Source: a virus
Taxonomy: Duplodnaviria > Caudoviricetes
Virus record (IMG/VR): IMGVR_UViG_3300032332_001787
Span: 128,001 to 192,000 of that record
Reading direction: 5' to 3' (one strand)
Length of the DNA stretch: 64,000 bases
Positions within the stretch are counted from its first letter, which is position 1. Each line of letters opens with the position of its first letter. The translations under genes were made by a program, and so were the position numbers. This document shows, one piece after another, positions 1 to 64,000 of this stretch. A model generated the notes under the pieces. It saw only the letters and a list, made by a program, of their open reading frames with translations. It was not told where the DNA came from and made no database searches.

Positions 1-36
1 TGACCCAGATCTTTCATGGATTAGGAGTATTCAAAC

Positions 37-672
37 TTGATATCATATTGTATTACTGTTTATAATGAAGCACAGGAATTGGTCAGATTAATAGCATCTA
101 TAAGACCAGCAATATCTAGCTCTGACGAAATAGTAATTGTTCAGACGCATAAAAATGAAAATGAAAAAAATAGCGAGTCTTATCAAGAATTAAAAACTAT
201 ATGTGAAAGACATGCAACTAAATACGGCTCTTTTCATTTTGAAAATAATTTTGCCGACCTGAAGAACTACATGAATAGTTTAGCTTCTGGACAATATATT
301 ATCAATTTAGATGCTGATGAAACCATGATTCCGTTTTCCCTTGAAAAACTACTACCATCCATACTAGAAAATGATATTGATTTATATTATCTGCCAAGAA
401 TTAATATAGTTACAGGTATTACCCAAGAAGATATACAAAAATGGTCTTGGAAAATCAATGAAAGAGGCTGGATAAATTGGCCGGACTATCAACCCAGAAT
501 CTATAAAAATAATGGATCTATCAAATGGGTCAGCAAGGTACATGAACACCTAGAAGGTTTTCAAACTCATGCAATGATAGAAGCAGATGGCAAGATAGCT
601 ATTATGCATAAGAAAACTATAGATAAACAAAGACAACAAAATAAATTATATTCCCAAATAGGTAGTAATTAA
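37..672 (+). CDS. Glycosyltransferase family 2 (GT-A fold)
   Basis: N-terminal ISYCITVYNEA strand-loop, DxD motif (NLDADE) and the WPDYQPRIY segment typical of GT2. TTG start with AGGAG at 23-27. Confidence 0.85.
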   Translation: MISYCITVYNEAQELVRLIASIRPAISSSDEIVIVQTHKNENEKNSESYQELKTICERHATKYGSFHFENNFADLKNYMNSLASGQYIINLDADETMIPFSLEKLLPSILENDIDLYYLPRINIVTGITQEDIQKWSWKINERGWINWPDYQPRIYKNNGSIKWVSKVHEHLEGFQTHAMIEADGKIAIMHKKTIDKQRQQNKLYSQIGSN

Positions 673-1494
673 ATGATATACGACTGTTTTATTATTCGAG
701 ACGAACTAGATATTTTAGAACTAAGACTAAAAGTACTAAATAATTTAGTTGACAAATTTGTAATCTGTGAAGCAAATAAAACTCATACTAATATGCCTAA
801 ACCATATTTCTATATTGATCACCAAGAAAGATTTTTGCCATGGAAAGATAAAATTATTTATTTGCCATTGGAATTAGATGACACTGGTCTTGATTTTTCT
901 ATCAAAGAAACTTCTTATAATCCAAAATCTGCTGCTTTTCAGTTTGAATATTTACAGAGAAAAGCTTTGTTTGAGGGAATAAAACATTGCCAAGATAATG
1001 ATATTATTTTTATGGGGGATTTGGACGAAATACCAAATCCAGATTCATTATCTATAAATCAGCCATCTGTTTGTGTTATGAAATTTTTTTATTATTATGC
1101 TAATAACCAAAGTATTGGCCCAATAGATAAAGATTGGTATGGAACAGCCATTATTCCTTTTCATGTCCTGAAAGGTAGATTTAATGGAGACATGCAAAAA
1201 CTCAGAAATGAAAAACACTTACTGTATCATTCTAATGATGGTGGATGGCATTTGTCTTATTTAGGAGGCAAAGATGCTATCAGAACTAAGATACAATCAT
1301 TTTCGCATACGGAATATAATAGCGAAACATTCTATGGAGATCAAAATATAGAATATTGCTTAGAAAATGGCATTGATATATTCCATAGACAAGGTATGAA
1401 TTTTATGTTAGTAAATCTTGAAGATACTTATCCAAAAACTATTAGAGATATTATAAATAATTACCCAAACTATACCTATAAAAGGAAAGATTGA
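673..1494 (+). CDS. GT17-like (MGAT3-family) beta-1,4-N-acetylglucosaminyltransferase homologue
   Basis: MIYDCF..ELDILELRL..L...VDKFVICEA start, E..QR motif, GDLDEIP DxD motif and GWHLSY motif, all characteristic of Glyco_transf_17. Confidence 0.8.
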   Translation: MIYDCFIIRDELDILELRLKVLNNLVDKFVICEANKTHTNMPKPYFYIDHQERFLPWKDKIIYLPLELDDTGLDFSIKETSYNPKSAAFQFEYLQRKALFEGIKHCQDNDIIFMGDLDEIPNPDSLSINQPSVCVMKFFYYYANNQSIGPIDKDWYGTAIIPFHVLKGRFNGDMQKLRNEKHLLYHSNDGGWHLSYLGGKDAIRTKIQSFSHTEYNSETFYGDQNIEYCLENGIDIFHRQGMNFMLVNLEDTYPKTIRDIINNYPNYTYKRKD

Positions 1495-2060
1495 TAATGT
1501 TCAAGATCCACCAAGAAGGCTATTGGGAAGGGGAGGAATGTCGCTCTCATCATTATTTTGATCAAAAACTTAATCAATCTATAGTCAATTTCTTTAAACT
1601 AAATAATATTCGAACCGTATTGGATTTGGGTTGTGGTTTAGGAGAATATGCTAAAGTTTTTAATGATAGTGGATTTAGTTGTGACTGCTATGATGGCAAT
1701 CCAGACACACTATTATTAACAAATAATCTATGCTCATGTATAGATTTATCAAATAGCATCTCACTTAATAAACAATATGATTGTGTCATGAGTCTAGAAG
1801 TAGGAGAGCACATTCCGGCAACATATGAAATGATATTTATCGAAAATATTGTGAAACATACAAAATCATATATCTTATTAAGTTGGGCTATTCCATTTCA
1901 ATCAGGTGATGGACACGTAAATTGCAGAAGCAATAGTTATATTATTAATGCTTTACAAAATTATGGTTTTGTCTTTTTAGCCGATGATACAAACTCCATG
2001 AGATCCTCAGTCGATCTTCCTTGGTTCAGAAACACTATTATGCTTTTCCAAAAAAACTAA
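1491..2060 (+). CDS. Class I SAM-dependent methyltransferase
   Basis: Motif I VLDLGCGLGEY, then YDCVMSLEVGEHIP. The start may be the ATG at 1497. Confidence 0.85.
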   Translation: MIMFKIHQEGYWEGEECRSHHYFDQKLNQSIVNFFKLNNIRTVLDLGCGLGEYAKVFNDSGFSCDCYDGNPDTLLLTNNLCSCIDLSNSISLNKQYDCVMSLEVGEHIPATYEMIFIENIVKHTKSYILLSWAIPFQSGDGHVNCRSNSYIINALQNYGFVFLADDTNSMRSSVDLPWFRNTIMLFQKN

Positions 2061-2089
2061 AACATTTAATTTGAAAGAAATGAACTACT

Positions 2090-3277
2090 ATGATTAATAT
2101 CCCCAAAATTACTTTTTGCATACCATCTAATAATAATCTAAGATATCTTAAATCTTGCATTAAATCTATTAAAGAAAATAGTTTTCGTAAAGATCATGAT
2201 ATTATCATCTTTGTAGACCGAGACAATGACGGCACTGTAGATTGGCTATCAGATAATCAAGAAAATTTTAATTATAAGTTCTTCCTTAATCCTGAGCTTA
2301 ATACATCTAAATTTGGTATAGCTAAAGCTTATGATTTTTGTATAGATAAAAGCACCACAGATATTTTTATGATCTTTCATGCAGACATGATACTAGGAAA
2401 AGATGCAGACTATCATGCCCTAAAATACCTAAAAGAAAAAACCGTAGTTTCAGCAACCAGAATAGAACCTCCACTATTTCCATCTGCTGGAGAAAAAATT
2501 ATCAAAGATTTTGGTTTATGGCCAGAAGATTTTAAAGTAGATTTATTTAATCAATTTGTTAATGAACAAATAGATTCTAATACTAATAAAACTACAGATG
2601 GTATTTTTGCTCCATGGATGATGTATAAAAAAGATTTCCTAAATATAGGTGGACATGACCATCAGTTTATATCATGCAATGAAGATTCTGATGTTTTCAA
2701 TCGTATGATTTTGAATAACTATGTAGCAATACAGCCTTGGGATTCTTTGGTATATCATTTTTGTGGTCGTGGTTTTCGTTTTGAGAATGATATTATGGAT
2801 TATAATCTTAAAAAAGAAGAACAAAATATCGCATATAAAAAATTTGTCAGAAAGTGGGGTTCTCCAGTACGAAGCACTCAATTGCTAAAACCTATTATCT
2901 CTCCCAAGTATGATATAGCTATACTAATTGATAATATGTCTTATTCTGACTTAGAAATCATAGAACCTTGGTGCTCTCACATCTACTTCTCTTCGACAGA
3001 TAAAAATAACATAACAAAACTTATAGAACAAGAAAAAAATAACAATGTGGATATTTCTTATAAATTTACAGAACTATCTATAGATGCTGATATTGATGGC
3101 TTGAGTAATGACATTATTATATTTAGTGAAGATAATACTTTTAAAGACCTAAGTATCATACAGGATGCCAACTTTATTGTTTCTCAAATTAATCAGGTTG
3201 GAACTTTTAAAATCGAAAATATGATATTTGTGATTAGAAAAATACGAAATATTTTAATGAAGCACGATGAAGAATAG
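2090..3277 (+). CDS. Glycosyltransferase family 2 with C-terminal extension
   Basis: ITFCIPSNNN..YLKSCIKSI, IIIFVD, FHADM, IGGHD...EDSD and VYHF motifs of the GT2 fold. Confidence 0.85.
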   Translation: MINIPKITFCIPSNNNLRYLKSCIKSIKENSFRKDHDIIIFVDRDNDGTVDWLSDNQENFNYKFFLNPELNTSKFGIAKAYDFCIDKSTTDIFMIFHADMILGKDADYHALKYLKEKTVVSATRIEPPLFPSAGEKIIKDFGLWPEDFKVDLFNQFVNEQIDSNTNKTTDGIFAPWMMYKKDFLNIGGHDHQFISCNEDSDVFNRMILNNYVAIQPWDSLVYHFCGRGFRFENDIMDYNLKKEEQNIAYKKFVRKWGSPVRSTQLLKPIISPKYDIAILIDNMSYSDLEIIEPWCSHIYFSSTDKNNITKLIEQEKNNNVDISYKFTELSIDADIDGLSNDIIIFSEDNTFKDLSIIQDANFIVSQINQVGTFKIENMIFVIRKIRNILMKHDEE

Positions 3278-4088
3278 TAAACTGCAAAATATTATTAATC
3301 AATCTATATTTGGTTCCATAGGACATATTGGATCAAAAGTAGATTTAGATAATTTTATCTCATATGTAAAATATAATGCTAATTTTTTAAATTCTTTCCC
3401 TCAGTTAATTTTTAGTTTCAATGGGGACTTAGACCTTATTAAAGAATGCAATAAGATCACCTCAGTGATACAGTCCCCATTAGAAATATCTATTGCACAA
3501 AACTTGGGCCATACATTTGGAACTTTTTTATTAGATCATAATCTTTTTGAATTAGCTCAAAAATATTCTTATAAGTACCTATGGAAGTTTTCTAATGATG
3601 TTATTGTTAATAAAGGTATTTTTGAAACTGAAATTACATCAGACATAGATTTTTATTATACAAATAATATAGGGTTTAATGAATTTAGATTTCAGACACC
3701 AGAAGAGTTACTAAAAAATATAGTAGATCAAAATTATTACTATCCACAAACCAACCATTACATTATCAAAAATTCAGCAATATTTCATCCAACCAAAGAA
3801 ATGATTTTACAACTAAAGCAGGAATTCGACAGGATTAGAAAAGAAAAACCTGACATAGCTCCCTGGCATGCTATAAGAGGATGTGACTGTGAGTCTATGT
3901 TGATGCAAACAGTAGAAAAAAATGGTTTTTCTAAACAGTATTTATTGCCTAAAAAAGATACAGAACTCTTGATCAATTTTATTCAAACAAATCAAATTCA
4001 TGACGGCAGCCACAAAAATATTATGTTTAGTAGTCTTGGAAATTTGTGTCATTTGCAATTTCCAAACCATCCAGTATATGTTATATAG
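3267..4088 (+). CDS. Hypothetical protein in glycosylation island
   Basis: 273-aa ORF overlapping the GT2 stop. No family recognised. Confidence 0.6.
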   Translation: MKNSKLQNIINQSIFGSIGHIGSKVDLDNFISYVKYNANFLNSFPQLIFSFNGDLDLIKECNKITSVIQSPLEISIAQNLGHTFGTFLLDHNLFELAQKYSYKYLWKFSNDVIVNKGIFETEITSDIDFYYTNNIGFNEFRFQTPEELLKNIVDQNYYYPQTNHYIIKNSAIFHPTKEMILQLKQEFDRIRKEKPDIAPWHAIRGCDCESMLMQTVEKNGFSKQYLLPKKDTELLINFIQTNQIHDGSHKNIMFSSLGNLCHLQFPNHPVYVI

Positions 4089-4097
4089 TGGTGTATT
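4089..4097 (+). promoter_or_regulatory. Candidate phage promoter motif TGGTGTATT upstream of nrdB
   Basis: An identical 9-mer lies at 7227-7235 upstream of phoH at a similar distance from the start (42 vs 45 nt). Both leaders also contain ATAAGGGC. Confidence 0.4.
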
Positions 4098-4139
4098 GAT
4101 GGTATCAACTACTATCTAAAAAATATAAGGGCAGCAAAT

Positions 4140-5111
4140 ATGATTTTTGATGAACAAATCACAAGAAAACCAGACAATTATCCATGGACTCAAGAATTCA
4201 TAGAAGCAATGCACACTGGTTTTTGGACCGATAAAGAATTTAATTTTCAAAGCGATATTCAAGACTTTAGAGTTAATCTTTCCTCACAAGAACAAGAAAT
4301 TATAACAAGAGCACTATCAACTATAGGCCAGTTAGAAATTTCTGTTAAAAAATTCTGGGCAAAACTAGGAGATAATCTCCCACATCCATCATTAAATGAT
4401 ATGGGTTATGTTATGGCCAATACAGAGGTTATTCATGGGGATGCATATGAAAGACTATTAGAAGTATTGGGTATTCAAAATAGTTTTGACGAAATTCTAA
4501 AATTAGACATTATTAAGGGTCGCGTCAACTATCTAAGAAAACATCTTCACAAATTTCATAATGACAACAAAAAGCAATTTATCTATTCTTTGATTCTATT
4601 TACTTTGTTTGTTGAAAATATTGCTCTATTTTCACAATTTTATACCATTGGTTTTTTTGGCCGATATAAAAACTTATTAAAAGATACCAATAAACAGGTC
4701 GAATACACTTCCAGAGAAGAAAATCTTCATGCTATTATTGGTATTAAAATTATCAACACAATTAAACAAGAATATCCCGAGCTGTTTGACGACGAATTAA
4801 AAAACAAGGTCTTACATGAAGCAAGGGATGCTGTAAAATACGAATGCCAGATCATAGAGTGGATAGTAAATGGCTATGATCATGAAAAGTTGAATTCTGA
4901 CCTTTTGAAAGAATTTATTAAAAACAGAATGAATGATTCACTCAAACAAATAGGTTATGATGCTATTTTTGAAACTAATCAAGACATTATTGCCCAAACC
5001 ACATGGTTTGATGAGCAAATTCTAGGAAATAACATGACCGATTTTTTCCATAGTAGACCAGTAGAGTATGCAAAATCGGCCCAAAGTTTTGATGTTACAG
5101 ATCTTTTTTAA
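4140..5111 (+). CDS. nrdB: Ribonucleotide reductase class I beta subunit (class Id/NrdBi-like)
   Basis: Carboxylate/His ligands E66, E96-x-x-H99, E159, E194-x-x-H197, with Y103 and K70. The DFF..RPVEY C-terminus resembles the Flavobacterium-type beta subunit. Confidence 0.92.
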   Translation: MIFDEQITRKPDNYPWTQEFIEAMHTGFWTDKEFNFQSDIQDFRVNLSSQEQEIITRALSTIGQLEISVKKFWAKLGDNLPHPSLNDMGYVMANTEVIHGDAYERLLEVLGIQNSFDEILKLDIIKGRVNYLRKHLHKFHNDNKKQFIYSLILFTLFVENIALFSQFYTIGFFGRYKNLLKDTNKQVEYTSREENLHAIIGIKIINTIKQEYPELFDDELKNKVLHEARDAVKYECQIIEWIVNGYDHEKLNSDLLKEFIKNRMNDSLKQIGYDAIFETNQDIIAQTTWFDEQILGNNMTDFFHSRPVEYAKSAQSFDVTDLF

Positions 5112-5130
5112 TTAGAACGGAATCGAGATA

Positions 5131-6780
5131 ATGCATAAGAAGTACTATTGGCTCAATTCACATAGTCGTATTTTTCTAGAGAGAGGCTATATTGAACAAG
5201 GCGGCACTCCAGAAAAAAGAATCAGAGACATAGCAGAAAATGCTGAAAAAATACTGCAGATCAAAGGATTTGCAGATAAATTTGAAGACTATATGAGCAG
5301 AGGATTCTTTTCATTAGCAACCCCCGTGTGGACTAATTTTGGTAATGCTCGTGGTCTTCCAGTATCATGTTTTAATTCCTATATTTCTGATACTATGCAG
5401 TCTATCCTCTATAAGGTTGCAGAAGTAGGGATGATGAGTAAGCTTGGGGGCGGAACTAGCGGATTTTTTGGTGATTTGAGAGCCAGAGGATCTTCTATAA
5501 GTGTTGGTGGAGAATCTAGTGGACCTGTGCACTTTATGGAGCTATTCGATAAAGTAGCAGAAGTTGTAAGTCAGGGATCTGCTAGAAGAGGATCTTTTGC
5601 AGCATATTTACCAGTTGAACATTCGGACATAGAAGAATTCTTGCAGATTCGCTCAGAGGGACACAGTATTCAAAATATGAGTATTGGAGTCACTATTGGC
5701 GACGAGTGGATGAAACAGATGCTTGCTGGAGACAAGCAAAAAAGACAAATATGGGCAAAGATTATACAAAAAAGATTTGAAACAGGCTATCCTTATATCA
5801 TGTTTACAGATACAGTAAACAAAGAAGCTCCACAAGTATACAAAGATAAAAATCTTACAATCAAAAGCTCCAATCTATGTTCCGAAATTGAACTAGCTTC
5901 TGATGAAAATAATTCGTTTGTTTGCGTATTATCTTCTTTGAATCTATTACATTGGGATGAGATAGAAAAAACTGATGCAGTCGAAACATTAATTTATTTT
6001 CTAGATGCAGTAAATGAAGAATTCATACAAAAAACTAAAGATATTCCGTTCATGTCAACTGCTTACAATTTTGCTAAGTCACAAAGAGCTTTAGGCATGG
6101 GCGCTCTTGGATGGCACTCACTACTTCAACATAAGATGATATCTTTTGAATCTATGAAAGCTAAAGCCTTAAATACGTCGATATGGAAAACAATAAGAGA
6201 AAAAGCAGATAAAGCCTCTATTGAATTAGCTAAAAAATTTGGAGAGCCAGAATTATTAAAAGGATATGGTCGTAGAAATGTCACCACACTATCTGTTGCT
6301 CCAACAACATCCAGTTCTTTTATTTTGGGACAAGTAAGTCCATCAATAGAACCTTTGAACTCAAACTACTTTGTTAAAAAATTAGCTAAGGGTAGTTTCA
6401 CCTACAAGAACCCACATCTGAAAAAACTACTTAAAGATAAAGATCAAGACAATGACGAAGTATGGAGAACAATCCTAGTAAGAGGAGGATCTGTACAACA
6501 TTTGGATTTCTTATCCCAAGAAGAAAAAGATATCTTTAAAACCTTTGGTGAGATTAGTCAAAAAGAGATAGTAATACAAAATATACAAAGACAAAAATAT
6601 ATAGATCAGTCTATATCTCTTAACTTAATGATTCCACCTAATTGTCCAGCTAAAGAAGTGAGCGAATTATTAATTTATGGCTGGGAAAATGGTATCAAAA
6701 CTTTTTACTATCAGAGATCATCCAATCCTGCTCAAGAATTAACAAGAAGCATTTTAACCTGTTCATCATGTGAGGCATAA
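5131..6780 (+). CDS. nrdA: Ribonucleotide reductase class I alpha subunit, short form without ATP cone
   Basis: TPVW.NFG..RGLPVSCF, GGGTSG, SNLCSEI (thiyl Cys), APTTSSS, KTFYY and C-terminal CSSCEA. Confidence 0.95.
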   Translation: MHKKYYWLNSHSRIFLERGYIEQGGTPEKRIRDIAENAEKILQIKGFADKFEDYMSRGFFSLATPVWTNFGNARGLPVSCFNSYISDTMQSILYKVAEVGMMSKLGGGTSGFFGDLRARGSSISVGGESSGPVHFMELFDKVAEVVSQGSARRGSFAAYLPVEHSDIEEFLQIRSEGHSIQNMSIGVTIGDEWMKQMLAGDKQKRQIWAKIIQKRFETGYPYIMFTDTVNKEAPQVYKDKNLTIKSSNLCSEIELASDENNSFVCVLSSLNLLHWDEIEKTDAVETLIYFLDAVNEEFIQKTKDIPFMSTAYNFAKSQRALGMGALGWHSLLQHKMISFESMKAKALNTSIWKTIREKADKASIELAKKFGEPELLKGYGRRNVTTLSVAPTTSSSFILGQVSPSIEPLNSNYFVKKLAKGSFTYKNPHLKKLLKDKDQDNDEVWRTILVRGGSVQHLDFLSQEEKDIFKTFGEISQKEIVIQNIQRQKYIDQSISLNLMIPPNCPAKEVSELLIYGWENGIKTFYYQRSSNPAQELTRSILTCSSCEA

Positions 6781-7206
6781 GTGATTAAAATTAAAAAACT
6801 AAATGAAGTAGCAAAGGTGCCTGTTAGGGCTAATGAAACTGATGCTGGTGCAGATTTGTGTTCCGTTGAATCTGTTGTTATAGCTCCACTATCAAGGGCT
6901 TTAATCAAAACAGGAATTAGTATTGAAATTCCAAAAAATTATTATGGTAGAATTGCGCCACGATCCGGACTAGCTTTTAAAAATGGTATTGATGTTTTAG
7001 CTGGAGTTATAGACAGCTCTTACAGAGGAGAGATCGGGGTTATTCTTTTTAATACAGACAAAGACAATTATTTTGTAGTTAATCAAGGAGACAGAATAGC
7101 TCAATTAATTATTGAAGCACACTATAATATGTCTTTTTCAGAAAATGACAACTTAACAGATACAGAAAGAGGTGGTGGTGGTTTTGGTTCTACCGGAGTA
7201 AGTTAA
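6781..7206 (+). CDS. dut: Trimeric dUTPase
   Basis: All five motifs present: AGADL, PRSG, GVIDSSYRG, GDRIAQ, RGGGGFGSTG. GTG start. Confidence 0.95.
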   Translation: MIKIKKLNEVAKVPVRANETDAGADLCSVESVVIAPLSRALIKTGISIEIPKNYYGRIAPRSGLAFKNGIDVLAGVIDSSYRGEIGVILFNTDKDNYFVVNQGDRIAQLIIEAHYNMSFSENDNLTDTERGGGGFGSTGVS

Positions 7207-7226
7207 GATTATCATTTATTTTTATA

Positions 7227-7235
7227 TGGTGTATT
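7227..7235 (+). promoter_or_regulatory. Candidate phage promoter motif TGGTGTATT upstream of phoH
   Basis: Second copy of the 9-mer at 4089-4097, in a 74-nt intergenic gap. Confidence 0.4.
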
Positions 7236-7280
7236 ATAAGGAACAAGAGTTATTTTACATCTATTAATAAGGGCTCACTC

Positions 7281-8015
7281 TTGAAAAAAAATAATAAAAG
7301 GTCATCTAAAAGACCTAGGGTTGTTGATGCTACTAATGAGATTGTGCAACAAGGAGCGGCTTATAGGAATAGATTAAAGCCAAGAAGTGAAAATCAAAAA
7401 GAATACATTAGAAGCATAGCTGAAAACCATATAACCTTTTGTCAAGGAGCAGCTGGTAGTGGCAAAACGCACTGTGCTATTGGTTTAGCTTTAGAATATT
7501 TACTAGATGACAAAGTTAAAAAAATTATTATCACAAGACCAATAGTTGAGAGTGGAGAAAAGATAGGATATTTACCAGGAACAGCAGAAGAAAAAATACA
7601 TCCATATTTACTACCAATATTAGATGAAATAAATCATTTTATCTCAACAGCTCAATATACTTCTCTTAAACTAAATAATAAAATAGAAATTGTTCCACTT
7701 GGATTAATGAGAGGTAGAAATTTTAACAATTGTTTTATTGTTGCTGATGAATGTCAAAACGCTTCTTATGAACAACTTAAAATGTTAATAACAAGACTAG
7801 GCAAAGATAGCAAAATGGTTCTAACAGGCGACATTGGTCAGTCTGATCTACAAAGACATCTCCAAGGAGGATTTTTAGAGATGATAGAACAACTAGAGAC
7901 TATAGAAGGAATAGCAGTTGCCAGACTACAATTTTCAGATATTGTAAGGAATCCAATCATAGCAAAAATTCTTGTTCGTTTAGACGCTTACGAAAATGAA
8001 ACCACAAAACAGTAA
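7281..8015 (+). CDS. phoH: PhoH-family ATPase
   Basis: Walker A GAAGSGKT, ITRP, GYLPG, MRGRNF, DECQN, GDIGQSD and IVRNP. TTG start. Confidence 0.95.
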   Translation: MKKNNKRSSKRPRVVDATNEIVQQGAAYRNRLKPRSENQKEYIRSIAENHITFCQGAAGSGKTHCAIGLALEYLLDDKVKKIIITRPIVESGEKIGYLPGTAEEKIHPYLLPILDEINHFISTAQYTSLKLNNKIEIVPLGLMRGRNFNNCFIVADECQNASYEQLKMLITRLGKDSKMVLTGDIGQSDLQRHLQGGFLEMIEQLETIEGIAVARLQFSDIVRNPIIAKILVRLDAYENETTKQ

Positions 8016-8577
8016 ATGCCTTGTTCTTAATGCTGATTATACTCCATTAGGTATAATTAGTTGGAAAAGAGCTTTGGTATGGTCTATCAGACATGCTGAA
8101 AATCCACACATAGGCATGGAAATCATAGACTTCTATAAAGATGATTATATTTGTGGTACCAATAATAAAAAAATTCCAATACCAGCAGTTGCTAAAACTG
8201 CTAGATATTTCAGGAACAATAATCAAAAAGTAAATTTTTGTAGAAAAAATCTTTTTATAAGAGATAATTATAGCTGTCAATATTGTGGTATTAAAAAACA
8301 TATTAACGAATTAACATATGATCATGTTATTCCTAAGTCTGTTTGGACACAACAGATGGGATCTCCTACTTGTTGGACAAATATAGTAACAGCATGCGTA
8401 GGATGTAACAGAAAAAAAGGCAATAGAACCCCAAAACAAGCTAACATGCCCTTAAAAAGTATGCCCGCAATACCCAATAAGAGTCCAAAATACTTGCCGA
8501 TCACCAGCCAGCTCTTTAATATAAGAAGCGACATCCCTACAGAGTGGGCTGTTTATTTACCAGAATCCTATACATAA
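7996..8577 (+). CDS. HNH endonuclease (McrA-like)
   Basis: LVLNADYTPL N-terminus, RDNYSCQYCG, TYDHVIP and NIVTAC..CNRKK. Confidence 0.9.
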   Translation: MKPQNSKCLVLNADYTPLGIISWKRALVWSIRHAENPHIGMEIIDFYKDDYICGTNNKKIPIPAVAKTARYFRNNNQKVNFCRKNLFIRDNYSCQYCGIKKHINELTYDHVIPKSVWTQQMGSPTCWTNIVTACVGCNRKKGNRTPKQANMPLKSMPAIPNKSPKYLPITSQLFNIRSDIPTEWAVYLPESYT

Positions 8578-8580
8578 AAC

Positions 8581-8934
8581 ATGCCTACTTATTCATATTT
8601 TTGTGATAATTGTCAAACCAAGTTTGAAATTTTTTCTAGCATCAAAGACTATGTAGAAAATGCACGATGTGAATATTGCAAGAAGAACAAAGATACCCAT
8701 AGACTATATATTGAAGACATATCAACCCTAAGTACCTCTATTAAAAAGAATGATAGCGAACTCAAAACAATAGGAGATTTAGCAAATAGAAATAGAGATA
8801 GACTAAGCGAAGATCATAAAATAGAATTAGACAACAAACATAATAGCTACAAAGAAGAAGTCTCTAAAAAAGAACTACCAAAAGGTATGTCCAGGATACA
8901 AAAACCAAAAACTAAATATAGATGGAATGGATAA
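8581..8934 (+). CDS. FmdB-family zinc-ribbon protein
   Basis: MPTYSYFCDNC..KFE ... CEYC signature. Confidence 0.8.
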   Translation: MPTYSYFCDNCQTKFEIFSSIKDYVENARCEYCKKNKDTHRLYIEDISTLSTSIKKNDSELKTIGDLANRNRDRLSEDHKIELDNKHNSYKEEVSKKELPKGMSRIQKPKTKYRWNG

Positions 8935-8951
8935 ATATAAGGAATTACACA

Positions 8952-9344
8952 ATGGATAATTTTATTTTCAAACCGAGTAGTTTATTTAATAGTAAGTCAA
9001 ATGATTTAGAAGTAGCAGAGTATTATACTTTTGCTGATTTAGGCGACTTTATTGATTCTGAAGGAAACAACAGAGCAAAAGAAGAGAACGATAAAGTTGT
9101 TGCTAAAAAAACGACAAGAAAAAATGGTTCTATAAAATATACAATTAGATTAGGCAACGATAGCAAACTTTATAATCCGGCATCTATCTATGACAATAAA
9201 CAAGATCATACTTTTTTAGACAGAATTTGTCGATCTAATGATAGATTTAAACAAGTTAATCTAAAAGTTTTTAATCTATATCTTCAGTTTCTAAAAACCA
9301 AAAACACAGCATGGCTTAATAATGCAGAAAGAGAGAACGAGTAA
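8952..9344 (+). CDS. Hypothetical protein
   Basis: The ORF track begins at 8922. The ATG at 8952 follows a GGA and avoids overlapping the upstream gene. Confidence 0.6.
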   Translation: MDNFIFKPSSLFNSKSNDLEVAEYYTFADLGDFIDSEGNNRAKEENDKVVAKKTTRKNGSIKYTIRLGNDSKLYNPASIYDNKQDHTFLDRICRSNDRFKQVNLKVFNLYLQFLKTKNTAWLNNAERENE

Positions 9345-9688
9345 TGGCTAGAATTAATAAAACACAAACATATGCTATATTATGGCTTAATAGTCAGTCT
9401 TATGATAGTGCTTATATTGAAAAAGAACTTGGTGTCACAAATAAGCAGATTGAAACTGTTTTAAATAAGCTTAAAATTCCAGAAGAGCCACCAACAAATA
9501 ATATTAAAACATCATCTTCTCCAGTTGGACAATCTAAGTCTAAAAATCTTATGATAACGGAGAGTGCATCTAGAACAAGAAGTGTTGCTATCATGACTAA
9601 AGAAGCATCAGAATTAAACGATGCTCTAAAAAAGAATAGTCAACCAACTAAATCCGAAAATGGTATTTTTAGACCATTCAACAAGTAA
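9344..9688 (+). CDS. Hypothetical protein (possible N-terminal HTH)
   Basis: Start coupled to the upstream stop. IEKELGVTNKQIETVL is HTH-like. Confidence 0.55.
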   Translation: MARINKTQTYAILWLNSQSYDSAYIEKELGVTNKQIETVLNKLKIPEEPPTNNIKTSSSPVGQSKSKNLMITESASRTRSVAIMTKEASELNDALKKNSQPTKSENGIFRPFNK

Positions 9689-9696
9689 TATTTATT

Positions 9697-10140
9697 ATGG
9701 AAACATTGCCAACAAATCTAGACGATATATATTCTTCTCTCTCCAAAGAAGAGAGGGATGTATTGGACAATATTCAGAATAAATTATTAAAGGCTATGGA
9801 AATAGCCAAAGAACAAAAATTTGATCATATAGACGAAGAATCTCCAGAAAATGTTCCAGATTTTTCTCAGAAACATCCAGAGATTATACACCCCAAACAT
9901 ATTTCAAAAGCCCCACATGAAATACTCATTACGGTTAAAGCAGAAGTTTCTGAAATTAACGACCAAGGGTATATAGCTTCTACTAAAGATATGACACATA
10001 ATTATTATCATATCCCAGTCCCGGCCCAAGTAGATTATGAGCCATATACCGAAAAGTTTTTTGCTCTATTTACCAAATCCCTACAAGATATCTGTCAAGA
10101 TCTAAACGTCATTCATAAAGATTCCCTAAACAATAAATAA
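9697..10140 (+). CDS. Hypothetical protein
   Basis: 147-aa ORF in a tightly packed operon. Confidence 0.55.
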   Translation: METLPTNLDDIYSSLSKEERDVLDNIQNKLLKAMEIAKEQKFDHIDEESPENVPDFSQKHPEIIHPKHISKAPHEILITVKAEVSEINDQGYIASTKDMTHNYYHIPVPAQVDYEPYTEKFFALFTKSLQDICQDLNVIHKDSLNNK

Positions 10141-10141
10141 A

Positions 10142-10570
10142 ATGGCAGATAAGTACTTATCAAAGTATTCAAATGGAAAGACAGTATCTCCTGCTCAATT
10201 CATTACTGAGATAATCTGTGAGAGAAAAGCCCAGTCCGATAAACAGGATCTCCATTATAGATTTTGGGTTCATGATAAGTGGGCTGCTTTTTATAAGAAT
10301 CAGATAGCATCGGCTCATAAATTACTAAAAAAGAATTCTCCTAATGCCATCATAAGAGCTCTAAATACAGACACGGGCAAAAAAATTTATTCTTTGCGAG
10401 CACCACATCTTGCAGCTATCATAGCAGAACAAGAAGAATTACTAAGCAAAGAAAACACTAGCTTCACAAAAGATATTACTAGAAGCAGTGATGTAAAATT
10501 TACGACTTCGGAAAATAAAGCATCTAAAAATATTATTTCAAAACTTAAGGATTTAGACTATGGCTCTTAA
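10142..10570 (+). CDS. Hypothetical protein
   Basis: 142-aa ORF overlapping the recA start. Confidence 0.6.
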   Translation: MADKYLSKYSNGKTVSPAQFITEIICERKAQSDKQDLHYRFWVHDKWAAFYKNQIASAHKLLKKNSPNAIIRALNTDTGKKIYSLRAPHLAAIIAEQEELLSKENTSFTKDITRSSDVKFTTSENKASKNIISKLKDLDYGS

Positions 10571-11573
10571 AGAAGATATCACAAAAAGCTTTGGCGACAA
10601 CATTGTATTAACTGGCAATGCTATAGTAGACAAAAAACTTATTACTATTCCAGTTAGCCCGTCTTTAGATATAGTTTTAAATGGTGGTATACCAGAAGGC
10701 AGTTTTGTTATATTAACAGGACAACCAAAATGCGGTAAAACCACAACTTCCCTTGATTTCTGTGCTACTGCTCAGAAACCAGAATATGCCTATGGTTCTT
10801 TTAAAGACGGAAGAGAAGTGTACTACCTAAATATCGAAGGTAGATTGAAGAAAAGAGATTTAGAAGGTATACCCGGACTTAATCTTGATAAATTTCATGT
10901 TATAGGTTCTCAAGAGGGTAAAATCTTACACGCAGAAGAATATTTACAAATTGGTGAAAGAATCATTAATGAAGTACCAGGGTCAATTGTAATCATAGAC
11001 TCATATTCTGCATTATGCACAGAGGCGGAAATTACATCAGATATGGATAAAATGCAAAGGGCAGATGGTGCAAAGCTGTTGGCTAAATTTTGTAGAAAAG
11101 TATCTAATGTTATTCCTGTAAATAAAAATATTGTTATCGGTATTACCCATCAGATGGGCAATCCAGGAATGGGTCATTCTGAATGGAAAGAAAAATCTGG
11201 TCAAGCTATTGCTTATCAAACAGACATCAAGCTTAAGGCTAAATTTTTTACTCCTTGGGTTTTAAGTGCTGATAGTGCTCAAATTGGACAAGAAATTCAA
11301 TGGCAAGTAGTCTGTTCTGCTCTTGGCCCTCCGGGAGGAACTATTACTAGTTACATTAGATATGGACAAGGTATTGATAAATATACTGAGTTAGTAAGTT
11401 TAGCTTCTGATATTGGTCTTATCAATAAAGCTGGTGCTTGGTATACTATTACTGGCGTGGAAGGTAAACCAAAATTCCAAGGAACAGAAAAAGTTAGAAC
11501 ATATTTATTGGAACATAAAGATGTATACGAAACTCTTTGGACATCAGTTAAAGAGACTATGGGAATAAAATAA
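10560..11573 (+). CDS. recA: RecA/UvsX-like recombinase
   Basis: SPSLDIVLNGGIPEG, Walker A GQPKCGKTT, Walker B IVIIDS, and AGAWY near the C-terminus. Confidence 0.9.
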   Translation: MALKEDITKSFGDNIVLTGNAIVDKKLITIPVSPSLDIVLNGGIPEGSFVILTGQPKCGKTTTSLDFCATAQKPEYAYGSFKDGREVYYLNIEGRLKKRDLEGIPGLNLDKFHVIGSQEGKILHAEEYLQIGERIINEVPGSIVIIDSYSALCTEAEITSDMDKMQRADGAKLLAKFCRKVSNVIPVNKNIVIGITHQMGNPGMGHSEWKEKSGQAIAYQTDIKLKAKFFTPWVLSADSAQIGQEIQWQVVCSALGPPGGTITSYIRYGQGIDKYTELVSLASDIGLINKAGAWYTITGVEGKPKFQGTEKVRTYLLEHKDVYETLWTSVKETMGIK

Positions 11574-11981
11574 ATGACCGTTAAGGACTTAGATGGACAT
11601 TCTCACTCTTGGCAGCTTACAGGAAATATGGCTAAGGGGAAAGTCGATTACAAATCCAGTTTGCACTTGAAGGCCCGTGAGCTTATTACTAATAGCTACC
11701 CAACACTACAGATTCTCGAAGAAGTACAGATACAATTAAGAAAAGGTGAACTTCTATATCTAGATTTTTATCTGCCTTTAATTAAAACATGTATTGAAGT
11801 ACATGGAGAACAGCATTATAAGTTTGTTGGTTTTTATCATCATAATATGCTAGGATTTGTAAGAGCAAAAAAGAGAGACGGCGAAAAAACAGAATGGTGC
11901 CATCTAAATGGAATTAAACAAATTATTTTGCCTTATGACGAAGATATTCAAAAATGGCAAGAAAGATTAAACAATGAGTAA
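11574..11981 (+). CDS. Vsr/DUF559-like PD-(D/E)XK endonuclease
   Basis: LDFYLP..KTCIEVHGEQHY followed by RDGEKTEWC..NGI. Confidence 0.6.
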   Translation: MTVKDLDGHSHSWQLTGNMAKGKVDYKSSLHLKARELITNSYPTLQILEEVQIQLRKGELLYLDFYLPLIKTCIEVHGEQHYKFVGFYHHNMLGFVRAKKRDGEKTEWCHLNGIKQIILPYDEDIQKWQERLNNE

Positions 11982-12462
11982 AACAGCAAAAGAAGAATTA
12001 CAAGACTGGGATAATATTCTTGATGAATACGAGTCCACAGTAGGTTTACCCAAATACAATCCTACGGTATTGCCAGAGGAAGAATTAAATAAGTATCTTA
12101 CTATGAGTAGAGATGAATTAGAGCGAACCACTCCAGAAGATTGTGCTCAGATTTCTTACAGACTAGCACAATTTTCATTTCATATTCAAAGAACTATAAA
12201 TAGAGAACTAGCCAGACATAACTGGTCAGAAGATACTACTAAAATTGTCATCGCAGATGAAATTAATTCCTATAAAGGATATGGATATGTAGAGAAATCA
12301 TTACAGGCTATTAAAAATAATGAAAAAGCCCAGGCATTAAATAAGATCCGTATTTTTGCTAAACAAAGAACGGATAGGCTGTCATATCTTGCTAATTCAA
12401 TTAAGAACTTGTCCGATATTTTACTTTCTATTCAAAAAATTAAGATGATGAAAAATGGATAA
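11974..12462 (+). CDS. Helical hypothetical protein (possible UvsY-like recombination mediator)
   Basis: Amphipathic helical sequence two genes downstream of recA. The UvsY assignment rests on context only. Confidence 0.4.
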   Translation: MSKTAKEELQDWDNILDEYESTVGLPKYNPTVLPEEELNKYLTMSRDELERTTPEDCAQISYRLAQFSFHIQRTINRELARHNWSEDTTKIVIADEINSYKGYGYVEKSLQAIKNNEKAQALNKIRIFAKQRTDRLSYLANSIKNLSDILLSIQKIKMMKNG

Positions 12463-12871
12463 TATAAATTTAGATCCTCAACAAATTCAACAAATGATAT
12501 TATTATTACAGGCTATGCTTCCTAAGCCAGGTTCTGAGGATACTAATAATCAAGAAATGTCTTTTAAAGTTGCTAAGGCTCCAAAGGCTACAAAATCTTC
12601 TAGATCTAAAAAATCATCTGAAGTTGCTGCTCCCTCAAAGCCAGCAAGACCCAATAAATTTGAGGATATGCCAGAAATAAATATGCATAAAGAAGATATA
12701 GCTCTAGATAAAAAACTATCAATATTACCACCAGTACCCAGAGCTAGAAAATTTGCTAAGATATCTGCAATATGCAGAGTTTGCGGGAAAAAAGAAGAAG
12801 TTAATCCAGCTTTGATTACAGATTCAATTGATAGATATAAATGCAACAAATGTTCTACAGGAGCCGGTTGA
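12455..12871 (+). CDS. Hypothetical protein with C-terminal zinc ribbon
   Basis: CRVC ... CNKC pair. Confidence 0.6.
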   Translation: MDNINLDPQQIQQMILLLQAMLPKPGSEDTNNQEMSFKVAKAPKATKSSRSKKSSEVAAPSKPARPNKFEDMPEINMHKEDIALDKKLSILPPVPRARKFAKISAICRVCGKKEEVNPALITDSIDRYKCNKCSTGAG

Positions 12872-12874
12872 GAA

Positions 12875-14329
12875 ATGATTTTATGTGACGCAGCAGCAGA
12901 AAGAGCTGTTCTTTCCGGAGTTTTTAATTATGGAGAGGATGCCTATTTGGATATTGCAGATATAGTTCAGGAATCGTCTTTTACTATTGATAGCAATTCT
13001 ATTATTTTCAAATGTCTCAAAACTATTTTCGACAGGGAACAAAGACCCAAGATTGATATTGCTACTATCTTTTCTGTTGCTGAAGAATTAAATTATGGTC
13101 ATATCTTAGCCAAAAAAGAAGAAGCTCAACACTTGAAAGCTATTATGGATTTTCCAGTTAGCCTTGAGAATGTTAGGAAATTTGCAGCTAAAATTAGAAA
13201 ACTAGAAATTGCAAGACTATTAAGAAAACAACTAGAACTAGCACAAGAAAAAATATTAGACGTTAATGGTACAGAACCCATAGGTAGTATTCTTGGTATC
13301 GCTGAAGAAACTATTTTTAATTTCACATCTTTATTAAACGATGGAGATAATAATCCAGTTACTATAGGACAAGATCTTGATACCTATATACATAATCTAG
13401 AACACAACAGAGTAGATCAAGTTGGTATCCCTACGGGATTTCCTGTATATGACCAAGCTATAGGTGGAGGTTTGAGAAAAGGAACAGTTAATGTTATTGG
13501 GGCTAGACCCAAAACTGGTAAAACGCTACTGTCAGATAATATGGGTAATAACATAGCCAAGCTAGGAATACCTGTACTTAATATGGATACAGAAATGAAT
13601 AAAGAAGACCATATTAATAGAATATTAGCCATGATGACAGAAATTGAAATTAATGCTATAGAAACAGGTAAGTTTGCAGAATCTCCAGACAAAAAGAATA
13701 AGCTAATAGCGGCGGCAACAGAATTAAAAAAGACTAAGTTATTTCACAAAAGCATTGCTGGTCAACCATTTGAAGATCAGCTAGCGATTATGAGAAGGTG
13801 GGTACTAAAAGAAGTTGGTCTTAATGATGATGGCACAGCTAAAGAATGTGTAATTTTTTATGACTATCTAAAACTAATGGATAGTGCTGGTATGAGTCAG
13901 GATCTTAAAGAATATCAGGTATTAGGATTTATGATGACTTCCTTACATAATTTTGCTACCAGATATAAGGTGCCTATTGTTGCATTTATACAGTTAAATA
14001 GAGATGGTATCACAAAAGAAAGCACAGACTCTGCCAGCGGATCTGATCGTATTATATGGTTATGTAGCAACTTTAGTATCTTCAAACGAAAGACCGCAGA
14101 AGAAATAGCTGAAGATGGACCAGATAATGGAAATCGTAAATTAGTACCATTAATCAGTAGACATGGAGGAGGATTAGACGACAATGACTACATAAATTGT
14201 TTTATGAAGGGTTGGTGTGCTAAGATTACTGAAGGTAGAACAAGATTAGAAGTCATGAACAACAGAGGCAACACATCAGATGGATTCGTCGTTGACAATG
14301 AAAATGCAGAAGAAATATCATTCCAATAA
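12875..14329 (+). CDS. dnaB: DnaB-like replicative helicase
   Basis: AERAVL N-terminal domain, GIPTGF, Walker A GARPKTGKT, IFYDYLKL, QLNR and SGSDRI. Confidence 0.92.
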   Translation: MILCDAAAERAVLSGVFNYGEDAYLDIADIVQESSFTIDSNSIIFKCLKTIFDREQRPKIDIATIFSVAEELNYGHILAKKEEAQHLKAIMDFPVSLENVRKFAAKIRKLEIARLLRKQLELAQEKILDVNGTEPIGSILGIAEETIFNFTSLLNDGDNNPVTIGQDLDTYIHNLEHNRVDQVGIPTGFPVYDQAIGGGLRKGTVNVIGARPKTGKTLLSDNMGNNIAKLGIPVLNMDTEMNKEDHINRILAMMTEIEINAIETGKFAESPDKKNKLIAAATELKKTKLFHKSIAGQPFEDQLAIMRRWVLKEVGLNDDGTAKECVIFYDYLKLMDSAGMSQDLKEYQVLGFMMTSLHNFATRYKVPIVAFIQLNRDGITKESTDSASGSDRIIWLCSNFSIFKRKTAEEIAEDGPDNGNRKLVPLISRHGGGLDDNDYINCFMKGWCAKITEGRTRLEVMNNRGNTSDGFVVDNENAEEISFQ

Positions 14330-15464
14330 AAACGATCAGGCAAAACTAAAAATAGTCTGTGATGATATTTGTGATAATATCGATCTGCTATTGGAGAGTT
14401 TTGATATCGAATATAGGTCTAACGGCAAAATGGTGACAATGGCATGTCCCATTCATGGAGGAGATAATATCTCTGCTGTAAATCTATATCCAGAAGGAGA
14501 AACTTATAGGGGTAACTGGAAATGCAGAACTCATGGTTGTGATAAAGTTTTTAAAGCTTCTGTACTAGGTTTTGTTAGAGGAATACTATCTCATCGCAAA
14601 CACGGATGGATGAAAGATGGAGATACTACATGTTCTTTTAATGAGGCTTTAGACTTTGCTCTAAAATTTATCAAAAAAGATCTTAGTAATATCAAGATAT
14701 CTAAAAGCGAAAGAGATAAAAAAGCTTTTACTAATGTGATCAACTATGTTAGTAAAGCTAGTCAAGAAACCGCACAGACGGCTCAAATGCCAACGAGAGA
14801 ACAAGTTCGTAAATCACTAAATATCCCAGCTCAATATTATATAGATAGAGGTTACTCCGAAAGCATTCTAAATAAATATGATATTGGATTATGCGATAAG
14901 CCACAAAAAGAAATGTATAATAGAATCATTGTGCCGATATATAATAATGATTATACTCATATGATTGGATGTAGTGGCAGAAGCATTTTTGAAAAGTGTC
15001 AGAAGTGTTCTAGTTATCATGATCCAAAGAATATCTGTCCCTCAAATGAAAAAACATGGTTGTTTTCAAAGTGGAAACATAGCACCGACTTCAAAAGTCA
15101 GAACTCTTTGTATAACTTCTGGTTTGCTAAAGAGCATATAACCAAAAGCTCAACAGTGATTTTAGTAGAAAGTCCTGGTAATGTGTGGAGATTAGAAGAA
15201 AACAATATCCATAATAGTGTAGCAATATTTGGTTCTTCATTAAGCGACAGACAAAAAATTATCTTGGATTCGTCAGGAGCTATGACTATTATAGTTCTAA
15301 CCGACAATGATGAAGCTGGAAATAAAGCTGCTGAACAAATTAAAAATAAATGCCAAAATACATATCGGGTTTTTGTTCCCAAAATATCTAAACCAGATGT
15401 TGGAGAAATGAATTCTCAAGAAATAGAAGCAGAAATTAAACAATTTATAGGATCAATATCATGA
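14280..15464 (+). CDS. dnaG: DnaG-like primase (zinc finger plus TOPRIM)
   Basis: CPIHGGDN..WKCRTHGC zinc finger, RIIVPI, TOPRIM ILVES and DNDEAG. The real start may be the ATG at 14298 or 14304. Confidence 0.85.
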   Translation: MDSSLTMKMQKKYHSNKNDQAKLKIVCDDICDNIDLLLESFDIEYRSNGKMVTMACPIHGGDNISAVNLYPEGETYRGNWKCRTHGCDKVFKASVLGFVRGILSHRKHGWMKDGDTTCSFNEALDFALKFIKKDLSNIKISKSERDKKAFTNVINYVSKASQETAQTAQMPTREQVRKSLNIPAQYYIDRGYSESILNKYDIGLCDKPQKEMYNRIIVPIYNNDYTHMIGCSGRSIFEKCQKCSSYHDPKNICPSNEKTWLFSKWKHSTDFKSQNSLYNFWFAKEHITKSSTVILVESPGNVWRLEENNIHNSVAIFGSSLSDRQKIILDSSGAMTIIVLTDNDEAGNKAAEQIKNKCQNTYRVFVPKISKPDVGEMNSQEIEAEIKQFIGSIS

Positions 15465-16090
15465 CAAGAATTATAGCTATAGCGGGCAGGAAACAATCTG
15501 GTAAAAGTACCTCTTGTGATTTTATTAAATCAACTATCTCTAAGATCAATCCCTTAGCATCCACCAAAATATATAGCTTTGCAGATCCTCTCAAGCAGGA
15601 TGTTTGTATAAATATACTGGGTTTAACATATGATCAATGTTATGGATCAGACATTCATAAGAATACTTTAACTAGTTTGAGATGGACAGATATGCCCGGA
15701 TATAATCCTAATATTGTGGCTAAAAACGAATACATGACAGCAAGAGAAGTGATGGAATTTGTAGGAACAAATATATTTAGAGTGATGAAAAATAGTGTCT
15801 GGGTTGATGCTACACTCAATAAAATTAAACAAGAAAATCTAGACTTGGCTATTGTTGCAGATTGTCGATTTCCTAATGAGGTTATGGCTATCAAAAATGC
15901 TGGTGGGTTTGTTATCAGACTAGATTATGATCCATTTAATTCTACTTCAGACAGTGAAATAGCTTTGGATCAACACCTATTTGATTGGAATCATTTTGAT
16001 CTAGTTATAAAGAATAGTACTATGACTATAGATCAAAAAAATGAACAAATATTAAATTTTCTATCAGACAAAGGAACACTACCATTATAA
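15461..16090 (+). CDS. Deoxynucleoside monophosphate kinase
   Basis: P-loop AGRKQSGKS, FADPLK, TAREVMEFVGT and DCRFPNE. Confidence 0.85.
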   Translation: MTRIIAIAGRKQSGKSTSCDFIKSTISKINPLASTKIYSFADPLKQDVCINILGLTYDQCYGSDIHKNTLTSLRWTDMPGYNPNIVAKNEYMTAREVMEFVGTNIFRVMKNSVWVDATLNKIKQENLDLAIVADCRFPNEVMAIKNAGGFVIRLDYDPFNSTSDSEIALDQHLFDWNHFDLVIKNSTMTIDQKNEQILNFLSDKGTLPL

Positions 16091-17127
16091 TAACATATTT
16101 TAGAAGCTCATCATACAATACTCACTCAATGTGTGAGCAACAATATTTTCTTGAATATGTTTTAGGCTATCGAGGTCCGTCAGGACAAAAAGCCGATAAA
16201 GGAACCATAGTTCATAAGGTATTAGAAATCCTTGCAGTTATTAAAAAAGCTCAACAGGATAGTATTGATACTATAGATGACGATGTTATTGGCAAATTAG
16301 AAGTATCTAATTACAGTTTAAATACAATAATCGAAAAAGTATATAAGCATTATACAGAAGCAAATTCTCATCACAAGTGGGCCTTAAAAGACTACAAAGA
16401 CTGTCATGCTTGGGTATATAAAGCTATTGAATTTAATAATGGCATGTTTGATCCTAGAAACAGAAATATTTTATGTCCAGAACAACACTTTGATTTTGAA
16501 ATAAAAAAACCGTGGGCTCAATATTCATATGACACTCCAGAAGGGAAACTAGAAGGATATCTTGCTTTAAAAGGCACTATTGACTTGATCACACTTGTTA
16601 ACGATACTACTATAGAGGTTATTGACTGGAAAACTGGCAAAAGACTAGACTGGGCAACTGGTCAGGAAAAGACTTTGGAAAAACTCCAGAATGACCCTCA
16701 GCTTAGAATATATTATTATGCTATTACTCATTTGTATCCTCATATTAAGAATGTAATTTTTTCAATATACTTTATCAATGACGGTGGTCCATTTTCAATA
16801 TGTTTTGACAAATCTGATTTAGCAAAAACAGAGGACATGTTGCGTCAAAAATTTGAAATAGTCAAAAAAACACAGAAACCAAGATTAAATAAAAGTTGGA
16901 TGTGTACTAAGCTATGTCATTTTGGTAAAACCACTTTTGAGAATACTCACATAGAAGCTCAAGAAGAATACAGAGAAAACCAGACTTGTTCAATTGGTTC
17001 CAAGATGACAAAATGTGAACAAATTAAGCATGATATAAGTCTTTATGGAATGAAGCAAGTTGTAGAAGAATATAAGAATCGCAATCACTCTTTTGGAAAA
17101 TATAAAGCTCCAGGAACTACAGAATGA
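16084..17127 (+). CDS. PD-(D/E)XK RecB-family exonuclease
   Basis: KGTIDLI, IDWKTG and QLRIYY motifs. The frame is open upstream of the track's ATG (16129) and adds ITYFRSSSYNTHS before the conserved Cys, so an ATT (16084) or ATA (16087) start is proposed. Confidence 0.8.
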   Translation: MIITYFRSSSYNTHSMCEQQYFLEYVLGYRGPSGQKADKGTIVHKVLEILAVIKKAQQDSIDTIDDDVIGKLEVSNYSLNTIIEKVYKHYTEANSHHKWALKDYKDCHAWVYKAIEFNNGMFDPRNRNILCPEQHFDFEIKKPWAQYSYDTPEGKLEGYLALKGTIDLITLVNDTTIEVIDWKTGKRLDWATGQEKTLEKLQNDPQLRIYYYAITHLYPHIKNVIFSIYFINDGGPFSICFDKSDLAKTEDMLRQKFEIVKKTQKPRLNKSWMCTKLCHFGKTTFENTHIEAQEEYRENQTCSIGSKMTKCEQIKHDISLYGMKQVVEEYKNRNHSFGKYKAPGTTE

Positions 17128-18998
17128 GTTATTCAGTTTTACATTGTCATAGCATGATGTCTCTGTTGGACGGACTATCCAAGTTTGATGATCTTGCATC
17201 AAGATGTAAGGAAATAGGAGCAACAGCGTGTGCTATAACAGATCATGGCAATATTGCGGGTGCGGTTAAATTTTATCAGTCAATGAAAAAAGCTGGCATT
17301 AAACCCATCCTTGGTTGTGAATTGTATATATGCGAACAAAGTCCTACCATCAAAGAAGTTAGCAATAAAAAACTTAGCCATTTTTTGGTTTTGGCTAAAA
17401 ACCTCAAAGGCTGGAAAAATTTAATCCAGCTAGTTTCCTTGTCCAACAGCCCAGACTTTTATTATCACAAGCCACGCCTCGACCTAGAGACTCTGGCGAG
17501 ATTCTGTGACGGCAACCTCATAGGAATATGCGGCCACCTTGGATCACTATTGGCCGATAAGATAATGGATGACAATAATGAATTAATTAATGATCATATT
17601 AATATAGGAATAGAAACTGCGGAAAAGCTCAAATCAATATTTGGTAATGATAATATATTTCTGGAAGCACAATTAATAGATAAAGAAAATCTACCTATTC
17701 AAGAGTTTTTAACTAATGCAATTAGAGAGATTGGTCAAAGGACTAATATTAAGATCATAGCTACTCCTGATGCTCATTATGCCAGAAAAGAGGATGCTGT
17801 TGATCAAAGAATTTTACTATGCAATAATCTTAAAATGACATTACCAGATATTAGTCGTAAAATTAGCAATAACGAAGATATCCCTATGGGCTGTTTCTTT
17901 TTGTCCGACAATTATCATATTCCTTCATTTGAAGAACTACAAAACATTCATCCCCAAGAAGAATTAGATAATACCAATTATGTCGCAGACCTTATAGAAG
18001 ACTACAACATTCTTGCTAAACCCAGATTGCCACCCTTTGCTTGTCCAGCAGGATATGATCCAGACACATATCTTAGACAGTTATGTAGAGATGGGTGGAA
18101 ACAAAAAATTGCAAAAAAAATACCAGAAGAAGAACAGAATAAATATGTTGAAAGAATCAAATATGAACTAGAAATCCTACAGGGTGCAGGGTTGTCAAGT
18201 TATTTCTTGATTGTGCAAGATATCGTGAACTATGTTAGGAACCAAGGGTGGCTTCCGGGTCCGGGCAGAGGAAGTGCGGCGGGATGTTTAGTGTCGTACT
18301 TAATTAGTATTACTAGTATTGATCCTATAAAATATGATCTTTTATTTGAGAGATTTTATAATCAAGGCCGACAAGAAAAAGGACACGTTTCATTACCAGA
18401 TATTGATGTTGACGTTCCAATTAATAAAAGAGAAGAAGTGATCTCATACATTAAAAATAAATATGGTGCGGACAAGGTTTCTCAAATGGTGACATTTAAC
18501 ACTATGAAAGGCCGTGGAGCTATTAAGGACGTATTAAGAGTGTATGGGAATATATCATTTGATGAGATGAATAATATCACCAAAAGTATTCCGGATGAAG
18601 CAAAAATTGCCGACGAGCTTCAAGAAATGAAAGAAGAAACAGGAGAAGCTTCTATTATTAGGTGGTCTTTAGAAAATAATGTAGAAAAACTCAAAGAATG
18701 GTGCTATATTGACGAAAATAACCAATTACAAGGACCACTTGCCAAAAGATTTGAACAGGCTATAAGATTAGAAGGTACGAAAACCAATCAGTCAAAACAT
18801 GCCGCTGGCATAGCTATAAGTGCTGAGCCACTACAAGAAATTTGCCCCATGGTTTATGACTCAAAAAATAATCAACTAATTGCTGGTATGGAAATGCAAG
18901 ACCTAGAAGCTTTGGGGGTAATTAAATTTGATATTCTTGGTATCGCTATGTTAGATAAAATTATGACTATTCAAGATATACTAGAAAAAGGAGAATAA
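17124..18998 (+). CDS. dnaE: DNA polymerase III alpha, N-terminal half (PHP plus palm/thumb)
   Basis: LHCHS..SLLDG, AITDHGN, GCELY, DAHY, GRGSAAG, LPDIDVD, KHAAG and KFDILG. It ends 18 residues after KFDILG. Confidence 0.95.
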   Translation: MSYSVLHCHSMMSLLDGLSKFDDLASRCKEIGATACAITDHGNIAGAVKFYQSMKKAGIKPILGCELYICEQSPTIKEVSNKKLSHFLVLAKNLKGWKNLIQLVSLSNSPDFYYHKPRLDLETLARFCDGNLIGICGHLGSLLADKIMDDNNELINDHINIGIETAEKLKSIFGNDNIFLEAQLIDKENLPIQEFLTNAIREIGQRTNIKIIATPDAHYARKEDAVDQRILLCNNLKMTLPDISRKISNNEDIPMGCFFLSDNYHIPSFEELQNIHPQEELDNTNYVADLIEDYNILAKPRLPPFACPAGYDPDTYLRQLCRDGWKQKIAKKIPEEEQNKYVERIKYELEILQGAGLSSYFLIVQDIVNYVRNQGWLPGPGRGSAAGCLVSYLISITSIDPIKYDLLFERFYNQGRQEKGHVSLPDIDVDVPINKREEVISYIKNKYGADKVSQMVTFNTMKGRGAIKDVLRVYGNISFDEMNNITKSIPDEAKIADELQEMKEETGEASIIRWSLENNVEKLKEWCYIDENNQLQGPLAKRFEQAIRLEGTKTNQSKHAAGIAISAEPLQEICPMVYDSKNNQLIAGMEMQDLEALGVIKFDILGIAMLDKIMTIQDILEKGE

Positions 18999-18999
18999 A

Positions 19000-19203
19000 A
19001 TGATAAAATTTATGGATTTGGCGGCCGGGTTGAAGTTCACAGCTAGTCTTAATGGAGGCCCTATTACTGAATATATTAAAATTCAAGAAGAACGAATAAG
19101 CTGCTGTTCGGTACTAAATGCTCAGACAACAGGAGCTAATGGTCAAAAAGTACAGTTTCTTCCATTAGCTGAAGTAGAAGAAGTTAAAGAGGAAAACAAA
19201 TAG
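19000..19203 (+). CDS. Small hypothetical protein between the dnaE halves
   Basis: 67-aa ORF with 1-nt and 2-nt gaps to its neighbours and a GGAG upstream. Confidence 0.65.
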   Translation: MIKFMDLAAGLKFTASLNGGPITEYIKIQEERISCCSVLNAQTTGANGQKVQFLPLAEVEEVKEENK

Positions 19204-19205
19204 TA

Positions 19206-19892
19206 ATGATTAATTATAACAAAATTTGTGTTTTTGATTTTGAAACTGACGGATCGGACCCAAAAGTCTGTAGTCCTGTTCAAATTGCTGCAGTTATTAT
19301 AGATCCTATTAAGTTAGAGATAGTTCCAAATTCTGAATTTAATATTTTCTTTAAACCAGAAGTTTTAGCTAATGACGAAAACTATAATTATACAACAGAC
19401 ATATTGGATTTTCATGCTAAGGTTAGAGGATCTTCCAAAGAAGATATCCTGAAAGAGTGGAAAGCTTATCCTGCACAGGAACAATCTTGGAGACTATTCA
19501 TAGACTACCTGTCTATGCATCACACAAGATCAAGCAAGAAAAGCCAGTTTAGTGCTCCGATAGCTGCTGGTTACAATATTAATAGGTTCGATCTTACTAT
19601 CATTGATAGATTAAGTCGAAAATATGGCAATGTAAATAAGGAAGATAGGTCTGATGTATTTTTCCCTAGAGATGTCGTTGATATTATGAATCTTATTTTT
19701 TATTGGTTTGAACATAATAATGATTTAAAAAACTACACTTTAGATTCTATCAGAGATTATCTTGGTATTAGTAAAGAAGGTGCTCATGATGCTCTAAAAG
19801 ACGTAAAAGATTGTGCAGAAATACTAACTAGGTTTATGAGACTGCATAGAAACTTGGGACAGAAAGTTAAATTCAAAGGTTCTTTTTGCTGA
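19206..19892 (+). CDS. DEDDh 3'-5' exonuclease (DnaQ/epsilon-like)
   Basis: ExoI FDFETDG, ExoII GYNINRFD and ExoIII HDALKD. Confidence 0.9.
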   Translation: MINYNKICVFDFETDGSDPKVCSPVQIAAVIIDPIKLEIVPNSEFNIFFKPEVLANDENYNYTTDILDFHAKVRGSSKEDILKEWKAYPAQEQSWRLFIDYLSMHHTRSSKKSQFSAPIAAGYNINRFDLTIIDRLSRKYGNVNKEDRSDVFFPRDVVDIMNLIFYWFEHNNDLKNYTLDSIRDYLGISKEGAHDALKDVKDCAEILTRFMRLHRNLGQKVKFKGSFC

Positions 19893-19899
19893 AGATAAA

Positions 19900-21528
19900 A
19901 TGACTAAAAAATTTCAATATAGTTGTGGTTGTTCTTTTGATATTATCGGTGAAGATAATCATAAAAACCTACAAATAAAATTTGAACCAAAAATTGAAGA
20001 TATTAACTTAGACTGCCAAAAAACTTGGGATCTTATTTCTGATGGAAATACCAAAGGATGCTTCCAATTGGAGTCTAGACTCGGCAAGTCTATGGCAAAA
20101 AAGTTAAAACCCCAGAACATAGAGCAGTTATCTGCTTTAATTAGCGTTTTACGGCCAGGATGTTTGGAAGCGGTTAGAGATGGAAAAACTGTTTCTAATC
20201 ATTATATAGATAAGAAAAATGGTTTGGAGTCCGTAGATTATTATCATCCTTGTTTAGAGCCTGTTCTCAAAACAACATATGGAGAAATGATCTATCAAGA
20301 GCAAGCAATGGAAATTGCAAAAACCGTTGCTGGTTTTGATCTTCAAGAAGCAGACATGTTAAGAAAAGCTATTGGAAAAAAGAAACCAGAAGAAATGGCC
20401 AAGATTAAGATTAAATTTCTAGCCGGATCTGCAAAGAGCGGCATGGTTTCTACACAACAAGCAGAGGAAATTTTTAGTTGGATTGAAAAATCACAAAGAT
20501 ATTCATTTAATAAATCTCATGCAGTATCTTATGCTGTAAATTGTTATTTGTCCGCATATACAAAAGCACATTTCCCAAAAATATTCTTTGCTGCTTATTT
20601 GAGATTTGCCAAAGACAAAATTGATCCTAAAGCAGAAATAAAAGAGTTAGTTCAAAATTCCAATGAAATGGATGTTGCTGTATCTATACCAGATATTAGA
20701 AATCTTAATAAGTTATTTATTCTCAAAGATGATAAAATATACTTTGGATTAACAGATATAAAAGGATTTGGACAATCTGTTTTTGATAAATTGATATCTA
20801 CTATAGATAGTAAAAAAATTAATTTAGATAGCATGACTTGGCCTGAAATTTTACTACATGTGTTAATAAACCTTAATTCAACATCCGCTAAGGCTTTGAT
20901 ACAGGGTGGTGCTTTATCGTTTATTGGCAAAAGCAGAACAAGTATGTTATTTGAACTTAGTCTTATTTCTGAATTAACAAAAAAAGAATCTGACCATATT
21001 ATTAGTAATATACATCATCACCGTACCATCGGAGATAGCTTACATGATTTATATCATAATGGAAAGTCTAATAAGAATAGAAAAGCTATTATATTAGGAT
21101 TAATTAACAATTATAATAAACCACCATATTCCTTGGAAGACAATCCAGAATGGATATCGGATACTGAAGACTCGGTTTTGGGATGTAGTATTACTTGTTC
21201 TAAAGTAGATATGTATGATATTACTATGACAAATACAACGTGCAAAGACTTTAAAACAACTTTGAATAAAGATAATATTATTTTGTGTGCAGAAATCGAG
21301 AATATCGGCGTCACAAAAACTAAAACTGGGAAAACTCCAGGTTTAGAGATGGCATTTGTTACATTAAGCGATGGAACAGGAGTATTAGATTCCGTTGTAT
21401 TCTTTCCAGAAGCATACAAAACGTATCGCAACACACTATTTCCTGGAAATGTTATTATTGTTAAGGGGAATAAAGCAAAAAATGGCGAATCTTTGATCGT
21501 AGAAAAGACTTATATTCCAAAGACTTGA
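19900..21528 (+). CDS. dnaE: DNA polymerase III alpha, C-terminal half (fingers, HhH, OB)
   Basis: GCFQLES, LRPG, IYQEQ, ADMLRKAIGKKK, YSFNKSHAVSY, HhH GLTDIKGFG and OB-fold MAFVTLSDGTG. Confidence 0.95.
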   Translation: MTKKFQYSCGCSFDIIGEDNHKNLQIKFEPKIEDINLDCQKTWDLISDGNTKGCFQLESRLGKSMAKKLKPQNIEQLSALISVLRPGCLEAVRDGKTVSNHYIDKKNGLESVDYYHPCLEPVLKTTYGEMIYQEQAMEIAKTVAGFDLQEADMLRKAIGKKKPEEMAKIKIKFLAGSAKSGMVSTQQAEEIFSWIEKSQRYSFNKSHAVSYAVNCYLSAYTKAHFPKIFFAAYLRFAKDKIDPKAEIKELVQNSNEMDVAVSIPDIRNLNKLFILKDDKIYFGLTDIKGFGQSVFDKLISTIDSKKINLDSMTWPEILLHVLINLNSTSAKALIQGGALSFIGKSRTSMLFELSLISELTKKESDHIISNIHHHRTIGDSLHDLYHNGKSNKNRKAIILGLINNYNKPPYSLEDNPEWISDTEDSVLGCSITCSKVDMYDITMTNTTCKDFKTTLNKDNIILCAEIENIGVTKTKTGKTPGLEMAFVTLSDGTGVLDSVVFFPEAYKTYRNTLFPGNVIIVKGNKAKNGESLIVEKTYIPKT

Positions 21529-21552
21529 CGCAATCGCACTGGTTTCTATAAT
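21525..21552 (+). promoter_or_regulatory. Sigma70-like promoter upstream of ssb
   Basis: TTGACG (21525-21530), 16-nt spacer, TATAAT (21547-21552). Confidence 0.65.
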
Positions 21553-21594
21553 AGTTCAGTGTTTGGTTTTGGTTTTTTAAAAAAGGAGAGATTG

Positions 21595-21975
21595 ATGAAT
21601 ATCAATATTTTACGCGGTAATTTAGCTAGAGATCCCGAACTTAGAGTTGTGAACACCGGCGGTAAGCAAACCTCTGTAGTGAATTTTACAGTTGCTGTTT
21701 CTAGGGAATACACAAAGTCAAATGGCGAAAAGGACAAAGTTACCACGTTTGTGCCATGTGAAGCATGGGATAGTGGTGCAGAGATTATAGGGCAGTCTTT
21801 TAAGAAGGGCGATTTAGTTTTAGTAGAAGGCTCTCTTAGAAATGACTCATGGGAGAAGGATGGAGTAAAACATAATTCTCTTAAGATTAGGGTTAATAAT
21901 TTTTCAAAGATCACAAAGCTTTCTAAGAAGAAGGAACAAATAGAATCTGCTGAAGAAGAAGTTGTTAACTTCTGA
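21595..21975 (+). CDS. ssb: Single-stranded DNA-binding protein
   Basis: GNLARDPELR, VNFTVAV, CEAW and LVLVEGSL of a bacterial-type OB fold, ending in acidic EEEVVNF. The ATG at 21595 follows AGGAG (21584-21588). Confidence 0.92.
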   Translation: MNINILRGNLARDPELRVVNTGGKQTSVVNFTVAVSREYTKSNGEKDKVTTFVPCEAWDSGAEIIGQSFKKGDLVLVEGSLRNDSWEKDGVKHNSLKIRVNNFSKITKLSKKKEQIESAEEEVVNF

Positions 21976-22004
21976 TCTGATTATCTCATCAACAGGAACA
22001 AATA

Positions 22005-22034
22005 AGGGGGATGAAATACTCCCCCTATATTTTT
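22005..22034 (+). terminator. Intrinsic terminator-like hairpin after ssb
   Basis: AGGGGGA-TGAAATAC-TCCCCCT stem-loop followed by ATATTTTT. Confidence 0.6.
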
Positions 22035-23702
22035 ATGTCTAAGAAAAAACTCAAAATTTTAATGTGTTCTGAAGCCAGTTTTCTTAGCTCTGGTTTTGGT
22101 ACCTATGCTAAAGAAATTCTCAAAAGACTACATGCTACAAATAAATATGAGATAGCAGAGTTTGCTTCATATGGCAAAGTTAATGATCCAAAAGATACTG
22201 ATGTTTCTTGGAGATATTATGCTAATGCTGTAGATGATAAAGATCCAAGACATCAAGAATACAATAGTTCTGCAGAAAATCAATTTGGTAGATGGAGATT
22301 CGAGCGGGTTTTATTAGACTTCAAGCCCGACATTGTATTTGATGTTAGAGACTATTGGATGAATTCATATCAGCAATTTTCTCCTCTTAGACCATTTTAT
22401 CATTGGGTATTGATGCCCACGGTAGACTCAGCTCCTCAGCAAGAAGAATGGATTGATACCTTTTTACATGCTGATGCTATTTTTACTTATTCTGATTTTG
22501 GTAGAGACACTTTATTAGAACAAAGTAATAGAAAAATTAAATACATAGATACTGCTTCTCCAGGAGTGGATCTATCTACATTTAAAATAATAGAGAATAA
22601 ATCATCAGTAAAAAAAGCTCTAGGACTAGATGAGCAGTCTTTTATTGTTGGTTCTATTATGAGAAATCAAAAAAGAAAACTCATTCCTGAGCTATTTGTA
22701 TCTATAAAAAAATTAATCGAAAAATTTCAGAAGGAAAACAATCCTTTAGGAGAAAAAGTATTTTTATACTTACATACTAGCTATCCTGATGCTGGATGGG
22801 ACTTACCCCAACTTCTAAAAGAATACAAGATTGGTAATAGGGTATTATTTTCCTATAGCTGTAAAAACTGCAATTATTTTCAGCCATGCCTATATCAGCA
22901 TCCAGTGTCTTATTGTCCCAAATGTGGACAAAAATCTTTTAGTATGCCCAATGTTAGTTCCGGGGTTTCATCTAATATTTTATCAGTCATTATCAATAGT
23001 TTTGATATATATGTACAATATGCTATATGTGAAGGATTTGGAATGCCCCAAGTTGAAGCTGCCGCTTGTGGTGTCCCAATAGCTTCTACAGATTATAGCG
23101 CAATGAGTGACGTGGTAAGAAAATTAAATGGCTATCCAGTGAGGATTAAGCAATCTTTTAAAGAACTAGAGACCAAAGCGATCAGAGTCTACCCAGACAA
23201 CGACCACCTTGCTGAAATTTTATATAACTATACAAAATTACCAGAGTTTTTGGTAAATCAAAAAAGATTTGAAACTCGTAAATTAGCAGAAAAATATTAT
23301 AACTGGGATAATATTGCTAAAAAATGGGAGAATTACTTTGACCAAGTGAAATTAACGGGACTACAAGGACAATGGCAAGAAAGCTTAAATGTTCTTCAGT
23401 CTATCAAAGAATTGCCCAAACTTAATAGTAATTATGATATATTAACCCAGTTGGTGTCAAAACACTTACCAAACCATCAGATAGCGTCATCAATTATACT
23501 ACTCAACTTAATTAAAGATCTGGATAATGGTTTTGCTATCAATGGAATGCATACTGAGCAGTATACTATGTCTAAAGCTATTGATATTCTTAATAATATG
23601 ATATCTAATAATAATTTAGCACAAAATGCTAAAGATAATCATGAGAATCTAAAACATGAAGATTTTATTGAATACGCAGATATGAAAGCTAAATTACAAT
23701 GA
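22035..23702 (+). CDS. Glycosyltransferase family 4 (GT-B) with zinc-ribbon insertion
   Basis: SGFGTY loop and CEGFGMPQVEAAACGVP (Ex7E) motif, with internal CKNC...CPKC. The ATG at 22035 is preferred because the track's start (22011) lies inside the hairpin. Confidence 0.88.
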   Translation: MSKKKLKILMCSEASFLSSGFGTYAKEILKRLHATNKYEIAEFASYGKVNDPKDTDVSWRYYANAVDDKDPRHQEYNSSAENQFGRWRFERVLLDFKPDIVFDVRDYWMNSYQQFSPLRPFYHWVLMPTVDSAPQQEEWIDTFLHADAIFTYSDFGRDTLLEQSNRKIKYIDTASPGVDLSTFKIIENKSSVKKALGLDEQSFIVGSIMRNQKRKLIPELFVSIKKLIEKFQKENNPLGEKVFLYLHTSYPDAGWDLPQLLKEYKIGNRVLFSYSCKNCNYFQPCLYQHPVSYCPKCGQKSFSMPNVSSGVSSNILSVIINSFDIYVQYAICEGFGMPQVEAAACGVPIASTDYSAMSDVVRKLNGYPVRIKQSFKELETKAIRVYPDNDHLAEILYNYTKLPEFLVNQKRFETRKLAEKYYNWDNIAKKWENYFDQVKLTGLQGQWQESLNVLQSIKELPKLNSNYDILTQLVSKHLPNHQIASSIILLNLIKDLDNGFAINGMHTEQYTMSKAIDILNNMISNNNLAQNAKDNHENLKHEDFIEYADMKAKLQ

Positions 23703-24823
23703 ATGTACTTTTCGTAGGTCCATATAGGCAACAAGACGGCTGGGGGTTAGCCTCTCAAAGCTATATAAGAGCCATAGCTTCTCGAACTTCAAATATAACA
23801 ACCAGACCAGTATTTTTAGCTGGTGGAGATGCTTCTCCTATTGATTCTGATCTTTTGGGCTATGAAAATTCTATCTACGAAAACTATGATATAGTAATAC
23901 AAAAAACACTCCCACACTGCTTATTTTATGATCGTAGATTCAAGAAAAATATAGGCTTGTTTGTATTAGAAACTAACAATATTTCTAATTCAACCAGTAT
24001 TGCTTCTATTAATAGAATGGATGAAATATGGGTACCAAGCAACCAAGAACAAAAATGTCTGATAAAATCTGGTATAACCAAACCAATTAAAGTTATATCT
24101 CAACCCTTAGATACAAATTTTATTGCTCAAAATAAAGATCATAAATTAGACTTTAATCATATTCTTAACAAGTCTTTCAAGTTTTATTTTATCGGAGAAT
24201 ATACAGAAAGAAAAAATATAAAAGATTTAATCATTGCTTTTCATTTAGCTTTTGATATTTCACAACCAGTTACATTAGTACTAAAAACTAGTATTTCAGG
24301 AATGTCTTCTAATGAATCTTATAAAACAATAGAAAAAGATATAGATAGTATCAAAAAACAACTCAACATTAGTAGTCGCTATAAAAAAGAAATATTAGTT
24401 ACTGAAAAATTGTCATACAAAGACCTAATAGGTCTTCATAATTCATGCGACTGTTTAGTAATGCCTTCCTATGGAGAAGCATTCTGTAGACCAGCTGCAG
24501 AAGCTCTATGTTTAGGCAAAATGCCTATTGTAACAGATAATACGGGGATGGTTGATTTTATCAACAATGATAATGGTTTTGTTGTGCAAAGTTCCAAAGT
24601 TCCTGTTGTAGTATCTAAACGAACACTATCTGAAGATTTTGATATATACAACGCACAAGAATACTGGTATAAAGTGCAAATTTATGATCTAATAGATAAA
24701 ATGAGGACTGCATATTCATTGTATAAAGATAATCGTAAAGCTTTTGAAACTAAGAAAAATATTGGCATGTCCCAAATAGAACAATTCAGCTATAAAAACA
24801 TAGGACAAAAATTATGTATTTGA
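23699..24823 (+). CDS. Glycosyltransferase family 4 (GT-B)
   Basis: DGWGLAS, ERKN and MPSYGEAFCRPAAEALCLG motifs. Confidence 0.88.
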   Translation: MNVLFVGPYRQQDGWGLASQSYIRAIASRTSNITTRPVFLAGGDASPIDSDLLGYENSIYENYDIVIQKTLPHCLFYDRRFKKNIGLFVLETNNISNSTSIASINRMDEIWVPSNQEQKCLIKSGITKPIKVISQPLDTNFIAQNKDHKLDFNHILNKSFKFYFIGEYTERKNIKDLIIAFHLAFDISQPVTLVLKTSISGMSSNESYKTIEKDIDSIKKQLNISSRYKKEILVTEKLSYKDLIGLHNSCDCLVMPSYGEAFCRPAAEALCLGKMPIVTDNTGMVDFINNDNGFVVQSSKVPVVVSKRTLSEDFDIYNAQEYWYKVQIYDLIDKMRTAYSLYKDNRKAFETKKNIGMSQIEQFSYKNIGQKLCI

Positions 24824-25743
24824 GCTTTGTTAATGGAAATATATTACAGAAATTCTCTAAAGATAGATATAATATCGTATACTATCCTCAAAATAATTTA
24901 TTCGACTACTCTTTGATGCTTAATGATGAGTATAATTATTTTATTTTTGGAAACAATCAGAAAGACTATTATATGCCAAATATTATAGATCTTCCACAAA
25001 GTTATATATCATTATATAATTATAATTTGTCGATGACTAATAATATTATTGGATATACAACAAATAATCTTAAACAATTTCATCTAAATACTATTATTTT
25101 TACGCATTCATATAAGCCTCATTATATTAAGAAAGAGGATGCTTTATTAATTAACAAGAGACTAACTAGAGAAACGAAAGTTTTCTTTTCTGAAAAATCA
25201 AAAGAATCTTGGGGTCTGAGAGATAATGCACACGTCATAAAATATGGAATTCCACAAATATTTAGCAATCAGACAAAACAAAAAGACAGAAAAGACGTAC
25301 TGCTATTAAACTATGAAAATATGTCACATAATCAACAATTATATCAAACCATAAATACCGAAGGATATTCTTGTGATATTGTATCCTCTTGCACAGATGT
25401 ATCTTTAGACGATATTAATAATACATTCAATCAATATAAAATATGTATTGATTTAGCAGATCATAATATCTTCAACCTAATGTGTTCAATAGCTGCGGGT
25501 TGCTCTGCTATTACTATAAAAACACCAATGCTACATAACGAATATTCTAGTGTTAACGGTTTGTTTTTGATGGACTCAATAACTTCTGTGGTATCTCAAA
25601 TCAAGACCGTTATTGATCTGACTAATGATGAAAATAGCGAAAGATGTTCTAATCAAGTTTTAAACACCTTTAATTATGACACTTTTAAAAATAGCATGAA
25701 AACCCTGATAACGCGAGCAAACTCGGAGACCTTTTTATTATGA
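24814..25743 (+). CDS. Degenerate GT-B-like protein
   Basis: C-terminal YKICIDLAD..NLMCSIAAGCSAIT resembles the GT4 donor-binding segment but lacks the Glu residues. Confidence 0.45.
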   Translation: MYLSFVNGNILQKFSKDRYNIVYYPQNNLFDYSLMLNDEYNYFIFGNNQKDYYMPNIIDLPQSYISLYNYNLSMTNNIIGYTTNNLKQFHLNTIIFTHSYKPHYIKKEDALLINKRLTRETKVFFSEKSKESWGLRDNAHVIKYGIPQIFSNQTKQKDRKDVLLLNYENMSHNQQLYQTINTEGYSCDIVSSCTDVSLDDINNTFNQYKICIDLADHNIFNLMCSIAAGCSAITIKTPMLHNEYSSVNGLFLMDSITSVVSQIKTVIDLTNDENSERCSNQVLNTFNYDTFKNSMKTLITRANSETFLL

Positions 25744-26153
25744 TACCACAGATTAATATAGTTGTTAATAGCCATAATGAAGTTAAAGGATTTAATAATG
25801 TCAATATTAAAGACTTAGAACAAATCACCAACGGTTATGTTAATAATATAGTTTTTACTTGCATTGATGAACTTGAACAAGACCAAAGGGATCGTATATT
25901 TGTTTCCCTTTTAAAGAAACTCAGCCATGGAGGTTCATTAACTATCAAGTTTCTGAACCCATATGCTATAGCTCATAAGATTAAATCTGGATCAATGGAT
26001 GGAAGCGGATTTGCCAGTTCAATTAAAAACATCAAATCGTCATGGACAGAACCAGACTTTCTATCCATAGCAGCTTCCGGACAAGGATATAGATTAATCA
26101 AATTTCATAATGAAGACCTATATTCTATAGCAGTTATTGAAAAAAATAAATGA
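25740..26153 (+). CDS. Degenerate methyltransferase-like protein
   Basis: NGYVNNIVF ... LLKKLSHGGSLTI matches the C-terminal half of class I MTases. No glycine-rich motif I. Confidence 0.4.
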   Translation: MIPQINIVVNSHNEVKGFNNVNIKDLEQITNGYVNNIVFTCIDELEQDQRDRIFVSLLKKLSHGGSLTIKFLNPYAIAHKIKSGSMDGSGFASSIKNIKSSWTEPDFLSIAASGQGYRLIKFHNEDLYSIAVIEKNK

Positions 26154-26839
26154 ACAAAATTGCTTGTTTTATACTATCGTATGAAATTACAAAAGGTATG
26201 AAGTCTTTTGGTCCTTTGGGATTATTAAAAGCTAACCCATCGTCCAAAGAACTCATACTCTGCCAAATTGATAGTTTAAATAAACTTTTTGATCATCCAG
26301 ACATATATGTAGTATCTGGTTTTGGTTCAGATAAAATTCATAAAAAAATACCAAATTCTATTTATAAAATTTTAAATACTTCACATGAGACCAAAAATCA
26401 TGGATATGCATTGCGTCTATTATTATCTAAAATAAAGCATTCTGAATATTGTGGATGTTTTATTATGAACGGAAGTGTTTTGTTGGGAAATATTAATAAA
26501 AATCAAATATTGTGCAAAGATTCTTCTTGGATATTATCTAGAAAAAACAAAAAATCATTATCTAAAGCAAAATTTATGGGACCGATAATGAATGATAAAG
26601 GCAAATTAGATTATATTTTTTATGATGTTGGTGAACACAATTGGTGCGATACGGTATATTTTTGCAGAGCTGATTTATTAAAACTTTCGGTTGATTCTTT
26701 TTATGACAATATGTTTTTATTTGAAATCATAAATAAGTCAATTGTTCATAATAACATACAATATGACGAGGTTGTTGTTCCAAATGATTCAGTTATAATG
26801 ATTACAGGAATAAAGGACAAACATAAAATTAAAGTATAA
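26150..26839 (+). CDS. Nucleotidyltransferase (NTP_transf)-like protein, degenerate
   Basis: ILS..TKGMKSFGPLGLL ... IYVVSGF pattern resembles sugar-phosphate nucleotidyltransferases but lacks GxGTR and the PK lysine. Confidence 0.5.
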   Translation: MNKIACFILSYEITKGMKSFGPLGLLKANPSSKELILCQIDSLNKLFDHPDIYVVSGFGSDKIHKKIPNSIYKILNTSHETKNHGYALRLLLSKIKHSEYCGCFIMNGSVLLGNINKNQILCKDSSWILSRKNKKSLSKAKFMGPIMNDKGKLDYIFYDVGEHNWCDTVYFCRADLLKLSVDSFYDNMFLFEIINKSIVHNNIQYDEVVVPNDSVIMITGIKDKHKIKV

Positions 26840-26842
26840 ATT

Positions 26843-27622
26843 ATGAGCATAAAAACATTAATACACACAGCTAATGAATCAGATTACCAGTTCTTTATAA
26901 GAAACTTATATGAACATGAAGATAAATTGGAGTTGGCTAATGCTAATATACATGGGAATCTTTTAGATATTTATTATCAGTTAAGATCTAGCATAGTAAT
27001 ACTACCAGCTAGCGAATATACTCAAGAATTTCATGATTTCATTACAGAATATCATAAGCAAACTAAAGTAATTATTTTTATCAATACGAATATTAAAAAT
27101 ACTCAGATTTTTCAATTCTGGAAAGAATGTTCAGTATTATGCGTAGGGAGAAGAGAATATTTTGGGGATCACTATGACGAAACCAACTGTTTAGCTTATG
27201 ACTCTTTGTATGATCATAATACCTACAGCTACACAAACCAAAACAGAAATAATAAAATTGCAGTGCTATTATCCCAGGATGATACCAAAAGCGCAGTTGC
27301 TATAGGATCATTACTATATCCAGAAACCAATGAAAAGCTGGTATTGTTCAATAGTGCTACATACTCTCATCCACAAAATGTGGGATTTTTAAATCCATCT
27401 GATACTTGCGTGGTATTAAATTCATATAAATCATTAATAGATCTCGATGATAAGTTTTGCTTAGAAGCACAAATTTGTAAGATACCCAATATATCCACAG
27501 ATGGAGATATATTATCTAATATTCAAAATTCTGTCACTAAAAAATTATGTGAAAATATTGAAAAGTATTCATATGATTCATTTATTGTAAATCAATTTTT
27601 ACCAAAAATTATAAAGGTATAA
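26843..27622 (+). CDS. Hypothetical protein, GT-B-like C-terminus
   Basis: YKSLIDLDDKFCLEAQICKIPNIS resembles the LEAxACGxPVI motif. Confidence 0.45.
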   Translation: MSIKTLIHTANESDYQFFIRNLYEHEDKLELANANIHGNLLDIYYQLRSSIVILPASEYTQEFHDFITEYHKQTKVIIFINTNIKNTQIFQFWKECSVLCVGRREYFGDHYDETNCLAYDSLYDHNTYSYTNQNRNNKIAVLLSQDDTKSAVAIGSLLYPETNEKLVLFNSATYSHPQNVGFLNPSDTCVVLNSYKSLIDLDDKFCLEAQICKIPNISTDGDILSNIQNSVTKKLCENIEKYSYDSFIVNQFLPKIIKV

Positions 27623-27627
27623 CAATT

Positions 27628-28095
27628 ATGGATATAGGTTTTTATGTTTTGGATATCGAACCTAGTAGTGCATTTCAGAATCAGATATTATCATCTATCA
27701 ATGATTTGTGTAAATTAAGACCCTATGACAATATTGTTTTGTTTAATAATCAATTTAATAAACTAGACAATAATCATAAATATTATATATTGCATATTCA
27801 ACAAGCTAAATATTTTGACGGGATACTATTTGTGTTTGATACAAAGAGCGCTATGCTTACACAAACTTTTCCTTGTCCCAAAAAACAAATACTATATATC
27901 ACAGAACCAGAGTGGTCAAAGAATCCATCTTTACCATATGGCTTTTGGTATAATATCTATATGAAAGAGCAAAATAATCTTATAGCAAATTCTCAAGAAA
28001 TATATGACTTATTAGATATTTGTTGGAAAAAACCCATCAGTCTTATGCCGTCACTCAATAGCAAGGAATTAGATAATGTCATCTCTCAACTATAG
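27628..28095 (+). CDS. Hypothetical protein
   Basis: 155-aa ORF in the same operon. Confidence 0.6.
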   Translation: MDIGFYVLDIEPSSAFQNQILSSINDLCKLRPYDNIVLFNNQFNKLDNNHKYYILHIQQAKYFDGILFVFDTKSAMLTQTFPCPKKQILYITEPEWSKNPSLPYGFWYNIYMKEQNNLIANSQEIYDLLDICWKKPISLMPSLNSKELDNVISQL

Positions 28096-28867
28096 TCAAT
28101 TATCAGATAAGCAAAAAGTAGATGTATTACAAAAATACTATGTAGAAAAAAAATTAAGTTTTCAAGATATAGCCGGAATGTATAATACATATGCTAATAA
28201 AATTAGAAGAGATGCTAAAAAGTTAAATATCAACATAAGAGATAAAAGCGAAGCTCAAAAAAATGCTCTATCAACTGGTAAGCATAAACATCCAACAAAA
28301 GGTAGTCAAAGATCTGAAGATACCAAAAATAAAATAGGTTTGTCTGTTATGGAATCTTGGAATACTTTAAGTCCTGATGAACTACATCAAAGAAAAGAAA
28401 AAAGCAGAATCAATTGGGAGCAAATGGATGACGATGTCCGAGCTAACCTAATCAAGTCTGCTAACAATGCTGCTAGACTAAGTAGCAAAACTGGCTCAAA
28501 ACTAGAAAAATTTTTACTAGATAAGTTATTACAAGATGGCTATGTTGTAGAATTTCACAAGGAACAATCTTTACTAAATACCAAGTTGCAAATCGACCTG
28601 TTTCTTCCTACAATGAATGTGGCTATAGAAGTTGATGGGCCGTCTCACTTCTCTCCCATATGGGGAAGTGATGCTTTGGCAAAAAATCAAAAATATGACG
28701 AAAAGAAAAATGGATTATTAATTGGTAAAGGACTTAGTTTAATTAGAATCAAACAAGTAAAGGATTTTTCCAAAGCTAGGGCCAATATTATTTATCAAAA
28801 TCTTGCTGAAGTTTTACAATCAAAAGCTTACAAAACAAATACTATTTTAGAAATAAAGGACGAATAA
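28076..28867 (+). CDS. Free-standing endonuclease: HTH plus NUMOD3-like plus Vsr/DUF559-like nuclease
   Basis: LSFQDIAGMYNTYANKIRR (HTH), KGSQRSEDTKNKIG (NUMOD3-like) and IDLFLP..NVAIEVDGPSH. Confidence 0.7.
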   Translation: MSSLNYSQLSDKQKVDVLQKYYVEKKLSFQDIAGMYNTYANKIRRDAKKLNINIRDKSEAQKNALSTGKHKHPTKGSQRSEDTKNKIGLSVMESWNTLSPDELHQRKEKSRINWEQMDDDVRANLIKSANNAARLSSKTGSKLEKFLLDKLLQDGYVVEFHKEQSLLNTKLQIDLFLPTMNVAIEVDGPSHFSPIWGSDALAKNQKYDEKKNGLLIGKGLSLIRIKQVKDFSKARANIIYQNLAEVLQSKAYKTNTILEIKDE

Positions 28868-28868
28868 A

Positions 28869-29606
28869 ATGATGGTAAAGGGAAAGAAAGAGACACTTGA
28901 AGAAGTTCCTCAGACACTTAATAAGATTGAAGAAAAGACTATTCCGTCTCCTAATGATCTGGCCTGGACTGACTATGTTTTGGGTCTTTTGTCTGAAGAT
29001 GAAAAAATTAGTGGAAATCCCACTACCGATGGACTAAGAAGAGTTTTTGAAATAGCTTTAAATTGTACAGTTATTGCCTCGGTGAGTGATGTTGTTCAGA
29101 CCCCTGAGCCAAATAATGAAAAAAGAGCCACCGTGGTTCACTCTATAACCTATATTTTAAATGATGGCGACCCACAGAAGCCAGAATTAAATGCCGTGAC
29201 CATAAACGGAGCTGCGGACGTTTTCTGGGGTAATTGTGACAAGGTATATCGCAACTACCCGGTAGCTGTAGCAGAAACACGAGCTGAGGGAAGAGCTTTA
29301 AGAAGGGCTCTAAAACTACGCAAAGTTGTGGCAGCAGAAGAAATCGCCAAAGATATTGAAGATCATCCTGATGAGAATTCGGTATCAAAAATTAGTGTTA
29401 ATCAAATAAACTTTATAGATGTGATTGCCCAACGACTAAATATTAATGTTGTCCTATTAATAAAAACACTTGCAATATCCGAAGAAAACGTTTATAATAT
29501 CTCTCATGAGAACGCTGTGGGCATTATCAAACAACTCACAACTTATCAGCAGGATATGACTAAAATTCCTGAAGAACTACTAGGCTATCAATCAAACTGG
29601 AAATAA
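28869..29606 (+). CDS. Putative single-strand annealing protein (Rad52/Sak-like)
   Basis: TVVHSITY strand, GAADV and AVAETRAEGRALRRAL helix resemble SSAP cores. Confidence 0.45.
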   Translation: MMVKGKKETLEEVPQTLNKIEEKTIPSPNDLAWTDYVLGLLSEDEKISGNPTTDGLRRVFEIALNCTVIASVSDVVQTPEPNNEKRATVVHSITYILNDGDPQKPELNAVTINGAADVFWGNCDKVYRNYPVAVAETRAEGRALRRALKLRKVVAAEEIAKDIEDHPDENSVSKISVNQINFIDVIAQRLNINVVLLIKTLAISEENVYNISHENAVGIIKQLTTYQQDMTKIPEELLGYQSNWK

Positions 29607-29609
29607 ATC

Positions 29610-29942
29610 ATGAAAGTATTTTATAAGGCTAATGATAAACTGTCCTTTGAATTAGAAGCTTCTGGTCAAAAAGAAGTTTTTAAAGAACTAGCCTTAATTC
29701 AAGAAATATTCTCAGAAGATAAATGTGGATTGTGTAAGAGCACTAATTTAAAGTTTATAGTGAGAAATGTCGAAGGTAACGACTACTATGAACTTAGGTG
29801 TGTGGATTGCGGAGCGCTTTTGGCCTTTGGACAGCACAAAAAGGGTGGTACGCTGTTTCCAAAAAGGAAAGATGATGATAATAATTGGTTACCTAATAAT
29901 GGTTGGCACAAATGGCAAAAAAATCAGTCAGAAAAAAGCTAA
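29610..29942 (+). CDS. Zinc-ribbon hypothetical protein
   Basis: CGLC ... CVDC pair. Confidence 0.65.
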   Translation: MKVFYKANDKLSFELEASGQKEVFKELALIQEIFSEDKCGLCKSTNLKFIVRNVEGNDYYELRCVDCGALLAFGQHKKGGTLFPKRKDDDNNWLPNNGWHKWQKNQSEKS

Positions 29943-30925
29943 AAAACAAAGCAATAGCATCAGAAAAAATAATTTATTTTCTGTATCAAAATGGCTTTTT
30001 ACAGAGTACTATTGTACATACTATAGTTCTACTAATAATGGCTTTAATAGTTGTTAAAGAGATAGAAAAAAAGCCCATCAAGATCAACCTCTCGTTTGCT
30101 TCAACATCTGATCAAGAAAACTTATCTCTAGATAGAGTCTTAGAATTTCCAAAAACAGAAACTCAAGAAGAATCTATTGATGTTTTTGAACAACAAAATA
30201 ATTCTAAAATTGTGGAGGCTTTAACATCAGTCGATACCTCAGAAGATATTTCTATTAAGGATATAATATTAGATAAGGAAAAATTTGATCAATCATTCAT
30301 AGATGAGATACCCCTGGCCCATCTAAATAAAGAAATTAAAATCAAAGAACAACAAAATTCTACTAGAAAAAATCATAGTGTAACAAATACCAGACAATTT
30401 GGTATAGCAGATACTAATCAATTGGAAGCGTTGTCAAAAGCTTTATCTGATAGAAGAACCACTCACGGTAATGAAAATCTATTTGCTAATAATAACGGGT
30501 CAATGGATATAGGAAATAGATTAGCATTAGCTGGTGCTAAAACTGGAGATATACAAATTTCTATAGCATGGAATACCACTGATGACATTGATTTACATGT
30601 TGGATTTAATAATGGAGCAGGAGTAACCTCTCACATATCGTGGATGAATAGATTTGGTCATGCTGGAGGAATGTTAGACGTTGACATGAATGCTAATCCA
30701 ACTAGACTAGTTAATAAACCTGTTGAAAATGTTTTTTGGCCAAAAGGTGGAGCCCCATATGGGGAGTTTATAGTTAGTATCCATAATTTTAGAAATTGGT
30801 CAGGACTAGCTGCTGTTCCAGTAATGGTTGTTATTGTTCATGAGGGTAAGACCACAACTTATCAATCTACAGTTACTACTAATAATACTAAAGAAATTGT
30901 TAGATTTAAAAGAATACCAAAATAA
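29903..30925 (+). CDS. Membrane-anchored protein with YfaP/DUF2135-like C-terminal domain
   Basis: TM helix IVHTIVLLIMALIVV and an acidic linker, then GDIQISIAWNTTDDIDLHV, LDVDMNA and PVENVFWP. Confidence 0.65.
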   Translation: MAQMAKKSVRKKLKNKAIASEKIIYFLYQNGFLQSTIVHTIVLLIMALIVVKEIEKKPIKINLSFASTSDQENLSLDRVLEFPKTETQEESIDVFEQQNNSKIVEALTSVDTSEDISIKDIILDKEKFDQSFIDEIPLAHLNKEIKIKEQQNSTRKNHSVTNTRQFGIADTNQLEALSKALSDRRTTHGNENLFANNNGSMDIGNRLALAGAKTGDIQISIAWNTTDDIDLHVGFNNGAGVTSHISWMNRFGHAGGMLDVDMNANPTRLVNKPVENVFWPKGGAPYGEFIVSIHNFRNWSGLAAVPVMVVIVHEGKTTTYQSTVTTNNTKEIVRFKRIPK

Positions 30926-30934
30926 AAACAATAA

Positions 30935-31420
30935 TCAGTTATTTATTGGTCCCCACTTATTAGCTGGGCAACTTTGATCTTTATGAGCTAACTTATTCTG
31001 ATGATTAGCTTCGCGAATAACAGTACATCCACAAAGTAAACAAGAATTATTTTGGAAATATTCACAAGTATTACAAATACCTAGCCTGTGTTCTATCTCT
31101 TCTTTAGAGCATAGATTATTTTCATTATTGTGATTAACTTCTCTAGCTACTTGGTCTTTTGTGTCTTGTTGTAACTGATCTAATAATGCCTCAGATATTG
31201 CTTGTTTAGAAGATCCTGCGTGAATCGGGGGAGCAACAGAGTCTCCCGTGTGCGCTTGGTGAATCTTGGAGGATAGATCTTCCATTTTTTTAAAACATAA
31301 TATCTTAGTATCCGGTGACTCTAATCCAACGGTCAAACCACAGTATTTACATTGAAAAAGTGGTTTATTATTGTAAAAAGTATTTAATGGTTGTAAATCA
31401 CAATAAGTAGAATTAATCAT
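30935..31420 (-). CDS. Small Cys-rich protein
   Basis: CKYCG and RLGICNTC..CLLCGC..CPANKW. The ATG at 31420 overlaps the upstream stop and is preferred to 31510. Confidence 0.65.
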   Translation of the reverse strand: MINSTYCDLQPLNTFYNNKPLFQCKYCGLTVGLESPDTKILCFKKMEDLSSKIHQAHTGDSVAPPIHAGSSKQAISEALLDQLQQDTKDQVAREVNHNNENNLCSKEEIEHRLGICNTCEYFQNNSCLLCGCTVIREANHQNKLAHKDQSCPANKWGPINN

Positions 31421-34400
31421 ATTCAATCCTGTTAGCTCGACAACATGCTTGATCATTATCACACTTAGATGATGATCTATTATAGCAATGAGGACCTGTT
31501 TCGCAATCATCTGTTTTATATTTTGATCTTAATGATAAATTATTAGTGTCGCAATGAGAAGAAAACTCATTACATTTAATAGATGTATCTACTCCTTTTA
31601 ATATATCTTGAACATTTTTAGGTCTTCTATAAGAGTATGTGTAAGACGCTGTCAAAACAGTTACTGTTGCTTCTCTGAATTGAGGATCAGTAGTTGTTGC
31701 TCTATATTGGATAGCTGGATAACTAATTGATCCAAAATTAAGCTGACTGCAACTTCCGGGAACAACTCCCTCAATAATATCATTAATATCATATGTATTT
31801 ATATTATTTTTACAAACAGCTATATTCATATAAGCTTGTTTCATATTAGCTTTCCACTCAGACACATACACTCTATTGGCATCATTATTAGAAGTTTCTA
31901 TAGGAAAATGCACACCTATATCGCAACCAACTACCGCTGGTGGTCCTAATCCACTAGTATCTCGATCATAATGAATATTAAAGTAATTGCCTGGAGTACA
32001 TTCACTACCTCCTGTTTTAGTAATACAAGTATGCCACGGGAAAGAATCTGGTGCTGGTTTTCCACATTGGCCATATCCACAATTGCTACTACTCCAACCA
32101 CGACAACTATTAGCATCTGGACATAGTTTACAAATATTACAATATATAGTTTGACAACCACCCAAACTCACCGGGCCATTTTCATTAGGATTCCCCTGTA
32201 ATAAATATCCAAGAACACACGTTCTTGTTTCTGTGATAATATCCCATGGTGGAGATTGGTCGGTCATAACAGCTCTATTTGGCCCAACATCGCAGTAAGA
32301 GCATTCGCTGGTTAAAGAGTCGTTTACAACAAAACTATCATCTGGAACTGTAACTTTTAATTTAGGACAATTATTAATAGTATTATCAAAACATTGTGAT
32401 TTATTAGGTAATGATATAGTAATATTATTATTAGTATAATTTATAGTGCAAATGTGTGTGGAGCAATTTGCCGTGTATGGTAAATTATTATTTATTGTCT
32501 CTATTTCATAAATATAATATCTAGTGGGTTGAGATACTACACAAGAATACCATAAACATTCCTCATTAGCTGTTAAAACTCCAACTGGTCCAGGCATTGC
32601 ATATTCTCCTGTTTTATTACAACTAATATTATCAGAGATAATATCTGGATCTCTTAATTTACCAACTAATTTTCTTTTATGTCCTTTTAAAGTGATACTA
32701 TGTCTAGCATATTCAAAATTATAATCAAAATCACTATATTCATAATTTAATGATTTACAGGCGCATCCATCAATCTTATCAGAGCTTCTACAATACCCAT
32801 AAGAATAATTATCACATTCACAAGAGTCTCCGGTGCTACTTGGAGATGGTGGCCATTCGCTACCAAAAATATTATATCTTTGATTATCGTTCCATGTATT
32901 TTGTGCAGTTAAACTGAAGCATGTGCCACATTCTGATGTAGCGTATCTAGGATTTTTAGAATATCCTATTACATCATCTACTATAGTTCCACTATCGAAA
33001 CTTTCCAATGGACCATAGTTAGTATTTCCAGAATCAAATTGTGGATTTACACTAGCTCCATTCCAATGACAACCTCCTTGAACTCCACGACTCCATCCAT
33101 TAGAACTAAATGTAACTTTTTTAGATCCTATACCCTCACATCCATTTGGAATAGAAATAGGTCCAACACCTCTATTTGTACACTCATCATAAGGCAATGC
33201 ATTTGGAGCACATCCCCCATTATGAGCTATATATACGTCTTTATGACCATATATATACCGAGTATCAGGACAAGGAGCACCTCTTGGATTTGATTCATCT
33301 TGCCAGTATGGAAAACTAGCCTCTGTTCCATTTTGGTCAATAATAATAGTAGCTGATGTAATTTTATTACTCAAATTAATACTTTTTTGAGCTCTTTCTT
33401 TACAATTACCTATCTGAGTGTAAGTTTGATTAGAAGCTGGGGAAAAAATAGAATTAGTAGACACTACCAAAGATTTTGATCTTGTTTGTTCTTCATAGAT
33501 CTGACCAGTAATCGATATTCCATTCATTTCAGCTACAATATTAATTTTTCCATTGTTTCTTTGAATGCTAATAGATATGGCAGTATTCTCAATTTCGACA
33601 GACACTCTTGCTCCAACAGCAGCTTTACCATCTATCGAAATAGATCCATTAATTTGACGCTCCTTTGAAATATCTGCCCCAATATCTAAATCATAGGGTA
33701 TATTTTTATATAAATCTTTAGCTTCTATTTTTGGATCAGAATACTTTATTAAATCTATTAAAGTTATAGGATTTTCTGATTCATCTATTCTTTGTAGATT
33801 AATTTTTTGTTTTTGGCCATAAACTAATCTAAAAAACATTTCATTAGCTAATGAGTCTGTGTTTTTAACTAATGTTGTATGGTCATCTACTATACTAGAA
33901 GTTAAAGTATTTTGGTATTCTTCATTTAATATAGAATATCGATTAAAAGATGGTCTTGGAGTATAGCTTGGATTAGACGATACTGGATAGAGCGGATTGT
34001 CTGGATCTAATTCAAATCTTTGAATATAATGTAATTGATTATTACCAATTGGATTATATAAACCAGCATCATAAGAAAGTATATAAGGAATAGTATTACT
34101 TAAAATACTAATAGGTTTTGTTTTTTCTACAAAGATATCATATTTCCCACTATAATTTGACCAGCCGACAGTATTTATTCCACATAGTCTACTATCGCAA
34201 TTACCAACAGTATCAGTATCACAATAAATAGGATATCTAGCAAAAGGTCTTGTAGTAAAGTTTGTTTTTGTAAAATGATTAAAGTTAAATTTATTAGAAG
34301 AAAATTGAATATTAGTTGATGGAATAGATGGAGTAAAGGTTCTTAAGCAGTTTTGTCCATTAAATAAAGTAGTATGGTTAACTTCTGATAATTGCATAGG

Positions 34401-37400
34401 GACATCATCTATTCTTAAAGTATTACTATAGAATACATCAGAACTAAAAGAGATTGCTGATCTTAACATATTACCAGTATTAAAATTAATCCAAAACTTA
34501 TTAGGAGTAGTTGAGGGATTTATAAAAGAACCCCATTCATGATTTGTTGGAAGATTTGCATGTATGCCACTAATTATAATTGTGCCGGATATGATATTAT
34601 TGTTATTTAAGAAAGAACTAATATTGCTTCTAAAATTATTAGTATTTTCTCCGGGAGCTGGTATAAAATTTATATCCATAAATGGTAAAAAATTATGATG
34701 ATTAAACCAGTCACTATCAATTAATGAGTCATTCAATCCAATATTATATTTTTGATGTATGGTATAATATACTAGTCCTGTTTGAGATATATTTAAGGTT
34801 TGATTATTTGTTTTTAATAAATAATTATATAGTTTATATTTACTATTATTAATAACAATTTTATTAAAATTATTATTGTAAGTACTATTTGGATAATTAT
34901 CTCTTAAATAATTTTTATTATATATATAATTACTTAATTCATTTGTTAATTTTTTATCAAAATCTATCAAGTCAGTCCACTTAGTAGAATAAATCTGATT
35001 ATTTAATAAAGAATCAGATTCTGATTTTAGTGCAGGATTAATATTTTTATATATTATGATTGAATCGATACCTTGGCTTCCTCCTGGTTGATCACTAATT
35101 TTAGTAAAATCTAAATATGCTTCATCGTATTTTAGTTCTTTATCAAAAGTTAAAGCAGTATATGTTCTAATGAATTGATTATTATTTTTATTGCTATTAT
35201 TAGACTTAATAAAATTATTATTTTTATCTACATATTTAATATAGATACTTTTTTCAATAATTTTACATGTATATTTTTCTCGTAAGTTTTTTTTGTTAAT
35301 AACAACAACTTCTTGATCACAAGTTTTTTTACTGTTGTATACATATCCGGCTTTATTATGCAGGCTGTAGTTGATGTGTAGATCGCTAAAGTTAGTATAT
35401 AAATAATTATAATCAGATAGTCTATATGAAGAGTAGTTATTTTTAGATCCACCAATGTATCTCCATCTGGTACCATTGGTCAATACAACATCGGGGTTTT
35501 GTTCTGAAATAAGATCTTGTTCATCTGAACTAAGATTAGTTATGGAGTCAACCGCAGCAACAGTAGCCGTATCTTTTTCTGCGACATAAAAATAAGATCT
35601 AATTCCATCAACTAAAACCTTTTTTATATTGTTAGATTTAGTAAATGATATATGGTATATGGGATAATTATTATTAAAAGCAAAAGTTGAATTACCAGTT
35701 GGATAAAAATTATATACAAAATCAAATTCTATAGGCTTTTTAGGACAAGATGGCAGCCAAGAACCAGGAGATATTGAATGATTTTCTTGTTTTAAATATT
35801 CAAAAAGATATGGTTCTCCTATATATATACTATCTTCATTAATAAATCCAAAAGTATTTGGAACAGCATATTCATACCAGCCGTCTGGTAATTGTAAGTA
35901 TAGTCTTAATTTTTTATGGTTATCAAAATTATTAATTTGTTCTATTACTTTTTTAAATGATTGATTGATATCTCCAATAAAAATACTGCCAGAATTAAAT
36001 GTCTTATCCGATCTAAAGTAGTCTTTATCATAATCTATATAATAGCTATTATCAGTTAAATCATGATTAATAGATGTTTTATTATTAAGGTTTGGATCAC
36101 CGATAATTAAACCACTATTAGGATGAAAGAAACCTTTGGATAATGTTCCCATAGCGGATGGAGTTTTGATAGCAAAATTTAAAATTTGTTTTCTTGGAAT
36201 TCTACTAAATTTAATTGGAACAGAGCTTATTTCATCTCCTCTGCCACCAAATATACTATGTGAATCACAGAAATTACCAACAGGAGGATAAAGAATATAT
36301 TCAGCACCCAATAAACCTGCTAAATATGGGTTCACAAGTTTAATAGATACAGAAGATCCCAAAGATCCTCCTTTGTCTATAAATTTCTTTTTTTGTTGAT
36401 CATATATAGTAATAGAATCATTAAGCTTAACTAAGTTTGTATATCTTTGATATCCCAAATTAGAAGAACTAGTCATTTCACCAGTTTCAAAATCTTCTTG
36501 ACTATTCGTTGGTTTAAATAAATCAACTCCCTCCAATATCTCTGCCCATATATCAGCATGAATAGTATCATAAGATGGTAATGTAGCTGACCATGTTGTT
36601 GCAGCATAGTTATTTAAAGTAATTGTTACAGATTTTTCACAACCGTAAGGATTTAGAGGATCAATTTTTTTTGATACTACAGATAAGTTTGTGCCTATTG
36701 CTGGATGATTAGGTATAGTATTACTGCCTATCATGCTACTTAATTGATCGGATGAAAAACCTCCATATGATTGAATTTTTGGACTATTAACAGTCGAAAG
36801 CCCCGGAGTAAATAATACAGGATCGTTGGTGAAAACTAATGGAGAGTTGCAAGTATAAGGATATTCTGGTATAGTATTCAAACCAAAACACTTGCAGCTA
36901 TCTTTTATAGGAAATGCTCTACAGTTATAAGAATCCGAACTACTACCTCTTAGTTTTTCAATTTTTACATTAAAAATTTTTATACCAACATCTTTAGTTT
37001 CAAAAGTTAATGACAAATTACCTTGAGGCATAGAATTTATACCTCTGACAAATACTGTGGATCCAGAGTTATTAAAAGCACTAGCATAAAATATACCACC
37101 CTGACTATGAAATGCTAGTCTGTCTATATGAGGATTAAAAACAGAAACAGGATATGATCTTTTAAAATATTTGGAGCCATCTAAAACAAATCTACCTAAT
37201 CTGGTTCCAGTAACATTAGCTCCGTCGCTGTTATTTGCTCTAAAAGCATCACGAGCATCACACCAACTCTCGGATCCCTGATATCGATCACAAATTTCTG
37301 TTATATTTATATTAGGTAATTTATAACTACTATCCTCATCACAACGACTACAGTATTGACTTAATGGAGTACTATTGGTAATAATTCTAGGATAATTATT

Positions 37401-39308
37401 TTGCAGCGTGTAGCATCCGCTGCTGTATACATACTCTTTGATTAAGCTATTATTGAGATAAAAACCTGCCATTCTAGCAGATTGATATTTCTCCATAGAA
37501 GACCCGACACATCGTGCTTTATATTTAGTTTTTGTATCGATTTTAGATTCTAAAACCAAAGACCCTAAACTGAATTTTTGATTGTATGCAAAAACTTTAG
37601 AAAATATATTAGCAGAACAGTCTGTTGTGGGAGTACAATTAGTACTATAGAATCTTGTATCCGAGACATTATTAATAACCATATCAAAATCAAGATCAAT
37701 ATAGCATTGAGAATTTAGACTATTGTTAAGAGTGAGTGTGCTTGTTGTATTTGGTTCACACCATAAATATGGTCCATATTTATCTCCTAAAGTATTAATA
37801 AGATCTTTTTTGCTTTTTATAAATCCAAGTCCGGCTATTGATCCAATATTTGAAGTTGACATATCCTTATTAAAACCAGAAATTTGTTTAAAAGAATTAA
37901 TAGTATAGTCATAGTTATTATTTCTCTTTAATAGGTCTATAGTAATTTGATCATATTGTGGAGATGTACACATCAGCGCAGCTAGTTCAAATTTAGCTTT
38001 CATTGACATGTTGGTTTCGTCAAGTTTATCCGCAATATTTATTCTATCATAGATATTTCTAAAATTTTCATATAAATTTGCTGATATATAAACAAAATTA
38101 GATCTATGAGGTATCACTCCAGTAACACTATTTCCTTTTAATAACTTAAGACCAGATGGACAATTCTTTATTTCATCTGTGATATTATCCGATGATGGAG
38201 CAAGCTCTGGGCCTTCGTTGGTGGCATAAAATACATCTCCAGGAGATATATATAAATCAACCCCCTTAATTGGCCGACTATCTATAGCATCTTTATCATA
38301 ATATCTATACCAACATAAAATACCAGAATTATAATTCCATTTCCAATGAGAGCCTATTTTTTCATTTTTTACAAATATATTGTCATATGTGTTTCTAGAA
38401 AAGCCATATGGTGTTTTTTGAAAATTTTCTATAGGTGGTAATAGGTCGTTAATGTTTTTTGAAACTAGTGTCTGATCTGACTCGCCAATAAGACCAGAGA
38501 ACATAGGATAATATGGATTCAGTCCTGAATATGAAGGGTTTAACTGCGTTAAAATAAAATTACCACATGTTTTACTAACTTGTAAAGATTTATTATATGC
38601 TTTTTTATGCTGATCACTAGTATCATATTGTGAAGTTATAATATCATATGGAATTTCTCCGATACTTTCTTTAAGTTTCCAATCAATCATGATTGGAGGA
38701 GAAGATGAAAAACTACTAAGACTATTATTTGGAAAACTAATAAAATGTTGGAATCCTAAACCAGGATTATTTGTAGATGGAAATTGATATAGGTGTTTAA
38801 AATCATAAAATTTGGTTAAACTAATTTGATTGAGAGTTGGTATCTTTGGTAGATAATCATCTTTCTTCATCATTGTATCACAAGCGCCGTTACAACAATT
38901 AGAATTAATATATTGAGATTGTAATTGTCCATAAATATTAATTACTTGACGAACATTATTATCAGTATCTTTAAGTTGCCAACTTTTAGAATATGACATT
39001 GTTGGATCACAATAATTACAAATTAAATTATTATCTGTTTCTAGAACATCATAATTATATGGTAATGGAGCACAATTAACTGGATCAAAAGACGATGAAA
39101 CAGAGCTACCAGCCTGTGAAAGAATATCTGCTTTAGTTAGGGTAGAATCAGTTGATTTAATAATTATTGGTAGCCAAATACCACTAGTTTCAACATTAAA
39201 AGATGGTACTAGTCTGCTTAATCTGCTTATGTCTATAGAAGCATTAGTATAATTAGCATCAAATAATAATGGTCTATTATATATATTACAACAACTCATT
39301 ATTAGCAC
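31413..39308 (-). CDS. Giant Cys-rich hypothetical protein, putative virion/tail component
   Basis: Uninterrupted 2631-aa ORF in the tail-type block, rich in N/S/T with a strongly Cys-rich C-terminal quarter. Confidence 0.7.
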   Translation of the reverse strand: MLIMSCCNIYNRPLLFDANYTNASIDISRLSRLVPSFNVETSGIWLPIIIKSTDSTLTKADILSQAGSSVSSSFDPVNCAPLPYNYDVLETDNNLICNYCDPTMSYSKSWQLKDTDNNVRQVINIYGQLQSQYINSNCCNGACDTMMKKDDYLPKIPTLNQISLTKFYDFKHLYQFPSTNNPGLGFQHFISFPNNSLSSFSSSPPIMIDWKLKESIGEIPYDIITSQYDTSDQHKKAYNKSLQVSKTCGNFILTQLNPSYSGLNPYYPMFSGLIGESDQTLVSKNINDLLPPIENFQKTPYGFSRNTYDNIFVKNEKIGSHWKWNYNSGILCWYRYYDKDAIDSRPIKGVDLYISPGDVFYATNEGPELAPSSDNITDEIKNCPSGLKLLKGNSVTGVIPHRSNFVYISANLYENFRNIYDRINIADKLDETNMSMKAKFELAALMCTSPQYDQITIDLLKRNNNYDYTINSFKQISGFNKDMSTSNIGSIAGLGFIKSKKDLINTLGDKYGPYLWCEPNTTSTLTLNNSLNSQCYIDLDFDMVINNVSDTRFYSTNCTPTTDCSANIFSKVFAYNQKFSLGSLVLESKIDTKTKYKARCVGSSMEKYQSARMAGFYLNNSLIKEYVYSSGCYTLQNNYPRIITNSTPLSQYCSRCDEDSSYKLPNINITEICDRYQGSESWCDARDAFRANNSDGANVTGTRLGRFVLDGSKYFKRSYPVSVFNPHIDRLAFHSQGGIFYASAFNNSGSTVFVRGINSMPQGNLSLTFETKDVGIKIFNVKIEKLRGSSSDSYNCRAFPIKDSCKCFGLNTIPEYPYTCNSPLVFTNDPVLFTPGLSTVNSPKIQSYGGFSSDQLSSMIGSNTIPNHPAIGTNLSVVSKKIDPLNPYGCEKSVTITLNNYAATTWSATLPSYDTIHADIWAEILEGVDLFKPTNSQEDFETGEMTSSSNLGYQRYTNLVKLNDSITIYDQQKKKFIDKGGSLGSSVSIKLVNPYLAGLLGAEYILYPPVGNFCDSHSIFGGRGDEISSVPIKFSRIPRKQILNFAIKTPSAMGTLSKGFFHPNSGLIIGDPNLNNKTSINHDLTDNSYYIDYDKDYFRSDKTFNSGSIFIGDINQSFKKVIEQINNFDNHKKLRLYLQLPDGWYEYAVPNTFGFINEDSIYIGEPYLFEYLKQENHSISPGSWLPSCPKKPIEFDFVYNFYPTGNSTFAFNNNYPIYHISFTKSNNIKKVLVDGIRSYFYVAEKDTATVAAVDSITNLSSDEQDLISEQNPDVVLTNGTRWRYIGGSKNNYSSYRLSDYNYLYTNFSDLHINYSLHNKAGYVYNSKKTCDQEVVVINKKNLREKYTCKIIEKSIYIKYVDKNNNFIKSNNSNKNNNQFIRTYTALTFDKELKYDEAYLDFTKISDQPGGSQGIDSIIIYKNINPALKSESDSLLNNQIYSTKWTDLIDFDKKLTNELSNYIYNKNYLRDNYPNSTYNNNFNKIVINNSKYKLYNYLLKTNNQTLNISQTGLVYYTIHQKYNIGLNDSLIDSDWFNHHNFLPFMDINFIPAPGENTNNFRSNISSFLNNNNIISGTIIISGIHANLPTNHEWGSFINPSTTPNKFWINFNTGNMLRSAISFSSDVFYSNTLRIDDVPMQLSEVNHTTLFNGQNCLRTFTPSIPSTNIQFSSNKFNFNHFTKTNFTTRPFARYPIYCDTDTVGNCDSRLCGINTVGWSNYSGKYDIFVEKTKPISILSNTIPYILSYDAGLYNPIGNNQLHYIQRFELDPDNPLYPVSSNPSYTPRPSFNRYSILNEEYQNTLTSSIVDDHTTLVKNTDSLANEMFFRLVYGQKQKINLQRIDESENPITLIDLIKYSDPKIEAKDLYKNIPYDLDIGADISKERQINGSISIDGKAAVGARVSVEIENTAISISIQRNNGKINIVAEMNGISITGQIYEEQTRSKSLVVSTNSIFSPASNQTYTQIGNCKERAQKSINLSNKITSATIIIDQNGTEASFPYWQDESNPRGAPCPDTRYIYGHKDVYIAHNGGCAPNALPYDECTNRGVGPISIPNGCEGIGSKKVTFSSNGWSRGVQGGCHWNGASVNPQFDSGNTNYGPLESFDSGTIVDDVIGYSKNPRYATSECGTCFSLTAQNTWNDNQRYNIFGSEWPPSPSSTGDSCECDNYSYGYCRSSDKIDGCACKSLNYEYSDFDYNFEYARHSITLKGHKRKLVGKLRDPDIISDNISCNKTGEYAMPGPVGVLTANEECLWYSCVVSQPTRYYIYEIETINNNLPYTANCSTHICTINYTNNNITISLPNKSQCFDNTINNCPKLKVTVPDDSFVVNDSLTSECSYCDVGPNRAVMTDQSPPWDIITETRTCVLGYLLQGNPNENGPVSLGGCQTIYCNICKLCPDANSCRGWSSSNCGYGQCGKPAPDSFPWHTCITKTGGSECTPGNYFNIHYDRDTSGLGPPAVVGCDIGVHFPIETSNNDANRVYVSEWKANMKQAYMNIAVCKNNINTYDINDIIEGVVPGSCSQLNFGSISYPAIQYRATTTDPQFREATVTVLTASYTYSYRRPKNVQDILKGVDTSIKCNEFSSHCDTNNLSLRSKYKTDDCETGPHCYNRSSSKCDNDQACCRANRIEYD

Positions 39309-42300
39309 CTATAAGATTGAAGCACCCATCCACTGCCTATGAATGTAAAGATACCCATATCCCCCTGAGAGACATTAAAACTTAATGGATTGTTATATGT
39401 TGTTGTATATCTCTCATCTGTAGTTCCTGTACTATAAACCTTATAGATATCAACTGTTGTTGAGCCATTAATAATTCCAGAAGTAATATATGGGCGATTA
39501 TATATTGGTTCATAAAAACCATTTTTACTATCATATTTACAATAAATTTGCGCACCTCGTGGTGCTGGATTAATACCGAGGGTATCCTTGACAAAAACTA
39601 ATCTTCTTAAGCCATCTGGTAAAATTTCATTAGATGCAATATCTCCAATAATTTCTCCTCTAGATGGTTGATTACCTATAAGATCAGTTTCTATAATAAT
39701 CCATACAGGCTTATAATTAGATCCTACTGTCCAAACTCCAGCAGCAGCGTCCCATCTTAGATCTACCGGCCCAACTGGCCATGTTCCTGGTAATTGTCCC
39801 CAACCTTTATAGAAAGAATTTTCTTTATAGGGTTTAGTCCATGTTCCATCAGGTTTTTGCGTTTGATTCTTATACAGAATATTATTATTGGAGTCTTTAA
39901 CTACGGCACCGTTTTGTATTTTTGGCTCTCCAGAAGCATTTGGTACAGGATAGCCCTCTAGATCATAGCCCCAACCATGTACCATTAAGGGGCCTCGTAA
40001 ACCAAAAAATCTCATATTATTTGCTGGAGTAATAGGCATTTGTGCAACACCATTGCTAGCACAATAATCAACATAGTTAAGGTCATATGCTGCAAAATTT
40101 TTAATAGGATCGGCACCGAATGAAGGTTTCAAAGAGTTTGCACCCTCTGGAACACTTAATCCAAAGCCAACTAAGTCTATGCTGTGAACAGTAGTATCTC
40201 CGGTTTGTCTATTTTGAACGCACCCAAATTCCCCACTAGATAGTAAAATAGGATTTAAGGTTGCATAATTAATAATTGGATTGCCACTTATGCCGCTCAA
40301 AGCATTTAAACTATTTCTAGAAATAATAGTACGATCATCTCCACTAGCTAAAACATATGGTGGAAACATTTCTTTTGGTGAGGCACTAATAAATTTTCTT
40401 TTATCTTTATCTTCCTGTGTTTCACAAAATGGACAAGGAGTAATAATAGTTGTAGTTTTTGTATTAATAATATCAGCTAATGTTGATGGAAGAGCATTTC
40501 CTCTAACATTTAATTTATCATAGCTATAGCTGTTTGTTCCTTTACATGATGGACATCCACTTCGAGGATATTTTGTAATACTATATGTAGAACCATAAGG
40601 AGTTGGATAAAAAGATATTGGAGACAGTATTCCATCCAAGCTCATGAAAGATTTTCTATCATAATCATCTTTGAATTCTCTTGGTAATTCTTGAATATCC
40701 TGTACAGCAACATTGGTAAGATATCTTAACATATCTTTAGAATTATAGTCAGCGCCAAGAGAGTACGGCTTTTGAGACCATTCTGGACCAAAACCCAAAG
40801 AAGCAACAGCATCAGTGATAGAACTATTTTGATTTAGTTGTGGGTATGCTCCACCTGCTAATACCTCAAAGGGACTCCATCTCAATGGTTTGGGACTATC
40901 TGCAGAGCCGATACTATTTAAAGCAGCAAATGTATTTTGTACTGGGCCGTTTATTGCATTTATTCTATTATTAATTTCTTTTTTGCGTTTATAGGTCTCC
41001 ATACCTAGTTGTTTAATTCTGTCTGCATTTTCTTTATTAAAGAAACCTATTTTTCTAGTATAAGTTCTCATATTATATGTTGTTGAAATACCACCTTCGC
41101 TAACGCTAATGGTTAGATTACTAACAATAGGTCCAGCTGTGGCATCAGCAGTAAGAGAAAGTATACTGCCCATACTGTATGCATTACCATCATTACCAGT
41201 AAGAACCACCCCAGGTACAGTAATAGATCCTTGTTCTGTTACTTGTTGATAGCTGATATCGTCTCTAATCCTATTCATAACAGCAGCATCTAGGGGATCC
41301 ATACCTCCGTAATTCCATGGAACAAGCTCATCTTGTTCTTCTACTCTGGATCCACCCACTAAATTATTTACAAAATTATCTACATTACTATAGCCAGGAA
41401 AAATTTGATCACCAACTAAACCAGGATGATTAATCCATGGTCCATATGTAGCTAAATTAAATTGTATGGGAATTGCAGCAAAAGCTGGACAAGCTGCTTT
41501 TTTCATTATCGACACATTTTCAGCGGAACTATTAATGGACAAGCTTGGTGGACTAGACTGCACCAACCTACCTGCTCCAGCAATACCCCAATGAAATAAT
41601 AGTGTATTTATTCCTATATTTTGTCTAATATTATTTCCTGCTCCAGCTCCGTTGGGTCTGGTTGGTCTTCTGCTCATGTCTGGATTGAGTCTGCAAATAG
41701 CATCGTGCAAAGTAACAAAAAATAAAGAATCATCAGCATCATTTTTACCGCCGCCTATTGAAATCTCAGCCGGTAATTTCACAATAACTCTTGGTTGATT
41801 ATCTATATAAATTATTTGTTCTTCAACATCTGACTTAACATACATCTTATATACCCAATTGTCTGGTACAGATACTCCGTGAGCAGTCTTAATTCCTAAT
41901 GCTGCTCCAGCAAAATTACCTCCAGATAATCCTGCTCTAGCTTGTGCAGGACTTTGGTATGGTATGTAAACATAATTTTCCGAGGGAAGAGAATGTTCAA
42001 GAGGAAAATAGAAATACTCTCCTTGTCCCAATCCTGCGCTAGCTCTTGAGGTTCTGAATCGAATAGAATTTAAAGCAAAAGGATTATTCCTAATAGGATA
42101 TAAATTTTGCATAGCCCACATATCTCTGGTTGCTAATTCTCCACAGGCATTAAATCCTAAGATAGGTTTAATTTTACCATCATCTTCTGTGAATAAATCT
42201 GCTGTTGTTGAACCAATAACAATTGTATCGTCAATAACATTACCATATTCTTCCCAGGCTCCATCTTTAGATACCTGCCAATCAGTATATATTTTACCAG

Positions 42301-44692
42301 ATCCTGATAAAGAAACATTTCCAAATGTAATTTTTAAATCTCCTTCCCTATACCATCTCATTTTAGGAGTTCTGACCATATATTGTTTACCATAATACTC
42401 CTTAGCTATATTATCAAAAAAATGATGAATTTTTTGTAAATCAGCATATAATAATTTCATATATGGTTGAGCATTTTCCATTTTGATAGCATACGGTCTA
42501 GGATCCTGAGACTGAGTCGCTGAAGATTTTTTAACAGAATTCCAGTTTACAACTCCTAGTCCAGCAAGGAAATTTTCTTTATTAGCAAAAGCTCCGTATG
42601 TTCTTTTGAATGCAACATAGATTAAATCAGCAATATCTGTATTAAAAATATTATCAAAACAATAACTAAACCATGCTTCAAATCCAGATCCTGCTGCTCT
42701 TATTTCATTTTCTAATACAACAAATTCCCCATTAGACATATATGGTTGAGATAATATTGTAGTAATATCATTAGTTCTAAATTGTATTTGTAATTGACCT
42801 GTCGCCTGATCCCAAAATACTTTTCTTGGCTCATTCATATTAACAGCATCGGTTTGATCTGTTTGTAAATGGCCGTGTGTTCCAAAATATGGACAAATTA
42901 AATCATTATATAACACATAACTAGTTCTTGTTAAAGGACTAGCGTTTGTTGGTTGTGTAGGTACGGTTTCTGTAGGATAATAATTACCTAATGGAATATC
43001 AAATGAATTACCAAAAGTAACTTGCGTATTAAAGTCGGCAGCGGTATTAATTTGACCAACTGCTGATCCTCCATCAGTAGATAATTGAGAATATCTGGTG
43101 CTCCCCTCATTTGGTACTCGTATATTATTAGCAAAAGAAGAATCTATAGGCATGAATGATCCAGTTCCATTATTAGAATATGGATCAAAAACCATACTAT
43201 TTTGTTTTATTGCTAAATGTATGGACTGAACTTGTAATAGTCTTTTTTGTTTACCTCCTATATACATAGCTCTAACATTTTTATCAGTAAATTCTTGTCC
43301 ATAACTAAAATTACTAACTTTTAAACCTTGATTTACTAGATTTTCTACAATAGTTTTAATAACCTCTTTTTGAGGCTGTATTCTTTTACTAACTGTTTTT
43401 ATTTTAATAATACCAGAATAGTTGGCATTAGTAGAAGGTTCAAATGACACATAAAAATCATAACCAGAACCCTCACAGATATCAGTAATAAATTGTAATA
43501 TATTAATAGTAGCAGATGGTATATATAGATCATTAGGTGGAATAGGAACTTCGCTTATATCAAGATAAAATAAACTTCTATTGATACCATCAATAGCAGC
43601 AACGCTCTTACAAATACCGCAATCTTCAAGAGTAACCGAGGTTCCAGTTGAAGATGTTACTATGTTCTGATCTGTAGTACAATAAGTCCCATCTGTTTTT
43701 ACTATATGTTTTCCAACTATAAATCCATATGGAGAATATTGATTCTTAGTACCAGTAGTTAAATCTTTAAGAGCATTATAAATCTGTAGAGCTGATACTC
43801 CATTAGATGTTTTTCCGGCCGTGCCAAATCCCATACTTTCTAGATAGCCATAAACATTAAATACATTAGGCAAATTACCGTGTTTAATATTTGCAGAATA
43901 AGCTCCTGTTGTTAAACTAGGAACAGCAATGTCGTCATTAATACTAGTAGAAATTGATCCTGTGTAATTATCAATTATAAGCCAAGAGCCAGAAAGTAAA
44001 CTAGCATAACTCCTAATCTCTACATCATATAATGGAGTTCCTCCTTGTCCACCCATAGCTTTCCATCCGTGAATGTATCCTCCCATTGCTATGCCATCAG
44101 CAAATTTAAAGTAAACAGGAGTTCCTATAATATCATATCCGTCTCTGATAATATCTCCTTGATCATCTTTCTTTGGCAAGCCTAGGAAGCCAATATCAGG
44201 ATCTAGCCATAATTTGCTGCTTGATCCATCTGATTTATATAATATCTTACCACTATCAATATCTGTTGCAGATTGTGCTAGTTCAGCAGTAATGTCTTTG
44301 TGTAAATTTTTATATTGGTCTACAGATGCTGAATTTTCATCCGCTGATACTGTATATTTCGTATTTATACTACCATTGCTGGTGCTGTTTTCAGTATAAT
44401 ACTGTGGATTGCTTAATTCTAATGCAGATGACCTGAGAGCAGGGTCATTAAATGAATTAGATATTTTTTTATCATTATTTGTGGATGTAACTCTTGAATT
44501 TAATGCTCCAAACTGATTAGCTAAAGGATGATAAGACTTATCATCTACTAAACTAACTGTTAAAGTGCTTTGTTCAGCACCCCATCCTAAACTCATATTA
44601 AAATTAGTAATACTACATCCCAAAAATAAAGTTTGTTGATATGGTCCAACTTCTCTATATGAACCACCACAAGTTTTAACTGTTCTTGGCAT
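39302..44692 (-). CDS. Large putative tail tip/baseplate hub protein
   Basis: 1796-aa ORF downstream of the tape-measure-like gene, with an AGGA RBS. Function is inferred from position. Confidence 0.55.
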   Translation of the reverse strand: MPRTVKTCGGSYREVGPYQQTLFLGCSITNFNMSLGWGAEQSTLTVSLVDDKSYHPLANQFGALNSRVTSTNNDKKISNSFNDPALRSSALELSNPQYYTENSTSNGSINTKYTVSADENSASVDQYKNLHKDITAELAQSATDIDSGKILYKSDGSSSKLWLDPDIGFLGLPKKDDQGDIIRDGYDIIGTPVYFKFADGIAMGGYIHGWKAMGGQGGTPLYDVEIRSYASLLSGSWLIIDNYTGSISTSINDDIAVPSLTTGAYSANIKHGNLPNVFNVYGYLESMGFGTAGKTSNGVSALQIYNALKDLTTGTKNQYSPYGFIVGKHIVKTDGTYCTTDQNIVTSSTGTSVTLEDCGICKSVAAIDGINRSLFYLDISEVPIPPNDLYIPSATINILQFITDICEGSGYDFYVSFEPSTNANYSGIIKIKTVSKRIQPQKEVIKTIVENLVNQGLKVSNFSYGQEFTDKNVRAMYIGGKQKRLLQVQSIHLAIKQNSMVFDPYSNNGTGSFMPIDSSFANNIRVPNEGSTRYSQLSTDGGSAVGQINTAADFNTQVTFGNSFDIPLGNYYPTETVPTQPTNASPLTRTSYVLYNDLICPYFGTHGHLQTDQTDAVNMNEPRKVFWDQATGQLQIQFRTNDITTILSQPYMSNGEFVVLENEIRAAGSGFEAWFSYCFDNIFNTDIADLIYVAFKRTYGAFANKENFLAGLGVVNWNSVKKSSATQSQDPRPYAIKMENAQPYMKLLYADLQKIHHFFDNIAKEYYGKQYMVRTPKMRWYREGDLKITFGNVSLSGSGKIYTDWQVSKDGAWEEYGNVIDDTIVIGSTTADLFTEDDGKIKPILGFNACGELATRDMWAMQNLYPIRNNPFALNSIRFRTSRASAGLGQGEYFYFPLEHSLPSENYVYIPYQSPAQARAGLSGGNFAGAALGIKTAHGVSVPDNWVYKMYVKSDVEEQIIYIDNQPRVIVKLPAEISIGGGKNDADDSLFFVTLHDAICRLNPDMSRRPTRPNGAGAGNNIRQNIGINTLLFHWGIAGAGRLVQSSPPSLSINSSAENVSIMKKAACPAFAAIPIQFNLATYGPWINHPGLVGDQIFPGYSNVDNFVNNLVGGSRVEEQDELVPWNYGGMDPLDAAVMNRIRDDISYQQVTEQGSITVPGVVLTGNDGNAYSMGSILSLTADATAGPIVSNLTISVSEGGISTTYNMRTYTRKIGFFNKENADRIKQLGMETYKRKKEINNRINAINGPVQNTFAALNSIGSADSPKPLRWSPFEVLAGGAYPQLNQNSSITDAVASLGFGPEWSQKPYSLGADYNSKDMLRYLTNVAVQDIQELPREFKDDYDRKSFMSLDGILSPISFYPTPYGSTYSITKYPRSGCPSCKGTNSYSYDKLNVRGNALPSTLADIINTKTTTIITPCPFCETQEDKDKRKFISASPKEMFPPYVLASGDDRTIISRNSLNALSGISGNPIINYATLNPILLSSGEFGCVQNRQTGDTTVHSIDLVGFGLSVPEGANSLKPSFGADPIKNFAAYDLNYVDYCASNGVAQMPITPANNMRFFGLRGPLMVHGWGYDLEGYPVPNASGEPKIQNGAVVKDSNNNILYKNQTQKPDGTWTKPYKENSFYKGWGQLPGTWPVGPVDLRWDAAAGVWTVGSNYKPVWIIIETDLIGNQPSRGEIIGDIASNEILPDGLRRLVFVKDTLGINPAPRGAQIYCKYDSKNGFYEPIYNRPYITSGIINGSTTVDIYKVYSTGTTDERYTTTYNNPLSFNVSQGDMGIFTFIGSGWVLQSYRC

Positions 44693-44710
44693 AATTATTA
44701 GTCCTAAATA

Positions 44711-46330
44711 CTATGTATAACACTTAACCCATTCCCATGTTTTTTCCTTATTAAGTCTACCTTCAGAAACATTCCAATTAGAAGTATCACTTTTAATATA
44801 AGCTCTTATGCCTCCATTATTAATAGTTGATCCAATTTGTGGATTAGTTGTTAAATTTTGAGGATTAAAAGAGTCTACTAATGATGTAATAGCAGAGTAA
44901 TGTGTCGGGTTAAAGGTAATATCTCTTAAACTACTAGGTTTAGGAAAAACTACTTCAAAATTTACTCTTCTAGTTGATGAAGTGACAGTTCCTAAATCTT
45001 GTAATATTGGTCCAAGTTGTCTTCCTAAAACAAAAATAGATGCTATTATTGGAGTTGCAAAAGTATCATCCACAGATAATGTTTCACTTATTGATCCTGG
45101 AATTAGGTTTAAAGGTCTATTATTATAACTAAAATTATAGGTTATGCTACCCTCAGCTGGATTAAATCCTTCTGTTATTGAGATTGGGATAGGGTGCAGC
45201 ATACTTTCATTTCTTCCAAAAGCAGTACTAAAATTAAAACCACAAGAGCTGCTATTAGTAGTTGATGCCGAAGGTATAAAATTACGTGCTCTATTATAAA
45301 TATCGCATTTAATTCCACTATATCCACTCATGGCATTATAAAATTTATATCCATTATTACTAATTCTAGTATTAGCAGTATTGATTTGTTGTAGGGAGCC
45401 AGCCAAAGTATTATTGGTTAAATAGGGAGCTCCTGCTGAAGTATAAATATTACCACTCTGAAAAGGCTCTAATCCTTTGATTGTACCCTGAACAGTAACA
45501 GTTCTCATCATAGATTGGTCTAAAGAACTTTCAATAGTAAAAGATTCTGTATATGGTAAAGCTCCAGCTGGAACACCTATCCAATTATCTGTTATTCTAT
45601 ACGACCCCTCCGTATCGCTAGTATTAATGCTTCTTACAAAATTATATAAAGTTAATCCAGCAATAATGCCAGTATATTGTGGAGTTATTGGCAAATGAAA
45701 ATTCACCCATTCTTTAGCATGTTTTACTGGTGTTTTAGTTCCGCTAACCTCATTATTTTGGTCTGGAATATATTTACCAACAGCGCCTAAAGTTCTGCTA
45801 ATTCTATAGAAAGGATAATTATTTCCTTGAATGAAGGGCACTGATCCAAATCCTACCATTCCAAAATTTATCGGAGTATTACTATAAGAATTTTCGTCTA
45901 TTGTTTCTATATTCCAATCATCTTGTGTACTACTAACATAAAAAATACCACTACCAGTATTAGCTATTTCTGATGTTAGATCAATACTATAATCAATTGT
46001 TGTTGTCCATTGGTTTTCAGTTTTACTAGCATTATATCTTCCTATTTTAATTCCACTAAATATTGAACTAGTAGATCCACAACTAATATTTAGATTACCT
46101 CCATCTTTAGAAAAAACTTGCCTTAATCCACTTTCTAGTGCTAATAATTGATCAAATCCTTTATCTCCGCTTCCACTATAAATTTTTCCTTCTAAAACAA
46201 TAGATGCTGTGGTTCCTATGTGTCGTCCGCCACCATCTCTTTGAAACTCTTGAGATATTGATACTGCCGGAACAGGATATCCGCTGGATCCAAGAAAAGC
46301 CCAGTTATTATAAGTTATTGACGCTGCCAT
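44711..46330 (-). CDS. Putative tail structural protein (distal-tail/hub-like)
   Basis: 539-aa beta-rich ORF with an AGGA RBS. Function is inferred from position. Confidence 0.5.
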   Translation of the reverse strand: MAASITYNNWAFLGSSGYPVPAVSISQEFQRDGGGRHIGTTASIVLEGKIYSGSGDKGFDQLLALESGLRQVFSKDGGNLNISCGSTSSIFSGIKIGRYNASKTENQWTTTIDYSIDLTSEIANTGSGIFYVSSTQDDWNIETIDENSYSNTPINFGMVGFGSVPFIQGNNYPFYRISRTLGAVGKYIPDQNNEVSGTKTPVKHAKEWVNFHLPITPQYTGIIAGLTLYNFVRSINTSDTEGSYRITDNWIGVPAGALPYTESFTIESSLDQSMMRTVTVQGTIKGLEPFQSGNIYTSAGAPYLTNNTLAGSLQQINTANTRISNNGYKFYNAMSGYSGIKCDIYNRARNFIPSASTTNSSSCGFNFSTAFGRNESMLHPIPISITEGFNPAEGSITYNFSYNNRPLNLIPGSISETLSVDDTFATPIIASIFVLGRQLGPILQDLGTVTSSTRRVNFEVVFPKPSSLRDITFNPTHYSAITSLVDSFNPQNLTTNPQIGSTINNGGIRAYIKSDTSNWNVSEGRLNKEKTWEWVKCYT

Positions 46331-46366
46331 ATTTTTAATCCTAAATATTGTCTTAAATAAGATAAT

Positions 46367-49300
46367 TTATCTTGATCCAGTTAAAAGACCGGCCGGATGA
46401 TTTAATTGATTAATTTGAACAGTAGCTGACCATAATGCTGTTGTATTTGAAACTCCTGAAGCAACTATACTAAGTCTAGGAACTGATCCATTGGTCGAAG
46501 TATCAAGATCCAATCTAGTACCAATGCCCATGCCAATTGGTAGTCCTGGAAGTCCAGCAGCAACACCGCTTTGGTATACTTTGGTAGTTTCATCTCCTAA
46601 TTTTGTAAAAATATTCCCATCAGTTGATCTAAAAATAGCTCCTTCAATAGTCATCGCAGCGGCAAAATTTCTAGAACTATCAGAATTATTATTATCATGC
46701 CATAATACAGAAGCTATTATTTTATAATTCCAAACATTATCATATAAAAGACCATTAGTATTTTTCAAAGTAACTGTATTATTTTGAGATTCTTGTCTTG
46801 GGTTATCTTTAGTAAAGTCTGTGGTTAAAGGCACAGCATTAGCTCCAAAAGAAGGGGTTCGACATCTTAGATAATATTGAACATATTGACTTGAACCAGT
46901 ATATTTTTCAGTTTCGGTTCCACTATCAAGAAACGAACCCCCAGCAAAAGCATGGGTATGATATGTATCATTTATTTTTGGACGATATCCAAATTCTATT
47001 CCTGGCATTGTTTTTAAATTTTGGCTGGTAGTAAGAGGGTCTAGTTGTGGAATTTTTAATCCATATGATAAATCCCAACTACTTCCATTAAATATCAAAA
47101 ATCGACCATTTCCATTTACTGTCAGAGATTCTCCGCTTTTATTTGTTTTTGATAGTCCAAATTCTACTTTAAATGCATTGTCTAAACCGAGCGATTTAGC
47201 TTCTGCATATAATGGATACATTCCAGTAAATTGTGTTTTTAAATCTAAAGTACTAAATCTAATATTTCCACTAATATCAGTTCGTAGATATAGTCCTTCT
47301 GTAGTTCCTTGTCCAATTCTTAAACTATCTGTGGAAATTTTACCATTTACAAATAATGCACTATCATTGGTCTTAGAATCATCTTTTACATAATTAACTA
47401 TAACATTTCCAGTTGGACCTATATGAAAACCTCTCCTATTATTTAACTGACCAGATTCAATAACTGAAAAAGTATTAGATAAACCAAGATTATTAAAAAC
47501 AGTATCAATATTATTGTTAGAACTGAGTAATATATTATACTTTGTATTGGGTATATTAAGATCTAAAATATCATTACTTACTACTCCTGTTGATCCTAAT
47601 ACTAGTGTTGACTGATTATCTATCCATCTGAAAGATGTATTTCCAGTAGCCCACGATTTGTCATTTGAAAATAGAATACTATATGGTCTTAAAACAGCAT
47701 TTGATAGTTTGCCGCTGCCATCTACATACAAAAATGTTCCGGTCAAATTTCTAGGAGCAGTAATATTATCATATACAACTAAATTGTTTAGTATGCCAGA
47801 GTTACCACTAGTATTAAAGAAATCTATTCTGTGCTGACTAAAATTAGTATTAAGCAAAACTTTAGCAAAATCTGATCCACCACTGCCTCTAATTTTTAAT
47901 CCATAGGTTAAGCCCTCATCATTAACCAACAGGCCAGATGATGTGATATATAAACCATTGTCTCCGCCTAAATTAAAATTAAGAGATTTACTAGATGGAT
48001 CATAGTTAATTTCTGATATACCACTAGCAACTTTATCATTAACCCTATAAAGTAATGAGCCATTATTTCCAGAAGTTCTGAATGGCAATTGCCATGTTCC
48101 TACTCCATTAATATTAGATGTTAATACATATTGATCTGGTGATGAAAATGCTATTCTGATGCCACTAGTATGAGTAATTCCGCTAACAGACAAATCAGAA
48201 GTTGGATTATTGGTATTAATACCTAGATAATTATTGTTTAAATTAATATTCAATATGGATGAGCTGTCTGTGCTAGACTTAACAATAATGTTATCCTGCA
48301 CTGCTCCAGAGTTAAATACTATTTTATCATTGTCTAATATTATTTTATTTCTATTATTTGTGCCAATATATAGAGTATTATTGGCTACTCCACTCATGCC
48401 AAATCCTACCACAACATTTCTCACGCCAGAAACATTATTATTATATCCAACAATAATACCACTACTAAACATATATCTATTATTAGAGCCAACAATTATA
48501 TTATCTGATCCATATACTGGATTAGTTTCTGGCCCACCTAATCCGTTACCTTGTTGATATGGCATTACTAATCCACTAATATTAGTATTTGGTTGATTGT
48601 TATCATCAAAACTATTATTAATAGAATAATATCCATTATTAGCATTAATAGCTATGGCGTTAGTAAAAGTTAATGTTGTAGTATTATCTATAGAATTTTC
48701 TACGATATCAGAAATTTCTCTTATGAAAGTATTAGCCACAGAAGGAGGATTTTGCAGACAAAGGAGGGCGCTGTCTCCTATAGTATATTTATTAGCTACA
48801 TTCAATGATGGAATAGTAATAGTATACGTTGTTAAAGTATCTGTAACAAATTGATGTCTGATAAGACCAAGCGTATTATTTCTTCCATAAATTAAATTAT
48901 TTATTCCATGAGATTGATTAGCTGTACCAATAACTATTCCACTAGACACTAATTGATTATATCCTATAACAATATTTCCGCTTCCAAAAACGTCCATTTT
49001 ACTATTGGCTGTATTAAATATCACAGACTCATGGCCTATAGCAGATATCTTGCTACCTACTGCTCCTAATTTATCTCCAACTAGGAAGTTAGAATTTCCC
49101 ATACTATATGTGTTGGAAGAGTTTTTAAGATTATTATATGACCCTATAACATTAATGCTGGATCCTGATGCAAAATTTTTATTTCCTAATAATACATTAG
49201 TATTACCATTTTGTATTACATTATTAATACCAGCTATAATAGAATTATTTATAGTTCCAGAAATACGTCTGGGTGTGCCGCTTATTGAACCAACAGAATC

Positions 49301-50722
49301 AATATAGACCCCTGTTTGATTATTCAATACTCCCATTACTAAACTATTATTGCTTGTTAGTGATACTGCATTGGTATTTCCTAATACTAAATTGTTTGTA
49401 ACAGTACCACTAAGATTATTGGAGTTGCCTAAAACTAATGAACCAGCAATATCTTTAGTAGTATTCGCTTGTCCTATCAAAAGCAAGCTGTTAGGATTTC
49501 CGCTAGATAGATTGTTATTAATGCCTAGTAAAATACTATCTTGTAAACCATTGTTTGTTTTATTGCCTAGTCCAATAACAATAGTCTTAGAAGAATCTTC
49601 AGATTTAATATTATTACCAACAAAAATACCACTAGTCATATTTAGAATTGACTGATCGGACCCTATGCAAACTAAACTATTGCCTATGGCGCTGGTTGAT
49701 CCTCCGTATATAACGCTGTTACTGCCGGTCAAGCCAACCATCGAACCAACCACGCTATTATTATTACCTGATAAATTATTAAAATTTCCAATGTAAATAT
49801 TGTTATTTCCAGTATTACTAACATATGATCCAAGAGCAATACCAGATACTCCAGAAATCATTGAGGACTGAACCAAACCAACAACATAGTCTCCATTTAG
49901 TTGATTTGAATTACCAACTAATACATTATATGATCCACTTAATGAATTATCATTTCCTATAAAAATATTATTTAAACCACTAATACTCACAGAATCACCA
50001 ACAGATATATTGCTAGATCCCTGTATACTAGAGTTATTTGTTAAAGCAAAAATTTTGGTACCACTAAAATAATTAATATTACCAACTGATACTCCACTGA
50101 TCGCTAGTCCACTATTATATGCTCCTAAAGTTGTGAAATTATTTCCAAGTATATTATTATTAGTTCCAATAACAGTATAAGAGTATCCGGATACTGTATT
50201 ACGACCACCCAATACTACATTTTGCAGATTAGCTGAAAATACTGGTTTATTGACTCCTCTCTCATCTACTGTAAAAATAATTTCTCCGCTAGTATATCCT
50301 GTGCTAGCATCAAGAATTTTGGACATAATTTGTCCATAGACGATTTCATTATAATTAGAGTCTCTACCGGCCAAATTAATTATGGCGGGGAAACTTCCGC
50401 TTACTGGGGTGATTTGTGGATTATGTACTAATAGCAAGGTAACGCCAGTGGGGCAGTTAGTGATGCTTTCAACTATTAGTCCGTCTTTGGCACAAGGGGC
50501 AACAACATGCAATACAGCATCTGGCAATCCTGTTCCAATTCCCAAACGACCAGCAGAAGCATCAAAATGAACTAAACTATTAATTCCAGTCCCTCTAATA
50601 CTAAAATCAATATTAGATTTATTATTATTGAAAATTGTATTAATGCCAGGAGTATCAGATAAAGTGATATCCGGGGTTAAACCAGATCCAATGTATAAGA
50701 TACCAGATATAGATTCGCTCAT
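46367..50722 (-). CDS. Tail fibre/adhesin-like protein with beta-roll repeats
   Basis: GIGTGLPDAVLHV and LGINTNNPTSDLSV fibre motifs, with long runs of N-x-x-(I/V)-G-x-x-N YadA-head-like repeats. Confidence 0.7.
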   Translation of the reverse strand: MSESISGILYIGSGLTPDITLSDTPGINTIFNNNKSNIDFSIRGTGINSLVHFDASAGRLGIGTGLPDAVLHVVAPCAKDGLIVESITNCPTGVTLLLVHNPQITPVSGSFPAIINLAGRDSNYNEIVYGQIMSKILDASTGYTSGEIIFTVDERGVNKPVFSANLQNVVLGGRNTVSGYSYTVIGTNNNILGNNFTTLGAYNSGLAISGVSVGNINYFSGTKIFALTNNSSIQGSSNISVGDSVSISGLNNIFIGNDNSLSGSYNVLVGNSNQLNGDYVVGLVQSSMISGVSGIALGSYVSNTGNNNIYIGNFNNLSGNNNSVVGSMVGLTGSNSVIYGGSTSAIGNSLVCIGSDQSILNMTSGIFVGNNIKSEDSSKTIVIGLGNKTNNGLQDSILLGINNNLSSGNPNSLLLIGQANTTKDIAGSLVLGNSNNLSGTVTNNLVLGNTNAVSLTSNNSLVMGVLNNQTGVYIDSVGSISGTPRRISGTINNSIIAGINNVIQNGNTNVLLGNKNFASGSSINVIGSYNNLKNSSNTYSMGNSNFLVGDKLGAVGSKISAIGHESVIFNTANSKMDVFGSGNIVIGYNQLVSSGIVIGTANQSHGINNLIYGRNNTLGLIRHQFVTDTLTTYTITIPSLNVANKYTIGDSALLCLQNPPSVANTFIREISDIVENSIDNTTTLTFTNAIAINANNGYYSINNSFDDNNQPNTNISGLVMPYQQGNGLGGPETNPVYGSDNIIVGSNNRYMFSSGIIVGYNNNVSGVRNVVVGFGMSGVANNTLYIGTNNRNKIILDNDKIVFNSGAVQDNIIVKSSTDSSSILNINLNNNYLGINTNNPTSDLSVSGITHTSGIRIAFSSPDQYVLTSNINGVGTWQLPFRTSGNNGSLLYRVNDKVASGISEINYDPSSKSLNFNLGGDNGLYITSSGLLVNDEGLTYGLKIRGSGGSDFAKVLLNTNFSQHRIDFFNTSGNSGILNNLVVYDNITAPRNLTGTFLYVDGSGKLSNAVLRPYSILFSNDKSWATGNTSFRWIDNQSTLVLGSTGVVSNDILDLNIPNTKYNILLSSNNNIDTVFNNLGLSNTFSVIESGQLNNRRGFHIGPTGNVIVNYVKDDSKTNDSALFVNGKISTDSLRIGQGTTEGLYLRTDISGNIRFSTLDLKTQFTGMYPLYAEAKSLGLDNAFKVEFGLSKTNKSGESLTVNGNGRFLIFNGSSWDLSYGLKIPQLDPLTTSQNLKTMPGIEFGYRPKINDTYHTHAFAGGSFLDSGTETEKYTGSSQYVQYYLRCRTPSFGANAVPLTTDFTKDNPRQESQNNTVTLKNTNGLLYDNVWNYKIIASVLWHDNNNSDSSRNFAAAMTIEGAIFRSTDGNIFTKLGDETTKVYQSGVAAGLPGLPIGMGIGTRLDLDTSTNGSVPRLSIVASGVSNTTALWSATVQINQLNHPAGLLTGSR

Positions 50723-50747
50723 TATAATTATCCTTTAAATTTTAAAA

Positions 50748-53700
50748 TTATCTACGTTTACCAACAGCACCTTCTGTATCTCTATGCAGATCACCCATTG
50801 CTGCATTAACTTCCGATAGAACTATTTTTCTTATTGATTCATCCATTAATGCCAAATATTGTGCTCCATTAAAGTTAACATTAACATTATGTTCACCCTT
50901 CAAATTAATAACAGGATTGATATTTTTTAATTGGTCAATAAAGCTCTGGAATGTTGCGGTAAACTGGCTTAATCCATCAGTATTTGGAGAAGCTGATCCA
51001 CCACCAGTAGATACACCACCGCCACCACCAGTTTCATCTGTTGGTTGACCTCCACGGTAGAGATAATTAACTTTACCGACCTGACCACCATTAGCATATC
51101 GATTATTATTAATAGCTTGTAATAATGGTAGATTTCTTTGTGTAGAAGTTCTATTGACTACAAATTCGCCGGGAGTTAACATGGCGGGAACTGTATCTGT
51201 TCCTCTGGAAATTGGTGTGAAGGGGAGTATATTTCCTCCAGCAGCAGCATATACCATGCCTCCATATCTTTTGTTTACCGGCTCTTTCTCTGGTGGCTTA
51301 TCAGCTCCTTTCTCAGGAGTAGGTGGTGTTCCAGCTACCGCACCAGTACCAGCAGCTTGTGTACCTCCTTGTCCTATATCTGCACGGAATTCTGGATATT
51401 TCTGAGCTAGACTCACCCAGGCTTCATGTATTGCTTTAGCTTCGGACATAGCAGCTTCTTGTCCTTTTAATAATTGCAATATATTAATATCACCAATTTT
51501 TGTATTTACAGCTAGCTGATTACCTTTTAGTGTTGCATATGCTGAAGAGGCATTACTATATACTCCTGTTAAATAATCTACTCGTTTTTTGTCTTGTGTA
51601 AATTGTGTTTTTGCTGCATTATAACGAGCATCAGCATCTAATTTACTCCATACATCATTATATTTCTTTTCTAGGTCACCAGAACTGATGTTTGAGAAAG
51701 CTGAAGAATCCAAAGCCTCAAATAATGTTTTGTTTGATTCTGCTTGTTGTTTAATAGTTAATATTAATTGACCAGCTGGACTTTGAGATAATGCTTTATC
51801 TCTTTGAGCAGTTTCTCCGCCAGCTGCAAGATAGACTACTCCGCCTTTACTATATGCTTTGGTTTGTCCATTATTAATAGCTTTTAATAAAGGAAGATTA
51901 GCTTGAGTAGCTGATCTATTAACAACAAACTCTCCCGGTGTCAACATTGCTGGAACAGTATCTGTACCTTTTGGTTCATAAGGAATTAACATGCCATTAC
52001 TAGCATATACAATTCCTCCGGTAGACATTTGTTTTGGCTTAAGTGATAATGGGCCTTCTACTTTTTCAGTATTACCAATAACAAAATATCTATAATCATC
52101 AGGCAATATACCATCCACACCACTATCATTTTTTTGCTTAATCTCTTTAGCTTTGACCTCTGTATAATAAAGACGACGACCATTAGGAGTATTTATATTT
52201 TCTGCTGATATTGATTTTATATTAACACTATCTCCACCCATGCCTTTGATGATACTATGTGAACTAATGATATTTTTAATATCTTTAACAAAAGTTTCTA
52301 TGTCTCCTATTGGTTCTACATCTTTACCTTTAATAAAATCCCATTCTGCTTTGGCCATAGTATTTGTTTCAAACAATTCACTTAATGAAATACCTAATTT
52401 TTGAGCTTCATTTTTAACTTTCTCTTCAATTTGAGCTATAAATTCTGTCTTCATTATTCTCAATTTTTCTCTGATATTATCAGCTAATTCAATAGCTTGC
52501 TCTTGCCTGGGCTTATTTTGAATAATTTCGTTTAGATAAGTTTGTCTTTGTTTATCAAATTTTTCATATTCTTCTATTTTTTGTTTATTAGCAGTATCTC
52601 TAGCTTCTTTTTCTTTTTTAATTTTTTCATCTGTTTTTACTTCTTCTCCTACGGTTTCATATTTACCAGTTTCTTTATTTTTTATTGTTTTTTCTACTCT
52701 CCTAACTCCTTTAGATTCTCTATCTTTTATATTTTGTTTTATTTTATCAGCATAGGCTGGATTATATTGCGCTCCCACAATATCACTCAAATCTATTTGT
52801 ATTTGTGACAAAACATTATCAAAAGCACGACCACCCTCTGCTAAATATACAACTCCTCCAGTTGCATACTGTTTGGTCCCACCGCTATTGATAGACTTTA
52901 ATAAAGATAGATTAGCTTTAGTTGCTTTAGCATTAACAACAAATTCACCAGGAGTAAGCATTGCGGGAATTGTGTCTGTTCCTCGTGGTTGGAAATTAAC
53001 TAAAGTACCCTCTGAAGCATATACTATGCCTCCGGTATACATTCTACGAGGAGAGTTTTGTCCTTTATAGCTTACAGAGCTTGTTGTTTTTTGACCCTTT
53101 GCATACTTATCTCCTTTACCTATATTTTGATGATAGTTATATTCTCCTAAAATTCTACGATAGTACTTATATGAATTCTGGTACTGAGTTTCTATTCCAC
53201 TCATACCTCTAACTTTTTGGTCAGAATCCATTCTTGCTTCTCTAACTTGTTTGCCGCTATATCCCCCTTCTGGTGGAGAAACTTCTTTTCCTTCAGCATT
53301 TGTTCTAATGAAAGGTTTGTCAAACTGATCAAGAATAGAATCATTTATCTTAGTAAGAGGCTCTCCTTTTGCCAAAACTTCACTATAGTAGTTAGTCTTT
53401 AAGGTTTGTAATTTACCTACCATATCATCTATATTAACAAGAATATCTTGTTTTTCTCCTATCATTATAGATCTATTACCGGTTTTAGATAGATTGATTA
53501 ATTTGCTTAATTCAGTCAAACTAGTAATAGCTGCTCCATAACTGGTCTGCATAATTCCTAAAGTTTTTTTGCTGGTTTGTTGAGTAGCCTCATCTGGACT
53601 TTCAATTAATTTTAGTTGATTATAATCAGACAATTCTTTAAAAGCATTATTAGTTTCTCCATATATAGAACCAGCTAATCTAGTGATTTCTAATTGGTCA

Positions 53701-56700
53701 GATGCTCCCTCATTAATTTGTTTTTCGTCGCCCAATAAATTTTTTGGTCTTCTTGTGTCATAAGCTGTAACACGAATATTATTTCTAGAGTCTGTTTTAT
53801 CATTAGTATAGAATGCAGGAGTAATAAATTTATTCTTTATGGGTTGTTCCGGAGATTTACCCGATGAAATTAAAGATGCTAAATATTCTTTATATGTTAA
53901 TTCATCATAATAATCTAGTTTGCTATTATTTGCTGCTGGAATCATTATAGCAGAAAATGGCTCTTTACTTCCATCAGATCCTTCCTGAGCAGAAAATTCT
54001 GTAACAGGATTTTCGGACTTAGGCATTTGTGGCTTTGCTTGTTTCTCGTCCGGTCTTTGTAATGGTCGTGCTGCTGGTATACTTCTTTGACTTTGGCGTG
54101 CTGCTAATATATCTCTAACCACAAAAGCTGTTTGAGTTAAGCCATTGATACTAGCAAATCTACCTCTCTTGGGTTTTACAACAACATCGTCCAGTTGTTT
54201 CCTAATCTGTGCCAAGTCGTCTGGTTTTATACCATATTGATGAGCTACGTCATCTAATATTTGCTGTCTTTTTGCGGCTGCTGCTGGGTTGCTCGGTGTC
54301 GCATTAAGGATATCATATTCTTTATTGAAATAATCATCAAACATCTTGTTGGCATCTAGTTTGCTAAAATCACCACTAACATCTATTCCTAATCTAGCGA
54401 ATGTTTCTTTAGTCTGTGCTTGTGCGGCAATGTAAAGAGGTGAATTATCTGTGAGTTTTGTTAAGAGAGCTGGATCAATGTAGTCTGGACTAGATTTCAA
54501 TAAATCATCAAAATGAAATTGAGCTGCTTTAGATCGTACGTCTCCTAATGTCTGTAGAGCAGAAGCAACATCACCAACAGCTAATGAATCATATTTTCTT
54601 TTTATTGCAATATTATACGCGTCACCAATATTACTATTGAATTTACTTTGAATTTCTGCTAATCTTTCTAATGCAGCCGGAGCGACAGATCTTGCTGTTC
54701 GTCTACGGTTATAATCTTCAACAGCATCTCCAATTTTTTGTCTTATAGAACGCCTACCACCAACTACTTTTCTAGAATTTGAACCAGCTTGACTTCCTAA
54801 ATCATCTGCGAATTTAGCAACAGCATTTTCTGGAGGTATAACATCTGATCCAACAGCCATCAATCTAGTTAAGCTTGAATCGCCAGATTTTATAGCTTCT
54901 GCTACTACTTGTTTCGATAATTTTTTAGTTGTTATAGTCGCTACTGCTTTACTGATAGCATTATCAGCAACTGAACCACCAGCAATTTCTGCAGCAAATC
55001 CTGTCCATTGTCCAGCCGCATATGCTTCTGGATTTTTCTTAATTTTTTCTTCTATATCTGTTTTCATAGAAGATGGAAGCATTTTATAAATTTCTTGATT
55101 TAGGTATTGCCCCAATTGATCACCAGCTAATCCACCGGCTACTGCTCCACCAACGCCGACAACAGGACCTGCTATATTACCTGCAATAAATCCTAGACCA
55201 CCCAAACCTAAGCTTAGAAGACCTGGGATTGCTTTGCTTGCTATACCATAACCAAAAGCTTTCCAATCCCAATTCATAGGCTTAAAGCCTAGTGTTTGCT
55301 TTTGTATAAGAGCTTCTCTATCTATAGTACCTTGAGTAAATGGATAATTAGGATCTCCACTATAAAATTGTTCTTCTAGTGTATTACGAGATATTTTTCT
55401 ATCACCGTATTTGATCTTATTAGCTGCTTCATAAGTTTGTATAAACTCTAGACTACTAGTTCCTAGTTTCTGTTTTTGAGGATCAAGCTTAGCATATTTA
55501 GTCTTAGCCGCAGCAGATAAATATTCTTGTATATGATGATCGTATGCAGCATTATAACTATCTAATTCTTGAACACTGATTTTACCATCTTTATTTCCTC
55601 TAAAATCAAGATAGTCAAATATTGTTCCTTTTGCTGTATATTCTTTATCGTCTAAAACACCATCTTTATTAGTATCATATCCATTAAAATATTTTGCTCT
55701 ATCCATTGGCATAAAGTCTTTTTTAACAGTTAAACCGCCTCTAGCTAAATAATTAACAATTCCCCCAGTAGAATAATGATTTCCGTTATTAATAGCTTTG
55801 AGCAGTGGTAAGTTTTTCTGTGTTGCTTCTCTGTTGATTACAAACTCTCCGGGAGTTAGCATAGCCGGAACAGTATCTGTACCTCGTGGTTGAAAATTAA
55901 CCATTTGTCCGTTCGCTGCATATATCATGCCACCATTTGCTCTCATTTGTGGCTCAGCCATTTGTCGTGCCTCAAACCATTCGGCCGATGGTAGCTGTCC
56001 GTATTTTGCAGAAACGCCTAGTTGTGAGTTAGCAAGATTAGCATTGTCTCTGACTTGATCAGCACGGCCACTCTTTATGGCTTGAATTACAGCATCAGTT
56101 CTGTCTTTTTCTGGTAGATTCTTATCATAAAAATAATCTTGTCCTGGCCAGCCAACTATTCCACCAGAATACCATGTTAGTAATGAACCTAGTGCATTAT
56201 CTATATATGATGCTGTTTGTGGATCATAAAATGGCATACCCAAAGAATCTTTACCTTGAGATATGTCTGTTCTAAGCTTACTAATAATATTTCTTCTAGT
56301 ATCAATATTTGTAAATTCGTTATATGGATTTAATCCAAGATCAACAAGTTCTGCATAAGTTTTTGGTACTTGATTTGTAAAGTCTTCATAGGTTAAAGAT
56401 CCATCAGCTCCAATAGTTCTAATTTTTGATCCTTTAAGAGATTGTCCTAAAGTTGCTTTAAAATCTGATGATAGTTCTCTACTTGCTGCTTTTTGGAAAT
56501 TTGCTGAGGCCCCTAACGATCTGAATAATGATTCCATATCGCCATTATCAAGCAAAGTTTTAATAAATCTAGTATTACCACCAGCAATACCACCAAAAGC
56601 ACTAGTGGCTCCTGCTAGAAGACCATACGCCTCTTTAATAGAATTATACTGCTGCGGACTACGAGCCATATAAAACAAGCGACTAGCATATGCTCCAGCC

Positions 56701-59700
56701 TCATTAAATACATTACTAGCATATGCTGCTGCCTGCTTGCCCATATCATCGTCTTTTAAAGGACGAGCACCAAATCCGGGAACTCCTCTTAAATATCTAA
56801 AGGCCCAGCCGCTACCAAAACCTGGAATTTTTCTACGACCAAAAACCCCCAAAGCTCCTTTTGCTAGTTTTTGAACAGTGTCTTTAATCTCTCCTGGATT
56901 ACCACCAATAATATCTGCTAGCTGATTAGGATTATCTATGCTTTTAGCTGCCCTAGTAGCAGTATTTTTAGTAGCAGAACTAAGATCTTTAATTGCATTA
57001 ATTAACCAATCTCCTACTTCTAGATTGGCTCCTCTGGGTATAACGTCATTAAAAATAAGACTATTCATTGCGTCCGGAGCATTTGAAGCCAAGCCTAAAG
57101 CATTAGAAAATGATATAATATCATTGGCTTTGATTTGTTTAGATAAATTATCTTGTTTAGTTTGGTCATTATTAATTAAAGCATTATAATACTGATCTAA
57201 TAAAGGAATAGCTTGAACTTTATTTAATAGATCCCCTGGAGTAAATTCTGAGCTATTATAAATTCTCTTCTTGTCAATTTCTAGTTGTTGAAAAATGTCC
57301 AGGGGACTCTTATTTGGTTCTGGAATAAAAATATCTTTTAACTGTCTTGCTGGGTCTTTAGAGAAACTTCTTGTCTTTTCATCCCATAATGGAGCACTAT
57401 ACTTCGTATACTCAACTCCATAGTTTAAGTCTAAATTCTTGCCACCAACAGGAATGGATAGTTTGTCCATTTTGAAACCAAGAGATTGCTTCTTGATCGG
57501 CCCATTTTTCATTTTATTAACAACATCTTCTTTAGCTTTTTCTTCAAAATTCTTTCCTAAAGAATCTAAGTCAATATTCATCATCCATGGAAAATGCTTG
57601 GGTGCTCCACCAGCTACTGTTGATGTTACATCAAAGAGATTATACAATTGCGTCAACTCTTTATTTTTTAATCCTGGATCTTTCTTATCAATAGCAAATT
57701 GTACTCCATTAGCCTTAGCTTGATCCAAATTTAAACTTTCAACAGTGTCTTGTAGTGTTGAGTTTATGTATGGAGTATTTGGAAAGACAAATAATGTGCG
57801 AGGTTTACCTAATGGAGCAAAAGTTTTTAATAGATCAACTTCTCCCGTTAGGTCTTCGTGACTAGATGTTCCATTATATAAGGCTGAAAATGATTGCATC
57901 AATTTATCATAACTGCCATTTACAGACTGATCAAACTTTACTCTAGTATCATCAAAATCGAGAGCTTGTGCAATAATATTTTTATTTTCATTGTGTTTCT
58001 CAATTAAAGAGTCAATTTGACTTCTGTTTTTAAGATATTTAGAATCAGGACTATTACTAGAAATACCGGGATAATACAATATATTATATTTAATGGCTGA
58101 AGATGGACCAAATTTTTTCCCAGCATAATCACCGATATCATAAGATGGTTCACTAGCAGATACAGCATCAACATGCCCCATACCAAAATATGTTGATGAT
58201 TGCCAAATTTTATTCATTGGGGCGTTATTAAAATCAACAGATGGTACTGGTGGTGGACTACCAAAATACAAACCAGCCCTATGTCTTATCTTTCCATTAG
58301 GATTATACTCAGAATGAGTAAGTGTAGATGGCTCAACAGATGATGGAAAATCTCCTATGCTATCTAGTTCATTTCCTAAATTAAGTTTATCCAAAGATAA
58401 TGTTGGATATTTTGCTCTTAGCTTAGTACTATAATTAGCTGCTTCAATTTTAGAAACTTTAGAAACCTCCAAATTTTCTCGACCAACTAATAATTTATCT
58501 GTTAATATGGGTTTAAATTCAGCTAAGTCTTTTGATGATTTATCTAAGGCAGTATATTTTGCTGTGGTACCACCATCAAATCTATCAGTAACTCTTATTG
58601 GAGCTGTAACTCCAGCAACAATCTCTCCACTATTGTCCCATATATTATCGGTTTTGAAATCTATAAAACCAAAAGTATTTTTAGGAGTTTTATTTAAACC
58701 ATTTCTTTGTAGTCTAGTAAATATCTGAGGGCCAGCAAGTGCTTTTTCAGAAGCATTGTCTATTAGTTTATTATTTTTGTTTAAGTCTAGATAAGAATCT
58801 TGTGTTAAGTTAAAATTATCAGAATCTCTAGACGTGGTTTTCATAAAATCACTAACATATCCACCATCAGCATAATAACTAACCTTGCCACCACTACTAA
58901 ATTTATTACTATTGATACTTTGCAATAAAGGAAGATTAGCCTGAGTAGCTGCTCTATTAACCACAAATTCTCCAGGTGTTAACATGGCTGGTACTGTGTC
59001 TGTTCCTTTAGGAGCAAAGTCAACATTCATACCAGCAGCAGCATATATAATTCCTCCTGAAGCTTTTCCAGCAGCCGGAACTGGCTTATCACCCAATTTA
59101 TTTTCGATAGCTTTAACATTTGCAGCAATATCCGATAGTTCTTTGTTTTCAAAAGTGACTTTAGACTTTGTTAAAGCTTCTGCAAGAGCTTCTGCTGATT
59201 TATTCGCAATTTGTGAAGCTAAATTATTATTAAGCATAGCTAGTTGTTTATTAGCATCTGACTGTGTATTAATAGCCTGTTGATATTGCTGCATTGCAGC
59301 TTGTGTTTCTGGATCAGCTTGTGGATTTCTCAGAGTATTTAAAATCTGTTGAAAAACTGGAGATACTCCCTGGCCAGATTCTTGTAACATGCTTTCTAAA
59401 ACATTTGCTTTAATATTATTTGCTTGTTTATTATCTCCTAAAAATGGCATAACATCTTTCAGAGCACTTAAAGTTTCTTTTCTATCATTAGCAAAAGCAA
59501 CTTGAGCAGCTTTCATAGCTTCAAATCCTGAAGCCCCATTATTTAATGCTTCAGCATATGCTTTTTGAGCACTTTGAGAATTTTGTATAGTATTAACTTG
59601 ACCCCTAATATTATTTTGTAGTCTACCAAAAGCAGCATTGAGAGAATTAAATTCTTCTGGGGTGCTAGTTACTAGTTTTTCTATAAAACCAACTTTGCCC

Positions 59701-62700
59701 TCATTCTTTTGCTGAGCTTCTTGAATTTTATTCAGAGCCGTCGAAGCAATGTCGGTATTCTCTGCTAAATTTTTTAAAGCATCATAATTTTCTCTTAATG
59801 CAACATTAGTATTTCTTAAATTATTTTGCATACGAACAAAATCATCAGCTCCTTGTGGACCTCTTTGACGAGCTATGTCTGATGATCCCTCTTGAGCTTT
59901 TCTAGTATTATCTAAACCTAAGATTTGATTAGCTATATCTTGTGGTCTTGTTGGGCCGCCTGTTTGTTGAGCAGTTGTGGCTTCTACATTTCTTCTAACA
60001 TCCGATACATCTATAGTTTTGCCTAAAGTTTTTGCTAATTCTAGCTGTCCATCTGTTAGGATTTGAGTTGACTTTCTCAATTTTTCGTTGGTGTCTATTT
60101 GAAGATCAGCTAATTCATTCATTCTAGTAGAATAATTATTTAAAGCATTCTGCCAATTTTCCAAAGCTTTGAGAGCGACTTCTTGCGCTCTCTTACTGCT
60201 TTCTATAACTTTAGATAATTGAGGTATTTTTTCCACTAATTGAGTAAAATCGACTTTATCATCTCCACTCTTTCTCATATCTTCTAGAGCTTTAGATACT
60301 TCTCCTGATAATTTGCTACTTATATCTGGTGGAAGCTGTAATGAATCTAATTGTTCTTGAACAGCTTTTTGTATAGCAAATCCCATTTTCTCATTATTCG
60401 ATTCTGGATTTTTTCTAATAGTATTATTAATAGTTGATAGTATACTACTCTCTAAATTGCTTCCTATGCTTAATAATCCTTTCATAACATTAGTACTACC
60501 ACTAAACATGCTAGCAGCTTGAGATCTAGCAGAGTTATTTTCTGCTCCAGAATAAGCATTAGGGTTTTGTAGCACATTCATGCTATTTAATGAACCTGAA
60601 CCAATTTTAGCTTCACCCTTTAGTGAAGATGAGGCTAAGTCTAGATCTCTAGACATCTGTTCTAGTCCAAAATTAGTTTTATTAATAGACTGTTCCATAT
60701 TCTGAAACATTCTTTCCAAACTACGAGCAAAATTACTAGTTGAATTTTCTAATGATTTCATAGCAGCTTCTCTTTCCGCTATAGCTGCCTGTTTGCGAAT
60801 AGCTGCTTCTGCATGCATACCAATAACTAAATCTTGTCTTGCTTTTTTCTCATCTGCTGTTAAATCTATATTATTATTAATAGATTGAATTTGTGCATTA
60901 ACTGACTTATCCGCCATAGCCAAAGAAACAGCAAATTGATTAACATCAGTACCAGCTCCTTTAAATTCTGTAATCAAATCACTAATATTAGCTCCGCCCT
61001 TCGCTTTATTTGTAATTAATTTATTAATATTTTCTGCTACTGGAGTAAATTGTTTCGCAGACTCTTCGGCTCTTCCTGGTATTAAATCTTGCACATAGCT
61101 TGATCTTGTTTGTTCAGCTTGGATATTACCAGTCATTTCACTAGCTTTTTTACCTGCTATCAAATCCTGGATACCTTGAAGTAATCCGCCCTGATTGCCC
61201 ATAACCTGACCAAAACCAGTAGATGCAAAATAGGCCCCTATTCCTTTTTTATCCAGAATATCTGCTCTATCGGCAGCAGCAGACTGACTACTAATCCCTT
61301 CTTTTTCATTACTTCCAAAAGAATCTAACATATTCACCCAAAATGTCTTGGCCATTTTACTATTAATATCCATACTAGCTTTAGCCATGTTGGCAGCTTC
61401 AGCAAGTTTAGATGTTATAGTTCTTTGAATATTAATATCTTTTATATCTTTTTCTAATTTGACAAACTCTAAAGCTGTTTCTTCTAAAGCACTATTTAAT
61501 TTATTTTGTATCATCTTTTTCTCAAAAGCCAATGCTGCATTTTTGGCATCAATAAAAGCCTGACCGACAGCAGCAGCAGCAACAGCGGCGACTCCAAGAG
61601 ATCCGGCCAATTTACCCAATCCTGGAAGCATATCCTTTACACCTCCTCCAATCATAGCCCCAGTAGCTAGCATATTAGTGCCACCTTGCAATCCAGCTGA
61701 TAACTGAGCATTGCTGGAACTACTTTCAGCATTAATATTTTGAGCTATTAAACTGCCTATCATCTGAACACCAAAAGCAGCACCCATCATGCCTTGTCCA
61801 CTCATTCTACCACCGGATCCTGGACCACCAGAACCCCTAGTTTCATTTAGTGTTGCTCTTCTAGTATCAGCTTCTTGTTTAGCTAATCTACGAGCTTCTT
61901 GTAAAATTCTATTTCTGTCTCCACCAAAACGTCCCTCTGCTGTGAGTTGTGTTCTTAATTCGCCTCTTCTTCTAGCTTCAAAGGCTCGGTTCATTTGCTC
62001 AAATGTTCTTGGATCTCCCATAGCAGTATTAATATATTGTCTAAGGTCATTACCGCTTAGCCCTGCTGTCTGTGTTGGTGATAATCCTGCTGTTCGAGCT
62101 GCTCTTCCATATGAAACGCTTTCTGCTCGTCTCATAAAATTTTCATCAACTTCACCTCCCCTTGCTTGACGTCTTTGAACCATAGCTTGTAAATTTTGCT
62201 GTGCGTTATGATCTATTGTTTCTAATTGACGGCCACTAACTCCGGATAATTGTCTTTGAGCCCTGACTTGAGTTGCTGCTTGCTGTCTCATATTAGCAAG
62301 TCTTGTTTCAGCTTCTATAACAGTTTGCATCGGAGCACCAGAAACTCTTAATCTTAAAATATCAGCTTCATATGCATTGATAGCTGCTCTAGAACTAATT
62401 TGTCCACCTTTGCGAATAATTTCAGCAGATGATGATGATGTTACTCCTAATTGAGTTAATGCTTCTGTTATTTCATTTAATTGAGTAACCACACCATCTG
62501 TAATGCGAACATTCTCTAAAGAAGCTTGTGCTCCTGGTCTAGCTGGCACTCTTGGACCACCACCTAAGAAAAATCTTTGAACAGCTCCACCAGATGAGAA
62601 TTGTTGAACACCAATAGCACCGCCATCACTAAGTCCTAAAGCTTTTGTTGCAGCTGCGCGAATTATGAAGCTACCTACTGGTAAACCTATTGGCCCAATA

Positions 62701-64000
62701 CTATCGCTAGTTCCTGTTCCCGGACCTTTAAAAACACTAATGCCTCCACCAGCAAATGATCTCATGCCATTACGATCTGCCCGATTCATTTGTCTTAATT
62801 TAGAATATCCTATATTTTTTGCTAACTCTGGAGGAACATAAGCTTCTCCAGAGCTAACTAGTGCTGGAACAGTATCAGTTGCGTCTCCTCCAGTTGAATA
62901 TCCCTTAACATTTTTAAGATAAGTAACAATGTTGTCTTTTATGGTTGATGGACCAGCTAGTGTTCTTTTAACATCAGTTGGTATATTAGGAGGTAGTTTT
63001 GGTTCAAATTTTTGTGAGACTCTACCAAGCCCAGTCATAAAATCAAATCCATTACCCTTTGGTGATCCTACTGCTCCTAGTCTTCTTATAAATGCTTCTA
63101 ATAAATTGCCTTTAAGTGATTCTATATTTTCTAATGATTGTGTGTTTTCTTTTAATTTTTTAACTCCTCTATATCTATAAACATCAATTCCTTCATCGGC
63201 TCTTTGTTTAGCAGCGTTTATGTTTCTTTTGTCGTCGTCAACAAAAATAGATCCTGGAGTTAGTTCTGCCGCTTTTAGCTTGGCAATATCTGATCCCGAA
63301 ACGGTGGGACCGCCCAACCCTTTAAATTGACTATCTGTTATTGGTAAGCCTTTACTGCTTAACCATGTTTGAATTAAGGGGAGCGTTGCTTTTGGTCTAG
63401 CTGTTATTACTCGTATATTTTTTAATAGCTCTGGTTTTTTACCTACTAAAGAAACTAATTGACGACCTAGTACGCTTAATTTGGCTTTACCCAGAGCCTC
63501 AGTTACTTTGGGAATATCAGAGAATTCACTAAATCTTGGTTTTTTGGGATCTGCTAAAATTTTATCAGCACCAAAAGCTAATGTTCTATCGAAATCCAGA
63601 GCTAATTCTCTACCAGACTCAAATCCACTTAATACTGATCTGACCTTTTTCTTTTGATAAATTATTTCTGCTCTTTTTTCTTTTTTAGCCTGTGCCATTG
63701 GTATAGTATCAACAGCCTTATCAAAACTAGAATCTATACTACTAGCTCTTTTTTGATTTTTATATACTCCACTATAAATGCTAACAGTATGTTGTTTATT
63801 TGGATCTTTTAATTTGCTGTCTTGTATAGTTTGAATTACTGGCTGGGCTGCAAATGCACTGCCAAATAGTCCAGCAGCACCAAATACTAATCCTTTAGCT
63901 GTTGCTTTATTTTGTTTTCTTGTTTGACTAGCTTCTTTTTTGCTTGCTAATGCAGCTTTTTGTTTAGTAAATTCTGCTATAATAGCAGCTTTGCTTGCTG
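50748..64000 (-). CDS. Giant tape-measure-like protein (>4,400 aa, 5' end outside window) with repeated gpH-C-like modules and HAD and EF-hand inserts
   Basis: I checked 63699-64000 codon by codon and found no in-frame stop, so the track's ATG at 63698 is internal. It has long Ala/Gln-rich helical stretches, Gly/Ala hydrophobic segments and repeated [FY]xxGG/GEFVV modules, and lies upstream of the tail-type genes. Confidence 0.8.
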   Translation of the reverse strand, partial: ASKAAIIAEFTKQKAALASKKEASQTRKQNKATAKGLVFGAAGLFGSAFAAQPVIQTIQDSKLKDPNKQHTVSIYSGVYKNQKRASSIDSSFDKAVDTIPMAQAKKEKRAEIIYQKKKVRSVLSGFESGRELALDFDRTLAFGADKILADPKKPRFSEFSDIPKVTEALGKAKLSVLGRQLVSLVGKKPELLKNIRVITARPKATLPLIQTWLSSKGLPITDSQFKGLGGPTVSGSDIAKLKAAELTPGSIFVDDDKRNINAAKQRADEGIDVYRYRGVKKLKENTQSLENIESLKGNLLEAFIRRLGAVGSPKGNGFDFMTGLGRVSQKFEPKLPPNIPTDVKRTLAGPSTIKDNIVTYLKNVKGYSTGGDATDTVPALVSSGEAYVPPELAKNIGYSKLRQMNRADRNGMRSFAGGGISVFKGPGTGTSDSIGPIGLPVGSFIIRAAATKALGLSDGGAIGVQQFSSGGAVQRFFLGGGPRVPARPGAQASLENVRITDGVVTQLNEITEALTQLGVTSSSSAEIIRKGGQISSRAAINAYEADILRLRVSGAPMQTVIEAETRLANMRQQAATQVRAQRQLSGVSGRQLETIDHNAQQNLQAMVQRRQARGGEVDENFMRRAESVSYGRAARTAGLSPTQTAGLSGNDLRQYINTAMGDPRTFEQMNRAFEARRRGELRTQLTAEGRFGGDRNRILQEARRLAKQEADTRRATLNETRGSGGPGSGGRMSGQGMMGAAFGVQMIGSLIAQNINAESSSSNAQLSAGLQGGTNMLATGAMIGGGVKDMLPGLGKLAGSLGVAAVAAAAVGQAFIDAKNAALAFEKKMIQNKLNSALEETALEFVKLEKDIKDINIQRTITSKLAEAANMAKASMDINSKMAKTFWVNMLDSFGSNEKEGISSQSAAADRADILDKKGIGAYFASTGFGQVMGNQGGLLQGIQDLIAGKKASEMTGNIQAEQTRSSYVQDLIPGRAEESAKQFTPVAENINKLITNKAKGGANISDLITEFKGAGTDVNQFAVSLAMADKSVNAQIQSINNNIDLTADEKKARQDLVIGMHAEAAIRKQAAIAEREAAMKSLENSTSNFARSLERMFQNMEQSINKTNFGLEQMSRDLDLASSSLKGEAKIGSGSLNSMNVLQNPNAYSGAENNSARSQAASMFSGSTNVMKGLLSIGSNLESSILSTINNTIRKNPESNNEKMGFAIQKAVQEQLDSLQLPPDISSKLSGEVSKALEDMRKSGDDKVDFTQLVEKIPQLSKVIESSKRAQEVALKALENWQNALNNYSTRMNELADLQIDTNEKLRKSTQILTDGQLELAKTLGKTIDVSDVRRNVEATTAQQTGGPTRPQDIANQILGLDNTRKAQEGSSDIARQRGPQGADDFVRMQNNLRNTNVALRENYDALKNLAENTDIASTALNKIQEAQQKNEGKVGFIEKLVTSTPEEFNSLNAAFGRLQNNIRGQVNTIQNSQSAQKAYAEALNNGASGFEAMKAAQVAFANDRKETLSALKDVMPFLGDNKQANNIKANVLESMLQESGQGVSPVFQQILNTLRNPQADPETQAAMQQYQQAINTQSDANKQLAMLNNNLASQIANKSAEALAEALTKSKVTFENKELSDIAANVKAIENKLGDKPVPAAGKASGGIIYAAAGMNVDFAPKGTDTVPAMLTPGEFVVNRAATQANLPLLQSINSNKFSSGGKVSYYADGGYVSDFMKTTSRDSDNFNLTQDSYLDLNKNNKLIDNASEKALAGPQIFTRLQRNGLNKTPKNTFGFIDFKTDNIWDNSGEIVAGVTAPIRVTDRFDGGTTAKYTALDKSSKDLAEFKPILTDKLLVGRENLEVSKVSKIEAANYSTKLRAKYPTLSLDKLNLGNELDSIGDFPSSVEPSTLTHSEYNPNGKIRHRAGLYFGSPPPVPSVDFNNAPMNKIWQSSTYFGMGHVDAVSASEPSYDIGDYAGKKFGPSSAIKYNILYYPGISSNSPDSKYLKNRSQIDSLIEKHNENKNIIAQALDFDDTRVKFDQSVNGSYDKLMQSFSALYNGTSSHEDLTGEVDLLKTFAPLGKPRTLFVFPNTPYINSTLQDTVESLNLDQAKANGVQFAIDKKDPGLKNKELTQLYNLFDVTSTVAGGAPKHFPWMMNIDLDSLGKNFEEKAKEDVVNKMKNGPIKKQSLGFKMDKLSIPVGGKNLDLNYGVEYTKYSAPLWDEKTRSFSKDPARQLKDIFIPEPNKSPLDIFQQLEIDKKRIYNSSEFTPGDLLNKVQAIPLLDQYYNALINNDQTKQDNLSKQIKANDIISFSNALGLASNAPDAMNSLIFNDVIPRGANLEVGDWLINAIKDLSSATKNTATRAAKSIDNPNQLADIIGGNPGEIKDTVQKLAKGALGVFGRRKIPGFGSGWAFRYLRGVPGFGARPLKDDDMGKQAAAYASNVFNEAGAYASRLFYMARSPQQYNSIKEAYGLLAGATSAFGGIAGGNTRFIKTLLDNGDMESLFRSLGASANFQKAASRELSSDFKATLGQSLKGSKIRTIGADGSLTYEDFTNQVPKTYAELVDLGLNPYNEFTNIDTRRNIISKLRTDISQGKDSLGMPFYDPQTASYIDNALGSLLTWYSGGIVGWPGQDYFYDKNLPEKDRTDAVIQAIKSGRADQVRDNANLANSQLGVSAKYGQLPSAEWFEARQMAEPQMRANGGMIYAANGQMVNFQPRGTDTVPAMLTPGEFVINREATQKNLPLLKAINNGNHYSTGGIVNYLARGGLTVKKDFMPMDRAKYFNGYDTNKDGVLDDKEYTAKGTIFDYLDFRGNKDGKISVQELDSYNAAYDHHIQEYLSAAAKTKYAKLDPQKQKLGTSSLEFIQTYEAANKIKYGDRKISRNTLEEQFYSGDPNYPFTQGTIDREALIQKQTLGFKPMNWDWKAFGYGIASKAIPGLLSLGLGGLGFIAGNIAGPVVGVGGAVAGGLAGDQLGQYLNQEIYKMLPSSMKTDIEEKIKKNPEAYAAGQWTGFAAEIAGGSVADNAISKAVATITTKKLSKQVVAEAIKSGDSSLTRLMAVGSDVIPPENAVAKFADDLGSQAGSNSRKVVGGRRSIRQKIGDAVEDYNRRRTARSVAPAALERLAEIQSKFNSNIGDAYNIAIKRKYDSLAVGDVASALQTLGDVRSKAAQFHFDDLLKSSPDYIDPALLTKLTDNSPLYIAAQAQTKETFARLGIDVSGDFSKLDANKMFDDYFNKEYDILNATPSNPAAAAKRQQILDDVAHQYGIKPDDLAQIRKQLDDVVVKPKRGRFASINGLTQTAFVVRDILAARQSQRSIPAARPLQRPDEKQAKPQMPKSENPVTEFSAQEGSDGSKEPFSAIMIPAANNSKLDYYDELTYKEYLASLISSGKSPEQPIKNKFITPAFYTNDKTDSRNNIRVTAYDTRRPKNLLGDEKQINEGASDQLEITRLAGSIYGETNNAFKELSDYNQLKLIESPDEATQQTSKKTLGIMQTSYGAAITSLTELSKLINLSKTGNRSIMIGEKQDILVNIDDMVGKLQTLKTNYYSEVLAKGEPLTKINDSILDQFDKPFIRTNAEGKEVSPPEGGYSGKQVREARMDSDQKVRGMSGIETQYQNSYKYYRRILGEYNYHQNIGKGDKYAKGQKTTSSVSYKGQNSPRRMYTGGIVYASEGTLVNFQPRGTDTIPAMLTPGEFVVNAKATKANLSLLKSINSGGTKQYATGGVVYLAEGGRAFDNVLSQIQIDLSDIVGAQYNPAYADKIKQNIKDRESKGVRRVEKTIKNKETGKYETVGEEVKTDEKIKKEKEARDTANKQKIEEYEKFDKQRQTYLNEIIQNKPRQEQAIELADNIREKLRIMKTEFIAQIEEKVKNEAQKLGISLSELFETNTMAKAEWDFIKGKDVEPIGDIETFVKDIKNIISSHSIIKGMGGDSVNIKSISAENINTPNGRRLYYTEVKAKEIKQKNDSGVDGILPDDYRYFVIGNTEKVEGPLSLKPKQMSTGGIVYASNGMLIPYEPKGTDTVPAMLTPGEFVVNRSATQANLPLLKAINNGQTKAYSKGGVVYLAAGGETAQRDKALSQSPAGQLILTIKQQAESNKTLFEALDSSAFSNISSGDLEKKYNDVWSKLDADARYNAAKTQFTQDKKRVDYLTGVYSNASSAYATLKGNQLAVNTKIGDINILQLLKGQEAAMSEAKAIHEAWVSLAQKYPEFRADIGQGGTQAAGTGAVAGTPPTPEKGADKPPEKEPVNKRYGGMVYAAAGGNILPFTPISRGTDTVPAMLTPGEFVVNRTSTQRNLPLLQAINNNRYANGGQVGKVNYLYRGGQPTDETGGGGGVSTGGGSASPNTDGLSQFTATFQSFIDQLKNINPVINLKGEHNVNVNFNGAQYLALMDESIRKIVLSEVNAAMGDLHRDTEGAVGKRR
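51048..62900 (-). repeat. Dispersed ~70-aa intragenic repeat (core GTDT[VI]PAMLTPGEFV[VI]N)
   Basis: Cores at 51162-51203, 51927-51968, 52941-52982, 55842-55883 and 58965-59006. Degenerate copies at about 62667-62727 (GTGTSDSIGPIGLPVGSFII) and 62835-62900 (ATDTVPALVSSGEAYV). Confidence 0.95.

Follow-up and report, generated by a model that had tools for sequence, protein, structure and literature searches.

The window (64,000 nt, positions 128,001 to 192,000 of the record IMGVR_UViG_3300032332_001787) carries the DnaE of a 230-kb phage as two genes, dnaE-N and dnaE-C. The gap between them is 901 nt long and is occupied by two further ORFs. The features of the locus are the following.

17124..18998, + strand: dnaE-N, 624 aa; PHP, palm, thumb and first finger helix (Pfam, alignments, 95 homologues)
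19000..19203, + strand: conserved ORF of 67 aa; predicted SH3/Tudor-like small beta barrel, confined to the near clade
19206..19892, + strand: DEDDh 3'-5' exonuclease of 228 aa, epsilon-like proofreader (Pfam, PHROG, motif conservation)
19900..21528, + strand: dnaE-C, 542 aa; fingers, HhH and OB (Pfam finger 29-180, HHH_6 259-348, OB 476-525)
19900..20016, + strand: N-terminal leader of dnaE-C, residues 1-39, with Cys9, Cys11 and Cys39 (covariation, structure prediction)
20569..20571, + strand: His224 of dnaE-C (KAHFP), putative fourth zinc ligand (covariation, alignment)

Architecture of the two halves and of the spacer

Across both genes, the Pfam domains follow the order PHP, Pol3 core, HhH and OB, and the predicted enzyme is a full-length DnaE-type family C polymerase (PHP to OB) spread over two genes. 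In dnaE-N, PHP was matched at residues 6-183 and DNA_pol3_alpha at 316-606, and residues were assigned by alignment to the Taq, Mtb and E. coli alpha subunits. The preliminary description had placed the PHP domain and all three catalytic aspartates in this half, and we found the same: D426 and D428 lie in PDIDVD and D603 in KFDILG, all three being invariant. The PHP metal-site positions are H7, H9, D16, H41, E66, H86, H138, D216 and H218, with H138 standing where bacteria usually have a Cys. Residues 607-624 correspond to the first finger helix, and N proteins as a group end 23-33 residues beyond the K of KFD. The break had been placed at the palm/fingers junction. It is indeed near this border, but its exact site is about 18 residues into the fingers: the NTPase domain model stops at N606, C enters the finger model (Pfam) at its position 19, and in the alignment to E. 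coli alpha the N half ends at about 576 and the C half restarts at 586. In dnaE-C, R155 corresponds to E. coli R709, and the chain terminates right past the OB. The cyanobacterial split DnaE is broken before FNKSH, whereas here YSFNKSH is unbroken at dnaE-C residues 201-207, as had been noted, and the break is at another site.

The 228-aa protein, which the preliminary description had not identified as a DEDDh proofreader, matched Pfam RNase_T (E 1e-12) and PHROG 192 'DNA polymerase exonuclease subunit' (E 1.5e-24). Its DEDDh motifs (D-x-E, D, H, D) are present, with DFETDG, RFD and H-D-A-L-K-D conserved, and it would ensure proofreading in trans. The 67-aa ORF lies directly 3' of dnaE-N in close loci, shows dN < dS and contains an invariant Cys35-Cys36 pair. 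The best fold matches of its model (pLDDT 91) were SH3-like barrels (Z 5.0-5.3); this search returned generic SH3/Tudor barrels only, a named family being absent from it, and the matches in the Atlas were unnamed viral clusters. When the protein was added as a partner in a complex prediction with N residues 296-624, C residues 1-250 and two Zn, it scored 0.00, which tells neither for nor against binding, the N-C pair being outside this score. In a promoter scan, sites were not in excess over shuffles, and the best one was 3' of dnaE-C.

Distribution of the split and search for joining elements

Related phages were searched for the same breakpoint, and the seam was present in 80/80 loci retrieved with C and in every informative locus among the 60 retrieved with N. 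About 140 of the best 150 clusters at 50% identity had C without N, and N was present in 5; some of these stand-alone C clusters may be partial gene calls, and four were examined in context. The spacer measures 0.8-4.5 kb in close loci and 2.7 kb in the split locus L147; in the split locus L146 it reaches 7.9 kb and contains ten unrelated genes. C uses all three frames relative to N (33/56/46). The earlier view that two genes were inserted at the break is correct locally, but distant relatives have quite different genes there. All four genes of the locus are under purifying selection; in close pairs, the dN/dS of N and of C is about 0.01-0.08. In the genome, rated 100% complete, no PolA, PolB or second dnaE was detected, PF00136 (family B polymerase) gave no match, and neither did the DnaN and delta-prime families. 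DUF1559 was not matched in the genome either, and the control search was likewise silent.

The carriers are a large family of uncultured aquatic phages. Best matches in cultured phages were at 31-36%; dnaE is a single gene in Ronan and in MTATph1, and is in three pieces in WH1. GTDB matches at 61-68% came from four MAG contigs, which are probably binned phage DNA because their phage gene order is the same as here. That the locus could be an assembly artefact or a decaying pseudogene pair has virtually no chance of being right, since it is refuted by conservation over more than 100 loci and about 140 protein clusters, by the strong purifying selection and by the lack of any other detected polymerase. 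Nor did we see intact dnaE in close relatives beside a decaying pair, the situation named in the preliminary description as fatal to its proposal: both halves are conserved under purifying selection.

Intein/Hint searches gave zero matches in the four locus proteins (E<=0.1) and in the whole genome, and IntN/IntC halves are absent at the break, which confirms, with the two ORFs, that dnaE is split without an intein and that intein ends are missing. The same intein library detected a genuine split intein in a relative, L030, used as a positive control; this is a true fractured site, at another position than the present seam. At the locus, Rfam found no intron, its lone match being a chance U6atac (E 0.75). 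The absence of a QL[S/D]LF clamp motif also extended to the relatives, as QxxLF-type motifs gave zero matches in 87 C, 95 N, 91 exonuclease and 82 small-ORF sequences.

A putative zinc site on the C half

The leader of dnaE-C, for which the preliminary description gave no zinc-site reading, is predicted to contain beta strands at residues 4-6, 12-19 and 23-26 (pLDDT 77-86). By alignment, Cys39 corresponds to E. coli D593 and His224 to E. coli H777. Among related sequences, Cys39 is kept in 129/129 leader-bearing C proteins versus 12/54 leaderless ones, and His224 in 129/129 proteins with the CxC leader versus 34/55 without it. Leader-bearing C proteins share 26 columns with at least 97% conservation; of these, only columns 9, 11, 39 and 224 are absent or less conserved when the leader is missing. 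This covariation of Cys9-x-Cys11 with Cys39 and His224 suggests that the four residues probably bind zinc as a Cys3His site, which would cap the N-terminus that C gained from the split. A zinc ligand in the N half was rejected, no Cys or His there tracking the leader. The new N-terminus would fold as a beta hairpin held by zinc (C9, C11, C39, H224) within the C subunit, and this cap may act as a stabiliser in place of the missing covalent linker. The leader is not required, since 26 split proteins lack it, and the cap would thus be dispensable in some lineages. It is quite improbable that the leader Cys, alone or together with the Cys pair of the 67-aa protein, form instead a metal or disulfide bridge between subunits of the heterodimer. 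The 67-aa gene does adjoin the 3' end of dnaE-N in the near clade, with its invariant Cys pair, and dnaE-N contains several invariant Cys; but four covarying ligands are already inside C, leaderless and single-chain relatives conserve the N-half Cys just as well, and searches near distant or single-chain relatives, including distant split forms that keep the leader, did not find the 67-aa gene.

Assembly of the halves and history of the split

The best reading of the locus, already proposed in the preliminary description, is a non-covalent two-subunit replicase, because both halves are under purifying selection, no other polymerase was detected, and the spacer varies in length, frame and content. 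On these sequence grounds, the DnaE halves in all likelihood form a non-covalent heterodimer. Two conserved ORFs, a variable spacer and no splicing element are also the features by which intein-free bicistronic polymerases are recognized. The two genes would belong to a single, densely packed replication operon, each being translated on its own, and the halves would assemble into one Pol III alpha. Docking would use the native interface between palm and fingers, and the first finger helix, which has stayed with N, would pack into C. A single half is expected to be inactive alone, since N has the Asp residues that bind metal and C has the fingers, HhH and OB.

Covalent joining of the halves, by RNA or protein splicing of an unrecognised kind or by ribosomal bypassing over the spacer, seems very improbable. 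Inteins and split inteins are abundant at other sites in this phage family, the leader contains conserved Cys, and in some relatives a stop-containing insert of 6-11 nt at the 5' end of dnaE-N hints at recoding. However, there is no Hint match at the seam and no Rfam intron, conservation at the protein level covers the N tail as well as the C leader, and the leader Cys covary with a His 185 residues away and are lost outright in some split lineages. The variation of spacer length and frame, together with purifying selection on all four genes, makes splicing, bypassing and decay unlikely.

Single-chain relatives are nested in split lineages in both half-trees, a pattern suggesting that a single fission was followed by two or more re-fusions; genes were probably re-fused in some descendants. 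In C-half trees, whose backbone is poorly resolved and whose bootstrap was unsettled in one run, two single-chain clades fall within split lineages, and one split clade was rejected under both models (AU p 0.032). The N-half tree joined the window's clade with single-chain proteins (100/99), apart from the split L146 and L147 (AU p 0.009). Moreover, Cys39 is retained in 7 single-chain proteins, while 15/15 bacterial ones have Asp there. The fission would have occurred once, early in the phage family. We regard it as unlikely that single-chain forms are ancestral and that several independent cuts hit the same flexible loop with no re-fusion. This would agree with the leaderless split L208 being sister to the single-chain P0007 (55% identity), a repeated change of state at the seam, and with the earliest-branching member, P0038, being single-chain, although the root of the C-half tree depends on distant bacterial rows and on this long-branch phage protein. 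But many lineages, among them the deepest split branch, must then each have evolved the same CxC...C...H leader independently, and Cys39 in single-chain proteins is left unexplained; the leader may, however, have spread by recombination.

Taken as a whole, separate translation, a heterodimer, a zinc cap, proofreading in trans, and one fission followed by re-fusions make up a very probable explanation of the locus. We would give even chances to the broader proposal that an intein-free full-length DnaE heterodimer is both ancient and the prevailing form in a very large phage family, with a newly evolved zinc finger capping the cut end, more than one re-fusion, and replication of 200-kb genomes without a recognisable clamp motif. 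The seam would then be a natural, tolerated cut site in a bacterial-type replicase, at which palm and finger functions could be assayed on two different chains and split-enzyme tools built without inteins. It would offer a well-sampled example of a gene being split, of a new stabilising structure arising and of the split apparently being undone, countering the view that dnaE breakage is irreversible. It also prompts one to ask how a family C enzyme achieves processivity without a clamp motif. DnaE halves of this kind are at risk of mis-annotation as fragments.

Intein-free split polymerases are already known in other families; in the literature searched, mostly freely readable papers, we found no description of a seam at the present position. 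Bacterial DnaE1 shares the PHP-Pol3-HhH-OB order and a separate DEDDh exonuclease, epsilon, at 25-35% identity, but is one chain with a C-terminal domain and, in 99%, the clamp motif (Timinskas et al., PMC3919608), whereas here there are two chains, no clamp motif and an end after OB. The bicistronic gp43 (family B) of Aeromonas and Acinetobacter T4-like phages and the split PolB of Methanobacterium thermoautotrophicum (PMC3061061) are, as here, replicative polymerases made from two separately translated genes, with intact and split forms coexisting among relatives; gp43 is also split in the fingers, its parts being separated by variable DNA of 2 bp to 3 kb. However, they are of family B, with an unrelated fold, whereas here a family C enzyme is cut at the finger start, and a zinc cap is not described for them in the consulted passages of that review. 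Group 2.2 jumbo phages have a split 'minimal' Pol III alpha (Iyer et al. 2021, PMC7824862), likewise a family C enzyme in two stand-alone proteins with predicted reassembly. It consists of the catalytic core only, lacks all other Pol III domains and occurs alongside a family B polymerase (PMC7824862), whereas here PHP, fingers, HhH and OB are present, DnaE is the only polymerase detected, and the seam differs, all three Asp being on one chain. Cyanobacterial dnaE is also two genes, but its products are joined covalently by a trans-splicing split intein (Wu 1998; Caspi 2003, cited in PMC2677866), of which there is none here, and its break is described in PMC2677866 as single and irreversible, unlike the probable re-fusions here. 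Finally, fractured genes of environmental phages (Dassa et al. 2009, PMC2677866) include a broken phage dnaE with a nuclease gene between the parts; they involve split inteins and a homing endonuclease, whereas the present locus has neither, and its spacer consists of the SH3-like ORF and the DEDDh exonuclease.

The two genes of the divided DnaE

The window covers bases 128001-192000 of a virus record that measures 230,097 bp and has a completeness rating of 100%. Its replication operon runs recA, dnaB, primase, dNMP kinase, PD-(D/E)XK nuclease, dnaE-N, a 67-aa ORF, a DEDDh exonuclease gene, dnaE-C, SSB and glycosyltransferase-like genes. None of the PolA, PolB, beta clamp and delta-prime families had a match in this genome, and no second dnaE was found in it. 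The two halves, N and C, are laid out as follows.

17124-18998: dnaE-N, with PHP, D426/D428/D603, then 21 residues past D603
19900-21528: dnaE-C, with a 31-residue leader, then alignment to E. coli alpha starting at residue 586

These data confirmed that N carries the PHP domain and all three catalytic Asp, as the preliminary description had claimed. It had also set the break at the palm/fingers junction; the region was right, but the exact point was not. The Pfam NTPase model stops at N606, and C matches the finger model no earlier than position 19, so the 18 finger positions missing from C correspond to the C-terminal helix of N; the cut thus falls within the loop that follows the first helix of the fingers. 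Among single-chain proteins, which unite both parts, the KFD-to-FQLE distance varies from 44 to 56 residues. No intein or Hint match was obtained at the seam between N and C, in agreement with the proposed split without intein, while the same library recovered a genuine split intein, together with an endonuclease, at a different site of the relative L030. No Rfam intron matched at the seam. The reported lack of a clamp-binding motif also held, a QxxLF-like motif being absent from all four protein sets (N, C, exonuclease and 67-aa ORF). The genes abut or overlap, and a Shine-Dalgarno-like AGGAG lies within the last codons of N, in keeping with coupled translation.

In the near clade, the 67-aa ORF is conserved and has an invariant Cys35-Cys36; its predicted fold is an SH3/Tudor-like barrel. 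It was not found beside single-chain or distant split relatives, so the split itself does not depend on it. That it serves replication as an accessory is our guess.

Conservation of the split and comparison with known systems

We looked for the same breakpoint in relatives. The split at this seam was present in each of the 80 viral loci that the search with C recovered (61-96% identity), nearly all with the small ORF and the exonuclease between the halves, and the 60 loci found with N showed the same split wherever the contig was long enough. A search across 1.84 billion cluster representatives gave, among its top 150 matches, about 140 C proteins that lack an N part and 5 that carry N. Four stand-alone C matches were examined in their contigs.

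L145: exonuclease directly upstream of C
L146: spacer of 7.9 kb, ten unrelated genes between halves
L147: six genes between halves
L208: 77-aa gene and exonuclease between halves

The frame of C versus N takes all three values (33, 56 and 46 loci). For N, C and the exonuclease, dN was much lower than dS, and for the small ORF it was also the lower of the two. The case of a decaying pair beside intact close relatives, which the preliminary description had raised, did not arise; the split is kept across relatives. Since the split is conserved, spacer and frame vary, and dN is below dS, the sequences argue strongly against decay, artefact, bypassing or a cis-splicing intron at the seam. The split DnaE is real, widespread and selected.

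Examples of a split DnaE that carries inteins are known both in cyanobacteria and among fractured genes (PMC2677866). Two-gene polymerases without intein occur in family B (T4-like gp43 and Mth PolB; PMC3061061) and in family A (T7-like cyanophages; PMC12695635). For group 2.2 jumbo phages, a minimal Pol III core in split form has been predicted (PMC7824862). The DnaE studied here would work like the bicistronic gp43, yet it belongs to none of the systems named here. Our literature search, thin on subscription journals, returned no published description of this seam.

History, proposed two-chain enzyme and leader

Single-chain DnaE also occurs in this phage family, with gene order unchanged; the exonuclease gene, where located, is at another nearby position. 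In C-half trees with a bacterial root, the single-chain P0038 branches first and leader-bearing split proteins follow; nested among the latter are two clades (100/100 each) that contain single-chain proteins. A single clade of all split forms was rejected (p-AU 0.032) under LG+G4 and a mixture model alike. The N-half tree independently unites the clade of the window with five single-chain proteins (100/99) and keeps split L146 and L147 apart from them (p-AU 0.009, in a test that excluded L208). Cys39 of C is kept in seven single-chain proteins. The trees use subsampled rows, their backbone is weak, P0038 sits on a long branch and recombination is possible. Read most simply, the evidence would mean one early fission with leader gain, then at least two re-fusions, and L208 may have split again.

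R155 of C aligns to E. coli R709, one of the finger residues that bind the incoming nucleotide in DnaE. Because the metal-binding Asp are in N and these finger residues in C, we infer that both chains are required together for one active enzyme. Docking would use the native interface, and helix N607-624 would complete the base of the fingers. PHP keeps eight canonical metal positions and carries His138 where Cys is usual, so proofreading by PHP may go on alongside that by DEDDh; the two are not mutually exclusive (PMC3919608). In a marine sub-clade (P0007, P0013, P0016; L208:5033-6625, L144:8001-11159), which includes split and single-chain forms, PHP is shortened and its metal ligands are degenerate (P0007).

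The leader carries Cys9-x-Cys11 in 129 of 155 stand-alone C proteins, and all of these (129/129) have Cys at 39 and His at 224. Leaderless and single-chain phage proteins have Cys at 39 in 12/54, mostly Asp instead, and His at 224 in 34/55; bacterial rows have Asp at 39 (15/15). Among 26 columns at least 97% conserved in leader-bearing proteins, 9, 11, 39 and 224 are the only ones that are absent or less conserved without the leader. The Fisher value of 4e-13 is inflated by the relatedness of the sequences, but the tree shows several separate lineages in which the leader is missing. In the alignment, C39 and H224 correspond to E. coli D593 and H777, which reportedly (work of Lamers, 2006) share the same middle-finger sub-domain. 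AlphaFold gives the leader as a beta hairpin (pLDDT 77-86). The leader probably acts as a zinc cap, and as no Cys or His among the N homologues compared tracks its presence, the putative site is most likely within C, stabilising the new terminus. The leader, and with it the putative cap, is dispensable in some lineages.

Other interruptions and neighbouring features

L030 (4050-7126), L049 and L134 have a true fractured gene in dnaE-N at GRGS/AAG, split intein halves flanking a free-standing endonuclease; these phages have a three-gene DnaE. In 13/90 distinct dnaE-N 5' ends, a 6-11 nt insert starting TAG/TAA and always ending CT was observed in the first 40 nt, right after the PHP His-x-His-Ser codons, the genes being otherwise intact; ribosomal bypass or re-initiation is possible. 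The window's own dnaE-N is intact there.

Loci with the 5' insert: L002-L007, L036, L049, L065, L067, L077, L092, L097, L105, L106, L109

About 1.1 kb, possibly an intron, interrupts dnaE-N of L152 (3216-4360) just past PDIDV. One contig, L017 (3205-4933), has a frameshift in dnaE-N, probably an assembly error; the near-identical L018 and L019 are intact.

Spacers of relatives also hold a DUF1559 prepilin-like gene and other cargo (L048:5593-6576, L056:5806-6879). This family is linked to Planctomycetota, and the gene in L048 hints at such a host.

In the window, a near-consensus sigma-70-type promoter (11/12) lies at 21525-21552, at the end of dnaE-C and ahead of SSB, with a terminator-like hairpin after SSB at 22005-22026. 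The end of a 5862-aa ORF, at 50748-63698 (-) and extending beyond the window, gave no Pfam match in the 1199-aa part scanned. Together with its neighbours of 1451, 1796 and 2631 aa (31413-50722), it probably encodes virion proteins.

Follow-up and report, generated by a model that had tools for sequence, protein, structure and literature searches.

A giant phage tape measure protein whose variable, probably cargo-bearing cassettes are separated by a repeated junction module

Introduction

Tape measure proteins (TMPs) are known as rulers and channel formers of phage tails, and sometimes they carry one enzyme. Two puzzles surround them, namely how and where their maturation cuts happen, and which role is played by a widespread conserved element near their C-terminus. 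This element is disordered in every cryo-EM map compared. To our knowledge, a cut has been mapped in one TMP only, pb2 of phage T5. This protein is processed to pb2* and pb2C by cleavage after R1127 (Linares et al., 2023; PMC10038345), and gpH of phage lambda is matured to gpH* and gpHC (Tsui and Hendrix, 1983; PMC12617516), gpHC being the fragment removed from gpH in maturation (PMC12617516).

In the next paragraphs we describe the protein P0002 of an uncultured, 230-kb freshwater jumbo phage, which we regard as very probably a modular, cargo-carrying TMP. We found no published description of a multi-module TMP architecture.

A TMP of 5,862 residues

The open reading frame (ORF) of P0002 occupies 50748..63998 on the minus strand of the window, that is, of the whole stretch of 64,000 nucleotides analysed here, and is open up to the window edge. 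Its stop codon lies at 50748-50750 and its start ATG 4,338 nt beyond the window end, at genome position 196336 of the 230,097-bp virus record. The full-length product has 5,862 aa, of which the window encodes residues 1447-5862; all residue coordinates below are those of the full-length protein. The part outside the window comprises the TP901 core, the first unit of the repeated module, a PD-(D/E)xK-like segment and a kinase and nucleotidyltransferase pair.

The first-pass annotation, made from the letters of the window, had called the product tape-measure-like, and this is substantiated by two domain matches which both exceed their cut-offs: PF10145 at residues 293-486 (87.5 bits vs a cut-off of 33.2; 1.5e-24) and TIGR01760 at residues 253-595 (91.9 bits vs 28.8; 3.8e-26). 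Furthermore, the PHROG matches of P0002 are TMP families, and its relatives are labelled TP901-family TMPs by databases. By these matches, P0002 is classed as a TP901-type tail TMP with its core at the N-terminus. The genes adjoining it gave zero Pfam, PHROG or PDB matches, and PDB searches with the giant ORFs nearby and an upstream 342-aa ORF yielded nothing useful. No tail sheath family was found in the genome, which also encodes neither a lambda gpK-type peptidase (JAB or NlpC/P60) nor an S49 protease. The proteases that it does encode include a trypsin-like one (genome 100500-100940) and a ClpP-like one (111443-111889).

The repeated junction module

The module, of about 80 aa, occurs in eight copies, seven of them inside the window. 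A unit profile made from the five near-identical units and used to scan P0002 and the genome recovered the same seven copies that had been counted by eye, five good ones (E 1e-39 to 3e-49) and two degenerate ones, with core-motif spacings exactly as claimed (1041, 967, 338 and 255 aa between the good copies, 1234 aa counted from the second degenerate one). The eighth copy, at residues 623-698 outside the window, follows directly C-terminal to the TMP core; elsewhere in the genome, beyond the TMP ORF, the profile search found none, and there is no Pfam family for the module. From the N-terminal to the C-terminal side, the features of the protein within the window are as follows.

63831..63890, minus strand: hydrophobic transmembrane-like stretch LVFGAAGLFGSAFAAQPVIQ (P0002 1483-1502), conserved in relatives
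62967..63659, minus strand: HAD-phosphatase-like cargo domain (P0002 ~1560-1790) with motifs DFDRT, ITARP, K and VDDD
62532..62924, minus strand: junction module 2, a tandem degenerate pair (P0002 1805-1935; profile match 1807-1933)
59079..62531, minus strand: scaffold cassette, helical/hydrophobic (P0002 1936-3086), in all relatives at 28-51% identity
58833..59078, minus strand: junction module 3 (P0002 3087-3168; profile match 3088-3175), N-box K↓ASGGIIYAAAG (here and below the arrow marks the putative cut)
55956..58832, minus strand: cassette D, 959 aa, 26-36% identical to relatives with long TMPs
55707..55955, minus strand: junction module 4 (P0002 4128-4210; profile match 4128-4216), N-box R↓ANGGMIYAANG
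53055..55706, minus strand: cassette E, 884 aa, with EF-hand loops at 55551-55673 and a glycine-zipper hydrophobic stretch at 55137-55259
52803..53054, minus strand: junction module 5 (P0002 5095-5178; profile match 5095-5182)
52041..52802, minus strand: highly charged cassette, 254 aa, 37% K/R/D/E
51789..52040, minus strand: junction module 6 (P0002 5433-5516; profile match 5433-5520)
51285..51788, minus strand: small cassette G, 168 aa, common to three relatives and next to last every time
51021..51284, minus strand: junction module 7, the last (P0002 5685-5772; profile match 5685-5769)
50751..51020, minus strand: C-terminal tail, 90 aa, the last segment in all relatives

In each module, two GG boxes flank an inner part that consists of a hairpin-like GTDTVPAMLTPGEFV segment followed by an amphipathic helix (ATxxNLxLLxxIN). 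The N-terminal box has the form [KR/F][AS]xGG[VILM][IV]Y. Position -3 varies between K/R, F, L and M across 376 modules, K/R accounting for 48% against a background of 12.5%; position -2 is A/S in 67%, and the GG is invariant and followed by [VILM][IV]YA. Bare GG boxes, which lack the remaining module, also lie between the enzyme domains within the second cassette, where relatives have conserved them. When the module monomer was modelled with AlphaFold from a 74-sequence alignment, only one helix was predicted (pLDDT 61), and the module therefore looks linear or partner-dependent. A reading of GTDT...GEFV as a catalytic, S24/S26-like Ser-Lys element was dropped, as zero Lys or Ser residues are conserved across the copies.

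Over their 39-aa core, the five good units agree in 62-82% of amino acids and 62-77% of nucleotides; of the residues that are identical, only 22-57% also have the same codon, and the longest exact DNA match of any pair measures 8-18 nt. The copies are conserved in protein and synonymously diverged in DNA, just as had been noticed at first reading, and they are old duplicates kept by purifying selection while their synonymous sites were scrambled. In a tree, module copies cluster by position across genomes and not by genome, which indicates that they were inherited in place, without within-genome homogenisation.

Scaffold and probable cargo between the modules

Sequence comparison agrees with the initial impression that the segments between the units are mutually unrelated. 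The scaffold cassette has few aromatics and prolines and a hydrophobic Gly/Ala stretch, in keeping with the helical or transmembrane label that it had been given, and is presumed to be the ruler and channel-forming part. Aromatics and proline make up 6-10% and 4-5% of cassettes B, D and E, vs 3.6-4.4% and 1.3-1.8% of the scaffold segments, a composition of the globular type for these three cassettes. Cassette D, first described as a large globular region, was poorly modelled by AlphaFold (mean pLDDT 45, no confident fold); its last ~320 aa are conserved and helical, and a protein-atlas search with it came back empty. Cassette E is present in some relatives only and duplicated in one. Its EF-hand label is backed by two canonical loops and by EF-hand matches that recur among relatives, and is weakened by a Pfam score (E = 1.2e-4) short of the curated cut-off. 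The charged cassette has a counterpart in none of 11 complete relatives, and a related cassette occurs in two of 150 database representatives.

The recognisable enzymes belong to the cassette that links the core to the helical segment and lie for the most part upstream of the window. The HAD motifs (DxDxT, T/S, K, DD) are invariant across five relatives, and the language-model neighbours of the segment are phage HAD phosphatases (0.91), both of which speak for the HAD domain proposed from the translation; Pfam and PDB sequence searches, including a HAD alignment profile against the PDB, gave zero matches. For the enzyme cassette, PDB sequence and profile searches were empty. Segments just outside the window have kinase-like and cytidylyltransferase-like neighbours (0.84-0.88), and the HAD, kinase and nucleotidyltransferase domains of P0002 are identified by motifs and language-model neighbours only. 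Among relatives, an ADP-ribosyltransferase (PF03496) exceeds its threshold in G003 with 57 bits, and G002 and others carry one too. The evidence for enzyme cargo, drawn from such sequence signals, is real but thin. Searches of all cassettes with Pfam, NCBIfam and PHROGs were nearly blank, and most cassettes are without a recognisable domain, so that the term effector is an assumption for most of them. The several separate effectors that the first-pass annotation had envisaged are thus backed in part only, the C-terminal cassettes being almost devoid of recognisable domains.

Relatives and cassette turnover

The same design recurs in uncultured relatives, at least 500 of them, whose proteins span 2,435-7,872 aa and contain 2-11 modules each. 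One relative is binned with a Sphingobacteriia MAG. The core, a helical/hydrophobic segment of ~1,100-1,150 aa and a tail of ~90-100 aa are constant across them, and the segments between are hypervariable, which contradicts any invariance of the inter-repeat segments. In 12 complete TMPs (2,435-7,794 aa) the scaffold order is constant, while inter-unit segments are gained, lost, duplicated and replaced, and 47% of the homology breakpoints fall within a unit, vs 11% for random positions. The suggested cassette design, with cargo swaps bounded by the repeats, is well matched by this pattern.

The 903 cassettes of 151 proteins form 317 families, 244 of them single-member, with the scaffold families at fixed positions, and TMP length correlates with module count (r = 0.70). 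From the last module to the stop codon there are 90 aa in P0002 and a median of 128 aa across 150 relatives. Two relatives have the C-terminal tail without a preceding unit, and the unit is therefore dispensable for hub docking. In all relatives the TMP is a single ORF; candidates for split TMP genes were rejected, the short multi-module ones being contig-end fragments.

Lambda gpH, T5 pb2 and the candidate cut site

The first-pass annotation had pointed to a unit of this kind in lambda gpH, and gpH ~731-787 (FHFATGG...GEFVFTKEATSRIGVGNLYRLMRGYATGG), inside gpHC and at its start, indeed matches the unit profile. Against the PDB, profile A1 matched gpH 733-784 with E = 0.088, its only other sub-threshold TMP matches being Douge (4.5e-8) and JBD30 (0.048); against gpH alone, profile A2 reached 1.4e-6 over 753-787, a match to the second half of the module only. 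The first half differs, reading GGKYEPAGIVHR in lambda and GTDTVPAMLTP here. With gpH* (78-79 kDa) ending at ~710-730 and the module starting at ~731, the lambda cut, known to about ±15 residues only, falls in a Gly-rich stretch just N-terminal to the module, similar to the situation proposed here. Similar to P0002, gpH ends with one module copy followed by a tail of ~65 aa, and its residues 818-849 bind the tip protein gpI; unlike P0002, it has one copy instead of eight, 853 aa instead of 5,862 aa, and no cargo cassettes. The tail of P0002, whose pattern is like that of lambda as judged by eye only, has the position of the C-terminal helix that is bound to the hub in lambda gpH, T5 pb2, JBD30 gp46 and Douge gp16. 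Judging from sequence, the module of P0002 is the multi-copy form of the single pre-tail element of ordinary TMPs.

In T5 pb2 the residues after R1127 read AEGGMMYPG...HGTEVVTPM, and R↓AEGGMMYPG...HGTEVVTPM fits the N-terminal box and the start of the core of the module. The cut detaches a C-terminal fragment, which remains in the tail. The stretch HGTE was earlier read as a metallopeptidase motif, whereas the copies in P0002 have [KR]GTD. When a 15-column matrix of the N-terminal box was run along T5 pb2, the top score among 1,205 positions (rank 1) belonged to the cut itself, though the match is short and 29% of shuffled T5 sequences score at least as high. The site was missed by a 34-column matrix and by the full module profile, the latter because the GEFV-helix half is absent in T5. 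Furthermore, T5 has a single site, whereas the module is repeated in P0002. By analogy with T5, the cut would probably lie two residues N-terminal to the first GG, and not after [FY]xxGG; in P0002, its likely position is about [KR/F]↓[AS]xGG of the N-terminal box of each module. The mixed residues at position -3 are a poor fit to one simple protease specificity.

A possible train of proteins in the tail tube

The overall reading, to which we give an even chance, is that of a fixed-scaffold TMP with swappable, module-fenced cassettes that ends up, through cleavage, as a train of separate proteins; for the cutting of the chain at the modules, taken by itself, our judgement tips slightly towards doubt. 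The tube would first assemble around the full-length TMP thread. After tube assembly, cleavage of the thread would take place in every module at its N-terminal GG box, about [KR/F]↓[AS]xGG, on the model of T5 pb2 at R1127↓AEGGMMY and of lambda gpH just before its own module copy. The pieces would then sit in the tube one behind another, as a train of individual proteins, and be expelled ahead of the DNA. The tail-proximal cassettes (EF-hand, glycine zipper and unassigned ones) would come out first, into the envelope, and the helical/hydrophobic segment next, forming a channel. The enzyme-bearing cassette beside the core would leave last, toward the cytoplasm, its cargo being kinase, nucleotidyltransferase and HAD phosphatase here and ADP-ribosyltransferase in relatives. 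Against this reading, folded pieces of 25-130 kDa in three or six copies would be hard to fit in a lumen of ~4 nm.

In another reading, which we consider somewhat unlikely, the chain stays uncut and the modules are assembly nodes, providing inter-chain structure or binding to the tube wall or a chaperone, that hold three or six TMPs in register. As part of that same, somewhat unlikely scenario, non-helical inserts would be tolerated between ruler segments and a tethered cargo thread would span the envelope. A module that is predicted not to fold alone fits such a partner-dependent element, and it sits at the transition from six-fold to three-fold TMP in lambda and phiTE-type tails; the single ORF in all relatives, without split genes, and the mixed residues at the putative P1 are also in line with it. 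However, the modules are spaced very irregularly (170-1,230 aa), the enzyme domains are also divided by bare GG boxes, the module is missing ahead of the tail in two relatives, and the boundary is a cut site in both experimentally studied phages, lambda and T5.

It is improbable that the protein is a pure ruler for a tail of ~0.9 µm, with the cassettes as length filler and the modules as leftovers of serial C-terminal TMP duplication. The arithmetic would suit it, since 5,862 aa at 0.15 nm per residue give 879 nm, in the size range reported for P74-26/P23-45 (a scaffold that did the measuring alone would give about 280 nm), and TMP length varies more than three-fold within the lineage. Yet purifying selection on the modules is strong, residues being near-invariant throughout 376 copies, and they are therefore not relics; moreover, cassettes B, D and E have their globular-type composition, and the HAD catalytic motifs and the over-threshold ADP-ribosyltransferase are conserved. 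That the repeats act chiefly in DNA, as homologous-recombination sites for swapping cargo, is a very slight chance. The first-pass annotation had suggested recombination as a possible further role of the repeats, which we abandon because the copies, 62-77% identical, share at most 18 identical bases (longest exact match 8-18 nt) and are a poor substrate, same-position copies group across genomes, and the clustering of breakpoints in modules, which would favour it, is also expected if only in-frame junctions in flexible Gly-rich linkers survive selection.

Returning to the cut train of cassettes, a wider and more tentative proposal, doubtful in our own estimate, would see in the ~80-aa module a portable signal for the maturation of TMPs in general, cut at its N-terminal GG box after tube closure and multiplied up to 11 times in this lineage, with the order of the cassettes setting the order and compartment of delivery. 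If true, the long-unexplained cuts of lambda and T5 would be explained, and the ruler would become a programmable protein train. With at least 500 members, each of which has 2-11 copies of the element and always at cassette boundaries, this lineage is a natural experiment; it predicts a concrete cut motif that can be tested in lambda, T5 or the two-module mycobacteriophages. Should the cassettes prove to be released cargo, phage proteins would have in the tail lumen a second, ordered delivery route besides the head, with a very large payload, almost all of it uncharacterised (244 of 317 families are single-member).

Comparison with known systems

Among cultured phages, the protein that comes closest to the N-terminal core is YomI of Bacillus phage SPbeta (24% identity), a TMP annotated with a lytic transglycosylase; the relation is distant, and YomI gives no sign of a multi-module build. 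Among mycobacteriophage TMPs, Douge gp16 (PDB 8ZDO) has two module copies (963-1038 and 1412-1463), as does Etaye gp28 (956-1017 and 1615-1675). The structural paper on Douge gp16, in which only the last 42 residues are resolved, leaves the modules uncommented. Embedded enzyme motifs are known in this group as well, TM4 carrying a peptidoglycan-hydrolase motif, whereas its proteins, of 1,700-2,000 aa, have two copies at most.

In size, P0002 is approached by gp96 of the Thermus phages P23-45/P74-26, a giant TMP of 5,002 aa with a fused virion RNA polymerase, an enzyme destined to work in the host (bioRxiv 10.1101/2022.12.01.518664). How folded domains sit in the tube is also asked in that study, which describes, in contrast to the present case, a single N-terminal enzyme and neither a repeated junction module nor cassette turnover (bioRxiv 10.1101/2022.12.01.518664).

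The polyvalent proteins (Iyer et al., 2017; PMC5512222) would be comparable to P0002 as it is read here; they are giant virion-associated chains of many unrelated conflict domains, ADP-ribosyltransferases included, which undergo rapid domain shuffling and for which proteolytic domain release has been proposed. They differ in being packaged in the head or transferred by conjugation, often with MuF or zincin-peptidase domains (PMC5512222); in P0002, Pfam gave no match to MuF, ArdC-N or a similar anchor, or to a zincin-type processing peptidase. Tape measures do not occur in that paper (PMC5512222), whereas here the carrier is a TMP and the separators are a TMP-specific module.

A giant tape-measure protein and its relatives

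The reading of P0002 as a modular, cargo-carrying tape-measure protein (TMP) is well supported. The last 13.2 kb of the window form a single minus-strand frame, open to the window edge, which in the whole IMG/VR virus record (230,097 bp, about 33% G+C, complete by CheckV; the window covers its bases 128,001-192,000) begins at an ATG 4,338 nt past the window end and encodes P0002, a product of 5,862 aa and 634 kDa. Its N-terminus matches PF10145 at 87.5 bits and TIGR01760 at 91.9 bits, both far above cut-offs, and is by these profiles a bona fide TP901-type tape-measure core; the PHROG matches of its repeats are TMP families as well. Four large ORFs downstream, without Pfam, PHROG or PDB sequence match save for a weak ice-binding-like beta-solenoid match in the first, presumably encode proteins of the distal tail, hub or fibres that belong to no described type. 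The position just ahead of a TMP gene is the usual place of tail assembly chaperone pairs, and is here occupied by two ORFs with no family match. Elsewhere in the window (17124-21528, plus strand), two separate genes each encode a part of the DNA polymerase.

Features around the TMP gene and the split polymerase
L008:426-1633 (stretch next to the TMP start), minus strand: abutting 101-aa and 299-aa ORFs, immediately before the TMP start
Window 31413-50722, minus strand: 1,451-, 539-, 1,796- and 2,631-aa ORFs, directly downstream of the TMP
Window 17124-18998, plus strand: DNA polymerase part 1 (phrog_405 positions 42-615)
Window 19206-19892: 228-aa ORF between the two polymerase genes
Window 19900-21528, plus strand: DNA polymerase part 2 (phrog_405 positions 612-1071)

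No cultured close relative was found, the best match being SPbeta YomI at 24% identity. Among IMG/VR contigs, dozens match the N-terminal core at 57-68% identity. Five complete relative genomes carry TMP ORFs of 4,355, 5,679, 6,899, 7,733 and 7,794 aa, each matched 5 to 11 times by the unit profile, and six further complete TMP ORFs span 2,435-3,702 aa with 2-5 units. Their order is consistent: core, unit, a variable cassette (214-2,113 aa), unit, a helical/hydrophobic segment (about 1,000-1,350 aa), 0-8 further pairs of unit and cassette, and a tail of about 100 aa.

The repeated unit

The first-pass annotation had divided the frame by five near-identical and two degenerate repeats. A profile built from the five near-identical copies regains these (E = 1e-39 to 3e-49), picks up the tandem degenerate pair, reproduces the reported spacings and adds an eighth unit at residues 623-698, directly after the core and beyond the window; across the whole record, no unit lies outside the TMP ORF. 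Between copies, identity over the 39-aa unit core is 62-82% at the protein level and 62-77% at the DNA level; where residues are identical, the same codon is used in only 22-57% of cases, and the longest common DNA word is 8-18 nt. This matches the earlier description of conserved protein with synonymously diverged DNA. The combination marks the copies as old duplicates kept by selection on the peptide, rather than recent copies or gene-conversion products. Furthermore, [FYW]xxGG motifs number 22 in P0002 against 5.4 expected, with 18 of the 22 inside units. In an AlphaFold model of one unit (74-sequence alignment, pLDDT 61), only ATxxNLxLLxxIN is helical and the remainder coil; as a monomer, the unit is predicted not to be a self-folding domain.

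A possible maturation junction

No Pfam family exists for the unit, and among all PDB sequences its profile matches tape measures only, namely mycobacteriophage Douge gp16 (two copies, E = 4.5e-8), JBD30 gp46 and lambda gpH (733-784). The structures of all three resolve only the last 30-42 TMP residues, so that the unit has never been seen in them. In lambda H, the element FHFATGG...GEFVFTKEATSRIGVGNLYRLMRGYATGG lies at about 731-787; since the size of gpH* (78-79 kDa) places its end at about 710-730, the maturation cut falls just ahead of the element, which then heads gpHC, and the earlier statement that lambda carries a unit in the part removed at maturation was right. The cut in T5 pb2 was mapped after R1127 (Linares et al., PMC10038345), where the sequence reads ...NSFVPR/AEGGMMYPGVSYQMGEHGTEVVTPM (slash, cut). 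Across 376 units, GG is invariant and followed by [VILM][IV]YA..G, with K/R in 48% (background 12.5%) and F/L in 31% at position -3 from the first GG, and A/S in 67% at position -2. The T5 site, R/AE-GG-MMY, agrees with this pattern of the N-terminal GG box (N-box), and its HGTEVVTPM parallels [KR]GTDTVPAM. Across the whole of pb2, a 15-column N-box matrix has its top score at the cut itself (rank 1 of 1,205 positions), a weak score that 29% of shuffles reach; a 34-column matrix and the full unit profile miss the site. Taken together, both TMPs known to be cut are cut at (T5) or adjoining (lambda) the N-terminal boundary of an element resembling the unit, which is suggestive, not proven. A stretch of pb2C within residues 1128-1152 (PGVSYQMGEHGTEVVT) has been interpreted as a zinc-peptidase signature. 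These residues align with the first half of the unit, P0002-type copies having [KR]GTD where T5 has HGTE, and so may represent a variant of the junction module rather than a peptidase site.

We tentatively favour the unit as a maturation junction cut at its N-box, a reading that falls somewhat short of even odds. Cutting at the N-boxes would yield a train of separate proteins, which would be expelled tail-tip-first. The genome encodes no gpK-like JAB, NlpC/P60 or S49 peptidase. Two protease genes, both far from the TMP gene, qualify only as candidates for its processing. Of six related genomes examined, five have the Trypsin_2-like gene; in the remaining one, which has the lowest unit number, it went undetected.

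Candidate protease genes, outside the window
Genome 100500-100940: Trypsin_2-like serine protease (28.6 bits, just above cut-off)
Genome 111443-111889: ClpP-like protease (57.7 bits)

The main rival, in which each unit would be an uncleaved assembly node, is less probable, at roughly one chance in three or slightly below. In the two shortest relatives (L021, L022, L031 and L032; open frames of 2,650 and 2,438 aa), which have two units only, the C-terminal tail comes straight after the helical segment without a unit between them, so that the last unit is dispensable for building the tail in this lineage.

Cargo between the units

The cassette between core and helical segment contains several enzyme-like regions. 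These include a kinase plus HIGH-type nucleotidyltransferase-like region, whose language-model neighbours (0.84-0.88) are all phage Zeta/AAA_33 and cytidylyltransferase-like proteins, and, in the window, an HAD-like domain. The HAD label of the first-pass annotation is upheld by motifs (DxDxT, T/S, K and DD) that do not vary among five relatives, and by phage HAD neighbours at 0.91. Between the enzyme-like sub-domains lie bare GG boxes, SSGGYIRKF and KFAVGG, which relatives have kept as well. An ADP-ribosyltransferase exoenzyme domain (PF03496), lacking from the second cassette of P0002, is present in that of relatives, including the genomes G003 (L093:2430-5879, 57 bits) and G002 (L097, 27.7 bits). 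Cassettes after the helical segment have almost no recognisable domains beyond EF-hands in P0002 and some relatives and one weak SseC-like match, and cassette D gave no usable AlphaFold model (pLDDT 45). The proposal of several separate effectors between the units is thus supported in part, by the core-to-helical cassette, and finds little beyond it. The core and helical segments have a ruler-like composition (3.6-4.4% aromatics, 1.3-1.8% proline), cassettes B, D and E a globular-like one; the whole protein as a pure ruler fits the data poorly.

Cassette turnover and the extent of the lineage

Among relatives, some cassettes are unique, others are common to a subset and others again are duplicated, as is cassette E, with two copies in G003. 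When relatives are aligned with one another, 47% of the ends of alignments 150 aa or longer lie inside a unit, against 11% for random positions. In a tree of 44 units, three types are seen and copies from different genomes cluster by position; examples are the units joining the helical segment to D, those behind D and those ahead of the tail. The further suggestion that the repeats serve as DNA-recombination sites for exchanging cargo fits the data poorly.

Searched against 1.84 billion representative proteins, the unit profile matches 28,719 at E <= 1e-3, of which 1,348 also reach E <= 1e-30. The best 150 of the 28,719 are all giant (1,360-7,872 aa), with 3-11 matched stretches and a length that correlates with unit number (r = 0.70). 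The 903 cassettes of this set form 317 families, 244 of them single-member, among which the core, helical and tail families hold fixed positions. A word-indexed search gives at least 506 clusters (3,245-7,872 aa) that share the core; the most specific name any of them has is "TP901 family phage tail tape measure protein", and one is from a Sphingobacteriia MAG. Beyond this lineage, proteins usually carry one unit and sometimes two. An unrelated small TMP (L048:8894-11134, 747 aa) has a single unit at 369-445 and, directly behind it, a SleB-type cell-wall hydrolase domain (PF07486) at 500-576, a domain order that shows a further case of the unit between ruler and cargo.

Comparison with known systems

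We found no description of multi-unit TMPs in the literature, and tape measures are nowhere mentioned in the polyvalent-protein paper (Iyer et al., 2017, PMC5512222). Among the closest precedents are gp96 of Thermus phage P23-45 (bioRxiv 10.1101/2022.12.01.518664) and recent proposals of TMP cleavage as a general phenomenon.
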